Assembly: GCA_002269645.1 (NCBI GenBank)
Contig: NIVC01003656.1
Span: forward strand, 61,011-125,010
Source of the DNA: Macrostomum lignano
Lineage: Eukaryota
Length of the DNA stretch: 64,000 nucleotides
Direction: 5' to 3'
Position numbers and translations under genes: made by a program. The notes beneath the pieces were generated by a model. It had not been told where the DNA came from, made no database searches, and saw only the letters and a program-made list of their open reading frames with translations. Shown here in pieces: positions 1 through 64,000 of the stretch (its first letter is position 1; the number at the start of each line of letters is the position of its first letter).

Positions 1-98
1 CAGCTGCAGCCCTTGGGATTCGAATAGGGGCGAGTGAAACAATGAGACAGGATTGGATGAGGGATTGCATTGGCTATATTTTAGATTGGCTGAGCCCG

Positions 99-3000
99 GA
101 GGATCTGGGAGGACAGCACCTCAAACCTTGAGGATCTGGGAGGAAAACACCTCAAGCCTTAAGGATCTGGGAGGACAGCACCTCAAGCCTTGAGGATCTG
201 GGAGAACAACACCTCAAGCCTTAAGGATCTGGGAGGACAGCACCTCAAGCCTTGAGGATCTGGGAGAACAGCACCTCAAGCTTTGAGGATCTGGGAGAAC
301 AACACCTCAAGCCTTAGGGATCTGGGAGGATGACACTTCAAGCCTTGAGGATCTTGGAGGACAGCACCTCAAGCCTTAAGGATCTGGGAGGATGACACTT
401 CAAGCCTTGAGGATCTGGGAGAACAACACCTCAAGCCTTAAGGATCTGGGAGGATGACACTTCAAGCCTTGAGGATCTGGGAGAACAGCACCTCAAGCTT
501 TGAGGATCTGGGAGAACAACACCTCAAGCCTTAGGGATCTGGGAGGATGACACTTCAAGCCTTGAGGATCTGGGAGAACAACACTTCAAGCCTTGAGGAT
601 CTGGGAGAACAACACCTCAAGCCTTAAGGATCTGGGAGGACAGCACCTCAAGCCTTGAGGATCTGGGAGAACAGCACCTCAAGCTTTGAGGATCTGGGAG
701 AACAACACCTCAAGCCTTAGGGATCTGGGAAGATGACACTTCAAGCCTTGAGGATCTGGAAGAAAAACACCTCAAGCCTTAAGGATCTGGGAGGACAACA
801 CCTCAAGCCTTAAGGATCTGGGAGGATGAGACTTCAAGCCTTGAGGATCTTGGAGGACAGCACCTCAAGCCTTAAGGATCTGGGAGGATGACACTTCAAG
901 CCTTGAGGATCTGGGAGGAAAACACCTCAAGCCTTAAGGATCTCGGAGGATGACACTTCAAGCCTTAAGGATCTGGGAGGATGACACTTCAAGCCTTGAG
1001 GATCTGGGAGAACAACACCTCAAGCCTTAAGGATCTCGGAGGATGACACTTCAAGCCTTGAGGATCTGGGAGGAAAACACCTCAAGCCTTAAGGATCTCG
1101 GAGGATGACACTTCAAGCCTTGAGGATCTTGGAGGACAGCACCTCAAGCCTTAAGGATCTGGGAGGATGACACTTCAAGCCTTGAGGATCTGGGAGAACA
1201 ACACCTCAAGCCTTAAGGATCTGGGAGGATGACACTTCAAGCCTTGAGGATCTGGAAGAAAAACACCTCAAGCCTTAAGGATCTCGGAGGATGACACTTC
1301 AAGCCTTGAGGATCTTGGAGGACAGCACCTCAAGCCTTAAGGATCTGGGAGGATGACACTTCAAGCCTTGAGGATCTGGGAGGAAAACACCTCAAGCCTT
1401 AAGGATCTGGGAGGATGACACTTCAAGCCTTGAGGATCTTGGAGGACAGCACCTCAAGCCTTAAGGATCTGGGAGGATGACACTTCAAGCCTTGAGGATC
1501 TGGGAGAGCAACACCTCAAGCCTTAAGGATCTGGGAGGACGACACTTCAAGCCTTGAGGATCTGGGAGGAAAACACCTCAAGCCTTAAGGATCTCGGAGG
1601 ATGACACTTCAAGCCTTGAGGATCTTGGAGGACAGCACCTCAAGCCTTAAGGATCTGGGAGGATGACACTTCAAGCCTTGAGGATCTGGGAGAACAACAC
1701 CTCAAGCCTTAAGGATCTCGGAGGATGACACTTCAAGCCTTGAGGATCTGGGAGGAAAACACCTCAAGCCTTAAGGATCTCGGAGGATGACACTTCAAGC
1801 CTTAAGGATCTGGGAGGATGACACTTCAAGCCTTGAGGATCTGGGAGAACAACACCTCAAGCCTTAAGGATCTCGGAGGATGACACTTCAAGCCTTGAGG
1901 ATCTGGGAGGAAAACACCTCAAGCCTTAAGGATCTCGGAGGATGACACTTCAAGCCTTGAGGATCTTGGAGGACAGCACCTCAAGCCTTAAGGATCTGGG
2001 AGGATGACACTTCAAGCCTTGAGGATCTGGGAGGAAAACACCTCAAGCCTTAAGGATCTGGGAGGATGACACTTCAAGCCTTGAGGATCTGGGAGAACAA
2101 CACCTCAAGCCTTAAGGATCTCGGAGGATGACACTTCAAGCCTTGAGGATCTGGGAGGAAAACACCTCAAGCCTTAAGGATCTCGGAGGATGACACTTCA
2201 AGCCTTAAGGATCTGGGAGGATGACACTTCAAGCCTTGAGGATCTGGGAGAACAACACCTCAAGCCTTAAGGATCTCGGAGGATGACACTTCAAGCCTTG
2301 AGGATCTGGGAGGAAAACACCTCAAGCCTTAAGGATCTCGGAGGATGACACTTCAAGCCTTGAGGATCTTGGAGGACAGCACCTCAAGCCTTAAGGATCT
2401 GGGAGGATGACACTTCAAGCCTTGAGGATCTGGGAGAACAACACCTCAAGCCTTAAGGATCTGGGAGGATGACACTTCAAGCCTTGAGGATCTGGGAGAA
2501 CAGCACCTCAAGCTTTGAGGATCTGGGAGAACAACACCTCAAGCCTTAGGGATCTGGGAGGATGACACTTCAAGCCTTGAGGATCTGGGAGAACAACACT
2601 TCAAGCCTTGAGGATCTGGGAGAACAACACCTCAAGCCTTAAGGATCTGGGAGGACAGCACCTCAAGCCTTGAGGATCTGGGAGAACAGCACCTCAAGCT
2701 TTGAGGATCTGGGAGAACAACACCTCAAGCCTTAGGGATCTGGGAAGATGACACTTCAAGCCTTGAGGATCTGGAAGAAAAACACCTCAAGCCTTAAGGA
2801 TCTGGGAGGACAACACCTCAAGCCTTAAGGATCTGGGAGGATGAGACTTCAAGCCTTGAGGATCTTGGAGGACAGCACCTCAAGCCTTAAGGATCTGGGA
2901 GGATGACACTTCAAGCCTTGAGGATCTGGGAGAGCAACACCTCAAGCCTTAAGGATCTGGGAGGACGACACTTCAAGCCTTGAGGATCTGGGAGGAAAAC

Positions 3001-5128
3001 ACCTCAAGCCTTAAGGATCTCGGAGGATGACACTTCAAGCCTTGAGGATCTTGGAGGACAGCACCTCAAGCCTTAAGGATCTGGGAGGATGACACTTCAA
3101 GCCTTGAGGATCTGGGAGGAAAACACCTCAAGCCTTAAGGATCTGGGAGGATGACACTTCAAGCCTTGAGGATCTGGGAGAACAACACCTCAAGCCTTAA
3201 GGATCTCGGAGGATGACACTTCAAGCCTTGAGGATCTCGGAGGAAAACACCTCAAGCCTTAAGGATCTCGGAGGATGACACTTCAAGCCTTAAGGATCTG
3301 GGAGGATGACACTTCAAGCCTTGAGGATCTGGGAGAACAACACCTCAAGCCTTAAGGATCTCGGAGGATGACACTTCAAGCCTTGAGGATCTGGGAGGAA
3401 AACACCTCAAGCCTTAAGGATCTCGGAGGATGACACTTCAAGCCTTGAGGATCTTGGAGGACAGCACCTCAAGCCTTAAGGATCTGGGAGGATGACACTT
3501 CAAGCCTTGAGGATCTGGGAGAACAACACCTCAAGCCTTAAGGATCTGGGAGGATGACACTTCAAGCCTTGAGGATCTGGAAGAAAAACACCTCAAGCCT
3601 TAAGGATCTCGGAGGATGACACTTCAAGCCTTGAGGATCTTGGAGGACAGCACCTCAAGCCTTAAGTATCTGGGAGGATGACACTTCAAGCCTTGAGGAT
3701 CTGGGAGGAAAACACCTCAAGCCTTAAGGATCTGGGAGGATGACACTTCAAGCCTTGAGGATCTGGGAGAACAACACCTCAAGCCTTAAGGATCTCGGAG
3801 GATGACACTTCAAGCCTTGAGGATCTGGGAGGAAAACACCTCAAGCCTTAAGGATCTCGGAGGATGACACTTCAAGCCTTAAGGATCTGGGAGGATGACA
3901 CTTCAAGCCTTGAGGATCTGGGAGAACAACACCTCAAGCCTTAAGGATCTCGGAGGATGACACTTCAAGCCTTGAGGATCTGGGAGGAAAACACCTCAAG
4001 CCTTAAGGATCTCGGAGGATGACACTTCAAGCCTTGATGATCTTGGAGGACAGCACCTCAAGCCTTAAGGATCTGGGAGGATGACACTTCAAGCCTTGAG
4101 GATCTGGGAGAACAACACCTCAAGCCTTAAGGATCTGGGAGGATGACACTTCGAGCCTTGAGGATCTGGAAGAAAAACACCTCAAGCCTTAAGGATCTCG
4201 GAGGATGACACTTCAAGCCTTGAGGATCTTGGAGGACAGCACCTCAAGCCTTAAGGATCTAGGAGGATGACACTTCAAGCCTTGAGGATCTGGGAGAACA
4301 ACACCTCAAGCCTTAAGGATCTGGGAGGATGACACTTCAAGCCTTGAGGATCTGGAAGAAAAACACCTCAAGCCTTAAGGATCTGGGAGAACAACACCTC
4401 AAGCCTTAAGGATCTCGGAGGATGACACTTCAAGCCTTGAGGATCTTGGAGGACAGCACCTCAAGCCTTAAGGATCTCGGAGGATGACACTTCAAGCCTT
4501 GAGGATCTGGGAGGACAGCACCTCAAGCCTTAAGGATCTCGGAGGATGACACTTCAAGCCTTGAGGATCTGGGAGGAAAACATCTGAAGTCTTGAGGATC
4601 TGGGAGGATGACACTTCAAGCCTTGAGGATCTGGGAGGAAAACACCTTAAGCCTTAAGGATCTCGGAGGATGACACTTCAAGCCTTGAGGATCTGGGAGG
4701 AAAACACCTCAAGCCTTAAGGATCTCGGAGGATGACACTTCAAGCCTTGAGGATCTGGGAGGAAAACATCTGAAGTCTTGAGGATCTGGGAGGATGACAC
4801 TTCAAGCCTTGAGGATCTGGGAGGAAAACACCTCAAGCCTTAAGGATCTCGGAGGATGACACTTCAAGCCTTGAGGATCTGGGAGGAAAACACCTCAAGC
4901 CTTAAGGATCTCGGAGGATGACACTACAAGCCTTGAGGATCTGGGAGAACAACACCTCAAGCCTTAAGGATCTGGGAGGATGACACTTCAAGCCTTGAGG
5001 ATCTTGGAGGACAGCACCTCAAGCCTTAAGGATCTGGGAGGATGACACTTCAAGCCTTGAGGATCTTGGAGGATGACACTTCAAGCCTTGAGGATTTTGG
5101 AGGACAGCACCTCAAGCCTGGAGGATCT
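99..5128. repeat. 31-bp minisatellite (GAGGATCTGGGAGGATGACACTTCAAGCCTT-type), ~160 copies, alternating variants with block duplications
   Basis: The pattern shifts 1 nt per 30-nt interval, giving a 31-bp period. Variant strings around 480-900 recur around 2500-2930. Confidence 0.97.
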
Positions 5129-5261
5129 AATGAGTGAGAATGACACATGAAAACTTTGGGATATACGATGGTCCAGCAACAGAGGATCTGCAGGGGAGGG
5201 CGGAGCCTGGGAATCTGGGACAACAACAAAGCAGGTAAAAAATCGCCCCTCAGCGGCAGAC

Positions 5262-5996
5262 CTCGAAGACCAGGCCCTCGTGACCGCTCAGGTAGGGCCG
5301 AACATCCCTATAGAACTCGTCCGGGTCAAGCAGGCGGCCAAAATCGTCAAACCTGGCGGTCAGGCCGGCCAGGCAGTCGGCCAGCCGATCGAGGAGGTCG
5401 GCGGCTTCGTCTGGTCGGCGGGCCTCGGCGCCGCGGAGCAGCAGCGGCGTAGCGCGCGCAAAGTCCAGCTCGAATGCGCACGTGACGAGAACGAAGGCGC
5501 GAAAGGCCGAGGACGGCCCGGGCTGGCAGAGCAGCCGCAGGTGCTCGGGCCGGCCAGACCAGGCGGAGTCGGGCAAGGCGCAGTTCGCCAGAGCCAGGGT
5601 GGCGTGGCCAACTGTGGGCTTCAGGCCGAGACTCTCGGCCACCCGAAGCAGCGGCCGGGCCAGCTGGGCGGGCAGACGGTTTGGCGCCCGGGACTCGCCC
5701 CGGTGCCACAGGTAAGAAGCGGTGATGCAGGTGAGGCACAGGTGCAGCCGGCAGCGGGTCTCCAGGCTCCAGGCGGTGGCCATCTCCATCAGCGCATGGT
5801 CAGATGGCACGACAAGGTCAGCCACAGCTAATTGAAGGTCAGCGGAGGCCTTGTCAGTGTCTGGCTGGGACAGTATTGGCACAATGGCACTGGCTAGGCG
5901 GTCATAGGCCTGCCAGGCTGGGGGAAGCTGACAGCATGGCTGCTCCAGCACAAAGCCAGTCTTGCTGCTGATCTGATACTCTGCCAGGGTGCGCAT
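5262..5996 (-). CDS. IDO-like: Indoleamine 2,3-dioxygenase family protein, large exon (C-terminal part continues beyond the 5-kb repeat or outside the window)
   Basis: IDO motifs YQISSKTGFVL, RLHLCLTCITASYLW, LPAQLARPLLRVAESLGLKP, LALANC, FVLVTCAFE, DPDEFYRDVRPYLSG, GLVFE. TTTCAG acceptor just upstream of ATG 5996, and GT after GLVFE at 5261. Confidence 0.88.
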
Positions 5997-6256
5997 GCCT
6001 GACTGCCTGAAAGTTTTCCAATCAATGAAGGTCAAATCTTCAAAGTTTAAATGGAAGAAAAAAGCAAAAGAAAAAAGCATAGTAGAGTTTATATGCCTAA
6101 TAAGAAATAAAATAAGGGCCACTATACACTTATGTGAGTCCATGTGTGTGCATATGATTGTATACATATATATATATATATATATATGCACTTGTGTGCC
6201 TACTTAGAGAAGTTGCTAGAATAGGCAATAATGCCTGTTGCTAGTTGTGTAATAAT

Positions 6257-6417
6257 CAGGGGAGTAGCCAAAGGAGAAGAGACACTGGGGACATGTCCCT
6301 CACCTGAAAAGAGAAAATTATTTTTATTGCCTTTGTATTTTGCTTCTATTGCCAACATCAGAGATGGATTAATGTCTCTGTCCCCCTCCCTTGACATGAA
6401 TCCTGGCTATGTGCCTA
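6257..6417. mobile_element. Decayed hAT-type MITE (~160 bp)
   Basis: Ends CAGGGGAGTAGCCA...TGGCTATGTGCCTA, flanked by near-identical 8-mers GTAATAAT / GTAAAAAT (7/8). Has an internal GGGGACATGTCCC motif, also seen at ~57066. Confidence 0.5.
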
Positions 6418-7038
6418 GTAAAAATCAATGTTGGGCAATAGTTTGTTAATCTATAATCAATTAATAATCCAGTAATAAGCATTAACAAGCGTTAAGATTT
6501 TTCATTAACATTAATGGACTGCTATTAAGATTTTTTTGCACTAGCAGATTAATGAATTTGCATTAATAATTTTGTAAGTTAACAACAAATTCATCATTAA
6601 TATTAATGATAATGTCAATGACCAGACACAAAGAAAGAACAAAAATATAAGTCTAATGAGAAGTTACTCATTAGAGTCTCATGAGAAGTTAATGATGAGA
6701 ATCTATCTAATGCCTAATTAATCTCTTTGTTTATCAAATGATCATGCAAATGTAACAACTTCTTACTAATGAACTTAATTAATAATGCTAGTGCCTAAGC
6801 ATTGATTGCTTTGATTCATTTCTTTCCCAATCTTTTATAACTTTATGCTGCGCCTGCTAATGCTACTGAAACAGCCCTCCTATTTGTATTCTATTATTAA
6901 CTAATTAGCTTTCAATTTTCAAATAAATAAGTTGCTTCTTTTTCCATATGCTTACTTTTAGTAGTATTATGCATACAAGTTTTTTAATTAATTATTTATT
7001 ACTTTTTAAATAGTAATTATTATACGCGAGAGTGAGCC

Positions 7039-7340
7039 CTGGACGCGCTTTACCGATTGCTGCTGCACTACGTGCTGGGCGTGCACTATCCGGATTGCCT
7101 GCCGACCAACACTCTGATGGCCCGCGCCGGAACTCCACCCCTGAGTGCCATACTGTGCCGGCACTGCCAGATGCTGCTGGGCCACTGCCTACGGACCCTG
7201 GGTCGCAGCACGCCCGTCCCTCTGGCCCTGGCCATGCTGCACCAGCCGACCAAACAATTGCGCCGTGGCCAGGCTTGCACTGCCACCCTAATGAACTGCC
7301 TCATTGCGGACCTGCAGGCGCTTGAGCTGACCCCTCAGGC
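7039..7340 (+). mobile_element. 3' fragment of a non-LTR retrotransposon (RTE/L2-like ORF2 C-terminus after RT)
   Basis: LDALYRLLLHYVLGVHYPDCLPTNTLMARAGTPPLSAILCRHCQMLLGHCLR...RRG...DLQALEL resembles the post-RT tail consensus (LRRILGIxWxDxISNxELxxRxxxPPLSxxIxxRRLxxxGHxLR...RxRG...DL). Confidence 0.7.
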
Positions 7341-7345
7341 TGCTG

Positions 7346-7740
7346 CTTCTTTTTTTTTTTTCTTCACTCCGACCTCCGACCGCCCGCAGGCGGCCGGGGC
7401 GGGGCCAGGTGGCTGCCGCCAGGGTCGTTGATGGGCAGCTTGGTCCGACCCACCCTCTTGAGGTAGTCACAGATGAGGGCGCCGCCACCCTCGAGAACGT
7501 TGTTCCAGGAAATGACCACCCTGCCCCAGGTGCGGATGCAGGCCTGGTGGTGGCAGGGGCAGTAGAGCATAAGATGATCGACCGAGTCCGGTTCTCCGCA
7601 GTCAGCGCATCGGTCATTCTGAGCGAGGCCGAACCAAAACAGGGTGTCGCGAGTCAGGGGGGATTTCTTAGTGCGGTCAGGCTGCTGCTGCCTGCCCCTC
7701 CCGCCTGTTCTGCGAACGCGTGCGCACAAGGGGCCTCCCC
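7346..7740 (-). mobile_element. 3' fragment of a second LINE (I/Jockey/R1-type C-terminal CCHC domain) with A-rich tail
   Basis: CADCGEPDSVDHLMLYCP matches the C-x2-C-x7-H-x4-C tail domain. Stop at 7364 is followed directly by an A-tract (T-run on the + strand). Confidence 0.65.
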
Positions 7741-10329
7741 TCTGCGTCTTAATATATATATATAACACTAATGCTTTTGCCATAATTGGAAGTTAAGATT
7801 TTTATTAATGGTGCCCAACACAGGTAAAAATGTCATCTAAAGTATGCCAATGTATAAATAGACAGCCCCCTAGGCCCCTTATCTTTAACTAAATCATAAT
7901 TACGAGCTCGTATTCTAGCTTTTACCTAAAAGCATCTAGGTTGTGAAAGGAAAATGTATTTTTAAGCCTAGGGGCCAAGGATTGAATGTTTAAGGAGGCC
8001 TATTGCTTTAAATATTAGCTATCAAATGATAAAAAACTTTGAAATAGTTAATATCTAATATAAAGTTTAAAACCAATTAACATTAACAAAATTAATTTAT
8101 AGTTTGATATGCTTATTTTTAATCATGATTAAAACAAAGTTATAGTAATCTAATTTGGCTTTAATACCAAAATCAATTTCTTTTAAGGACCTTATAATCT
8201 TACATGATTTATATTGCATAGATTATAATTTATAGACTTGTAATAAATGAATTGCCAAAGCCAACACTTAAATTTTCAATCGAGAGGTGCTAAATCAGAG
8301 CCGGCGAACTCTTACAAAAAATTGATGATTCATATTTATATTAGTTAATTATTAGTCATTAAAACAAGCTTCATTTTAAACTGTCCAGCAAAATAAACAT
8401 AAATACATACAGTAAAAAGTACAGTAAAATATAAATAGAATACAAATACAAATTATGCACAATGTGAAATAAGTACATAAATAAGATGTAAAGATACATT
8501 ACAGAATATATCTATAAAATCCTATGAAAATTAATATTATTAAATTATAAATATTCTGTTATTCATCTAAATAGCAATGATAAAACATCATAAGAATGAT
8601 ATTTAATGATATAATTAAGAATGATGCATCTTTTTTTCAAATTAATCATTTAAGTGATAAAGTTGGACCTTTAAGTTGTAAGCTTTGATTTAAAAAAATG
8701 TTATATGTGATAAAAACGTTTTAATGGTGATAAAATTCTAACTAAATTTAGATAAACATTCAAAACTCATAACCAGTTTTTATTAGGGCCTAGGCTACAA
8801 TTTAATCTAAAAGTTTAGCAACCTCGAATTCAAGTTTCTAATTTGAAACCAATGCAAAAGCAAGCCACCCTGAACTCTGGCGCAATGTTGTGTCTGACTA
8901 ACTAGTTTGACCACTGACCAGAAGCATGAGGCATGATGAGGCATCATCATGAGATGGTTAATAATTGTTAAGCGTCAAAATCCGAATTTTAAGCTTTTTT
9001 TCTTGGAATTTCAACAAATTGAGTTCGCGCCATTCTAAAAAACACTAACAATGTGGCTTTTCACATTACCGATTCCAGAACCAGAATCGGTTCGGATTTC
9101 CAAGAAAAAAGCAGTATAACTATTTAACATTGTTGAATGTTCGACTGCCCTAACAGCCTCACTTTGCACAATTTTTCACTTTCTTGGCTATTGCCATTCA
9201 ATAATCACAATTCTAAAGCACTAATATATCCCTCTATAGTTTAGGAGACAAAAAGTTATACTTTAAAAATTGGATCTGGTTCTAGAACCAGAATAAACAA
9301 TATGAAAAGGCCTAATATGACATTTTCATGACTAGGGCATAACAATGAGCTATTGCTTGGTAGATGGCGAACGCATATATGACTTAAATACGTACCGTTA
9401 CCGAGAACTAGTTTTGCTTTTATTCAAGCGTGACGCAAGGACCACTAGGAGCACTTCGTATATAAGGACGAAACACTCTCGATTCGTGTAAAAATACTCG
9501 TAGTTGAAGGCCGATTTTCGTTCTCGTATACATTATATATAGTGAGATAGATATATTGCATGATTCAACATAAGTCTAGTAGTCCTTGGCGTGACGTTGC
9601 TTAAATGTCCTCTCCAAAGATAATTAATTTTACGCCCATCAACTCAGTAATAGATAAACATCGTAATATTCATTATATAATATTCGTAGAATTCATTTAT
9701 ACTACTTTACAGCTTATGTAAGTACAGTATAAAGAGCCGCATCTGTGAGGACTGGGGAATGGCGGTAAAAATAGAAGAATATACAGAATCGCAGAATTAT
9801 CTGTACTGAAAATCGCTGCAGAGAACCCATGATGCAAATGGGTATTCTATTAACTCAATTACATGTAACTCGCCGTGGATAATCATAATGCACGATCTCC
9901 ACTCAAGATGTGCACCAACAGACAATATTCAATCTTTAAAATTCGTGCACAGTTTCATATTGACCCGATCCAACTACATGTATAAAAGTGCACATGCTAT
10001 GAGAAATTGCTCAAGAAGCCACCGAACCACAACTTGTTTGTGAAGTCTGGTGACTTAACCATATAGATTCGAATTAATTCGAATTTCTTATTCGATAGTG
10101 TCAACCAGAAGAAAGCAAAACGCAATGCCGGGATCGTAGTATGACTGCAAGTGCCTAGACCGCACACAAGAATGGATCAGCGCTAAACCCATGTCCCAGC
10201 GGGCAGCAGTATGCTAGGTATTAAAAGTATACTTCTGATTGAATAAAAGTTCTTCAGCTGAAAAAACCGAGACGATAGGACACAAAAATGAATGCATAAA
10301 ACAGAGAGAATTTTCTGTAGAAAGCTGCG

Positions 10330-11861
10330 TCAGGATGAGGAGGGCTCATCGTCACTGTTCCAAAGTAACTGGAATTGTCGTAGTGACTCCAGCGGGTACA
10401 TGGCCTTGCCCTGGTACTGCTTAGAGATGCACTCCATTGATAGGCAGATGGCCTCATGAACAACCTGCGGCTTTAATGTTCTCAGAAGGCTTGTGCTGGT
10501 TGCCATACCCGGATAGCAGTTAATCTCGATTAGCCACACCTGGGAACAGTCGAAAGAATAGTAATATGATTTTTTAGAACATGTCTGCACACAGACAGAT
10601 AGTGACTTAGTTTAAAACATTTTTGGTCAAAGCTTGGGCTCAGACTATCACCGTCTCTCACCCGTCCGCTCGTGTCCAGCATGAAGTCGCAGCCGAGAAA
10701 CTCAAAGCAGCCGCCGATGCGGGTCACCTTGGGGTAGGCCGCCCGGCTGACGATGCCCAGCACGGCTCGCATGCTGGGGTGCACTCGCCGGAACAGGAAG
10801 TCCCGCTCAAAACCCGTGCTGTCTCTCCTAGCGTTTAAGTTGTTGTTCATCTGGGCCGGCGTCCAAGTCGATTCGTCGCGTCGTCTCGTCCACTCCTCGG
10901 TCGCCTTGGCAACGGACTGGTTGGTTAGGTGAACGGCCAGATCGTCGGTGGTCTCGGCGTACTGTCTAAGCGACAGGCGGACGAATCCCGGATGATAGAA
11001 AGCCATCAGGTGGCCGCGCTCTGGGCAAACCAACAGGAGGTAGACGCGGAGGTCGCTTTTCCGGCCGTCTAGCGTGACGGGATTGCGGATGTACTCCTGC
11101 ACGATGAGATTGGGCAGGCGGTCGGACAGCTCCAGCAGCTGCTCGCGGCTGCGCACCAGGCAGATGCCTTTGCCGCAGTTCTGCGACAGAGGCTTGGCAA
11201 TCCAGACGCTGTCCTGTTTGAAGCAGGACTCCGCGATGTGATGCAGCTCCTCGTGCGTCAGGTCGAACAGCGTCCTGGGAAGATAGGCGTCCGAGTTGTA
11301 GGCCCGGATGTCGCCGGGGAAGCGAAGATAATTTGGCGCATCTAGCGAGCCGACCGAATTGAGCACGGACTGCTCGTACTGGCGGATCAGAGTCTGCAGC
11401 AGCTTCTTGTTGTGCAGGCAGATGATGTTGGGCAGGGAGCTGACGAACTGCAGGCCGGTGAACTTGGCCGACTGGCGCCACTCGGTGATGGATTTGGCCG
11501 TGTAGCCGTGGCACCAGAAGAAGCCGGGCTGGTACGGGTGCTGCGTGCGGAAGTTGGCCACACTGGCCCAGCCTAAGTGGTTGAAAACCTCCTGGACCCT
11601 GAAAAGTTGGCATTGTATTTGGGATCGAATGATAGGCTGTATTGAAGTTCGTCTACCAAGTTTTAGTTAGATAAAGCTGGTTTTCCAAACTAAATTGCTA
11701 ATAGCGTAGACTTATCTTTACCTTCACTGGTCCAATTCTCACAAATGCAAAGCTAAAAAGAAACTGAAGCAGCTCAGACTGGACGGTGCTTACATCGCTT
11801 TCCCGTCCGGATAGCTGAGCGAGCAGAAGCCCATGTCCGACAGGAATCCGTTGCGAAACAT
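10330..11861 (-). CDS. TTLL10-like: Tubulin-tyrosine-ligase-like protein, most similar to TTLL10-type glycylase. Exons ~11861-11794, 11752-11722, ~11591-10662, 10539-10330
   Basis: TTL motifs WIAKP..GKGI, VQEYIRNP..LDGRKSDLRVYLL, GFVRLSL..Y, HLTNQ, FEFLGCDFMLD|VWLIEIN..P. GT-AG introns at 11793-11753, from 11721, and 10661-10540 keep the frame. The start codon and second acceptor are uncertain. Confidence 0.85.
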
Positions 11862-12539
11862 TTTACTTGTCCAGGCCCTCAGCGGGTAACTGCCCGTAGC
11901 GGGGACATCGTCTGGATAGGATGGAGAAGCCCCTGCAGTGCCGCTAGGCACGGAGAAATCACCTGCTGCTGCAAGTCTGCTGCTGTTGCGGTTTTTGCTG
12001 CTGTTGTTGCTGTTGTTGCTGCTTATCAGTGCTTAGAATGGATGCACTGCTGCTTTTAACACAGGCCATGTTTCAATGACTCTCTTTGTCTGTTTGATGC
12101 TATCAAAAAAATCGACTGTTTTTATGTTATCTTCGAAAAATGGACGCCGTGTATAAGTCAATAAGTATCTGCATTCATAGCCGCGTTCTTGCATGCGGCA
12201 GTTGACATCATTGAGGGTGGATTTCTGGCTCACAGAGCCCCCTACCGCTTGCCATAGACGCTGAGAAGCTGACAGAGACTTGCAAAAGCTGAGAGGCAGA
12301 GCAGAAGCGCTTAAAGATTTCTAAAGAATGTCTTGCACTGATAGTCATGTCGCACTTCCCTCCGCTCTGCAATCCTCTGTACAAGGCAAACTTTAATATC
12401 GTCCGGGACCAGCAGCGGAATTAACATCCGGGATGGCGGGTAGCAGCGAAGGGAAGTTGCTGGCTCGCCCCTTCATCTCCAGGAAGACAGACGGATGGGC
12501 GGGGATAGAGCATTGTCATGATGGTGTCGTTTGACAGCA

Positions 12540-12546
12540 TATAAAA
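12540..12546 (+). promoter_or_regulatory. TATA-like box upstream of gene A
   Basis: TATAAAA about 60 nt before ATG 12603, followed by CTAAC...GACAG, an acceptor-like site just before the ATG. Confidence 0.3.
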
Positions 12547-12602
12547 AGGATTCTTACAGGCTCTAGATTGCAGCTTAGCTGCTACACACTAACTGACAGG
12601 CA

Positions 12603-12740
12603 ATGTCTGCCCGAGGTTACAAAATGGTCTTTTACGGTAGCCAGTCTAGCAGCCAGTCTGGCCGCTGCTCAGCGCTCGGGTTTGAGGCGCAAGACACTCG
12701 ATACTATTCGGTGAGGCTGTCATAGTGTCTGTCTGTCTGC

Positions 12741-12783
<43 letters not shown>

Positions 12784-12789
12784 CCTGCC

Positions 12790-12835
<46 letters not shown>

Positions 12836-12881
12836 CCTGTCTGTCTTAGTGTCTGTCTGTCTGTCTGTCTGTCTGCCTGCC

Positions 12882-12957
<76 letters not shown>

Positions 12958-14727
12958 AGCGCGCGATACATGCGTCCATCAAATGCTGACAACTTCAACA
13001 GACCCCGGCAAGCGGTCCCAGCAGAGCCAGAAGCGCGGAGTCGCACAGCTGCCCTGGTGGAAAATTCGTCAGCCTCAATTTGAACTGGGAGCGGGTGCGC
13101 TATCTGGAGCAGAAGGTGAGAATGAGATCTATTGAGTGAGTAACAATGGAAACTTTTTATTAAAACTGATGTTTCTTATGCAAATTATTTACTTTTAGAG
13201 ACCAAACGGCGCCAGAAACGAAAGCAATGAGAAGGGGATGCTTAGCCGACGAAGCAAAAAGTTTAACTACCGGAAGCAGCAACCGAAGCACTCTCACAGA
13301 CTGGTGAGACTGACTGGCTGCATTAGTTTGATCAAGCGGATTGCCCCACAATAGTCCATCCAGGATGTTGTATTTCAGGCCTGCTGCTGCTCGGGTCACT
13401 GCGCCACATGCTCGAATGCAATGCACGGCTCCGATTGGTCCAGACAGATTGCGTTGCTCAGGTAGCACCTCGTACATAGTGTCATAAAGTACATAGTACA
13501 TAAAAACAGGGCCACTGTGCACCCTGCGTGAGTGCCCGCGTGTAAGTATCCGAGCGGACTCACCCACTAATAAGCTGCACTGTTTGACCCTCGTCGCTCA
13601 GCCTGCACGACTCGGCCCTGCAGCGCCGAGCAGCGGAGCGCCAACGCAGGTCAGAGCTCGCCCGCCAGCTGCTGGACAGTCGGGCCGCGCTCTCCCAGGT
13701 GGACGCAGCGCTGCTGCAGGCCGGCCAGCTCAGCCGTCCGGAGCAGCTGACGCCGTTGCTGTCCGAGCCCACCAGCCGGCTTGTCAAGCCCGCGGTGCCG
13801 ATGCGACTGTCGACAACTCAACTGGAGTGCCCGGATTCGGCGAAGGCCTTCGGACGGGCTCGAAGATTCGTGCCGGGGGCTGGCGGGACCCGCCGGGCCG
13901 GCTTTGGTAAGGAGTTGCTCAGGCTGATGGCAGATGGGGTTGGGAGCTCAGGCTGATGGCAGATGGGGTTGGGAGCTCAGGCTGATGGGGTGGAGGCTCA
14001 GACTGATGGGGTGGAGGCTCAGGCTGATGGGGTGGAGGCTCAGGCTGATGGGGTGGGGGCTCAGGCTGATGGGGTGAGGAGGCTCAGGCTGATGGCAGAT
14101 GAGGTGAAGGCTCAGGCTGATAATCTGTGAGGAGTGAGTAGAAAAATCCGTATATAAAGCTTGGTGTAGATACAGTGGAAGAGAATTATTTGCTAGTTTC
14201 CGCATAAGGTTAAAAGGCTTTATTTATCAGAGAAGCTGAATGAATGGCCATTAGCTTTCTGAATAGGGACTGCTCAGCTCCTAACTCATCGTCCAATATA
14301 AAAGTACTCAAATTTATAAAGGAGAAGTCAAAGCTACATCGCAAAATGATGGTGGGGTTTTTGTACTTGGGAAAAAATAGTAAGCAAAGCTCTGTGCTGA
14401 CTATTCCTGTGTTACGGACAGAGAGAAGGGGAGAGATTAAGCGAGAATGAGTCGAAAGACCAAAAGTCTCAATAATTCATGGCACGAGGTTCACTTCGAC
14501 TACATGATAAGATTCAGACTCATATTAAAAGTGGAAATTTCTGCATAGTAATTTGATTACTATTGGAGAATTTTTTAATCAATTTAAATGAGCACTGAGT
14601 GAAAATTTCAATTTCAACAAAAAACATTTTTGTTTACGAGAAAATTTAACTGATCGCTACTGAAGCAGCGCACGAGCTGACATCTAAAGTATTTCATAAA
14701 ACTCTGATGCCCCATTCTTTTTTCAGC

Positions 14728-14775
<48 letters not shown>

Positions 14776-14860
14776 AACCTGGAGCAGTCCAGGAGCTGCA
14801 GATGCAACAGCATCGACATCGAGTCATGGAAAATCGCGGCATATCAACGACGCAAGTGGA
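12603..14860 (+). CDS. Unidentified multi-exon gene A. Exons 12603-12710, 13002-13115, 13199-13303, 13379-13461, 13602-13906, 14727-~14860 (polyQ exon running into the satellite)
   Basis: ATG 12603, GT(G/A)AG-type donors and (C/T)AG acceptors. Splice phases match (0,0,0,2,1) and give a stop-free product MSARGYKMVFYG...LNWERVRYLEQK...SLHDSALQRRAAERQRRSELARQLL...AHQ14. No family recognised; the exon 2 acceptor was chosen to keep the frame. Confidence 0.55.
12725..12957. repeat. (CTGT)n tetranucleotide microsatellite in intron 1 of gene A
   Basis: Direct reading; occasional CCTG/TTTG variants. Confidence 0.97.
13917..14121. repeat. 21/29-bp G-rich minisatellite (GCTCAGGCTGATGGGGTGGAG)
   Basis: About 9 units beginning ~10 nt after the donor at 13907. 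Confidence 0.9.
14732..14773 (+). repeat. (CAG)14, polyQ in the predicted exon frame
   Basis: 14 CAG units directly after the TTTTTCAG acceptor at 14726. Confidence 0.9.
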
Positions 14861-17800
14861 TCATGTCTGCGCCAGCTAGTTGGAGCAATGTGTGTCATGT
14901 CTGCGCCAGATAGTTGGAGCAATGTGTGTCATGTCTGCGCCATCTGGAGCAATGTGTGTCATGTCTGCGCCATCTGGAGCAATGTGTGTCATGTCTGCGC
15001 CATCTGGAGTAATGTGTATCATGTCTGCGCCATCTGGAGCAATGTGTGTCATGTCTGCGCCATCTGGAGTAATGTGTGTCATGTCTGCGCCATCTGGAGC
15101 AATGTGTGTCATGTCTGCATCAGTTGGAGCAATGTGTATCATGTCTGCATCAGTTGGAGCAATGTGTATCATGTCTGCATCAGCTAGAGCAATGTGTGTC
15201 ATGTCTGCATCAGTTAGAGCAATGTGTATCATGTCTGCATCAGTTAGAGCAATGTGTGTCATGTCTGCATCAGTTAGAGCAATGTGTGTCATGTCTGCAT
15301 CAGTTAGAGCAATGTGTATCATGTCTGCATCAGTTAGAGCAATGTGTGTCATGTCTGCATCAGTTAGAGCAATGTGTGTCATGTCTGCATCAGTTAGAGC
15401 AATGTGTGTCATGTCTGCATCAGTTAGAGCAATGTGTGTCATGTCTGCATCAGTTAGAGCAATGTGTGTCATGTCTGCATCAGTTAGAGCAATGTGTATC
15501 ATTTCTGCATCAGTTAGAGCAATGTGTATCATGTCTGCATCAGTTAGAGCAATGTGTGTCATGTCTGCATCAGTTAGAGCAATGTGTGTCATGTCTGCAT
15601 CAGTTAGAGCAATGTGTGTCATGTCTGCGCCATCTGGAGTAATGTGTGTCATGTCTGCATCAGTTAGAGCAATGTGTGTCATGTCTGCATCAGTTAGAGC
15701 AATGTGTGTCATGTCTGCATCAGTTAGAGCAATGTGTGTCATGTCTGCATCAGTTAGAGCAATGTGTGTCATGTCTGCATCAGTTAGAGCAATGTGTGTC
15801 ATGTCTGCATCAGTTAGAGCAATGTGTATCATGTCTGCATCAGTTAGAGCAATGTGTATCATGTCTGCATCAGTTGAGCAATGTGTGTCATGTCTGCATC
15901 AGTTGAGCAATGTGTGTCATGTCTGCATCATTTAGAGCAATGTGTGTCATGTCTGCATCAGTTAGAGCAATGTGTGTCATGTCTGCATCAGTTAGAGCAA
16001 TGTGTGTCATGTCTGCATCAGTTAGAGCAATGTGTATCATGTCTGCATCAGTTAGAGCAATGTGTGTCATGTCTGCATCAGTTAGAGCAATGTGTGTCAT
16101 GTCTGCATCAGCTAGAGCAATGTGTATCATGTCTGCATCAGCTAGAGCAATGTGTGTCATGTCTGCATCAGCTAGAGCAATGTGTATCATGTCTGCATCA
16201 GTTAGAGCAATGTGTGTCATGTCTGCATCAGTTAGAGCAATGTGTGTCATGTCTGCATCAGTTAGAGCAATGTGTGTCATGTCTGCATCAGTTAGAGCAA
16301 TGTGTATCATGTCTGCATCAGTTAGAGCAATGTGTGTCATGTCTGCATCAGTTAGAGCAATGTGTGTCATGTCTGCATCAGTAGAGCAATGTGTGTCATG
16401 TCTGCATCAGTTAGAGCAATGTGTGTCATGTCTGCATCAGTTAGAGCAATGTGTATCATGTCTGCATCAGCTAGAGCAATGTGTGTCATGTCTGCATCAG
16501 TTAGAGCAATGTGTGTCATGTCTGCATCTGAGCAATGTGTGTCATGTCTGCATCAGTTAGAGCAATGTGTGTCATGTCTGCATCAGTTAGAGCAATGTGT
16601 GTCATGTCTGCATCAGTTAGAGCAATGTGTGTCATGTCTGCATCAGTTAGAGCAATGTGTATCATGTCTGCATCAGTTAGAGCAATGTGTGTCATGTCTG
16701 CATCAGTTAGAGCAATGTGTGTCATGTCTGCATCAGTTAGAGCAATGTGTATCATGTCTGCATCAGTTAGAGCAATGTGTGTCATGTCTGCATCAGTTAG
16801 AGCAATGTGTATCATGTCTGCATCAGTTAGAGCAATGTGTGTCATGTCTGCATCAGTTAGAGCAATGTGTGTCATGTCTGCATCAGTTAGAGCAATGTGT
16901 GTCATGTCTGCATCAGTTAGAGCAATGTGTATCATGTCTGCATCAGTTAGAGCAATGTGTGTCATGTCTGCATCAGTTAGAGCAATGTGTGTCATGTCTG
17001 CATCAGTTAGAGCAATGTGTGTCATGTCTGCATCAGTTAGAGCAATGTGTATCATGTCTGCATCAGTTAGAGCAATGTGTGTCATGTCTGCATCAGTTAG
17101 AGCAATGTGTGTCATGTCTGCATCTTAGAGCAATGTGTGTCATGTCTGCATCAGTTAGAGCAATGTGTGTCATGTCTGCATCAGTTAGAGCAATGTGTGT
17201 CATGTCTGCATCAGTTAGAGCAATGTGTATCATGTCTGCATCAGTTAGAGCAATGTGTGTCATGTCTGCATCAGTTAGAGCAATGTGTGTCATGTCTGCA
17301 TCAGTTAGAGCAATGTGTGTCATGTCTGCATCAGTTAGAGCAATGTGTGTCATGTCTGCATCTGAGCAATGTGTGTCATGTCTGCATCAGTTAGAGCAAT
17401 GTGTGTCATGTCTGCATCAGTTAGAGCAATGTGTGTCATGTCTGCATCAGTTAGAGCAATGTGTGTCATGTCTGCATCAGTTAGAGCAATGTGTGTCATG
17501 TCTGCATCAGTTAGAGCAATGTGTGTCATGTCTGCATCAGTTAGAGCAATGTGTGTCATGTCTGCATCAGTTAGAGCAATGTGTATCATGTCTGCATCAG
17601 TTAGAGCAATGTGTGTCATGTCTGCATCAGTTAGAGCAATGTGTGTCATGTCTGCATCAGTTAGAGCAATGTGTGTCATGTCTGCATCAGTTAGAGCAAT
17701 GTGTGTCATGTCTGCATCAGTTAGAGCAATGTGTGTCATGTCTGCATCAGTTAGAGCAATGTGTATCATGTCTGCATCAGTTAGAGCAATGTGTGTCATG

Positions 17801-20800
17801 TCTGCATCAGTTAGAGCAATGTGTGTCATGTCTGCATCAGTTAGAGCAATGTGTGTCATGTCTGCATCAGTTAGAGCAATGTGTATCATGTCTGCATCAG
17901 TTAGAGCAATGTGTGTCATGTCTGCATCAGTTAGAGCAATGTGTGTCATGTCTGCATCTGAGCAATGTGTGTCATGTCTGCATCAGTTAGAGCAATGTGT
18001 GTCATGTCTGCATCAGTTAGAGCAATGTGTGTCATGTCTGCATCAGTTAGAGCAATGTGTATCATGTCTGCATCAGTTAGAGCAATGTGTGTCATGTCTG
18101 CATCAGTTAGAGCAATGTGTGTCATGTCTGCATCAGTTAGAGCAATGTGTGTCATGTCTGCATCAGTTAGAGCAATGTGTATCATGTCTGCATCAGTTAG
18201 AGCAATGTGTGTCATGTCTGCATCAGTTAGAGCAATGTGTATCATGTCTGCATCAGTTAGAGCAATGTGTGTCATGTCTGCATCAGTTAGAGCAATGTGT
18301 GTCATGTCTGCATCAGTTAGAGCAATGTGTATCATGTCTGCATCAGTTAGAGCAATGTGTGTCATGTCTGCATCAGTTAGAGCAATGTGTGTCATGTCTG
18401 CATCAGTTAGAGCAATGTGTATGTCTGCATCAGTTAGAGCAATGTGTGTCATGTCTGCATCAGTTAGAGCAATGTGTGTCATGTCTGCATCAGTTAGAGC
18501 AATGTGTATCATGTCTGCATCTGAGCAATGTGTGTCATGTCTGCATCTGAGCAATGTGTGTCATGTCTGCATCTGAGCAATGTGTGTCATGTCTGCATCA
18601 GTTAGAGCAATGTGTATCATGTCTGCATCAGTTAGAGCAATGTGTGTCATGTCTGCATCAGTTAGAGCAATGTGTGTCATGTCTGCATCAGTTAGAGCAA
18701 TGTGTGTCATGTCTGCATCAGTTAGAGCAATGTGTGTCATGTCTGCATCAGTTAGAGCAATGTGTGTCATGTCTGCATCAGTTAGAGCAATGTGTGTCAT
18801 GTCTGCATCAGTTAGAGCAATGTGTGTCATGTCTGCATCAGTTAGAGCAATGTGTGTCATGTCTGCATCAGTTAGAGCAATGTGTGTCATGTCTGCATCA
18901 GTTAGAGCAATGTGTGTCATGTCTGCATCAGTTAGAGCAATGTGTGTCATGTCTGCATCAGTTAGAGCAATGTGTGTCATGTCTGCATCAGTTAGAGCAA
19001 TGTGTGTCATGTCTGCATCAGTTAGAGCAATGTGTGTCATGTCTGCATCAGTTAGAGCAATGTGTGTCATGTCTGCATCAGTTAGAGCAATGTGTGTCAT
19101 GTCTGCATCAGTTAGAGCAATGTGTGTCATGTCTGCATCAGTTAGAGCAATGTGTGTCATGTCTGCATCAGTTAGAGCAATGTGTATCATGTCTGCATCA
19201 GTTAGAGCAATGTGTGTCATGTCTGCATCAGTTAGAGCAATGTGTGTCATGTCTGCATCTGAGCAATGTGTGTCATGTCTGCATCAGTTAGAGCAATGTG
19301 TGTCATGTCTGCATCAGTTAGAGCAATGTGTGTCATGTCTGCATCAGTTAGAGCAATGTGTATCATGTCTGCATCAGTTAGAGCAATGTGTGTCATGTCT
19401 GCATCAGTTAGAGCAATGTGTGTCATGTCTGCATCAGTTAGAGCAATGTGTGTCATGTCTGCATCAGTTAGAGCAATGTGTGTCATGTCTGCATCAGTTA
19501 GAGCAATGTGTGTCATGTCTGCATCAGTTAGAGCAATGTGTGTCATGTCTGCATCAGTTAGAGCAATGTGTGTCATGTCTGCATCAGTTAGAGCAATGTG
19601 TGTCATGTCTGCATCAGTTAGAGCAATGTGTATCATGTCTGCATCAGTTAGAGCAATGTGTGTCATGTCTGCATCAGTTAGAGCAATGTGTGTCATGTCT
19701 GCATCAGTTAGAGCAATGTGTATCATGTCTGCATCAGTTAGAGCAATGTGTGTCATGTCTGCATCAGTTAGAGCAATGTGTGTCATGTCTGCATCAGTTA
19801 GAGCAATGTGTATCATGTCTGCATCAGCAATGTGTGTCATGTCTGCATCTGAGCAATGTGTGTCATGTCTGCATCTGAGCAATGTGTGTCATGTCTGCAT
19901 CAGTTAGAGCAATGTGTATCATGTCTGCATCAGTTAGAGCAATGTGTGTCATGTCTGCATCAGTTAGAGCAATGTGTGTCATGTCTGCATCAGTTAGAGC
20001 AATGTGTGTCATGTCTGCATCAGTTAGAGCAATGTGTGTCATGTCTGCATCAGTTAGAGCAATGTGTGTCATGTCTGCATCAGTTAGAGCAATGTGTATC
20101 ATGTCTGCATCAGTTAGAGCAATGTGTGTCATGTCTGCATCAGTTAGAGCAATGTGTGTCATGTCTGCATCAGTTAGAGCAATGTGTGTCATGTCTGCAT
20201 CAGTTAGAGCAATGTGTGTCATGTCTGCATCAGTTAGAGCAATGTGTGTCATGTCTGCATCAGTTAGAGCAATGTGTGTCATGTCTGCATCAGTTAGAGC
20301 AATGTGTGTCATGTCTGCATCAGTTAGAGCAATGTGTGTCATGTCTGCATCAGTTAGAGCAATGTGTGTCATGTCTGCATCAGTTAGAGCAATGTGTGTC
20401 ATGTCTGCATCAGTTAGAGCAATGTGTGTCATGTCTGCATCAGTTAGAGCAATGTGTGTCATGTCTGCATCAGTTAGAGCAATGTGTGTCATGTCTGCAT
20501 CAGTTAGAGCAATGTGTGTCATGTCTGCATCAGTTAGAGCAATGTGTGTCATGTCTGCATCAGTTAGAGCAATGTGTGTCATGTCTGCATCAGTTAGAGC
20601 AATGTGTGTCATGTCTGCATCAGTTAGAGCAATGTGTGTCATGTCTGCATCAGTTAGAGCAATGTGTGTCATGTCTGCATCAGTTAGAGCAATGTGTGTC
20701 ATGTCTGCATCTGAGCAATGTGTGTCATGTCTGCATCAGTTAGAGCAATGTGTGTCATGTCTGCATCAGTTAGAGCAATGTGTGTCATGTCTGCATCAGT

Positions 20801-23800
20801 TAGAGCAATGTGTGTCATGTCTGCATCAGTTAGAGCAATGTGTGTCATGTCTGCATCAGTTAGAGCAATGTGTGTCATGTCTGCATCAGTTAGAGCAATG
20901 TGTGTCATGTCTGCATCAGTTAGAGCAATGTGTGTCATGTCTGCATCAGTTAGAGCAATGTGTGTCATGTCTGCATCAGTTAGAGCAATGTGTGTCATGT
21001 CTGCATCAGTTAGAGCAATGTGTGTCATGTCTGCATCAGTTAGAGCAATGTGTGTCATGTCTGCATCAGTTAGAGCAATGTGTGTCATGTCTGCATCAGT
21101 GAGCAATGTGTGTCATGTCTGCATCAGTTAGAGCAATGTGTGTCATGTCTGCATCAGTTAGAGCAATGTGTGTCATGTCTGCATCAGTTAGAGCAATGTG
21201 TGTCATGTCTGCATCAGTTAGAGCAATGTGTGTCATGTCTGCATCAGTTAGAGCAATGTGTGTCATGTCTGCATCAGTTAGAGCAATGTGTGTCATGTCT
21301 GCATCAGTTAGAGCAATGTGTGTCATGTCTGCATCAGTTAGAGCAATGTGTGTCATGTCTGCATCAGTTAGAGCAATGTGTGTCATGTCTGCATCAGTTA
21401 GAGCAATGTGTGTCATGTCTGCATCAGTTAGAGCAATGTGTGTCATGTCTGCATCAGTTAGAGCAATGTGTGTCATGTCTGCATCAGTTAGAGCAATGTG
21501 TGTCATGTCTGCATCAGTTAGAGCAATGTGTGTCATGTCTGCATCAGTTAGAGCAATGTGTATCATGTCTGCATCAGTTAGAGCAATGTGTGTCATGTCT
21601 GCATCAGTTAGAGCAATGTGTGTCATGTCTGCATCAGTTAGAGCAATGTGTGTCATGTCTGCATCAGTTAGAGCAATGTGTGTCATGTCTGCATCAGTTA
21701 GAGCAATGTGTGTCATGTCTGCATCAGTTAGAGCAATGTGTGTCATGTCTGCATCAGTTAGAGCAATGTGTGTCATGTCTGCATCAGTTAGAGCAATGTG
21801 TGTCATGTCTGCATCAGTTAGAGCAATGTGTGTCATGTCTGCATCAGTTAGAGCAATGTGTGTCATGTCTGCATCAGTTAGAGCAATGTGTGTCATGTCT
21901 GCATCAGTTAGAGCAATGTGTGTCATGTCTGCATCAGTTAGAGCAATGTGTGTCATGTCTGCATCAGTTAGAGCAATGTGTGTCATGTCTGCATCAGTTA
22001 GAGCAATGTGTGTCATGTCTGCATCAGTTAGAGCAATGTGTGTCATGTCTGCATCAGTTAGAGCAATGTGTGTCATGTCTGCATCAGTTAGAGCAATGTG
22101 TGTCATGTCTGCATCAGTTAGAGCAATGTGTGTCATGTCTGCATCAGTTAGAGCAATGTGTGTCATGTCTGCATCAGTTAGAGCAATGTGTGTCATGTCT
22201 GCATCAGTTAGAGCAATGTGTGTCATGTCTGCATCAGTTAGAGCAATGTGTGTCATGTCTGCATCAGTTAGAGCAATGTGTGTCATGTCTGCATCAGTTA
22301 GAGCAATGTGTGTCATGTCTGCATCAGTTAGAGCAATGTGTGTCATGTCTGCATCAGTTAGAGCAATGTGTGTCATGTCTGCATCAGTTAGAGCAATGTG
22401 TGTCATGTCTGCATCAGTTAGAGCAATGTGTGTCATGTCTGCATCAGTTAGAGCAATGTGTGTCATGTCTGCATCAGTTAGAGCAATGTGTGTCATGTCT
22501 GCATCAGTTAGAGCAATGTGTGTCATGTCTGCATCAGTTAGAGCAATGTGTGTCATGTCTGCATCAGTTAGAGCAATGTGTGTCATGTCTGCATCAGTTA
22601 GAGCAATGTGTGTCATGTCTGCATCAGTTAGAGCAATGTGTGTCATGTCTGCATCAGTTAGAGCAATGTGTGTCATGTCTGCATCAGTTAGAGCAATGTG
22701 TGTCATGTCTGCATCAGTTAGAGCAATGTGTGTCATGTCTGCATCAGTTAGAGCAATGTGTGTCATGTCTGCATCAGTTAGAGCAATGTGTGTCATGTCT
22801 GCATCAGTTAGAGCAATGTGTGTCATGTCTGCATCAGTTAGAGCAATGTGTGTCATGTCTGCATCAGTTAGAGCAATGTGTGTCATGTCTGCATCAGTTA
22901 GAGCAATGTGTGTCATGTCTGCATCAGTTAGAGCAATGTGTGTCATGTCTGCATCAGTTAGAGCAATGTGTGTCATGTCTGCATCAGTTAGAGCAATGTG
23001 TGTCATGTCTGCATCAGTTAGAGCAATGTGTGTCATGTCTGCATCAGTTAGAGCAATGTGTGTCATGTCTGCATCAGTTAGAGCAATGTGTGTCATGTCT
23101 GCATCAGTTAGAGCAATGTGTGTCATGTCTGCATCAGTTAGAGCAATGTGTGTCATGTCTGCATCAGTTAGAGCAATGTGTGTCATGTCTGCATCAGTTA
23201 GAGCAATGTGTGTCATGTCTGCATCAGTTAGAGCAATGTGTGTCATGTCTGCATCAGTTAGAGCAATGTGTGTCATGTCTGCATCAGTTAGAGCAATGTG
23301 TGTCATGTCTGCATCAGTTAGAGCAATGTGTGTCATGTCTGCATCAGTTAGAGCAATGTGTGTCATGTCTGCATCAGTTAGAGCAATGTGTGTCATGTCT
23401 GCATCAGTTAGAGCAATGTGTGTCATGTCTGCATCAGTTAGAGCAATGTGTGTCATGTCTGCATCAGTTAGAGCAATGTGTGTCATGTCTGCATCAGTTA
23501 GAGCAATGTGTGTCATGTCTGCATCAGTTAGAGCAATGTGTGTCATGTCTGCATCAGTTAGAGCAATGTGTGTCATGTCTGCATCAGTTAGAGCAATGTG
23601 TGTCATGTCTGCATCAGTTAGAGCAATGTGTGTCATGTCTGCATCAGTTAGAGCAATGTGTGTCATGTCTGCATCAGTTAGAGCAATGTGTGTCATGTCT
23701 GCATCAGTTAGAGCAATGTGTGTCATGTCTGCATCAGTTAGAGCAATGTGTGTCATGTCTGCATCAGTTAGAGCAATGTGTGTCATGTCTGCATCAGTTA

Positions 23801-26800
23801 GAGCAATGTGTGTCATGTCTGCATCAGTTAGAGCAATGTGTGTCATGTCTGCATCAGTTAGAGCAATGTGTGTCATGTCTGCATCAGTTAGAGCAATGTG
23901 TGTCATGTCTGCATCAGTTAGAGCAATGTGTGTCATGTCTGCATCAGTTAGAGCAATGTGTGTCATGTCTGCATCAGTTAGAGCAATGTGTGTCATGTCT
24001 GCATCAGTTAGAGCAATGTGTGTCATGTCTGCATCAGTTAGAGCAATGTGTGTCATGTCTGCATCAGTTAGAGCAATGTGTGTCATGTCTGCATCAGTTA
24101 GAGCAATGTGTGTCATGTCTGCATCAGTTAGAGCAATGTGTGTCATGTCTGCATCAGTTAGAGCAATGTGTGTCATGTCTGCATCAGTTAGAGCAATGTG
24201 TGTCATGTCTGCATCAGTTAGAGCAATGTGTGTCATGTCTGCATCAGTTAGAGCAATGTGTGTCATGTCTGCATCAGTTAGAGCAATGTGTGTCATGTCT
24301 GCATCAGTTAGAGCAATGTGTGTCATGTCTGCATCAGTTAGAGCAATGTGTGTCATGTCTGCATCAGTTAGAGCAATGTGTGTCATGTCTGCATCAGTTA
24401 GAGCAATGTGTGTCATGTCTGCATCAGTTAGAGCAATGTGTGTCATGTCTGCATCAGTTAGAGCAATGTGTGTCATGTCTGCATCAGTTAGAGCAATGTG
24501 TGTCATGTCTGCATCAGTTAGAGCAATGTGTGTCATGTCTGCATCAGTTAGAGCAATGTGTGTCATGTCTGCATCAGTTAGAGCAATGTGTGTCATGTCT
24601 GCATCAGTTAGAGCAATGTGTGTCATGTCTGCATCAGTTAGAGCAATGTGTGTCATGTCTGCATCAGTTAGAGCAATGTGTGTCATGTCTGCATCAGTTA
24701 GAGCAATGTGTGTCATGTCTGCATCAGTTAGAGCAATGTGTGTCATGTCTGCATCAGTTAGAGCAATGTGTGTCATGTCTGCATCAGTTAGAGCAATGTG
24801 TGTCATGTCTGCATCAGTTAGAGCAATGTGTGTCATGTCTGCATCAGTTAGAGCAATGTGTGTCATGTCTGCATCAGTTAGAGCAATGTGTGTCATGTCT
24901 GCATCAGTTAGAGCAATGTGTGTCATGTCTGCATCAGTTAGAGCAATGTGTGTCATGTCTGCATCAGTTAGAGCAATGTGTGTCATGTCTGCATCAGTTA
25001 GAGCAATGTGTGTCATGTCTGCATCAGTTAGAGCAATGTGTGTCATGTCTGCATCAGTTAGAGCAATGTGTGTCATGTCTGCATCAGTTAGAGCAATGTG
25101 TGTCATGTCTGCATCAGTTAGAGCAATGTGTGTCATGTCTGCATCAGTTAGAGCAATGTGTGTCATGTCTGCATCAGTTAGAGCAATGTGTGTCATGTCT
25201 GCATCAGTTAGAGCAATGTGTGTCATGTCTGCATCAGTTAGAGCAATGTGTGTCATGTCTGCATCAGTTAGAGCAATGTGTGTCATGTCTGCATCAGTTA
25301 GAGCAATGTGTGTCATGTCTGCATCAGTTAGAGCAATGTGTGTCATGTCTGCATCAGTTAGAGCAATGTGTGTCATGTCTGCATCAGTTAGAGCAATGTG
25401 TGTCATGTCTGCATCAGTTAGAGCAATGTGTGTCATGTCTGCATCAGTTAGAGCAATGTGTGTCATGTCTGCATCAGTTAGAGCAATGTGTGTCATGTCT
25501 GCATCAGTTAGAGCAATGTGTGTCATGTCTGCATCAGTTAGAGCAATGTGTGTCATGTCTGCATCAGTTAGAGCAATGTGTGTCATGTCTGCATCAGTTA
25601 GAGCAATGTGTGTCATGTCTGCATCAGTTAGAGCAATGTGTGTCATGTCTGCATCAGTTAGAGCAATGTGTGTCATGTCTGCATCAGTTAGAGCAATGTG
25701 TGTCATGTCTGCATCAGTTAGAGCAATGTGTGTCATGTCTGCATCAGTTAGAGCAATGTGTGTCATGTCTGCATCAGTTAGAGCAATGTGTGTCATGTCT
25801 GCATCAGTTAGAGCAATGTGTGTCATGTCTGCATCAGTTAGAGCAATGTGTGTCATGTCTGCATCAGTTAGAGCAATGTGTGTCATGTCTGCATCAGTTA
25901 GAGCAATGTGTGTCATGTCTGCATCAGTTAGAGCAATGTGTGTCATGTCTGCATCAGTTAGAGCAATGTGTGTCATGTCTGCATCAGTTAGAGCAATGTG
26001 TGTCATGTCTGCATCAGTTAGAGCAATGTGTGTCATGTCTGCATCAGTTAGAGCAATGTGTGTCATGTCTGCATCAGTTAGAGCAATGTGTGTCATGTCT
26101 GCATCAGTTAGAGCAATGTGTGTCATGTCTGCATCAGTTAGAGCAATGTGTGTCATGTCTGCATCAGTTAGAGCAATGTGTGTCATGTCTGCATCAGTTA
26201 GAGCAATGTGTGTCATGTCTGCATCAGTTAGAGCAATGTGTGTCATGTCTGCATCAGTTAGAGCAATGTGTGTCATGTCTGCATCAGTTAGAGCAATGTG
26301 TGTCATGTCTGCATCAGTTAGAGCAATGTGTGTCATGTCTGCATCAGTTAGAGCAATGTGTGTCATGTCTGCATCAGTTAGAGCAATGTGTGTCATGTCT
26401 GCATCAGTTAGAGCAATGTGTGTCATGTCTGCATCAGTTAGAGCAATGTGTGTCATGTCTGCATCAGTTAGAGCAATGTGTGTCATGTCTGCATCAGTTA
26501 GAGCAATGTGTGTCATGTCTGCATCAGTTAGAGCAATGTGTGTCATGTCTGCATCAGTTAGAGCAATGTGTGTCATGTCTGCATCAGTTAGAGCAATGTG
26601 TGTCATGTCTGCATCAGTTAGAGCAATGTGTGTCATGTCTGCATCAGTTAGAGCAATGTGTGTCATGTCTGCATCAGTTAGAGCAATGTGTGTCATGTCT
26701 GCATCAGTTAGAGCAATGTGTGTCATGTCTGCATCAGTTAGAGCAATGTGTGTCATGTCTGCATCAGTTAGAGCAATGTGTGTCATGTCTGCATCAGTTA

Positions 26801-29800
26801 GAGCAATGTGTGTCATGTCTGCATCAGTTAGAGCAATGTGTGTCATGTCTGCATCAGTTAGAGCAATGTGTGTCATGTCTGCATCAGTTAGAGCAATGTG
26901 TGTCATGTCTGCATCAGTTAGAGCAATGTGTGTCATGTCTGCATCAGTTAGAGCAATGTGTGTCATGTCTGCATCAGTTAGAGCAATGTGTGTCATGTCT
27001 GCATCAGTTAGAGCAATGTGTGTCATGTCTGCATCAGTTAGAGCAATGTGTGTCATGTCTGCATCAGTTAGAGCAATGTGTGTCATGTCTGCATCAGTTA
27101 GAGCAATGTGTGTCATGTCTGCATCAGTTAGAGCAATGTGTGTCATGTCTGCATCAGTTAGAGCAATGTGTGTCATGTCTGCATCAGTTAGAGCAATGTG
27201 TGTCATGTCTGCATCAGTTAGAGCAATGTGTGTCATGTCTGCATCAGTTAGAGCAATGTGTGTCATGTCTGCATCAGTTAGAGCAATGTGTGTCATGTCT
27301 GCATCAGTTAGAGCAATGTGTGTCATGTCTGCATCAGTTAGAGCAATGTGTGTCATGTCTGCATCAGTTAGAGCAATGTGTGTCATGTCTGCATCAGTTA
27401 GAGCAATGTGTGTCATGTCTGCATCAGTTAGAGCAATGTGTGTCATGTCTGCATCAGTTAGAGCAATGTGTGTCATGTCTGCATCAGTTAGAGCAATGTG
27501 TGTCATGTCTGCATCAGTTAGAGCAATGTGTGTCATGTCTGCATCAGTGAGCAATGTGTGTCATGTCTGCATCAGTTAGAGCAATGTGTGTCATGTCTGC
27601 ATCAGTTAGAGCAATGTGTGTCATGTCTGCATCAGTTAGAGCAATGTGTGTCATGTCTGCATCAGTTAGAGCAATGTGTGTCATGTCTGCATCAGTTAGA
27701 GCAATGTGTGTCATGTCTGCATCAGTTAGAGCAATGTGTGTCATGTCTGCATCAGTTAGAGCAATGTGTGTCATGTCTGCATCAGTTAGAGCAATGTGTG
27801 TCATGTCTGCATCAGTTAGAGCAATGTGTGTCATGTCTGCATCAGTTAGAGCAATGTGTGTCATGTCTGCATCAGTTAGAGCAATGTGTGTCATGTCTGC
27901 ATCAGTTAGAGCAATGTGTGTCATGTCTGCATCAGTTAGAGCAATGTGTGTCATGTCTGCATCAGTTAGAGCAATGTGTGTCATGTCTGCATCAGTTAGA
28001 GCAATGTGTGTCATGTCTGCATCAGTTAGAGCAATGTGTGTCATGTCTGCATCAGTTAGAGCAATGTGTGTCATGTCTGCATCAGTTAGAGCAATGTGTG
28101 TCATGTCTGCATCAGTTAGAGCAATGTGTGTCATGTCTGCATCAGTTAGAGCAATGTGTGTCATGTCTGCATCAGTTAGAGCAATGTGTGTCATGTCTGC
28201 ATCAGTTAGAGCAATGTGTGTCATGTCTGCATCAGTTAGAGCAATGTGTGTCATGTCTGCATCAGTTAGAGCAATGTGTGTCATGTCTGCATCAGTTAGA
28301 GCAATGTGTGTCATGTCTGCATCAGTTAGAGCAATGTGTGTCATGTCTGCATCAGTTAGAGCAATGTGTGTCATGTCTGCATCAGTTAGAGCAATGTGTG
28401 TCATGTCTGCATCAGTTAGAGCAATGTGTGTCATGTCTGCATCAGTTAGAGCAATGTGTGTCATGTCTGCATCAGTTAGAGCAATGTGTGTCATGTCTGC
28501 ATCAGTTAGAGCAATGTGTGTCATGTCTGCATCAGTTAGAGCAATGTGTGTCATGTCTGCATCAGTTAGAGCAATGTGTGTCATGTCTGCATCAGTTAGA
28601 GCAATGTGTGTCATGTCTGCATCAGTTAGAGCAATGTGTGTCATGTCTGCATCAGTTAGAGCAATGTGTGTCATGTCTGCATCAGTTAGAGCAATGTGTG
28701 TCATGTCTGCATCAGTTAGAGCAATGTGTGTCATGTCTGCATCAGTTAGAGCAATGTGTGTCATGTCTGCATCAGTTAGAGCAATGTGTGTCATGTCTGC
28801 ATCAGTTAGAGCAATGTGTGTCATGTCTGCATCAGTTAGAGCAATGTGTGTCATGTCTGCATCAGTTAGAGCAATGTGTGTCATGTCTGCATCAGTTAGA
28901 GCAATGTGTGTCATGTCTGCATCAGTTAGAGCAATGTGTGTCATGTCTGCATCAGTTAGAGCAATGTGTGTCATGTCTGCATCAGTTAGAGCAATGTGTG
29001 TCATGTCTGCATCAGTTAGAGCAATGTGTGTCATGTCTGCATCAGTTAGAGCAATGTGTGTCATGTCTGCATCAGTTAGAGCAATGTGTGTCATGTCTGC
29101 ATCAGTTAGAGCAATGTGTGTCATGTCTGCATCAGTTAGAGCAATGTGTGTCATGTCTGCATCAGTTAGAGCAATGTGTGTCATGTCTGCATCAGTTAGA
29201 GCAATGTGTGTCATGTCTGCATCAGTTAGAGCAATGTGTGTCATGTCTGCATCAGTTAGAGCAATGTGTGTCATGTCTGCATCAGTTAGAGCAATGTGTG
29301 TCATGTCTGCATCAGTTAGAGCAATGTGTGTCATGTCTGCATCAGTTAGAGCAATGTGTGTCATGTCTGCATCAGTTAGAGCAATGTGTGTCATGTCTGC
29401 ATCAGTTAGAGCAATGTGTGTCATGTCTGCATCAGTTAGAGCAATGTGTGTCATGTCTGCATCAGTTAGAGCAATGTGTGTCATGTCTGCATCAGTTAGA
29501 GCAATGTGTGTCATGTCTGCATCAGTTAGAGCAATGTGTGTCATGTCTGCATCAGTTAGAGCAATGTGTGTCATGTCTGCATCAGTTAGAGCAATGTGTG
29601 TCATGTCTGCATCAGTTAGAGCAATGTGTGTCATGTCTGCATCAGTTAGAGCAATGTGTGTCATGTCTGCATCAGTTAGAGCAATGTGTGTCATGTCTGC
29701 ATCAGTTAGAGCAATGTGTGTCATGTCTGCATCAGTTAGAGCAATGTGTGTCATGTCTGCATCAGTTAGAGCAATGTGTGTCATGTCTGCATCAGTTAGA

Positions 29801-32800
29801 GCAATGTGTGTCATGTCTGCATCAGTTAGAGCAATGTGTGTCATGTCTGCATCAGTTAGAGCAATGTGTGTCATGTCTGCATCAGTTAGAGCAATGTGTG
29901 TCATGTCTGCATCAGTTAGAGCAATGTGTGTCATGTCTGCATCAGTTAGAGCAATGTGTGTCATGTCTGCATCAGTTAGAGCAATGTGTGTCATGTCTGC
30001 ATCAGTTAGAGCAATGTGTGTCATGTCTGCATCAGTTAGAGCAATGTGTGTCATGTCTGCATCAGTTAGAGCAATGTGTGTCATGTCTGCATCAGTTAGA
30101 GCAATGTGTGTCATGTCTGCATCAGTTAGAGCAATGTGTGTCATGTCTGCATCAGTTAGAGCAATGTGTGTCATGTCTGCATCAGTTAGAGCAATGTGTG
30201 TCATGTCTGCATCAGTTAGAGCAATGTGTGTCATGTCTGCATCAGTTAGAGCAATGTGTGTCATGTCTGCATCAGTTAGAGCAATGTGTGTCATGTCTGC
30301 ATCAGTTAGAGCAATGTGTGTCATGTCTGCATCAGTTAGAGCAATGTGTGTCATGTCTGCATCAGTTAGAGCAATGTGTGTCATGTCTGCATCAGTTAGA
30401 GCAATGTGTGTCATGTCTGCATCAGTTAGAGCAATGTGTGTCATGTCTGCATCAGTTAGAGCAATGTGTGTCATGTCTGCATCAGTTAGAGCAATGTGTG
30501 TCATGTCTGCATCAGTTAGAGCAATGTGTGTCATGTCTGCATCAGTTAGAGCAATGTGTGTCATGTCTGCATCAGTTAGAGCAATGTGTGTCATGTCTGC
30601 ATCAGTTAGAGCAATGTGTGTCATGTCTGCATCAGTTAGAGCAATGTGTGTCATGTCTGCATCAGTTAGAGCAATGTGTGTCATGTCTGCATCAGTTAGA
30701 GCAATGTGTGTCATGTCTGCATCAGTTAGAGCAATGTGTGTCATGTCTGCATCAGTTAGAGCAATGTGTGTCATGTCTGCATCAGTTAGAGCAATGTGTG
30801 TCATGTCTGCATCAGTTAGAGCAATGTGTGTCATGTCTGCATCAGTTAGAGCAATGTGTGTCATGTCTGCATCAGTTAGAGCAATGTGTGTCATGTCTGC
30901 ATCAGTTAGAGCAATGTGTGTCATGTCTGCATCAGTTAGAGCAATGTGTGTCATGTCTGCATCAGTTAGAGCAATGTGTGTCATGTCTGCATCAGTTAGA
31001 GCAATGTGTGTCATGTCTGCATCAGTTAGAGCAATGTGTGTCATGTCTGCATCAGTTAGAGCAATGTGTGTCATGTCTGCATCAGTTAGAGCAATGTGTG
31101 TCATGTCTGCATCAGTTAGAGCAATGTGTGTCATGTCTGCATCAGTTAGAGCAATGTGTGTCATGTCTGCATCAGTTAGAGCAATGTGTGTCATGTCTGC
31201 ATCAGTTAGAGCAATGTGTGTCATGTCTGCATCAGTTAGAGCAATGTGTGTCATGTCTGCATCAGTTAGAGCAATGTGTGTCATGTCTGCATCAGTTAGA
31301 GCAATGTGTGTCATGTCTGCATCAGTTAGAGCAATGTGTGTCATGTCTGCATCAGTTAGAGCAATGTGTGTCATGTCTGCATCAGTTAGAGCAATGTGTG
31401 TCATGTCTGCATCAGTTAGAGCAATGTGTGTCATGTCTGCATCAGTTAGAGCAATGTGTGTCATGTCTGCATCAGTTAGAGCAATGTGTGTCATGTCTGC
31501 ATCAGTTAGAGCAATGTGTGTCATGTCTGCATCAGTTAGAGCAATGTGTGTCATGTCTGCATCAGTTAGAGCAATGTGTGTCATGTCTGCATCAGTTAGA
31601 GCAATGTGTGTCATGTCTGCATCAGTTAGAGCAATGTGTGTCATGTCTGCATCAGTTAGAGCAATGTGTGTCATGTCTGCATCAGTTAGAGCAATGTGTG
31701 TCATGTCTGCATCAGTTAGAGCAATGTGTGTCATGTCTGCATCAGTTAGAGCAATGTGTGTCATGTCTGCATCAGTTAGAGCAATGTGTGTCATGTCTGC
31801 ATCAGTTAGAGCAATGTGTGTCATGTCTGCATCAGTTAGAGCAATGTGTGTCATGTCTGCATCAGTTAGAGCAATGTGTGTCATGTCTGCATCAGTTAGA
31901 GCAATGTGTGTCATGTCTGCATCAGTTAGAGCAATGTGTGTCATGTCTGCATCAGTTAGAGCAATGTGTGTCATGTCTGCATCAGTTAGAGCAATGTGTG
32001 TCATGTCTGCATCAGTTAGAGCAATGTGTGTCATGTCTGCATCAGTTAGAGCAATGTGTGTCATGTCTGCATCAGTTAGAGCAATGTGTGTCATGTCTGC
32101 ATCAGTGAGCAATGTGTGTCATGTCTGCATCAGTTAGAGCAATGTGTGTCATGTCTGCATCAGTGAGCAATGTGTGTCATGTCTGCATCAGTTAGAGCAA
32201 TGTGTGTCATGTCTGCATCAGTTAGAGCAATGTGTGTCATGTCTGCATCAGTTAGAGCAATGTGTGTCATGTCTGCATCAGTTAGAGCAATGTGTGTCAT
32301 GTCTGCATCAGTTAGAGCAATGTGTGTCATGTCTGCATCAGTTAGAGCAATGTGTGTCATGTCTGCATCAGTTAGAGCAATGTGTGTCATGTCTGCATCA
32401 GTTAGAGCAATGTGTGTCATGTCTGCATCAGTTAGAGCAATGTGTGTCATGTCTGCATCAGTTAGAGCAATGTGTGTCATGTCTGCATCAGTTAGAGCAA
32501 TGTGTGTCATGTCTGCATCAGTTAGAGCAATGTGTGTCATGTCTGCATCAGTGAGCAATGTGTGTCATGTCTGCATCAGTTAGAGCAATGTGTGTCATGT
32601 CTGCATCAGTTAGAGCAATGTGTGTCATGTCTGCATCAGTTAGAGCAATGTGTGTCATGTCTGCATCAGTTAGAGCAATGTGTGTCATGTCTGCATCAGT
32701 TAGAGCAATGTGTGTCATGTCTGCATCAGTTAGAGCAATGTGTGTCATGTCTGCATCAGTTAGAGCAATGTGTGTCATGTCTGCATCAGTTAGAGCAATG

Positions 32801-33612
32801 TGTGTCATGTCTGCATCAGTTAGAGCAATGTGTGTCATGTCTGCATCAGTTAGAGCAATGTGTGTCATGTCTGCATCAGTTAGAGCAATGTGTGTCATGT
32901 CTGCATCAGTTAGAGCAATGTGTGTCATGTCTGCATCAGTTAGAGCAATGTGTGTCATGTCTGCATCAGTTAGAGCAATGTGTGTCATGTCTGCATCAGT
33001 TAGAGCAATGTGTGTCATGTCTGCATCAGTTAGAGCAATGTGTGTCATGTCTGCATCAGTTAGAGCAATGTGTGTCATGTCTGCATCAGTTAGAGCAATG
33101 TGTGTCATGTCTGCATCAGTTAGAGCAATGTGTCATGTCTGCATCAGTTAGAGCAATGTGTGTCATGTCTGCATCAGTTAGAGCAATGTGTGTCATGTCT
33201 GCATCAGTTAGAGCAATGTGTGTCATGTCTGCATCAGTCATGTCTGCATCAGTTAGAGCAATGTGTGTCATGTCTGCATCAGTTAGAGCAATGTGTATCA
33301 TGTCTGCATCAGTTAGAGCAATGTGTGTCATGTCTGCATCAGTTAGAGCAATGTGTGTCATGTCTGCATCAGTTAGAGCAATGTGTATCATGTCTGCATC
33401 AGTTAGAGCAATGTGTATCATGTCTGCATCAGTTAGAGCAATGTGTATCATGTCTGCATCAGTTAGAGCAATGTGTATCATGTCTGCATCAGTTAGAGCA
33501 ATGTGTATCATGTCTGCATCAGTTAGAGCAATGTGTCATGTCTGCATCAGTTAGAGCAATGTGTCATGTCTGCATCAGTTAGAGCAATGTGTATTATGTC
33601 TGCAAGTTAGAG
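14861..33612. repeat. 30-bp satellite array (GAGCAATGTGTGTCATGTCTGCATCAGTTA), ~18.7 kb, ~625 copies
   Basis: Exact 30-nt periodicity. Near-perfect core at 21.1-33.1 kb, with variant units at both edges. Confidence 0.99.
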
Positions 33613-34113
33613 AATTCATGCTGCAAGTTAGAGGCTTTTATGCTTTAGAAATGTGTTAGTCTCAAGTTAAGCAAGCTTGCCTCCTTTAAGCATTTCCTTC
33701 TGTATCCTTCTGCTTGCAGTCTCATCCTGAGGATTGCAATCGTGAGCAGCTTGCATTCTGATTAGTTCTGGCGTTTCGCATCTGAGCATGCGTGCAGTGC
33801 CAGGAGAGAAGAGATCTGACAAGCGACGGGCTCCCAAATGACAAGTGCTGATCTGCAAGGAGGCAAATGACTCACTGGCTCAGAGAGGCAAGGCAGACTG
33901 ACAGAGAGCAAGGGCAGGCTGCACAGAAGCAGACAGCGCACAGAGAGCATTGGCTTGGCTGGGCCAATCGCAGAGCTTGGGAGGGCCCTATTAATTAAGG
34001 CGCACATTGAGGTGGTTTTGCACAGTAAACAGGACGCGCAGGTTATCCAAGGAATTCGGCAGTTTACTGACAGTTCAAATCGCTAAACTCGGCTTTTAAA
34101 AGCGGCAAGGACG

Positions 34114-36641
34114 ATGGAGAATCAGCAGAAGCAGCAGCCGGAGCAGAAGCAGTCTCGTGAGGAGGCCTGCGGCGATGCGGCCCCGGTGCCGCCGAGTCAG
34201 TTTCTGCAGCGCAGGAGAGCCGGACGCGCCGCGGTCGCGGCTGCCTTCGGCGAGCGACCGCAGCCGCGCCCGAGAAGGCGCGGCAGCCGCTGCCAGCCGG
34301 GATGATGTCGGTGATGGGGCGGCCGGTGCAGCTGGCCAGGCGGATGTCCACAGTGGAGATGGTGGTGCACAATGAGGAGGGCGAGACAGAAGAGGTCGAG
34401 ATCGACGTGGCGGACGTGGAGACAGAGGGTGAGCTGAGCTTCCAAGCATTGCCCCCATGGTGTTTAAAGTCTCTTGATGGATGCCTCTACGCCAAGCATT
34501 GCCCCCATGGTGTTTAAAGTCTCTTGATGGATGCCTCTACGCCAAGCATTGCTCCCATGGTGTTTAAAGTCTCTTGATGGATGCCTCTACGCCAAGCATT
34601 GCCCCCATGGTGTTTAAAGTCTCTTGATGGATGCCTCTACGCCAAGCATTGCCCCCATGGTGTTTAAAGTCTCTTGATGGATGCCTCTACGCCAAGCATT
34701 GCCCCCATGGTGTTTAAAGTCTCTTGATGGATGCCTCTACGCCAAGTGGCACCACGGCGAATGAATATTTATTAGCATTCCCTATCATAGCTGTAGTTCT
34801 GTAGACATTCAAGCTGCATTCGTGCTTGTCTCCTCTTTTTAAAAAGATGGGCCTATTAACTAAATCTGATGCAAAAAGAATGCAGTGTGTAAGAAAATGG
34901 CTGGCTGTGTAACAATATCTGCTTTTACTCAGAGCGCCTAAAAGCTTCTTTGAGCCTTATCAAATACAAGTGACCTCGTCGTGCTTCACGCAATTTGCCA
35001 TTTTTCCTACCTGATCATCTATAGGGATCAATTTTCACAGCAAAGGCGGGGATCAGGTGACAGGGCGCGAATTTGGGAAAGGAAGACGAATACCTGATCA
35101 TGGCACTAATGAAGTAATGATTGCTCCTGAGATCAAAAGGCTTTACTATTAAAGACTCTGAAACTTGTATGAGAATAATTGTATATCCAAAAATTGATTG
35201 AGGCGTGTCTAAGTTTCTGATTGGATGACGGGTGTCTAAGTTTCTGATTAAATGAGGGGTGCTAAGGTTTTGATTGGAATGACGGGCGTCTAAGTTTCTG
35301 ATTAAATGAGGGGTGCTAAGGTTAAAGGTTTTGATTGGATGAGGGGTGTCTAAAGCTCTGATAGGATGAGGGTGTCTAAGGCTCTAATTGGATGAGGGGT
35401 GTGTCTAAGGTTCTGATTGGATGAGGGGTGTGTCTAAGGTTCTGATTGGATGAGGGGTGTGTCTAAGGTTCTGATTGGATGAGGGGTGTGTCTAAGGTTC
35501 TGATTGGATGACGGGTGTCTAAGTTTCTGATTAAATGAGGGGTGCTAAGGTTAAAGGTTTTGATTGGATGAGGGGTGTCTAAAGCTCTGATAGGATGAGG
35601 GTGTCTAAGGCTCTAATTGGATGAGGGGTGTGTCTAAGGTTCTGATTGGATGAGGGGTGTGTCTAAGGTTCTGATTGGATGAGGGGTGTGTCTAAGGTTC
35701 TGATTGGATGAGGGGTGTGTCTAAGGTTCTGATTGGATGAGGGGTGTGTCTAAGGTTCTGATTGGATGAGGGGTGTCTAAGGCTCTGATTGGATGAGGGG
35801 TGTGTCTAAGGTTCTGATTGGATGAGGGGTGTGTCTAAGGTTCTGATTGGATGAGGGGTGTGTCTAAGGTTCTGATTGGATGAGGGGTGTCTAAGGTTCT
35901 GATTGGATGAGGGGTGTCTAAGGTTCTGATTGGAACATTCTCCCCCCAAGCTCTTCTCTCTAATTGTTCCGGGTTTTGTGAAATTGTTCCTTAGAGTTAA
36001 GCTTAGAGGTCATAAGCATATACTACAGATTCCCTTAAGTAACCATAGAGGTTTCCACCCACTTTCTTGTCTCACCAAGACCGTTAATCTGTTTAGATAG
36101 CGAACTTTGCTGTCCATAGCATTCTATCCCCGAGCTAAAGTTCCGGTATTGTCTTTGGTATTTGTGCTATTTGTACGTGTATTACTTGGATGAAGCTGAA
36201 GTATCAACACTGATGGATGCTTTGGGTAAGCCCCTGTGGAGCAGGTGATCAGGGAGGGGCCAGCGGAATGGGCCTACCTGCCTCCCGCCACGCTGATTGC
36301 GGGTCGACTTATTCGCTACAGTAAACACGAGCAGCTACTAACTGATTTTCTCCCAATTCTCCCGAAAACTCCCAGCGGGTTCCCAGCGCAGCGGCTCCAG
36401 TATCTCTGACCGCATCAGCCGCAGGCGCAACTCCGAGCTGGCAGCCGACATCATCCGATTGTCGGCCGCGCACAGGCGCCGCGAATTCGTCCAGCTGCTC
36501 AACGAGCACCGCGCCATTGTGCATCAGCTGCAAACCACCGGTGTCGCTTCTGACAGTCGGCGCTCGAACCAGCGACCTCCGTCGCTGGCCGGCGTTATTC
36601 AAGAGGGAAGCGTGGAAGAAAAGGACAAAGAGAACTGTTGA
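34114..36641 (+). CDS. Unidentified + strand coding exons (gene B, possibly the 3' part of gene A): exon ~34114/34210-34428 and terminal exon 36376-36641
   Basis: GC-rich exon ending ...STVEMVVHNEEGETEEVEIDVADVETEG|GTGAG (phase 1). TACTAAC branch at 36336 and CCCAG acceptor at 36375 give in-phase AGSQRSGSSISDRISRRRNSELAADIIRLSAAHRRREFVQLLNEHRAIVHQL...ENC*. The 5' part is ambiguous. Confidence 0.5.
34442..34746. repeat. 50-bp tandem repeat, 6 near-identical copies
   Basis: CCAAGCATTGCCCCCATGGTGTTTAAAGTCTCTTGATGGATGCCTCTACG at 50-nt steps. Confidence 0.97.
35203..35934. repeat. ~27-29-bp minisatellite (TCTGATTGGATGAGGGGTGTGTCTAAGGT)
   Basis: About 25 units, more diverged at the left end. Confidence 0.93.
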
Positions 36642-36922
36642 ACCGCTGAATTCCCGGGAGAAGTCATACTTGCCTCAGCTGATGATTAACTTGGATTTTA
36701 TCGAGTGTCATATGACAATTCTTATACTGTTAGTAACACTGTTACAACAGAAAAAATTCCTATTTAGAAACATTCTGCGCATGAAAGCGCAAAGTTTTGA
36801 ATATTTTGTCCGTCATTCTTTTTTGAAAATACATGTATATTGTACCAATATTTCGTTGATCCATTGCAAAGATAACACCTTTTATTGATGCTTTGTGTTG
36901 AGCAAACAGCCACCTCTAGCAG

Positions 36923-38228
36923 AAACTGACCTCAGATGACTGTGGTTGAGACTGACCTCAGATGGCTGATTGAGACTGACCTCAGATGACTGTGGTTGAG
37001 ACTGACCTCAGATGGCTGATTGAGACTGACCTCAGATGACTGTGGTTGAGACTGACCTAAGATGACTGATTGAGACTGACCTCAGATGACTGTGGTTGAG
37101 ACCGACCTCAGATGGCTGATTGAGACTGACCTAAGATGACTGTGGTTGAGACTGACCTCAGATGGCTGATTGAGACCGACCTAAGATGACTGATTGAGAC
37201 TGACCTCAGATGACTGTGGTTGAGACTGACCTCAGATGGCTGATTGAGACTGACCTCAGATGGCTGATTGAGACTGACCTCAGATGGCTGATTGAGACTG
37301 ACCTCAGATGGCTGATTGAGACTGACCTCAGATGGCTGATTGAGACTGACCTCAGATGGCTGATTGAGACTGACCTAAGATGACTGGTTGCGACTGACCT
37401 AAGATGACTGTGGTTGAGACTGACCTTAGATGACTGATTGAGACTGACCTAAGATGACTGATTGAGACTGACCTCAGATGATTGTGGTTGAGACTGACCT
37501 CAGATGACTGTGGTTGAGACTGACTTCAGATGGCTGATTGAGACTGACCTCAGATGATTGTGGTTGAGACTGACTTCAGATGGCTGATTGAGACTAACCT
37601 CAGATGACTGATTGAGACTGACCTCAGATGGCTGATTGAGACTGACCTCAGATGGCTGATTGAGACTGACCTCAGATGATTGTGGTGGAGACTGACCTCA
37701 GATGACTGTGGTGGAGACTGACCTCAGATGATTGTGGTTGAGACTGACTTCAGATGGCTGATTGAGACTGACCTAAGATGACTGATTGAGACTGACCTCA
37801 GATGGCTGATTGAGACTGACCTCAGATGGCTGATTGAGACTGACCTCAGATGATTGTGGTGGAGACTGACCTCAGATGACTGTGGTGGAGACTGACCTCA
37901 GATGATTGTGGTGGAGACAGACCTCAGATGACTGTGGTGGAGACTGACCTCAGATGACTGTGGTGGAGACTGACCTCAGATGACTGATTGAGACAGACCT
38001 CAGATGAATGTGGTGGAGACAGACCTCAGATGACTGTGGTGGAGACAGACCTCAGATGGCTGATTGAGACTGACCTCAGATGACTGATTGAGACTGACCT
38101 CAGATGGCTGATTGAGACTGACCTCAGATGATTGTGGTGGAGACTGACCTCAGATGACTGTGGTGGAGACTGACCTCAGATGACTGTGGTGGAGACAGAC
38201 CTCAGATAACTGTGGTGGAGACAGACAT
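36923..38228. repeat. Mixed 24/26-bp minisatellite (GAGACTGACCTCAGATG + GCTGATT or ACTGTGGTT)
   Basis: A constant 17-nt core interspersed with two alternative tails. Confidence 0.95.
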
Positions 38229-39245
38229 TGGTATTTTAACTTCATTACAATCGGAATCTTACAGCTTTAGTCTTTAAATTGTGCACTGCTTTTTATATAA
38301 AATTAGCCGCCAAAGCAACAGCAAACTGAGGAACTTGATGCGTAATCAACTAATCAACCTGTATTTGTGTTACTTCCATCGCAGAAGTGCACCAAGAGAT
38401 GCCACTGACTCAATGACCAGTAGTCCTGAGTGCCCGCCCGGCCAATTAGTCGAAGCGCTGGCAGTGAAAAATGGACAGAGCGAGCGGCATTCATCTACGC
38501 AGCAAGCAAGTAAGATATCGGGCATGCTGAGCAAGCAGTCTATCATCATGCCGCGCTAAGAGCCGCGACAGGCCGCTCACCACCTCTTGGGACGCCTGTC
38601 CGCGATGTCTCAATGTGTCAGTCGCTAATTTCATGCGACGGACGCACGAGGCTGGCTGAAAAAACAGACGGGACAAGGGAAGAGTGCGAGAAGATGCTGA
38701 GAACTCAGCTGCGAGACTCAAATAGGAAGGCGGGGCCATCCAGCAAAACTGAATCATTAGCCTCGCAACTAGCAGACGAGAAAATTGCCACTGCCTAGCG
38801 CTGAAATCAAAGACAAAAAATCCTCAAGGCGACTGTCTAATACTCGCATACTCGCAGTCGATCCTGCCCTTGACTTTCTGTTTAATTGAAAACAAGTCAG
38901 AACTGAAGTCGGGACGATATTAATATTTATAAAGAACATCGCGGAACACCCGAGAGCGTTTAACTTTTTTATTAACTGCAAAAGTTAAAACAAATAACCT
39001 GCTGAACAGACTAGCGGGGAAATACAGATCTTCAAATTTTATGATATAAACTGTAGCTTTTTAGCTTTTATAAAAAATGCTTAAAATCGCGACAAGCAGA
39101 AACCAGAGCAGCCAAGTAGCAAATTAGCAAAGTGCACTTATGATCCGGCCTTGGTTTGACAAGGTTTGAAAAGCACATGAGACATTTATGAACCCTTTAG
39201 AGAATAAAGGTTCTAAATATTTAGGTTCTAAGGCACTTAGCCGTT

Positions 39246-41459
39246 GGAATTGGGATTCTTAGCCTGGGATTCTTAGCCTTTGGGACTGGGATTCTTAGAC
39301 TTTGGGATTCCTAGCCTTTGGGATTCCTAGTCTTTTGGATTCTTAGCCTTTGGGATTCTTAGCCTTTGGGATTCCTAGCCTCCGGGATTCTTAGCCTTTG
39401 GGATTCTTAGCCTTTGGGATTCCTAGCCTCCGGGATTCTTAGCCTTTGGGATTCTTAGCCTTTGGGATTCCTAGCCTCCGGGATTCTTAGCCTTTGGGAT
39501 TCTTAGCCTTTGGGATTCTTAGCCTATGGGGTTCGTAGCCTTTGGGATTCTTAGCCTTTGGGATTCTTAGCCTATGGGGTTCGTAGCCTTTGGGATTCTT
39601 AGTCTGGGATTCTTAGCCTATGGGGTTCGTAGCCTTTGGGATTCTTAGTCTGGGATTCTTAGCCTTTGGGACTGGGATTCCTAGACTTTGGGATTCCTAG
39701 CCTTTGGGATTGGGATTCCTAGACTTTGGGATTCCTAGCCTTTGGGATTCTTAGCCTTTGGGATTCTTAGCCTCTGGGATTCTTAGCCTTTGGGATTCTT
39801 AGCCTCTGGGATTCTTAGTCTTTGGGATTCTTAGCCTCTGGGATTCTTAGCCTTTGGGATTCTTAGCCTCTGGGATTCTTAGCCTTTGGGATTCTTAGCC
39901 TCTGGGATTCTTAGCCTCTGGGATTCTTAGCCTTTGGGATTCTTAGCCTTTGGGATTCCTAGCCTTTGGGATTCCTAGCCTTTGGGATTCCTAGCCTTTG
40001 GGATTCTTAGCCTTTGGGATTCGTAGCTTTTGGGATTCTTAGTCTGGGATTCTTAGCCTTTGGGACTGGGATTCTTAGACTTTGGGATTCCTAGACTTTG
40101 GGATTCTTAGCCTTTGGGATTCTTAGCCTTTGGGATTCTTAGCCTTTGGGATTCTTAGCCTCTGGGATTCTTAGCCTTTGGGATTCTTAGCCTCTGGGAT
40201 TCTTAGCCTTTGGGATTCTTAGCCTCTGGGATTCTTAGCCTTTGGGATTCTTAGCCTCTGGGATTCTTAGCCTTTGGGATTCTTAGCCTCTGGGATTCTT
40301 AGCCTCTGGGATTCTTAGCCTTTGGGATTCTTAGCCTCTGGGATTCTTAGCCTTTGGGATTCGTAGCCTTTGGGATTCTTAGCCTCTGGGATTCTTAGCC
40401 ACTGGGATTCTTAGCCTTTGGGATTCTTAGCCTTTGGGATTCCTAGCCTTTGGAATTCTTAGCCTTTGGGATTCTTAGCCTTTGGGATTCTTAGCCTTTG
40501 GGATTCTTAGCCTCTGGGATTCTTAGTCTTTGGGATTCTTAGCCTTTGGGATAGGAATTCTTAGTCTTCGGGATTAGAATTCTTAGCCTTTGGGATAGGA
40601 ATTCTTAGTCTTCGGGATTAGAATTCTTAGCGTTTGGGATTCTTAGCCTCTGGGATTCTTAGCCTCTGGGATTCCTAGCCTTTGGGATTCTTAGCCTTTG
40701 GGATTATTAGCCTCTGGGATTCTTAGCCTTTGGGATTCGTAGCCTTTGGGATTCTTAGCCTCTGGGATTCTTAGCCACTGGGATTCTTAGCCTTTGGGAT
40801 TCTTAGCCTTTGGGATTCCTAGCCTTTGGAATTCTTAGCCTTTGGGATTCTTAGCCTTTGGGATTCTTAGCCTTTGGGATTCTTAGCCTCTGGGATTCTT
40901 AGCCTTTGGGATTCTTAGCCTCTGGGATTCTTAGCCTCTGGGATTCTTAGCCTTTGGGATTCTTAGCCTTTGGGATTCCTAGCCTTTGGGATTCCTAGCC
41001 TTTGGGATTCCTAGCCTTTGGGATTCTTAGCCTTTGGGATTCGTAGCTTTTGGGATTCTTAGTCTGGGATTCTTAGCCTTTGGGACTGGGATTCTTAGAC
41101 TTTGGGATTCCTAGACTTTGGGATTCTTAGCCTTTGGGATTCTTAGCCTCTGGGATTCTTAGCCTTTGGGATTCTTAGCCTTTGGGATTCTTAGCCTTTG
41201 GGATTCTTAGCCTCTGGGATTCTTAGCCTTTGGGATTCTTAGCCTTTGGGATTATTAGCCTCTGGGATTCTTAGCCTTTGGGATTCGTAGCCTTTGGGAT
41301 TCTTAGCCTCTGGGATTCTTAGCCACTGGGATTCTTAGCCTTTGGGATTCTTAGCCTTTGGGATTCCTAGCCTTTGGAATTCTTAGCCTTTGGGATTCTT
41401 AGCCTTTGGGATTCTTAGCCTTTGGGATTCTTAGCCTCTGGGATTGCGATTCTTAGCTG
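39246..41459. repeat. 16-bp minisatellite (GGGATTCTTAGCCTTT), ~2.2 kb
   Basis: 16-nt periodicity with duplicated variant blocks (e.g. ~39900-40130 vs ~40920-41150). Confidence 0.96.
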
Positions 41460-41883
41460 GATTCTGCGCTTTAGTGCGCCTTGAAAATCGAGATTCTAAA
41501 AAACACTGTAGAGTTGGACAGCTCAGCAGCCGAAGCACCCGGCCTGCGAATTCAAACCAAGAGACAACCAAAAACTGCCGGTAAAAGCGAGTTTAAAGAA
41601 AATGCAGCTTCTAATGCGATAAAAACAAGCATAATAAAATCAGCGGAGGAGAAAAACAACAGGCAGACACTTAAAACACTCTATTGACAAGCTTGGGAGT
41701 AAGGACTAATGAGGCAAAGCACAAACAATATCAATATTACAAGCGGAGCACAACCTTAATAAGATACGAGAAAATGCGCAACTGCAGCACCGCCATACCG
41801 GCTTCCGTCTGTAATACGGAGGAACAAGTATTCAAACAAAAAATAAACAAAACAAGCTTGAGTACAACTAACGAACTAACGAA

Positions 41884-42000
41884 GTAGGATGTCCTGATGC
41901 TGCTACTATCAGTAGGATTTCCTTACTATGCTACTATCAGTAGGATTTCCTTATTATGCTACTATCAGTAGGATGTCCTGATGATGCTACTATCAGTAGG
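41884..42000. repeat. 28-bp tandem repeat x4 directly after the Tudor stop codon
   Basis: GTAGGAT(G/T)TCCT...GCTACTATCA units at 41884, 41912, 41940 and 41968. Confidence 0.85.
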
Positions 42001-45000
42001 CTACTGAGGACGCTGCACAGCCAGACAGGGGGCCAGGCTGGCCAGGTGCGGCGGCAATACAAAGAGGCTCCAATTGCCAAAGTCGCGCAGCTGCACGGAG
42101 CAGCCGAGGTCGATCAGCAGCAGCTGCAGCGGCGCAGCGGCAGTCCAGTCGGTGATCAGGCGGACCCTGTAGGCCTCCAAAGCGAATCCGTTGCTGCGAA
42201 GACCCAACAGGCAGGTCCGGCCGGCCGGCTGTGGCCGGCTCAGCTGGACGCCAATGTTCAGCTGCAGCAGCTGCCTGGCCGCCTTGCGCAAGCTGGCAAA
42301 CTGCCGGCCAAACTCGTCCGCCCTCGGATGGATGAATTCGTCCGAGCCAGCCGGACAGACGAAACCGGACGACGTCGATGGATAGACTGGCGGCGGACGA
42401 GATTGAGCGGCCGAGCTGTTGGCCAGACGCAGCAGCTGCTGGCTGGTGTACACAGTGCGAGCCGGCCGGCTGATGGCCTGCAGAGCGGCCGGGTGGACGG
42501 CCACCCGGTGCAGCGGGCCGCTGCATGGCCGGCAGCTGCGGCGGAACCGGACAACCGGCGACACGGCCAGGCGGTACCGAGCCAGCGGCAGCCGGAACTC
42601 GCGGCCGGGTCGGCAGGCGAGAAGACAGGCCAGGCTGGCGGCCGCAGCCGTGGCGGCCGGGGCAGCGATTTCCGGCCGGACTCGGCGACAATCGCCAGCC
42701 GGAAGCAGGCGGACAATGCCGACATCCACAAGGAGGAGGCGCACCTGTCCGACTGGCTGGTCCGGCCTGCACGGCAGCACCTGGCCGCGGCGCCACGTCG
42801 CGGAACCAGCTGGATAGCGGACCACGCACAAGTCGCCGGGGCGCAGGGGGCAGAGCTCATCCACTGCTGCAGCCGGCAGGGCGAGATCGCTGGCTCGCAC
42901 AAACTGAACAGAGCTCCCCGACTTCGAATTTGGGTCACTGAGGCTAACAGAAGCGGGCTGGTTAACTTCTTCATCTCCGGCAAGTTCGCTTTCAGCTTCA
43001 CTTTTAGTCTCGAATTCAAACTTGGATTTGGCACTCGCGTTGAAGATTCTCCGCTGGCAGAGGCGCCAGTTCTTGGATATGTTCAGCTTCTTCAGCTTCG
43101 ACTTGATGATCTGTCTCAGATTTCTTTCGAAAGAGTCAAAAGACACTTCATCTGGACTATCATTGTCTCCATCAGTCCAGCCTTCATCGGCCGAGCCGAT
43201 TTCACAATTAGTCTCAGCTTCATCTTTAACTGAAGCTTCTTTACCATTGGTCTCGGCTGGGTCATCCTTCTTCATCAGAGCCTCCTGATCATCTCCAGCT
43301 TCCTCCGAACCCCGATCACTCTCTTCAGCAACAAGCTCTTCATCTTCTCCAGCAGTTTCTCTCGAGCTCTGAGCATTCTCGTTGGCATCTGACTCCTCAT
43401 AGTCTACAGCTTCCTCAGAAACCTGAGCACTCTCTTCAGCAACAAGCTCTTCATCTTCTCCAGCAGTTTCTCTCGAGCTCTGAGCATTCTCGTTGGCATC
43501 TGACTCCTCATAGTCTACAGCTTCCTCAGAAACCTGAGCACTCTCTTCAGCAACAAGCTCTTCATCTTCTCCAGCAGTTTCTCTCGAGCTCTGAGCATTC
43601 TCGTTGGCATCTGACTCCTCATAGTCTACAGCTCCTTCAGAAAACTGAGCACTCTCTTCAGCAACAAGCTCTTCATCTTCTCCAGCAGTTTCTCTCGAGC
43701 TCTGAGCATTCTCGTTGGCATCTGACTCCTCATAGTCTACAGCTTCCTCAGAAACCTGAGCACTCTCTTCAGCAAGAAGCTCTTCATCTTCTCCAGCAGT
43801 TTCTCTCGAGCTCTGAGCATTCTCGTTGGCATCTGACTCCTCATAGTCTACAGCTTCCTCAGAAACCTGAGCACTCTCTTCAGCAACAAGCTCTTCATCT
43901 TCTCCAGCAGTTTCTCTCGAGCTCTGAGCATTCTCGTTGGCATCTGACTCCTCATAGTCTACAGCTTCCTCAGAAACCTGAGCACTCTCTTCAGCACAAG
44001 CCTCCTCATCAACTATAGCTTCCCCCAAACTTTGAGCATTCTCTTCGGAACCAACTTCCTCAGCACCCAAACATTCATCGCTGAAATCTTTCGCCTGTCT
44101 TTCAACATTTTCTTCAGCACTGGCAGCTTCATCGTCTTCAGCCGCATTATTTCCAGATTCTTCTGCATCGGTCCCGGCTTTCTCTTCTCCTTCAGAGACG
44201 TTAATGGAAGCATGGCCATTCCTGTGCTTGTCAACTAATTCAGTCGTCTGCGTTTCAGCCCCGACTCGAGCTGGCTCACATTCTTCGTCGCTTTCTGCTC
44301 CGCACTCGTCAATTAAATCTCCTGTCGCCTCATCATCTATGTCTTCATCCGCATCTAATCGATCCGCCTCAGCTTCCTGCTCCGCATCGAACTGTTCCGC
44401 TTCCGCCTCATCCAAGGCGTCCAGCATTGCGTCTGCTTCTGCATCTTCCTCGCGCTCCAGTTCATCAAAGTCGGCCTCCTCTTGAGCTTCAACTTCGTCT
44501 ACTCTGGCTTCGTCTTCAGCTTCCGCTAGCATCGCGGACTCCTCTTCGGCCAAGTCGGCCAGGGCTTCCGTTTCAGCCTCGGCCAGCGCCAGCCGGGCCT
44601 CAAATTCGGCAGTCCGGGAGGCTTCGTCCTCGTCGACGGCCGCGGCCAGAGCCCAGCCAAGACGGTCGGCCGCTTCCGCCCGAGACGCCGGCAGCAGGCT
44701 GAGAAACAGGCGCGACACGCTGCCATCCGGCTGTCCGGTCCACTCCACGGCTTGCACCGCGGCGGCGAAACAATTTGGACCCTCCGGATACAGTCGGGCG
44801 TCGGGATCGGAGTCTGGCAGGTCGCCAGCCGGTACAGCGGTTGGCAGGTAGTCGGCAAACAGGCTAGAAACATCGCCGAAATCCGGCTCCTCTGCACTGT
44901 TCAGCCCGGCCTTGCTGCTGTTGGAGCAGCGCGGACCGGTGAGGGAGAGCAGCGGCAAGACCGGCTGAACACCGTCCGGCAGCAGAAAGAGCTCAACCAG

Positions 45001-46866
45001 CGGCGGCGCCGAATTACTCAAGCTAGACTCCTGGTCGAGGGTCGACAGCGCGAATGCCGGTCCGAGGCTGTTCAGCGGGGCAGCTGAACAGCGCTGGACA
45101 GCGCCGGCCAGGCAGCACTTGTAGGCCAGCGGAGGCGCCAGTTTGACCAGTTTAGCTGGCGCCGGCCGCATCAGAGACAGCGGAGCGGCCACGGTGAGGC
45201 CCAGATCGACTAGGCGGACCAGCCAATGGCGCTTGCTGATGAGACGCTGGCGCACAAGTCCGCGCGCCCAGGCGCCATCATGCCAGGCCAGACAGGGCGA
45301 ACCGTTGGCGTAATGGTCCCGGCCAATCGCTGGACAGTTGGTGCCGCAATCCGGAGCCGGAATTTTGGCCAAACACTCGGCCAGTTCAACGGCAGCACTG
45401 GCGTCTGCATCCAGCTGGACAGTCAGACGGGGCAGGCGGTCGGCGCGCAGCAGGCGACAGGCGGCCCGGCCGGAAACCCGATTTACTAGCGGAATCTGCC
45501 TGGCGTAGCCGCTCATTGAATCGGCGACGGAGGCGGCTGCGGCGACGGCGGCGGCAGAGGCGTCCGCGGAAGCGGCAACGGCGTTCGGCGGACGCCGCGG
45601 GCTGACCGCTGACAGGCGAACGCGCCACGGCGGCGGCTCAGCGGCGGAGGACGATGACAGCACGCGATGCACCAGCAAGTTCTGTCCGACTAGAGACGCC
45701 GGGTCGGGCTCGTCAACAGCCAGGCAAGGCACGGAGCTGGCGGGGGCGGTGTAGAACTCCGGACAGACTGAGCGGAGCGGCGGCGGGAAAATTTCCCCAA
45801 AAGGCGGGCGACTCCGAATGGTCCTACCGGAGTCCACGTGCGTCAGGGTGACCACGTCTGAGTCGCTTGAGGCCTGGAGTTTCACTAAGCAGCGCAGGTA
45901 GCCTTGAGACACTGGGTTTTGGCTGAGCGCCAGATGATGCCGGCAGACGCAAAGCTGGCCGGGAGCGAGGCGCCGCCTGAAGGCCTGCAGACTCGGCTCC
46001 AGGGCCGGCGGCACAGGGCCAGCGTAGGCAGCGGCCATCAGCTGTCCGAGCTTGGCCGAGTTGGTCAGGCCGTGCGGCAGCCGCAGACAGTAGCAGTTGT
46101 CAGATGACATGTACAGCCTGCAGGTGACGCCGTCGACATCAGGCCAGGGCACCGGGTCAGCATTCGACAGTCCAACGCGCTCGATGAGATCGACAGTGAC
46201 AGGCCAGCACTGCAGCAGGCTGAGCAGGTCGCAGCCGGTGTCCGCAATGCTGACGCCCTGCACGCTGTGCCGCGAAGATTCCAAACTGGCGTCGCCGCTA
46301 ACCCGGAAGCCGGTCAGCTTCAGCCGGACTCGCCGACTACCCAGCAGGGCGGCGGCCAGGTCGGGCGGGCAGGCCGGGATGGCCAGGCGGTAGGCGAGCC
46401 GCGGCACGCCGGCCAGCCAGTCGGGCAGGGGCAGCCAAGCGTCGGGATCGCGCCGCTTCAAGCCAGAGTCGACGCAGGAGGCGCCGCCGCCGCTGCAGCG
46501 AAAGAACCTGGCAACCACTGCGTCTGCATCAGCGTCGCGCCAGACTCCGCAGGCCAGGATGCCTGGCGGAGGCTGAGGCAAAGACTGTCGGTCAGTCGAC
46601 GCCGATTTGTCGACCAAGTCGCGCAGAATGTCGCCAACAAGATTGCGAGTGTCGGCGTCGGAGAGCAGCGCGACAAAACAGCTTCCGTTGGAGTCGATGT
46701 GAACAAGTTCGGCATCGGCGTCGATAGCGGCAGCGACGGCGGCTGCAGCCACCGTAGCTGGCAGGGTCGGGTGCGGCAGCGCTGACTGACAGGCTGATGA
46801 CAGCTGGGCGGCTCGCTTCTTGCCGCGACCACGCGTAGCCGACGAAATGGCGCCAGCGGTGGATGT
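42001..46866 (-). CDS. TDRD-like: Multi-Tudor-domain (extended Tudor/TDRD-like) protein, one ~4.9-kb exon; the ATG-containing 5' exon is not identified
   Basis: Four Tudor-like units: PGQLCVC...VTLTHVDSG, SPCLAWHDGAWARGLV...VRLVDLG...LAYKCCLAG, PGDLCVVRY...WRRGQV...LLVDVG, AGRTCLL...YRVRL...LLIDLG. The ORF-track start is TTG, preceded by a polypyrimidine tract and TGCAG acceptor at 46867. Confidence 0.8.
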   Translation of the reverse strand, partial: TSTAGAISSATRGRGKKRAAQLSSACQSALPHPTLPATVAAAAVAAAIDADAELVHIDSNGSCFVALLSDADTRNLVGDILRDLVDKSASTDRQSLPQPPPGILACGVWRDADADAVVARFFRCSGGGASCVDSGLKRRDPDAWLPLPDWLAGVPRLAYRLAIPACPPDLAAALLGSRRVRLKLTGFRVSGDASLESSRHSVQGVSIADTGCDLLSLLQCWPVTVDLIERVGLSNADPVPWPDVDGVTCRLYMSSDNCYCLRLPHGLTNSAKLGQLMAAAYAGPVPPALEPSLQAFRRRLAPGQLCVCRHHLALSQNPVSQGYLRCLVKLQASSDSDVVTLTHVDSGRTIRSRPPFGEIFPPPLRSVCPEFYTAPASSVPCLAVDEPDPASLVGQNLLVHRVLSSSSAAEPPPWRVRLSAVSPRRPPNAVAASADASAAAVAAAASVADSMSGYARQIPLVNRVSGRAACRLLRADRLPRLTVQLDADASAAVELAECLAKIPAPDCGTNCPAIGRDHYANGSPCLAWHDGAWARGLVRQRLISKRHWLVRLVDLGLTVAAPLSLMRPAPAKLVKLAPPLAYKCCLAGAVQRCSAAPLNSLGPAFALSTLDQESSLSNSAPPLVELFLLPDGVQPVLPLLSLTGPRCSNSSKAGLNSAEEPDFGDVSSLFADYLPTAVPAGDLPDSDPDARLYPEGPNCFAAAVQAVEWTGQPDGSVSRLFLSLLPASRAEAADRLGWALAAAVDEDEASRTAEFEARLALAEAETEALADLAEEESAMLAEAEDEARVDEVEAQEEADFDELEREEDAEADAMLDALDEAEAEQFDAEQEAEADRLDADEDIDDEATGDLIDECGAESDEECEPARVGAETQTTELVDKHRNGHASINVSEGEEKAGTDAEESGNNAAEDDEAASAEENVERQAKDFSDECLGAEEVGSEENAQSLGEAIVDEEACAEESAQVSEEAVDYEESDANENAQSSRETAGEDEELVAEESAQVSEEAVDYEESDANENAQSSRETAGEDEELLAEESAQVSEEAVDYEESDANENAQSSRETAGEDEELVAEESAQFSEGAVDYEESDANENAQSSRETAGEDEELVAEESAQVSEEAVDYEESDANENAQSSRETAGEDEELVAEESAQVSEEAVDYEESDANENAQSSRETAGEDEELVAEESDRGSEEAGDDQEALMKKDDPAETNGKEASVKDEAETNCEIGSADEGWTDGDNDSPDEVSFDSFERNLRQIIKSKLKKLNISKNWRLCQRRIFNASAKSKFEFETKSEAESELAGDEEVNQPASVSLSDPNSKSGSSVQFVRASDLALPAAAVDELCPLRPGDLCVVRYPAGSATWRRGQVLPCRPDQPVGQVRLLLVDVGIVRLLPAGDCRRVRPEIAAPAATAAAASLACLLACRPGREFRLPLARYRLAVSPVVRFRRSCRPCSGPLHRVAVHPAALQAISRPARTVYTSQQLLRLANSSAAQSRPPPVYPSTSSGFVCPAGSDEFIHPRADEFGRQFASLRKAARQLLQLNIGVQLSRPQPAGRTCLLGLRSNGFALEAYRVRLITDWTAAAPLQLLLIDLGCSVQLRDFGNWSLFVLPPHLASLAPCLAVQRPQ
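43327..43992 (-). repeat. Coding 111-bp (37-aa) acidic tandem repeat x6 inside the Tudor ORF
   Basis: EESAQVSEEAVDYEESDANENAQSSRETAGEDEELVA repeated six times with at most 2 aa changes. Confidence 0.95.
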
Positions 46867-47527
46867 CTGCAATCGTTAAATAAGGGGAAAAATATTTTCA
46901 GAATCAAATATAAAAAATTTGTGGCTCTTCAAATGCATTGCATTGCATACTTCAATTATTAATAAAACTCTTTATTATCGGCTGTGAGAATGAATCAACA
47001 AAAATGCAAGGTGTTTTTGCACCCCATACTACAGCCCAGACATTGCGTCTTGCAATATTTCTTTTATTTTTTACCCTGAACAAAAACTTTCTGGCCAACT
47101 AAAACTTGATAGCCTGATACTATGATTCTACTTTTCAAGAAAAAGAGAAAAAATCTTATTTAAGAGCTAAAAGACCAAAAAACAAATCAAAAGAAAGAGC
47201 TTTTTAAACAAATAGTTAATTGAAATCAAAGACTAAAAAAATTGTACACACCCTTTAGATATGCTTGTATAAATTCAATGTTATTCATTGTTATTCAATG
47301 CCAAGGAGATTACGTCACTGACTGATGGTTTGTTTTGTTGCTACAGTTGATATTGTTAAATTTAGCAAGAAGTCTAAATAAATTTGGGACACCAGAAGTA
47401 TGCAGGAATTTTCCATGAAAAAGGCTACTTTCCTGATTATCAGGCTATTTTTTAATATCAATATAAAGTATTCAATGCTTTTAAGTCAAGCATTTTTGTT
47501 GAAATTAATACTGATGCATCATGTCAA

Positions 47528-48313
47528 GGCTCATTCCATATAAGATGGACATATTTGGAAAATAGAAAAAAGTCAATATTTTTGCTTGCCATTGCCTTAT
47601 TAGCCTATTTTTTTACCAAATGTTTATATTGTGCAATATATACAATCTAAGAATAAAGGAATGGTAAAATGTTGGATTAGTATGTTATCAATTGGCAAAA
47701 AGTCATTTTTGTAAAAATTTGGACATTTTTCGAAGCAAAAGACATCATTAAGATTTTGTACCTTTTAAAAACAAATAGAAAGCTTTTGAAGGTTGAAACA
47801 AACTATAGATAAAAGTATAGTACTTGGATTATCAGATAAAAGCATTGGTGACCAAATAATCTATTATATTTTTAATGTTTTAGTACCTCAAAGTTACTGA
47901 ATTGACAGAAAAAAATATGTTACGACCATAATGTTACGACCATAAGGCTGCCTTTTCTTTTGTATCTTTGTTGCCTTTTGAGTTTATATATTCTAATAAA
48001 AGAGTATGATTTCTAAAGATGTTCTTAGTCAAATTTTAAAAATGTATTGCAAAATATCAAAAATGAAAAATGTTATAAGACTTTTACCTTTTAGTTTCTA
48101 TATGTCAAAAATCCTGTCGTTACGACCATAAGTGTTATTTAAGGTTTAATAGCATCTATACTAATGATGATATCTATATGAAACTCTATAAATATATTCT
48201 AGACAAAATAATCTTTCATTTAAAATATTGGTTTAGTATATTCTATTATTAGATTTCATTTTATAAGTAAAAATAACCTGTCATGTTATGACCATGCTTA
48301 TATGGAATGAGCC
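47528..48313 (+). mobile_element. Non-autonomous DNA transposon (MITE), copy 1, 786 bp, 17-bp TIR GGCTCATTCCATATAAG, 4-bp TSD TCAA
   Basis: TCAA|GGCTCATTCC...GGAATGAGCC|TCAA, with internal repeated GTTACGACCATA motifs. Confidence 0.9.
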
Positions 48314-49049
48314 TCAAACATAAAAGAAGCACTGTATAAAGCATAAAAGAAGCATCATGCCAATTTTTTTATGTTTAACATAAAAGATTTATTTGGGATT
48401 GTTATAATATTAAGTCTCAAGGGTACTACAATGCTATGACTATTGTTAAGGCTTACTGAGATGTTAAGCCTTAACTAAGGCTTACAAGAGAGAATTGAAA
48501 GATATCAAGGCTGATGGACAATGGAATTTGCTAAAATTATAAAGCTTATAGCAGGAATTGCTAAGATTTAAGGTTCATAGAGGATAGCTAAGATTTTAAG
48601 ACTTATAAAGAGAATTGTTAAGATGTCAAAAGTTAAAAGGGGGTTTTAAGATGTCAAGACTTATGGGCCAAGATAGAATTTTTGTAAAAAAATGTAATTG
48701 CATTCCATATACACTGACAAAAACTTGTGCATTTATGCGTATATTACTAGCAAACTTGTGCAACTCCAAAAGGTTTATGTGTGCAGAGCTTTAATTTGTT
48801 TAAAAAACTTGCATGAATTCATTTGAAAATGTTGAATATTGCACTTTTTAAAGTAAAACAAAGTTATCTCATTTAAAAGCAAAGCTACTGAGCATTATAT
48901 TAAATTAGAAGAATTATAAAATTTATTTTTAGGTATGAGGGTTACTTAGAAAGTCTGCAATTAAACGTGCATTATATCTTTTTTGATTCTACTTTGTCTC
49001 AAAACTTTATACCATAGATAAATATCACATTCTGAATGTTTTAAAGCAA

Positions 49050-49665
49050 GAGTGGTCTTGTTTAAGCCAGGCATTTCCTTCTTGCAGTGATTTTAGTTAC
49101 ACACTAATTTTTTCACTATGCTGAATAACAAAGAAGTAAAAAGCAGAGCATTATTTGGTTTTTTGTGAAAGCAAGGGAGGCGACAAGTGGAAATTCTTTG
49201 CAAGGTACAAGCAATGTATGGTGAATGTGCACTATCAAAAACCATGGTTAACAAGTAGGTCCAGCGCTTTGAAGACAGCTGGGAGACAGTTGATGTCTTG
49301 CCCTTTTAGACTTAATTATGCAAAGTTGATGGTCTATAACTTCTTGAGTAGGCTTCTATCAAGCTGCAAAGCTGTCATAAGTTACAATGTGGCTTGTAAG
49401 CTATCAAGACACTTTCACCAAGACAAGCGACTTCAGTTTGCTATGCCTACATTTCATAACTATGATCACACAGCTGGCTGCCAATTGAAGTCTGGTATCC
49501 ACACCACCAAAGGTACTGGATAAACTGATGGCAAGGCTATTGAACAATTCTAATCAAAGTTATGCTTAATAACAAAGCAAACTAAAATGATAAAGAGGAA
49601 TTGCCAGAACTTCCTAAACTTTGTCTGTAGTAACTGTAACCTTGCTCTTGTGTTCAAAATTAGTA
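49050..49665 (+). pseudogene. Decayed KDZ (Kyakuja-Dileera-Zisupton)-type transposase
   Basis: GLV*ARH ... GGDKWKF ... VISYNVACKL ... FAMPTFHNYDHTAGCQL...GTG*TDGKAIEQF*SKL matches the KDZ core as recalled (C.RH; GE..KY; YD..C.L; P.FH...H...CQ; G.GLTDGE..ER.WS.L), with in-frame stops. Confidence 0.72.
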
Positions 49666-51484
49666 AGCAAATCACAACTTTCCTGCAATCTGCATTTCTA
49701 TGTTATGTTGGTAATTTAGTATTTTATGAAAATAATTTTAGTTCATTTTAGGATTCTGGCTGATAGAAAGTCAACAGCTCCAAGCAGACTTTGCATTACC
49801 AAGAAGGCATGTCTGGCAATGTAGCCAAAATAGGTATTTTAATTTTTTCTTGTGCTTCCTATTCTTCATTTCACTGCTTCTCTTTTTAGGAAATAGCAAT
49901 TCCTTTTGCAGTTTTTTGGTTAGTCTTTTATTGTCAATTATGTGCATTTAAGTGACTGAAAAAAACCTTTGCATTTTCTATATAGATGCCAAGTGCATTC
50001 TCAAAATATACAAAGCAAACCAAGTTACATCCTAGCAACAAAGGAGGTGACAATAAATTTTTTGCATATGCAAGCTTGCAATTGTGAGTTTTTCTTGCAT
50101 TATCTGCTAACCTAGAGGGGATAAAACATGGCAGCTTATCTAAAAAGTATATTTAACAAAAGTTTGGCTAGCAGCAAGACACATATAAAAAAAAACAACC
50201 AGGACCATCTCAAAGCACCACTTGACTTTGAAAGTGTCAGGTACCCAAGCTCATCTACTTTTAACAAGCTGCCTTAGGATATGTATGTCACACAATTCAG
50301 GCCATTAAACTTTGTAATCTCCAACAGAGGCTTTAAGAGGAAGATCTTTGCTCCAAAGAAGTTTGACAAATGTCAAAGTGGTAAGAGTAGTGGCTTAATT
50401 TCGAGAGGTTTGACAATTTTGCAAGTTGCCTATACTTTGTAGAAAAAGCTTGGCAACATTACATTAAGGCAACTTTTAAGGTAGCATAGATGCTTGTTTT
50501 TATTAGAAATGCCTAGAATTGATTGGATTCTTGCCGATTTCCCTTGCATTAATTTTGATCATGACAAATTGAAAGCTAAAAGCATGAATTTGGATTAAAG
50601 CAATTATAACTAGCCAGAATTGCCACTCTTTACTTTTTAATTTATTTTATATAAGATATTCTATGAAAAATGTTACATATTAATAAAATGACTAAATGAT
50701 AATTCTATCAAGCAGTTTTTTAATGTTTTTCCTTTGTTAGCTTGTTAACTCATTACAAAAAACATTAAAAAACATTATCTTAAATTTTGAATTGAAAAAG
50801 ACAACTTTATTGTTTTAACTTATGACCAACTTTACTAGCAAGAAATATAAATTAATTGTAAAATAAATTGTCCAATAGGTTGAAATTTATAAGGACATGT
50901 ACCCATGCAGCATTTTTAAGTGCCAGGGAACATTTAATCAAGGCCTGTGCTAATAACATTTTAAACAAATTATGTCATTTCTTTGTTGTGGCTTTTTAAC
51001 TTGCTAATAACTTACTAAAAGTTACTTCTTTTTATAATAAAAATGCTATATTATATTATGGAACCTAATAAAACCACCTTAGTCCAGAAAGTAAAACTGA
51101 GTGAAAATTATACTTACTGTCATTTTTTACAAGAAATTTATTTAGAACTAGTGTTGAATATGTTGAGCTACAAAAATGCTCCTTTTTAGCTTTTGCTTTA
51201 TTATATGATTACTTTTAAGCAAAATATTACAACATTGTGAACATTTGAATGCATTTTTACAATGGCTTTTGTACCTTAATAGCTTTGTTCTATTATGACT
51301 ATTTTCATTGGTGATATGATTTTCTACTATATTACAATCTAATATTGTGCTAATGCTTATTGACTCCAGTTAAATACTCATAGAAGGTCATATAATTAAG
51401 TAAACAAGCAGCAGTGACCAAGTCCCTTTCTATATAGTATAAGACCAAGAATCAGATAGCCATACACCAAGATAGCCACAACAT

Positions 51485-51877
51485 TAGAGGTTGGACAGGA
51501 TTGAAATCTTTGGGTGGGATCGGGATCGGGAATAATTTTTTTCTCAGGATCAGGATTGGGATTCGGGAATCAGGATCAGGTCTTTTAGTGTATTGTCCAT
51601 GTAAAGTTAAACAAAATTGAGAAATTATTGTCAAGATCAAGAAGTAAAACACAACGAAATTGATATGAAGTTTTGTAACCAACAAAGTAAATAATGTAAC
51701 GAGTACAAGTTAAAGCAAAATACCTTCAAGTAATCACTAAATCTATAAATTATTAATTGAAAGACCTGTTCCCAAATCTTGAGTTTTTTAGAGTCAGGAT
51801 TCTGGTCCCGCGGGAATTCAATTTTCCTCGGGATCCCGAGATTTCTGGATCGGGATCGGGATCCTGTCTGACCTCTA
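51485..51877. mobile_element. hAT-type MITE, 393 bp, TIR TAGAGGT(TG/CA)GACAGGAT, perfect 8-bp TSD CACAACAT
   Basis: CACAACAT|TAGAGG...CCTCTA|CACAACAT, with subterminal GGGATC hexamer repeats. Confidence 0.9.
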
Positions 51878-52329
51878 CACAACATTGAATCTTTATTATC
51901 ATATCTTTTCTTTTTTCACTATTAATATGCAACTTAATACCTATTGTTATACTAATTATTATTTTTAATCAATCATATTTATAAATATTAGTAATACCAT
52001 ACAATAATAGATCTAAGGTTTGAATCTAATAATTACCTATAATATAAAGACAGTTGTTATTTGTCCGGTGACTGGACAAATAGCAATATGGTTATTTGTC
52101 CAGTTACTAGATAATGGCTATGCTTTCTTATTTATCCAGTTAATACCAAACAAATAGGCATTTTGTTATTTGTCTAGTTAAATTAATAATGCTAAAATAT
52201 CTTTTTTTACAAGGGTGAATACAAGGGTGAATATTCCTAGACTTCAAAGATTTCTTACTTGTATCTTGATTATTATTTTATACTGGTATATATCCTATAT
52301 ATACCAAATTATGCCAAATTGAATACACT

Positions 52330-53114
52330 GGCTCATTCCATATAAAATGAGGTCATAACATGACAGACTATTTTTACTTATAAAATGAAATATAATAATA
52401 GAATATACTAAACCAATATTTAAATGAAAGATAATTTTGCCAAGAATATTTTTATAGAGTTTCATGTAGATATCATCATTAGTATAGATGCTATTAAACC
52501 TTGAATGGCACTTATGGTCGTAACAACAGGATTTTTGACATATAGAAACTAAAAGGTAAAAGTCTTATAACATTTTTTATTTTTTATATTTTGCAATACA
52601 TTTTTAAAAATTTGACTAACAACATCTTCAGTAATCATACTCTTTTTGTAGAATATATAAACTCAAAAGGCAACAAAGATACAAAAAAAGGCAGCCTTAT
52701 GGTCGTAACATTATGGTCGTAACATATTTTTTTCTGTCAATTCAGTAACTTTGAGGTACCAATATATTAAAAATATAATAGATTATTTGGTCACCAATGC
52801 TTTTATCTGATGATGCAAGTACTATACTTTTATCTATAGTTTGTTTCAACCTTCCAAAGCTTTCTATTTGTTTTTAAAAGGTACACAAACTTAATGATGT
52901 CTTTTGCTTAGAAAAATGTCCAAATTTTTACAAAAATGACTTTTTGCCACTTGATAACATACTAATCCAACATTTTATCATTTATTTATTCTTAGATTGT
53001 AGATATTACACATAAAAAACATTTGGTAAAAAAATTGGCTGATAAGGCAATGGCAAGCAAAAATATTTACTTTTTTCTATTTTCCAAAAATGTTCATCTT
53101 ATATGGAATGAGCC
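52330..53114 (-). mobile_element. MITE copy 2 (reverse complement of 47528-48313), 785 bp, 4-bp TSD CACT
   Basis: CACT|GGCTCATTCC...GGAATGAGCC|CACT. The body aligns in inverted orientation to copy 1 with scattered substitutions. Confidence 0.9.
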
Positions 53115-53619
53115 CACTGCATTTTTAACACTAGTAGTAAACAACAAAATATGAATCAGTATACAAGAAAATATCTTAAAAATATAGAATATTTGAAACA
53201 AATAGATATTTGTGTTAGCAATTTAACTGGACAAATAACAAATGCCTAATATAAAAACTTTATATATAATCTTTTTGAATTTGTATGCCAATTTATTCCC
53301 TAGGCCTAGGCCTCTATCATTATATCTATCAAATCTATTATTATTTGTTTATCAAGAAATCATTGCTAATGATAATAATATTCAAAAAATGTAATAAATA
53401 TGCAATAAGGTATCTTTTATACTAGACTTATATAATTCCATTATAATAGCATCTATCTCTCTAAGACTTGAAGATCTATACCTAATAAAAATTGCTACCA
53501 ATAGGAAATAAATTAAATATATAGACCTCAGGTTTCTTATTATCTTATTAAGACATTTAGAGCTGTGGCCATCTTAGTGTGGCTATCTTGGTCATGCGCC
53601 ATAAATGGCGAAATATCGC

Positions 53620-53885
53620 TAATTTTACAAAGGGGGATGGGAGGTGGATATTCCCCAAATTTGCAAAGGGGGTAGGCCTATGGGCGGAGATTAATATTTG
53701 CCAAATGTTACAAAGGCCATGGGGGTGGGCCGGTAGGGAAAGATAAATATTAATTAAATTTTACAAAGGGGGACGAGGAGAGATGAATATTCATTCAACT
53801 TTACAAAGAGGACATTGGAACGATGATTATTTGCAAATTTTGCAAAGGGGGTTGGGACGTGAATATTCGTTAAATTTTACAAAGT
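53620..53885. repeat. Degenerate array of ~7 units: conserved AAATTTTACAAAGGGG core with variable G-rich linkers
   Basis: The core recurs at ~37-53-nt spacing. Confidence 0.6.
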
Positions 53886-56800
53886 AGTACATGTATTAGG
53901 CTACACGTGTGTGTTCGTGGTCATCGAGCACACGGCTGGCCAGTGACCAGATTTGGATTTGCGCAGCTGCACGTTAACAGACTTTACCCCTTTATTCTGT
54001 TCATGAAAATAAAACTTATACTAAATTTAAAAACTGTAAATTTTTGACGTAACAATCAATAGCTGCCATTGCTTGTGCTTTTCACTAAAATTTTTTGTTT
54101 CACTGTAGATTAAAAATTTTTAAACTTGACTCGTTTAATTAATTCGAAGCCCAGTTACTGTTAGACTGCTTCTAGGTCTCACTGTGTTTATTTTTGTGCC
54201 ATGAATCATAGATATGACTCAAAGGCAACACCAGGGACCAATTTTACGAAGCACTTACCACTGGTAAATAGCCAGCGAACCAGTGGTATTTTTCTATCTC
54301 TATTTTACAAAGCACTGTTTTTCACCACTCATCAACCATCGAATAACCAGATACAATTTTGTGTGGCAGAGGTGCTGAATCCAATTTTACGAAGCTCTTA
54401 TCAGTCTACCACTGGTGAGAAATTGTAGATAAAATCAAGCAAATTTTAATCCACCCTCGAAGCAAGATAAAAGCCAACTAGTACACCTTTTCGCGTTCTA
54501 TTATGATCAAAGTCCAGTTCTAAGAAAACTAGCGAAAATTCAATTTAGACAATTCAGACTGGGTCAACACTTACGGAACATCAATAAAAACAAAACCCAG
54601 TTCAAAACATTCTGTTCATTCTGCCACCGGTCGAAGCAAGTTTAGCCATCGACAAAATTGTCCCAGTCTGATCGAATTGAACACACCATTTTACCTCTGT
54701 TTTGAACAAAGTCTTGTTGGTGGTGTAGACTAGCATTTCGAGCATGGATCTGCTCCAATTTTGGGAAGTCGATGACGAAAGACGCCGGTCTCGTGTTTAT
54801 ATTGAGAGAGCATTCATGAACAACGATGGCTGCTTTGTTCAGCGCTTAGAATGCACTTTGAGGTTTCAATAGTTGGAGCGAATCTAAGTAGCAGAGGAAA
54901 ATATTGTTCGGTGTATCTCGTGTTTGTGCAAAGAATCAAATTGTGACAATCGACTGTCGAGCTGATAATTACATCAAGTGAGTCGTAACTATGCTCGAGG
55001 AAATTGTTGCTATTAAATGCATGTCGTTTTTTCTTGGAAATTATAAACTGAACTTTTGGGCGAAACGCAAAAAAATCTCGAGATTTGTATAGTTTTAATG
55101 CACTATTGAATTTCTAGTTTATGCCAACAACGACACAGCAACAACAATTGCAGCGGCAGCAAGAACAACAACAATAGAGTACGGCTGGTACCACCTCAAA
55201 TGAAATCGGCGTCCTCCAAACGACGTGGCGTACCTTGAAATTAAACGTCACCCTTGGTGCTGGTTTTGGTGGACAGTCAAATAAAATAGCGCCCGCACGA
55301 AAACGAGCCCCTCTCTCATTGAAAATGAAAAATGAAAATGAGCCCAGCAGGACTCTTCAAGACTCAAATCATAACATTTGTTGCACAGGATATGCCCTCT
55401 TACTGTGTACATAAGTGACTTCTTACAGTTCCGGGGGGTTCGAGAACTCCATCAGGGCCAATATACGAGCTAATAGGTTATATATAAATCATTTTTTGAG
55501 ATGCAAGGAAAATCTAAGCTTGCTGCATGTTATTTGCGTTCCTCCCGGTGTTCGCGAAAGATGCTGGGCATAAACAAATTGCCGTTAGTACCTAGCCGTT
55601 ATCAAGTGCTTGCTGCGGTGTCTCATTTGCTCTCATCCACTCCAGCCCAATAAGACGACACCGCTAGCGCTGCGATTTATTATCCATCTGTATGCCCTCC
55701 TGCAGTCCCTATTAGATTTCATCGCCCGTGTGCTCCAGGAAGGGATGCGGATTTCTTGAGCAGAAGATCGGACCCAGGCCGGGAGGAGGCTGAGTAAATT
55801 AGCGATGCCGCATTGATAATTGCTGCGCCACTTCTTGTTTTATCTTAATCCACCGATGTCTTTTTTATCGGCGACTCGCATCCTCCCTCCTCGCTTGCTT
55901 TTCAGGCTAAAATACAGCTCGCTCAAACTTCTAGCTCGGAGCCTTGAGCAGGCCGCGGAATTGTTTGCGAATTGAGGCTGAGCAGGGAGGAAATGTCTAA
56001 TTTACAGCCCCGGCGTCTCTGGCCCTTTTCAGTTTGCTAAAAAAATTGTACGCGGTCGCAGTTTGCAGCTTTTTTTCACGATATGCCAGGCCCTATTGAG
56101 CGGATCACGCGTTCCGGCCGAGATTCCAGCCACAGGGATTATAATCCCTCTATCTTCCCCAGACCATAGGTGTCCCCATGACCTTCGCATCCATGGCGCT
56201 GGCTCGTGCATGGCAGAAGCAAATTTTTGGGAGCCAAATAGAACGAAGTTGCTTGTTTAACTTTTTTCTCTCATCCTCAGGCGAGCTGTCTCTCCCTACC
56301 CTGGTTAATCTTTTCTTCCCGACCGTCTTTCCTGTCAGCCAGCCACACTTTGCAGCCACGCGGCCTCTCGAGTGCCTTAAATAATAATCAGCACTGCATT
56401 GAAATTCTCTTCAGGTTGCCACTGTCAGCAGAGTTTTTCCACAGCTTTGCAGCTGCTTTTCTATTTGCTTCGCTCTCCTGCCCCGCGTCCGACTCAAATA
56501 AATTGAGACCAACTCACGGAGGACACGTCTTCTAAAAAATGCAAGTGAGCACTGGCCTGATGAGCCCGCGTCTATATGGTTCTGAAATCAGCTCGATGCT
56601 TAGAGAAATTTGCTCATGACTGCGCACTGTTTCCTTGCTGCCCCTTGGTTACAGGTTTTTATTGTTCTCCGAGCAGGGACTACTTAAACTAGGGATGGGA
56701 AACCGGCCAAATCATGCAGAAAATATTTGGAAGCTGGTTTTTTCTAGTGCTCCCCAGAATTTATAATTGAATGTAGAAAGCTGGTCTTTCGCCATCCTGT

Positions 56801-57332
56801 ACAGAATCAATCCCGTTACAAGATGCACAACTCGATTTTTGTCAATCTTCATTCTAAGAGGAGTAGTGAGCTTTTTTGTACAGGACCCTTCTTTTTCAAA
56901 GTGTTTTATATAGAGAATTCCTTATAAAAATTTCGTAAGTTTTAGACGACACAGCAGAAGCGGCTACAAGCTTATGTGAATTAGCGGTGATGCTTGTGCA
57001 GAAACCCTAGACAATTTAATAGCGCGTTTGTTGGATCCAGGCGCGTCGCCACCGGGGGGACAGGGGGGACATGTCCCCCCCAGTAAAAGCTTTGGGGGGA
57101 CATGCCAATGCTTTGTCCCCTCCACCCCACCTTGTGAGTCGTTGTGGTAATCAACAAATTTTCTTCAAGGTGCCAAGATATAGCGCTTTCGGCGCCGAAA
57201 TGAGTGCCTGTGGCGCTAAAATGAGTGCCTGCGGCGCTAAAATGAGTGCCTGCGGCGCCAAAAGGAGTGCCTGCGGCGCTAAAATGAGTGCCTGCAGCGC
57301 TAAAATGAGTGCCTGCGGCGCTAAAAGGAATG

Positions 57333-58429
57333 TGTAGCGGACACATGTACTTTTGACAGAGCCAGCCACTGCTGCTCAAACTGTCTATGGCCCAAATAAA
57401 CTCGAGCCGTAAAAGGCCCAGCCGCAGCACTTTATTAAAAGACAAGCGGTCTTCATCTCGCCGCACGCGAGCCGCTTCAGTGGTGAGCCCGACTATACTC
57501 AGCCGTAGCTGAGTATTTCAAGCTTTTCGCCCGCTGCCTCGTCACAGTTTCGGCCACCAGGTCTTCCGAGTCCAGCCAAAGCCATCGTCCACCTCGATCC
57601 CTAAATCCGGCTCAGCGCTTCTGACTGGAGCCGCATCAAAGTGACCATGACCGATTCCTGGTCACTGCGGTTATGCAGTAGGTGAGCAGTGCACTCCGGG
57701 TAAGGGGCTCTCGCCTGCCAAAGTTTGCTTGCAACGCCCCACCCGACGCTGCGACGTCGATGCGGCTCACCTCGGCAACGCCTTGTCCCAGCAGCACAGG
57801 CGGACACGTCGGACGAAGCATCGGTGCACTTTTCTGCGCTGCAGGCCCCACCACGCTACCGACGGATCACCACAATGGCAATGGCATACGTACCAGCAGC
57901 ATCATCATCAGCTCAACCATCCACTGCTGCCGCTGCCCTCGGCCTCGAGGATGCTGGTGTCTATGACCTCAACTGGCCCACAACGCCACCGGCTCGCAGC
58001 TCGATCTATCAGCAGCAAAGTGCTCACACTTTTGGACAGTCCCTGAACACCCGCCATCGAGCCAGCCTCTGCACGCTTTCGATTTCTGTGCTACTAACAG
58101 TTTCACATTACCAATTTAGACGCCCCAACCCGGTCATCCACTGCCGGTGACCCTTTTCTAACCCAGTCGTTTCCATTGCGTTAGTGGCAAAGTAATCGCA
58201 GCCGACCCAGCCGTTGCCACAGCAGCTGAGCTCCCGACGAGCACAATGCAAGAGCAACATTGTCTGGCTCTGGGGGGAGTTGTGTAGCGGACACATGTAC
58301 TTTTGACAGAGCCAGCCACTGCTGCTCAAACTGTCTATGGCCCAAATAAACTCGAGCCGTAAAAGGCCCAGCCGCAGCACTTTATTAAAAGACAAGCGGT
58401 CTTCATCTCGCCGCACGCGAGCCGCTTCA
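57333..58429 (+). mobile_element. Intact miniature non-autonomous LTR retrotransposon (TRIM), 1097 bp
   Basis: Identical 147-bp LTRs (57333-57479, 58283-58429) with TGTAGCGG...CCGCTTCA ends. PBS TGGTGAGCCCGAC at 57481, PPT GGGGGGAG at 58272-58279, 4-bp TSD AATG on both sides. No gag/pol recognised. Confidence 0.92.
57481..57493 (+). promoter_or_regulatory. Primer-binding site of the TRIM (tRNA-Trp-like)
   Basis: TGG start 1 nt after the 5' LTR; 12/13 match to the canonical Trp PBS TGGTGACCCCGAC. The host tRNA was not checked. Confidence 0.7.
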
Positions 58430-61369
58430 AATGCCAAAATGAGTGCCTGCAGCGCTAAAATGAGTGCCTGCGGCGCTAAAAGGAATGCCCGTGGCGCCAA
58501 AAGGAGTGCCTGCGGCGCTAAAATGAGTGCCTGCGGCGCTAAAATGAGTGCCTGCGGCGCTAAAATGAGTGCCTGCGACGCTAAAATGAGTGGCTGCGGC
58601 GCTAAAATGAGTGCCTGTGGCGCTAAAATGAGTGCCTGCGGCGCCAAAATGAGTGCCTGCAGCGCTAAAATGAGTGCCTGCGGCGCTAAAAGGAGTGCTA
58701 AAATGAGTGCCTGCAGCGCTAAAATGAGTGCCAGCGGCGCTAAAAGGAATGCCAAAATGAGTGCCTGCAGCGCTAAAATGAGTGCCTGCGGCGCTAAAAG
58801 GAATGCCCGTGGCGCCAAAAGGAGTGCCTGCGGCGCTAAAATGAGTGCCTGCGGCGCCAAAAGGAGTGCCTGGGGTGCCATAATGAGTGCCTGCGGCGCT
58901 AAAATGAGTGCCTGCGGCGCTAAAATGAGTGCCTGCGGCGCTAAAATGAGTGCCTGGGGCGCTAAAATGAATGCCCGTGGCGCCTAAAGGAGTGCCTGCG
59001 GCGCTAAAATGAGTGCCTTCGGCGCTAAAATGGGAGCCTTCGGCGCTAAAATTAGTGCCTGCGGCGCCAAAATGAGTGCCTGCGGCGCTAAAATGAGTGC
59101 CTGCGGCGCCAAAAGGAGTGCCTGCGGCGCTAAAATGAGTGCTTGCGGCGCCAAAAGGAGTGCCTGCGGCGCTAAAATGAGTGCTTGCGGCGCCAAAAGG
59201 AGTGCCTGGGGTGCCAAAATGAGTGCCCGCGGCGCTAAAATCAGTGCCTGTGGCGCTAAAATGAGTGCCTGCGGCGCTAAAAGGAGTGCCTGGGGTGCCA
59301 AAATGAGTGCCCGCGGCGCTAAAATCAGTGCCTGTGGCGCTAAAATGAGTACCTGTGGCGCCAAAAGGAGTGCCTGTGGCGCTAAAATGAGTGCCTGCGG
59401 CGCTAAAAGGAATGCCCGTGGCGCCAAAAGGAGTGCCTGCGGCGCTAAAATGAGTGCCTGCGGCGCTAAAATGAGTGCCTGCGGCGCTAAAATGAGTGCC
59501 TGCGACGCTAAAATGAGTGGCTGCGGCGCTAAAATGAGTGCCTGTGGCGCTAAAATGAGTGCCTGCGGCGCCAAAATGAGTGCCTGCAGCGCTAAAATGA
59601 GTGCCTGCGGCGCTAAAAGGAGTGCTAAAATGAGTGCCTGCAGCGCTAAAATGAGTGCCTGCGGCGCTAAAAGGAGTGCTAAAATGAGTGCCTGCAGCGC
59701 TAAAATGAGTGCCAGTGGCGCTAAAAGGAATGCCAAAATGAGTGCCTGCAGCGCTAAAATGAGTGCCTGCGGCGCTAAAAGGAATGCCAAAATGAGTGCC
59801 TGCAGCGCTAAAATGAGTGCTTGCGGCGCCAAAAGGAGTGCCTGGGGTGCCAAAATGAGTGCCCGCGGCGCTAAAATCAGTGCCTGTGGCGCTAAAATGA
59901 GTGCCTGCGGCGCCAAAAGGAGTGCCTGGGGTGCCAAAATGAGTGCCCGCGGCGCTAAAATGAGTGCCTGCGGCGCTAAAAGGAGTGCCTGGGGTGCCAA
60001 AATGAGTGCCTGCGGCGCTAAAATGAGTGCCTGCGGCGCTAAAATGAGTACCTGTGGCGCCAAAAGGAGTGCCTGTGGCGCCAGAATGAGTGCCAAAATT
60101 TAGTCATGTACATGTGCATGTTGAATTCTTGGCTTTGTCCCCCACCACAAAATCCATGGCCCCTGCCTGGATCAGTAAATAGCAAACAGCTTCACCACAG
60201 TTTTACAGGCGATTGCATAATCAATTGTCTGTCTACCAGCAAGTGGGAAAACTTCACCTGCAGCTTAGCAAACTATCCCCTACATACCAGATGCAGAATC
60301 GAGCCACTGCACATCACACATGGGTCCTGGCAAAATTCAAGGTCTCAGAGAAACCTACTCGTTTCTGTGAATAAATTTTGCTAACGGAGTGTTGAAGATA
60401 TTTGGCAACTGAATCGGGCCTTTAGTATTCACCTGCAATTTTGAATTCTTGATGAGATTTCTGTCTCATTCTATACAATATTGTGGCAACTGGTCAGGTA
60501 GTTTCGCTATTTCTGACTCAACCCGACATTCACGCGAAGAATATTGAGATTTTTGAGCAAACATTGAGTCTTTCGGATTTGTTTAAAAATTTCAACAGAA
60601 ATTTATGCGCACGCAGGGGAACCGACGATGGTGCCGAATTTTTGCTGTCAAATCCAAGAGAGTCTGGATGCCGTCTGCTTCCTAATGGGGAAGTTCCAGT
60701 CACGAGTTGCTGACAGGAGCCTGAGACAATAGTTGAGAAAACAAACATACAGAAACAGAGTCCCAACCAGAGTTCTGTGAGGGGGTTGTGAGACGTGCTG
60801 CCTCACAGCCCGTAAAATTGTAAAGTTGCACAAGTAAATTATAACGCATAAAAAAAAGCATAAATTTGTTTCCAACATTTGGAAAAAGAGCTGACAATTC
60901 AGTTTACCATCCAATCATTTTTGTCGGTTATTAGCTGCTGCTAAATTTTGGCATTCGCAGATCAAGGCTCAGGAGCGATGCACAGCTGCCGTCACCACTC
61001 GCTGCTCATGCAATTCAGAGACAGATCCCATTTCACTCACCGTCCGCAAAAAAGCTACTGAAATTTGATCCTCTCAGATCCTCAAGCTCAAGTATTGACG
61101 GTAAGCAAACACCCGACCTGTCTCATTGTTTCCCAATGTTCATGCCATTGTCTTGCAGCGGCGGTAATCCTTTAAGAAGGTTAGCTCAGGCCGTCCATTC
61201 TCCTGCAGCTGGACTACAGCTGCTGCATCGGCCTCCTTGGTAGATTCATCAGCAGCGGCTGGTAGCGACCTTTAGCCACTTGTCATTGCACTGCTGCACC
61301 TTGCAGATCGACTCTTTTCATTCATTGCGTACTTTTAGGAACACAGTTTAACAGTGTGTTATAACAAAA

Positions 61370-61375
61370 TTTATT
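61370..61375 (-). terminator. Candidate polyadenylation signal for the INSM-like gene
   Basis: AATAAA on the minus strand, ~440 nt after the stop. Confidence 0.4.
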
Positions 61376-61813
61376 GGTAATATTTGTTACATTTTATGCA
61401 TAAGAAGTACATTTCACATGCAAGATTTTAAAATCTATAGGGAGGGAACTTTCGCTTTATATCATTCAATGAATTTACACTCCAAAAGGTATAAGAAAGC
61501 AAAGTTTTTTTAAATTCAAAAACTTTAAACTTTTGATCGCTTACGCGTAAAAAGTTGTATTTCTGCGCGAGGATGTTCAGCGGCTATACGAGCGTAGCTA
61601 TGCGATGTGAAACCACATCTATATTTCATATAATTAAAAATTTGACCTCAATTTGGCTCAACTGCTTAATTCTGAAAACATCCTGCAGCAAAATATAACT
61701 TTCCACATGACTAACCTTAAAGCGCGTGAAACTCCAAATTATATGATTATAACAAAACTGTTCATATCTAGATGGTAGGATACGGTAAGCTAATCGGTAA
61801 ACAAATAAGTCAA

Positions 61814-63040
61814 TTAATTGTCTGTCAGTGGCTCCGGGAACACCGGCTGCTGCTGCTGTCTCTCGAGAGCTTCGGCTTTCACAGAGGCCGCCTTCTCCAT
61901 CAGGTGCTTCAGCATGTGCTCCTCCAGCTCCTGCTTAGTCAGCAGGCAGCCGCAAATGCAGCGATCCATCGAGCTGTCACCGGCGGAGCTGGTGTCGCTG
62001 GCATCGCTGTCCTCAGTTTTTGACGGCGTTTCAAACTTTTCCGGCTTAACGTCCTGACGCCCTCGCTTGCCTTCCGGCCTGCAGCTGGCTGAATCAAGCA
62101 GGATGTCCTCGATTCTGAACGGATAGGGTTTCGACTGCCGCGGCGTTGAGATCTCGGCCAGTTTGCCCGTTGCAACCGTTGAGTCTTTCGATCTCTTCAG
62201 CGAGCCGCCCGGCGGTTTCGGCTTATGCCAGCGCTTGTGGCTTGCCAGGTTGGCCGGGCAGTTGAACGACTTGTCGCACTCCTCGCATTTGTAGTGGATG
62301 TGCTCGATGCCCGGGCAGCGGTGCTGGGCCAGTTGGAACGCGTCCGGGTACTTCACCGAGCACAGCTGGCAGTCGAAGTCGCCAATCACATTTTTTATCT
62401 TGGCAAGCTGCGCTTTGGTCTCCGGCGTGACGGCCACGAACTTTGACGGCTCGGGGATGTCGGCCGATTGACGGACACCGTCCTTGTCCGTCAGCTTGCG
62501 AATGAGGGTGCCGCTCACCGGGCTTCTGTTGTCGTTGTCGCCGTCCTTCGGCGCCGCTGTTCGACGATTTGCCTTTCGTTTCGGGCCCGCCTGGGACTTT
62601 GGTGGCGGTGGCGGCGGGGGCGGCGGAGGTGGTGGCGGAGGCGGCGGCGGCGGCAGGGGATGCGGCGGTGAATTCGATGGCGATGACTTCAAAGGCAGTT
62701 TGCTGTTCAAGAACTCGTGCATCGTTGATTGCGGCGGTCGCTGCAGAGGAGGTGGCGGCGGAGGGGGAGGCAGCGGCGACGGCAGAGGATGCGGCGGCAT
62801 CAGCGACTGCTGCATCAAGCAGTTCAGGTGCACCATGTTGAGCGGGTCAAGAAACGGCGCGGCAGAAGCGTGCGGATGAAGTCCAGGTGGGAAATTGTAA
62901 GGATGGCAACCGATGTTGGGAAACATCTGCGGTGGCGGCGGTGGCAGCGGCGGAGGCGGCGGAGGCGGAATTCGGCCGAAGCTGCCCTGCTGCAGCCACG
63001 GTGGCCTGCGGCCGAAGTGGGCAAAGTACGGAGCTGTCAT
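61814..63040 (-). CDS. INSM-like: INSM/IA-1 (nerfin/EGL-46) C2H2 zinc-finger transcription factor, intronless, proline-rich N-terminus
   Basis: SPVSGTLIR..., IGDFDCQLCSVKYPDAFQLAQHRCPGIEHIHYKCEECDKSFNCPANLASHKRWHKP is the family's diagnostic finger pair. The first in-frame ATG is at 63040 (the track start is TTG). Confidence 0.92.
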   Translation of the reverse strand: MTAPYFAHFGRRPPWLQQGSFGRIPPPPPPPLPPPPPQMFPNIGCHPYNFPPGLHPHASAAPFLDPLNMVHLNCLMQQSLMPPHPLPSPLPPPPPPPPLQRPPQSTMHEFLNSKLPLKSSPSNSPPHPLPPPPPPPPPPPPPPPPPPKSQAGPKRKANRRTAAPKDGDNDNRSPVSGTLIRKLTDKDGVRQSADIPEPSKFVAVTPETKAQLAKIKNVIGDFDCQLCSVKYPDAFQLAQHRCPGIEHIHYKCEECDKSFNCPANLASHKRWHKPKPPGGSLKRSKDSTVATGKLAEISTPRQSKPYPFRIEDILLDSASCRPEGKRGRQDVKPEKFETPSKTEDSDASDTSSAGDSSMDRCICGCLLTKQELEEHMLKHLMEKAASVKAEALERQQQQPVFPEPLTDN

Positions 63041-64000
63041 GCTGGAGGCTGGAGGCCGGAGGCGGTTGAGGAAGGAAGAGCCTGAACGATCGAGTCGAAA
63101 TTCGATGCGGGTTCGATGCGAGAGCCGACAGGTGATGCAGCTATTTCCGATGGGAGTCCCAGCCTCCGCTCCTCCCAAAGCTCCTGCTCAGGATCCCATT
63201 GGTCGCGGCCTGCCCGCGGACTCAAACTCCCCTCCCCCCTAAGAATTTCTGCTTCTCCCCAGTGTCGGAGCGAGAATGCGAGGCTGCTCAGGCTTTGAGG
63301 GGTAGAGCAGAGATGAAGAATAGCTGGAATTGGAAAACTCTAAGGGGGAGGAGTCTGACTGCGGTCCAGCCAATGCGAGAGCGCTCCCTATACACCCCTA
63401 CAAAGAAATCCCAAATCCTCATCAATATTTCCTTTACAGAGACCAAAGAGACCCCCAACTGTTGGGGCCTGAATTTCATGCTGTGAGCCAAGGCGGGTCA
63501 AACATCGTCAAACACCCATTGGCAGCTCTCATATATTTGCCCGAAGACAATTCAATCTAATTGATTGCGCCTCTCAACTCATTGCTTTTTTCTCACTGCT
63601 CTTCTGCCACGCGACAGAAAATTGACACAACGAAATCTCCAACCTATGAATATACGCTTGTAGTTGATAAATATTTGCACACTCTGTCTGTAGAATTGAA
63701 CAAATCTGATTTTATTTTTAGATTGAAAGAGAAGAGACGGCGCAAGGTGTTATAATTCGGTTGATCAGCTGAATCTGAGCATGAAAGAAGCGGAGTGACT
63801 GTGCGAAGCAATAAATCTTTGTGTGCCATTGATTGGGGAAGTGGCGGTGAATTGCGATCGCTCCAGATCTAGCTGAAAGGCCACCACTACTCAGAATTAA
63901 AAGTGGGGGGGGGGCTATACAAGCTATAAAGGATATATACAGCAAGTGTGTGTTTTATCTACACTGTGCAGAGATTTGTCAGGGCAGGAACTCGCCACCC

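What the first reader, a model, noticed from the sequence alone, without database searches (positions are those of the whole stretch)
57333..58429. Intact, very young TRIM (miniature LTR retrotransposon)
Seen: two 147-bp LTRs identical base for base, TG...CA ends, tRNA-type PBS, PPT and a 4-bp TSD (AATG). The empty-site sequence AAAAGGAATGCCAAAATG still exists elsewhere in the host array (~58742). Known: TRIMs are non-autonomous elements mobilised in trans, well described in plants and reported in few animals, including taeniid tapeworms. Inference: this is a recently active family with an autonomous Gypsy-like partner using the same PBS, and it may be undescribed.
Basis: partly seen in the sequence, partly recalled or inferred. 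Interest (0 to 1): 0.8.

Follow-up and report, generated by a model that had tools for sequence, protein, structure and literature searches.

The report
Young miniature LTR retrotransposon in flatworm
A 1.1-kb protein-less LTR retrotransposon (TRIM-type) sits cleanly inside a 21-bp minisatellite of the flatworm Macrostomum lignano; it is real and recent, but it is an ordinary member of a known class of parasitic DNA, and it was missed so far mainly because earlier annotation settings excluded it.

Summary
Window 57333-58429 is a complete 1,097-bp LTR retroelement. It has two identical 147-bp LTRs (TG...CA) and a 4-bp target-site duplication (AATG). A primer-binding site lies 1 nt after the 5' LTR, and a G-rich polypurine tract lies 3 nt before the 3' LTR. 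An exact 60-nt "empty site" survives elsewhere in the same minisatellite. The 803-bp interior has no Pfam, protein or Rfam match, so the element is non-autonomous.

The window comes from Macrostomum lignano (assembly Mlig_3_7, contig NIVC01000267.1), a free-living flatworm in which LTR retrotransposons make up 21% of the genome.

The PBS TGGTGAGCCCGA matches exactly the published tRNA-Trp PBS consensus of the CsRn1 clade of Ty3/Mdg4 elements. That clade also makes 4-bp duplications and has nine families in M. lignano, so it is the best candidate for the helper. This step is inferred, not shown.

Copy number, other insertions, expression and the helper could not be tested, because no searchable M. 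lignano genome was available. No second copy occurs in about 160 kb of M. lignano DNA. Published M. lignano pipelines would have missed it by design.

Verdict: a real, recent insertion and a new member of a known kind, of modest interest.

The parts
57329..57332 (+). Left copy of the 4-bp target-site duplication (AATG)
   Evidence: Removing one copy restores a 60-mer that is present exactly at 59757.
57333..57479 (+). 5' LTR, 147 bp, TGT...TCA. It carries AATAAA at 57395-57400 and TATTAA/ATTAAA at 57433-57439. No heat-shock-element motif is present.
   Evidence: (D3, 100% identity). Any division into U3/R/U5 is inference only.
57481..57493 (+). Primer-binding site TGGTGAGCCCGAC, 1 nt after the LTR. 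Its first 12 nt match the CsRn1-clade tRNA-Trp PBS consensus TGGTGA[G/C]CCCG[T/A].
   Evidence: unique in the window; PMC2582038.
57495..57516 (+). Perfect 9-bp hairpin ATACTCAGC-CGTA-GCTGAGTAT directly after the PBS. It might act as a leader or packaging structure; this is speculative.
   Evidence: minimum-free-energy and centroid structures. The whole interior is not unusually structured (z = -1.27).
57480..58282 (+). Internal region, 803 bp, 58% G+C, non-coding. The longest ATG ORF is 91 aa (starts at 57875).
   Evidence: No Pfam hit. No protein homolog among 5.8 billion clusters. No Rfam family at E<=1. ORF length.
58272..58279 (+). Polypurine tract GGGGGGAG, 3 nt upstream of the 3' LTR
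   Evidence: The spacing is the same as reported for ta-TRIM.
58283..58429 (+). 3' LTR, identical to the 5' LTR
58430..58433 (+). Right copy of the target-site duplication (AATG)
57190..57332 (.). Left part of the host 21-bp minisatellite (unit GCTAAAATGAGTGCCTGCGGC), interrupted by the insertion
58434..60094 (.). Right part of the host minisatellite (about 79 units). It holds unoccupied paralogous target sites at 58742, 59723 and 59777, and the 60-nt exact match at 59757-59816.

Best explanation
This is a non-autonomous, TRIM-type LTR retrotransposon of Macrostomum lignano.

Proposed mechanism:
- An RNA transcribed from a donor copy was packaged and reverse-transcribed by gag-pol proteins supplied in trans.
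- Minus-strand synthesis was primed by a host tRNA, most likely tRNA-Trp, on the PBS at 57481-57493.
- Plus-strand synthesis was primed from the G-rich PPT at 58272-58279. This regenerated two identical LTRs.
- The helper's integrase joined the CA-3' ends to a 4-bp staggered cut inside a 21-bp minisatellite, which duplicated AATG.

Shown: the complete cis anatomy, the absence of coding capacity, the clean insertion with a surviving empty-site paralog, and the species.

Inferred:
- Mobilisation in trans.
- tRNA-Trp as the primer.
- A Ty3/Mdg4 helper of the CsRn1 clade (sub-claim, confidence about 0.4).
- Pol II transcription from the LTR.
- Membership of a multi-copy family.
For: - Identical 147-bp direct repeats with TG...CA ends, present only twice in 64 kb against 0 expected.
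- AATG/AATG flanks. An exact 60-nt empty-site reconstruction lies at 59757, and the 18-mer lies at 58742, 59723 and 59777. The two-AATG version is absent.
- The insertion is present once, whereas the unoccupied target variant recurs in the array. It has therefore not been spread by array turnover.
- The PBS starts with TGG 1 nt after the LTR. Its 12 nt match exactly the published CsRn1-clade tRNA-Trp PBS consensus, and that clade makes 4-bp TSDs.
- M. lignano has 137 curated LTR-RT families, nearly all Ty3/Mdg4, nine of them in the CsRN1 clade.
- The PPT lies 3 nt before the 3' LTR, as in ta-TRIM.
- No Pfam, protein-homolog or Rfam hit in the interior.
- The species is set by a 100% identical TTL protein, BOX15_Mlig010031g2, and by contig NIVC01000267.1.
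Against: - Only one copy was seen. There is no solo LTR or second element in the window plus 95 kb of other M. lignano loci, so family status is unproven.
Against the vertebrate tRNA-Trp 3' end as I recall it (from memory; one search states only that the consensus, with G or C at this position, is complementary to bovine tRNA-Trp), the PBS would carry one mismatch, G instead of C at position 7.
- Published CsRn1-like LTRs end in AAA or ATA, whereas this one ends in TCA. The clade assignment of the helper is therefore weak.
- The PPT is short (8 nt).
- The length of 1,097 bp exceeds the <1,000-bp TRIM limit of one author.
- The perfect LTR identity could be partly inflated by assembly polishing in a repeat-rich, redundant assembly.
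Confidence: 0.82

Rival explanations
1. It is a one-off internally deleted or recombinant derivative of an autonomous LTR retrotransposon, for example through template switching during one round of reverse transcription. Under this reading it is not a member of a self-propagating TRIM lineage, and full-length elements with the same LTRs exist elsewhere.
For: Only one copy was seen in about 160 kb. LTR retrotransposons make up 21% of this genome, with many young copies. Wudarski et al. mention a 2-kb LTR element, so short derivatives do exist.
Against: None of the 803 internal bases keeps any recognisable gag, pol or integrase remnant, even at Pfam E<=1. Such remnants are usual in simple deletion derivatives. 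The 147-bp LTRs are short for autonomous Ty3/Mdg4 elements (381 bp in PwRn1).
Confidence: 0.15
2. It is an assembly or polishing artefact. Under this reading the element or its second LTR was created, or its LTRs were made identical, by mis-assembly within a minisatellite in a redundant PacBio/Illumina assembly.
For: Mlig_3_7 is acknowledged to be redundant and repeat-rich, and the locus lies inside a tandem array.
Against: Mis-assembly does not produce TG...CA repeats, a correctly placed PBS and PPT, and a 4-bp TSD whose removal restores an exact 60-nt array sequence. At most the perfect LTR identity, and so the age estimate, could be affected.
Confidence: 0.02
3. It is a chance or segmental direct repeat unrelated to retrotransposition, for example a local duplication within the array flank.
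For: The host region is full of tandem and higher-order repeats.
Against: The 147-bp repeat and the 803-bp interior have no similarity to the 21-bp array or to anything else in the window. All five cis hallmarks of LTR elements are present in the right order and orientation.
Confidence: 0.01

Closest known systems
ta-TRIM of taeniid tapeworms (Koziol et al. 2015, PMC4558846)
   Same: The host is also a flatworm. Total size is about 1 kb. The interior is non-coding. LTRs are TG...CA. The PPT lies 3 nt before the 3' LTR. The TSD is 4 bp. A Ty3/Mdg4-type helper is presumed.
   Different: LTRs are 147 bp here against about 198 bp, and the interior is 803 bp against about 590 bp. The PBS is of tRNA-Trp type 1 nt from the LTR, against tRNA-Leu 4 nt from the LTR. 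ta-TRIMs were reported as specific to taeniids and absent from other flatworms. ta-TRIM LTR pairs are 2-27% diverged, whereas these are identical.
PbTRIM of the red harvester ant (Zhou & Cahan 2012, PMC3532108)
   Same: It is an animal TRIM with LTRs of 152-184 bp, a 4-bp TSD, a non-coding interior, and many young copies with near-identical LTRs.
   Different: PbTRIM is 480-781 bp, has a tRNA-Leu PBS, prefers AT-rich ATAT targets, and is abundant with solo LTRs. The copy number here is unknown.
CsRn1 clade of Ty3/Mdg4 retrotransposons (CsRn1, PwRn1, AgCR; PMC2582038), as the candidate helper and not as the family of the element itself
   Same: The PBS consensus TGGTGA[G/C]CCCG[T/A] for tRNA-Trp is identical to 57481-57492. 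TSDs are 4 bp. LTRs begin with TGT. The clade is present in flatworms, with nine families in M. lignano.
   Different: Those elements are about 5 kb, encode Gag (CHCC motif) and Pol, have LTRs of about 380-470 bp, and their LTRs end in AAA or ATA rather than TCA. Nothing in this element is homologous to their proteins.
Pol III-promoter TRIMs (Cassandra, Helenus, Ajax; Kojima 2024, PMC10886601)
   Same: They are miniature LTR elements with a PBS and a PPT. Animal Helenus also makes 4-bp TSDs.
   Different: Their LTRs carry a 5S rRNA- or tRNA-derived segment. The Rfam scan of both LTRs found nothing at E<=1, so this element would be a conventional 'TRIMp2'.

Membership tests
TRIM (terminal-repeat retrotransposon in miniature) | Two short direct terminal repeats (about 100-250 bp) with TG...CA ends | tested here: met
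   147 bp, 100% identical, TGT...TCA
TRIM (terminal-repeat retrotransposon in miniature) | [quoted passage not shown] | tested here: inconclusive
   TGGTGAGCCCGAC lies 1 nt after the LTR, and its first 12 nt match the published tRNA-Trp PBS consensus of CsRn1-like elements. No M. lignano tRNA sequence was available for direct pairing.
TRIM (terminal-repeat retrotransposon in miniature) | [quoted passage not shown] | tested here: met
   GGGGGGAG at 58272-58279, 3 nt from the LTR. It is short but correctly placed.
TRIM (terminal-repeat retrotransposon in miniature) | No coding capacity for gag or pol | tested here: met
   No Pfam hit in any sense-strand fragment at E<=1. No protein homologs. The longest ATG ORF is 91 aa.
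TRIM (terminal-repeat retrotransposon in miniature) | Miniature size | tested here: inconclusive
   The element is 1,097 bp. That is above the '<1000 bp' limit used by Kojima 2024. It is similar to ta-TRIM (about 990 bp), and a 1,192-bp ant element has been treated as PbTRIM-related. The threshold depends on the author.
TRIM (terminal-repeat retrotransposon in miniature) | Flanking target-site duplication as proof of integration | tested here: met
   AATG/AATG with an exact 60-nt empty-site paralog
TRIM (terminal-repeat retrotransposon in miniature) | Multi-copy dispersed family, with solo LTRs, mobilised in trans | not testable with these tools
   No searchable M. lignano genome was available. 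There were 0 further copies in 160 kb, 0 hits in metagenome contigs, and no gene calls overlapping other copies.
Dependent of a CsRn1-clade Ty3/Mdg4 helper | Same PBS (tRNA-Trp) and same TSD length as the helper | tested here: met
   12 of 12 nt match the published consensus, and the TSD is 4 bp. This fits the clade but is not exclusive to it.
Dependent of a CsRn1-clade Ty3/Mdg4 helper | LTR termini or leader shared with an autonomous element in the same genome | not testable with these tools
   [quoted passage not shown] Published CsRn1-like LTRs end in AAA or ATA, not TCA.
TRIMp3 (Cassandra/Helenus/Ajax) | 5S rRNA- or tRNA-derived Pol III promoter inside the LTR | tested here: not met
   Rfam scan of 56500-59000 at E<=1 gave no match. 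ARAGORN found no tRNA.
ta-TRIM family of taeniids | About 198-bp LTRs and a tRNA-Leu PBS 4 nt from the LTR | tested here: not met
   The LTRs are 147 bp and the PBS is of tRNA-Trp type 1 nt from the LTR

The most novel reading that the evidence does not exclude
The element is one copy of a currently mobile TRIM family in M. lignano, trans-mobilised by a CsRn1-clade Ty3/Mdg4 element through a shared tRNA-Trp PBS. M. lignano is a laboratory flatworm with an intact PIWI pathway, established transgenesis and known stress-inducible LTR elements. It would then offer the first experimentally tractable animal pair of a TRIM and its helper. As with ta-TRIM in Echinococcus stem cells, its LTRs might also drive abundant non-coding transcripts.
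Probability: 0.25. Interest if true: 0.5.

Novelty: new member of a known kind. Interest (0 to 1): 0.3.

Why it matters
TRIMs are well known in plants. In animals they have been described only in a few lineages: hymenopterans, taeniid tapeworms, bivalves, and some fish, mollusc and nemertean Pol III variants. For almost none of them is the helper element known.

A perfectly intact copy in M. lignano, whose PBS points to a specific helper clade, would extend TRIMs to free-living flatworms. It would also give a system in which trans-mobilisation could actually be tested, because transgenesis and heat-inducible LTR elements exist in this species.

There is a practical point as well. The published M. 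lignano repeat annotations exclude this class by design. LTRharvest was run with -mindistltr 1000 and -mintsd 5, and unclassified elements were dropped. DARTS is seeded on RT domains. Part of the 'unclassified' repeat fraction of this genome may therefore be of this kind.

In itself, one more non-autonomous LTR element in a genome that is 21% LTR retrotransposon is not surprising.

Tried and rejected
1. Protein-level search for other copies.
- The internal 141-aa ORF gave no hit among 5.8 billion protein clusters.
- A 1.8-kb six-frame concatenate timed out.
- A 527-aa concatenate of the longest LTR and internal frames gave no hit.
- Conclusion: no gene call anywhere overlaps a related copy, so loci could not be fetched this way.

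2. Exact-pattern scans of JGI metagenome contigs, one with the LTR-end plus PBS and one with the LTR start. Both gave 0 hits.

3. Fetching the allelic or homeologous site to score presence or absence.
- The neighbouring zinc-finger gene (61817-63040, minus strand) is not on record, and neither is the minisatellite ORF.
- The exhaustive representative search with the zinc-finger protein returned only proline-rich or zinc-finger look-alikes. It did not return the M. lignano protein.

4. Looking for copies, for the same PBS and for tRNA genes in four other M. lignano loci (L001-L004, 95 kb). None were found.

5. Rfam scan for a captured small RNA or a Pol III promoter. None was found, so the Cassandra/Helenus/Ajax type is rejected.

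6. Global RNA structure of the interior. It is not significant (z = -1.27). Only a local 9-bp hairpin after the PBS stands out.

7. The bacterial-type promoter and terminator scan is irrelevant for a eukaryote.

8. Supplementary consensus sequences of the 137 M. lignano LTR-RT families are not held.

9. An alternative 149-bp LTR boundary starting at 57331 was rejected, because it gives no TSD (GGAA against AATG).

10. A literature string search for the PBS found nothing relevant.

Full report
**1. What is in the sequence**

Reading 57000-59000 and running the repeat finder (family D3) show one direct repeat, 57331-57479 = 58281-58429, 149 nt at 100% identity. Taking the canonical TG...CA ends, the LTRs are 57333-57479 and 58283-58429. 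Each is 147 bp and they are identical. The two extra matching bases are the TG of the upstream AATG, which happens to equal the TG before the 3' LTR. A 149-bp boundary gives no target-site duplication and was rejected. A 40-nt LTR probe with up to 3 mismatches finds only these two sites in 64 kb, against none expected.

The other cis features are all in place:
- The flanks are AATG (57329-57332) and AATG (58430-58433).
- One base after the 5' LTR comes TGGTGAGCCCGAC (57481-57493), which is unique in the window.
- Three bases before the 3' LTR lies GGGGGGAG (58272-58279).
- The element is 1,097 bp with an 803-bp interior.

**2. Is the insertion real?**

The host is a 21-bp minisatellite (57190-57326 and 58436-60094). 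AATG occurs about 0.8 times per unit, so the 4-bp match alone is weak evidence.

The decisive test is reconstruction of the empty site. Joining 30 nt of left flank, including one AATG, to 30 nt of right flank gives a 60-mer that is present exactly at 59757. The version that retains both AATG copies does not exist in the window.

The element therefore entered a pre-existing variant repeat junction and duplicated 4 bp, as an integrase does. The occupied site is unique, while the unoccupied variant recurs. The insertion has thus not been spread by array turnover, which fits a recent event.

Zero differences in 147 bp gives a 95% upper bound of about 1.0-1.4 Myr at 0.7-1 x 10^-8 substitutions per site per year (rate from PMC4558846). 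The insertion is young, but not necessarily 'very' young. Consensus polishing in this redundant assembly could also inflate the identity.

**3. Coding and RNA content**

The longest ATG ORF on the sense strand is 91 aa.
- Three internal ORFs gave no Pfam hit, and all sense-strand fragments gave none at E<=1.
- The 141-aa ORF gave no homolog among 5.8 billion protein clusters. A 527-aa concatenate of the longest LTR and internal frames on both strands also gave none.
- Rfam found nothing at E<=1 over 56500-59000, and ARAGORN found no tRNA.

The LTRs therefore do not carry a 5S- or tRNA-derived Pol III promoter of the Cassandra/Helenus/Ajax kind. The interior as a whole is not unusually structured (z = -1.27). 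A perfect 9-bp hairpin (57495-57516) follows the PBS directly.

The LTR contains AATAAA (57395) and TATTAA/ATTAAA (57433) but no heat-shock element. One plausible layout is a TATA-like box near 57395, a transcription start about 30 nt downstream, ATTAAA as the poly(A) signal inside a short R, and a U5 of about 20 nt. This layout is inference only.

**4. Whose genome**

The TTL-family ORF at 10530-11561 (minus strand) is 100% identical to Macrostomum lignano BOX15_Mlig010031g2. Its gene lies on NIVC01000267.1 of assembly GCA_002269645.1, Mlig_3_7. The window is the reverse complement of roughly 34.6-98.6 kb of that contig.

In M. lignano, LTR retrotransposons make up 21% of the genome and simple or tandem repeats 15% (PMC5730564). 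This matches the many minisatellites in the window.

**5. Which helper?**

The literature on CsRn1-like Ty3/Mdg4 elements of trematodes and mosquitoes gives their PBS as 5'-TGGTGA(G/C)CCCG(T/A)-3', complementary to the 3' end of tRNA-Trp. It also reports 4-bp TSDs as a clade hallmark (PMC2582038). Positions 57481-57492 (TGGTGAGCCCGA) match that consensus at 12 of 12 positions.

M. lignano has 137 curated LTR-RT families, almost all Ty3/Mdg4: Mag 78, Gmr1/Osvaldo 40, CsRN1 9 and Mdg3/Micropia 2 (PMC12801592). The best-supported inference is therefore trans-mobilisation by a CsRn1-clade element primed by tRNA-Trp.

There are caveats:
- Published CsRn1-like LTRs end in AAA or ATA, whereas this one ends in TCA.
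- Use of tRNA-Trp need not be exclusive to that clade.
- No M. lignano tRNA was available for direct pairing.

I put this sub-claim at about 0.4.

**6. What could not be tested**

None of the tools holds a searchable M. lignano genome.
- No further copy, solo LTR or identical PBS was found in the window plus four other M. lignano loci, about 160 kb in all.
- Metagenome scans were empty.
- Attempts to fetch the allelic or homeologous site through neighbouring genes failed, because those genes are not on record.

Copy number, insertion polymorphism, expression, piRNA targeting and the identity of the helper all remain open. The main rival reading is a one-off internally deleted derivative rather than a propagating TRIM lineage. 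It cannot be excluded. It is disfavoured by the total absence of gag or pol remnants and by the very short LTRs.

**7. Comparison with known families**

Structurally the element meets the TRIM criteria: short TG...CA LTRs, a PBS, a PPT, a TSD and no coding capacity. Its 1,097 bp sits at the upper edge of the size definitions. One definition is <1,000 bp. ta-TRIM is about 990 bp, and a 1,192-bp ant element has been treated as PbTRIM-related.

It is not a ta-TRIM. Those have 198-bp LTRs and a tRNA-Leu PBS 4 nt from the LTR, and they were reported to be restricted to taeniids. It is also not a Pol III-type TRIM.

No paper in the held library describes a TRIM in Macrostomum or any other free-living flatworm. 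The published pipelines explain why:
- LTRharvest was run with -mindistltr 1000 and -mintsd 5. The LTR starts here are 950 bp apart and the TSD is 4 bp. Unclassified elements were also discarded.
- The later DARTS survey starts from RT domains.

**8. Verdict**

The structural interpretation is supported: an intact, recently inserted miniature non-autonomous LTR retrotransposon. The claims about an active family and its helper are plausible but unproven.

It is a new member of a known kind, in a genome where such elements are expected. Its interest is modest. It lies mainly in the specific, testable link to a CsRn1-type helper in an experimentally tractable flatworm.

Noticed in passing
window 47528-48293 and 52351-53114: A long inverted repeat. 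The arms are about 770 nt and 92-95% complementary, and they enclose about 4 kb of AT-rich DNA (about 30% G+C). A degenerate 122-aa ORF lies at 49155-49523. It looks like a long-TIR transposon or an inverted-repeat retroelement of about 5.6 kb.
   Followed up: partly
window 14878-33612: An 18.7-kb minisatellite of 626 copies of a 30-bp unit at 98% identity. The NCBI annotation places a 1,360-aa 'protein' in it (L004 3038-7117), which is probably a spurious repeat ORF.
   Followed up: no
window 100-5128; 35205-35934; 36925-38212; 39287-41445: Four further large tandem arrays, with units of 62, 29, 24 and 16 bp, lie within the 64 kb. The window is unusually dense in minisatellites, in line with the 15% tandem-repeat content reported for this genome.
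   Followed up: no
window 57071-57337, 58337-58987 and 59009-60103 (+ strand): The 21-bp array is open in one frame (GAKMSAC repeats). An ATG ORF that starts upstream of the array at 57071 is ended by the TAG at 57335-57337, formed by bases 3-5 of the 5' LTR (TGTAG). Element plus TSD is 1,101 bp (3 x 367), so the same frame resumes after the insertion. No such protein is on record, so it is probably not a gene.
   Followed up: partly
window 57056-57130 and 60125-60150: The palindrome GGGGGGACATGTCCCCCC lies just upstream of the 21-bp array. Similar motifs, GCTTTGTCCCC(T)CCACC, lie on both sides of the array. This suggests that the minisatellite sits inside another repeat unit.
   Followed up: no
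window 58252-58272 versus LTR positions 25-45 (57357-57377 and 58307-58327): The 21 nt just upstream of the PPT are 86% complementary to a segment near the start of the LTR (I2/I3). The BLAST E-value is about 6, so this may be chance.
   Followed up: no
window 42001-46872 (-), 61814-63178 (-), 10530-11561 (-), 5250-6191 (-): Host genes around the element: a 1,623-aa Tudor-domain ORF with a 111-bp coding repeat (43292-44010), a proline-rich C2H2 zinc-finger ORF 3.4 kb downstream of the element, a TTL-family gene and an IDO gene. The zinc-finger gene appears not to be in the protein collections.
   Followed up: partly
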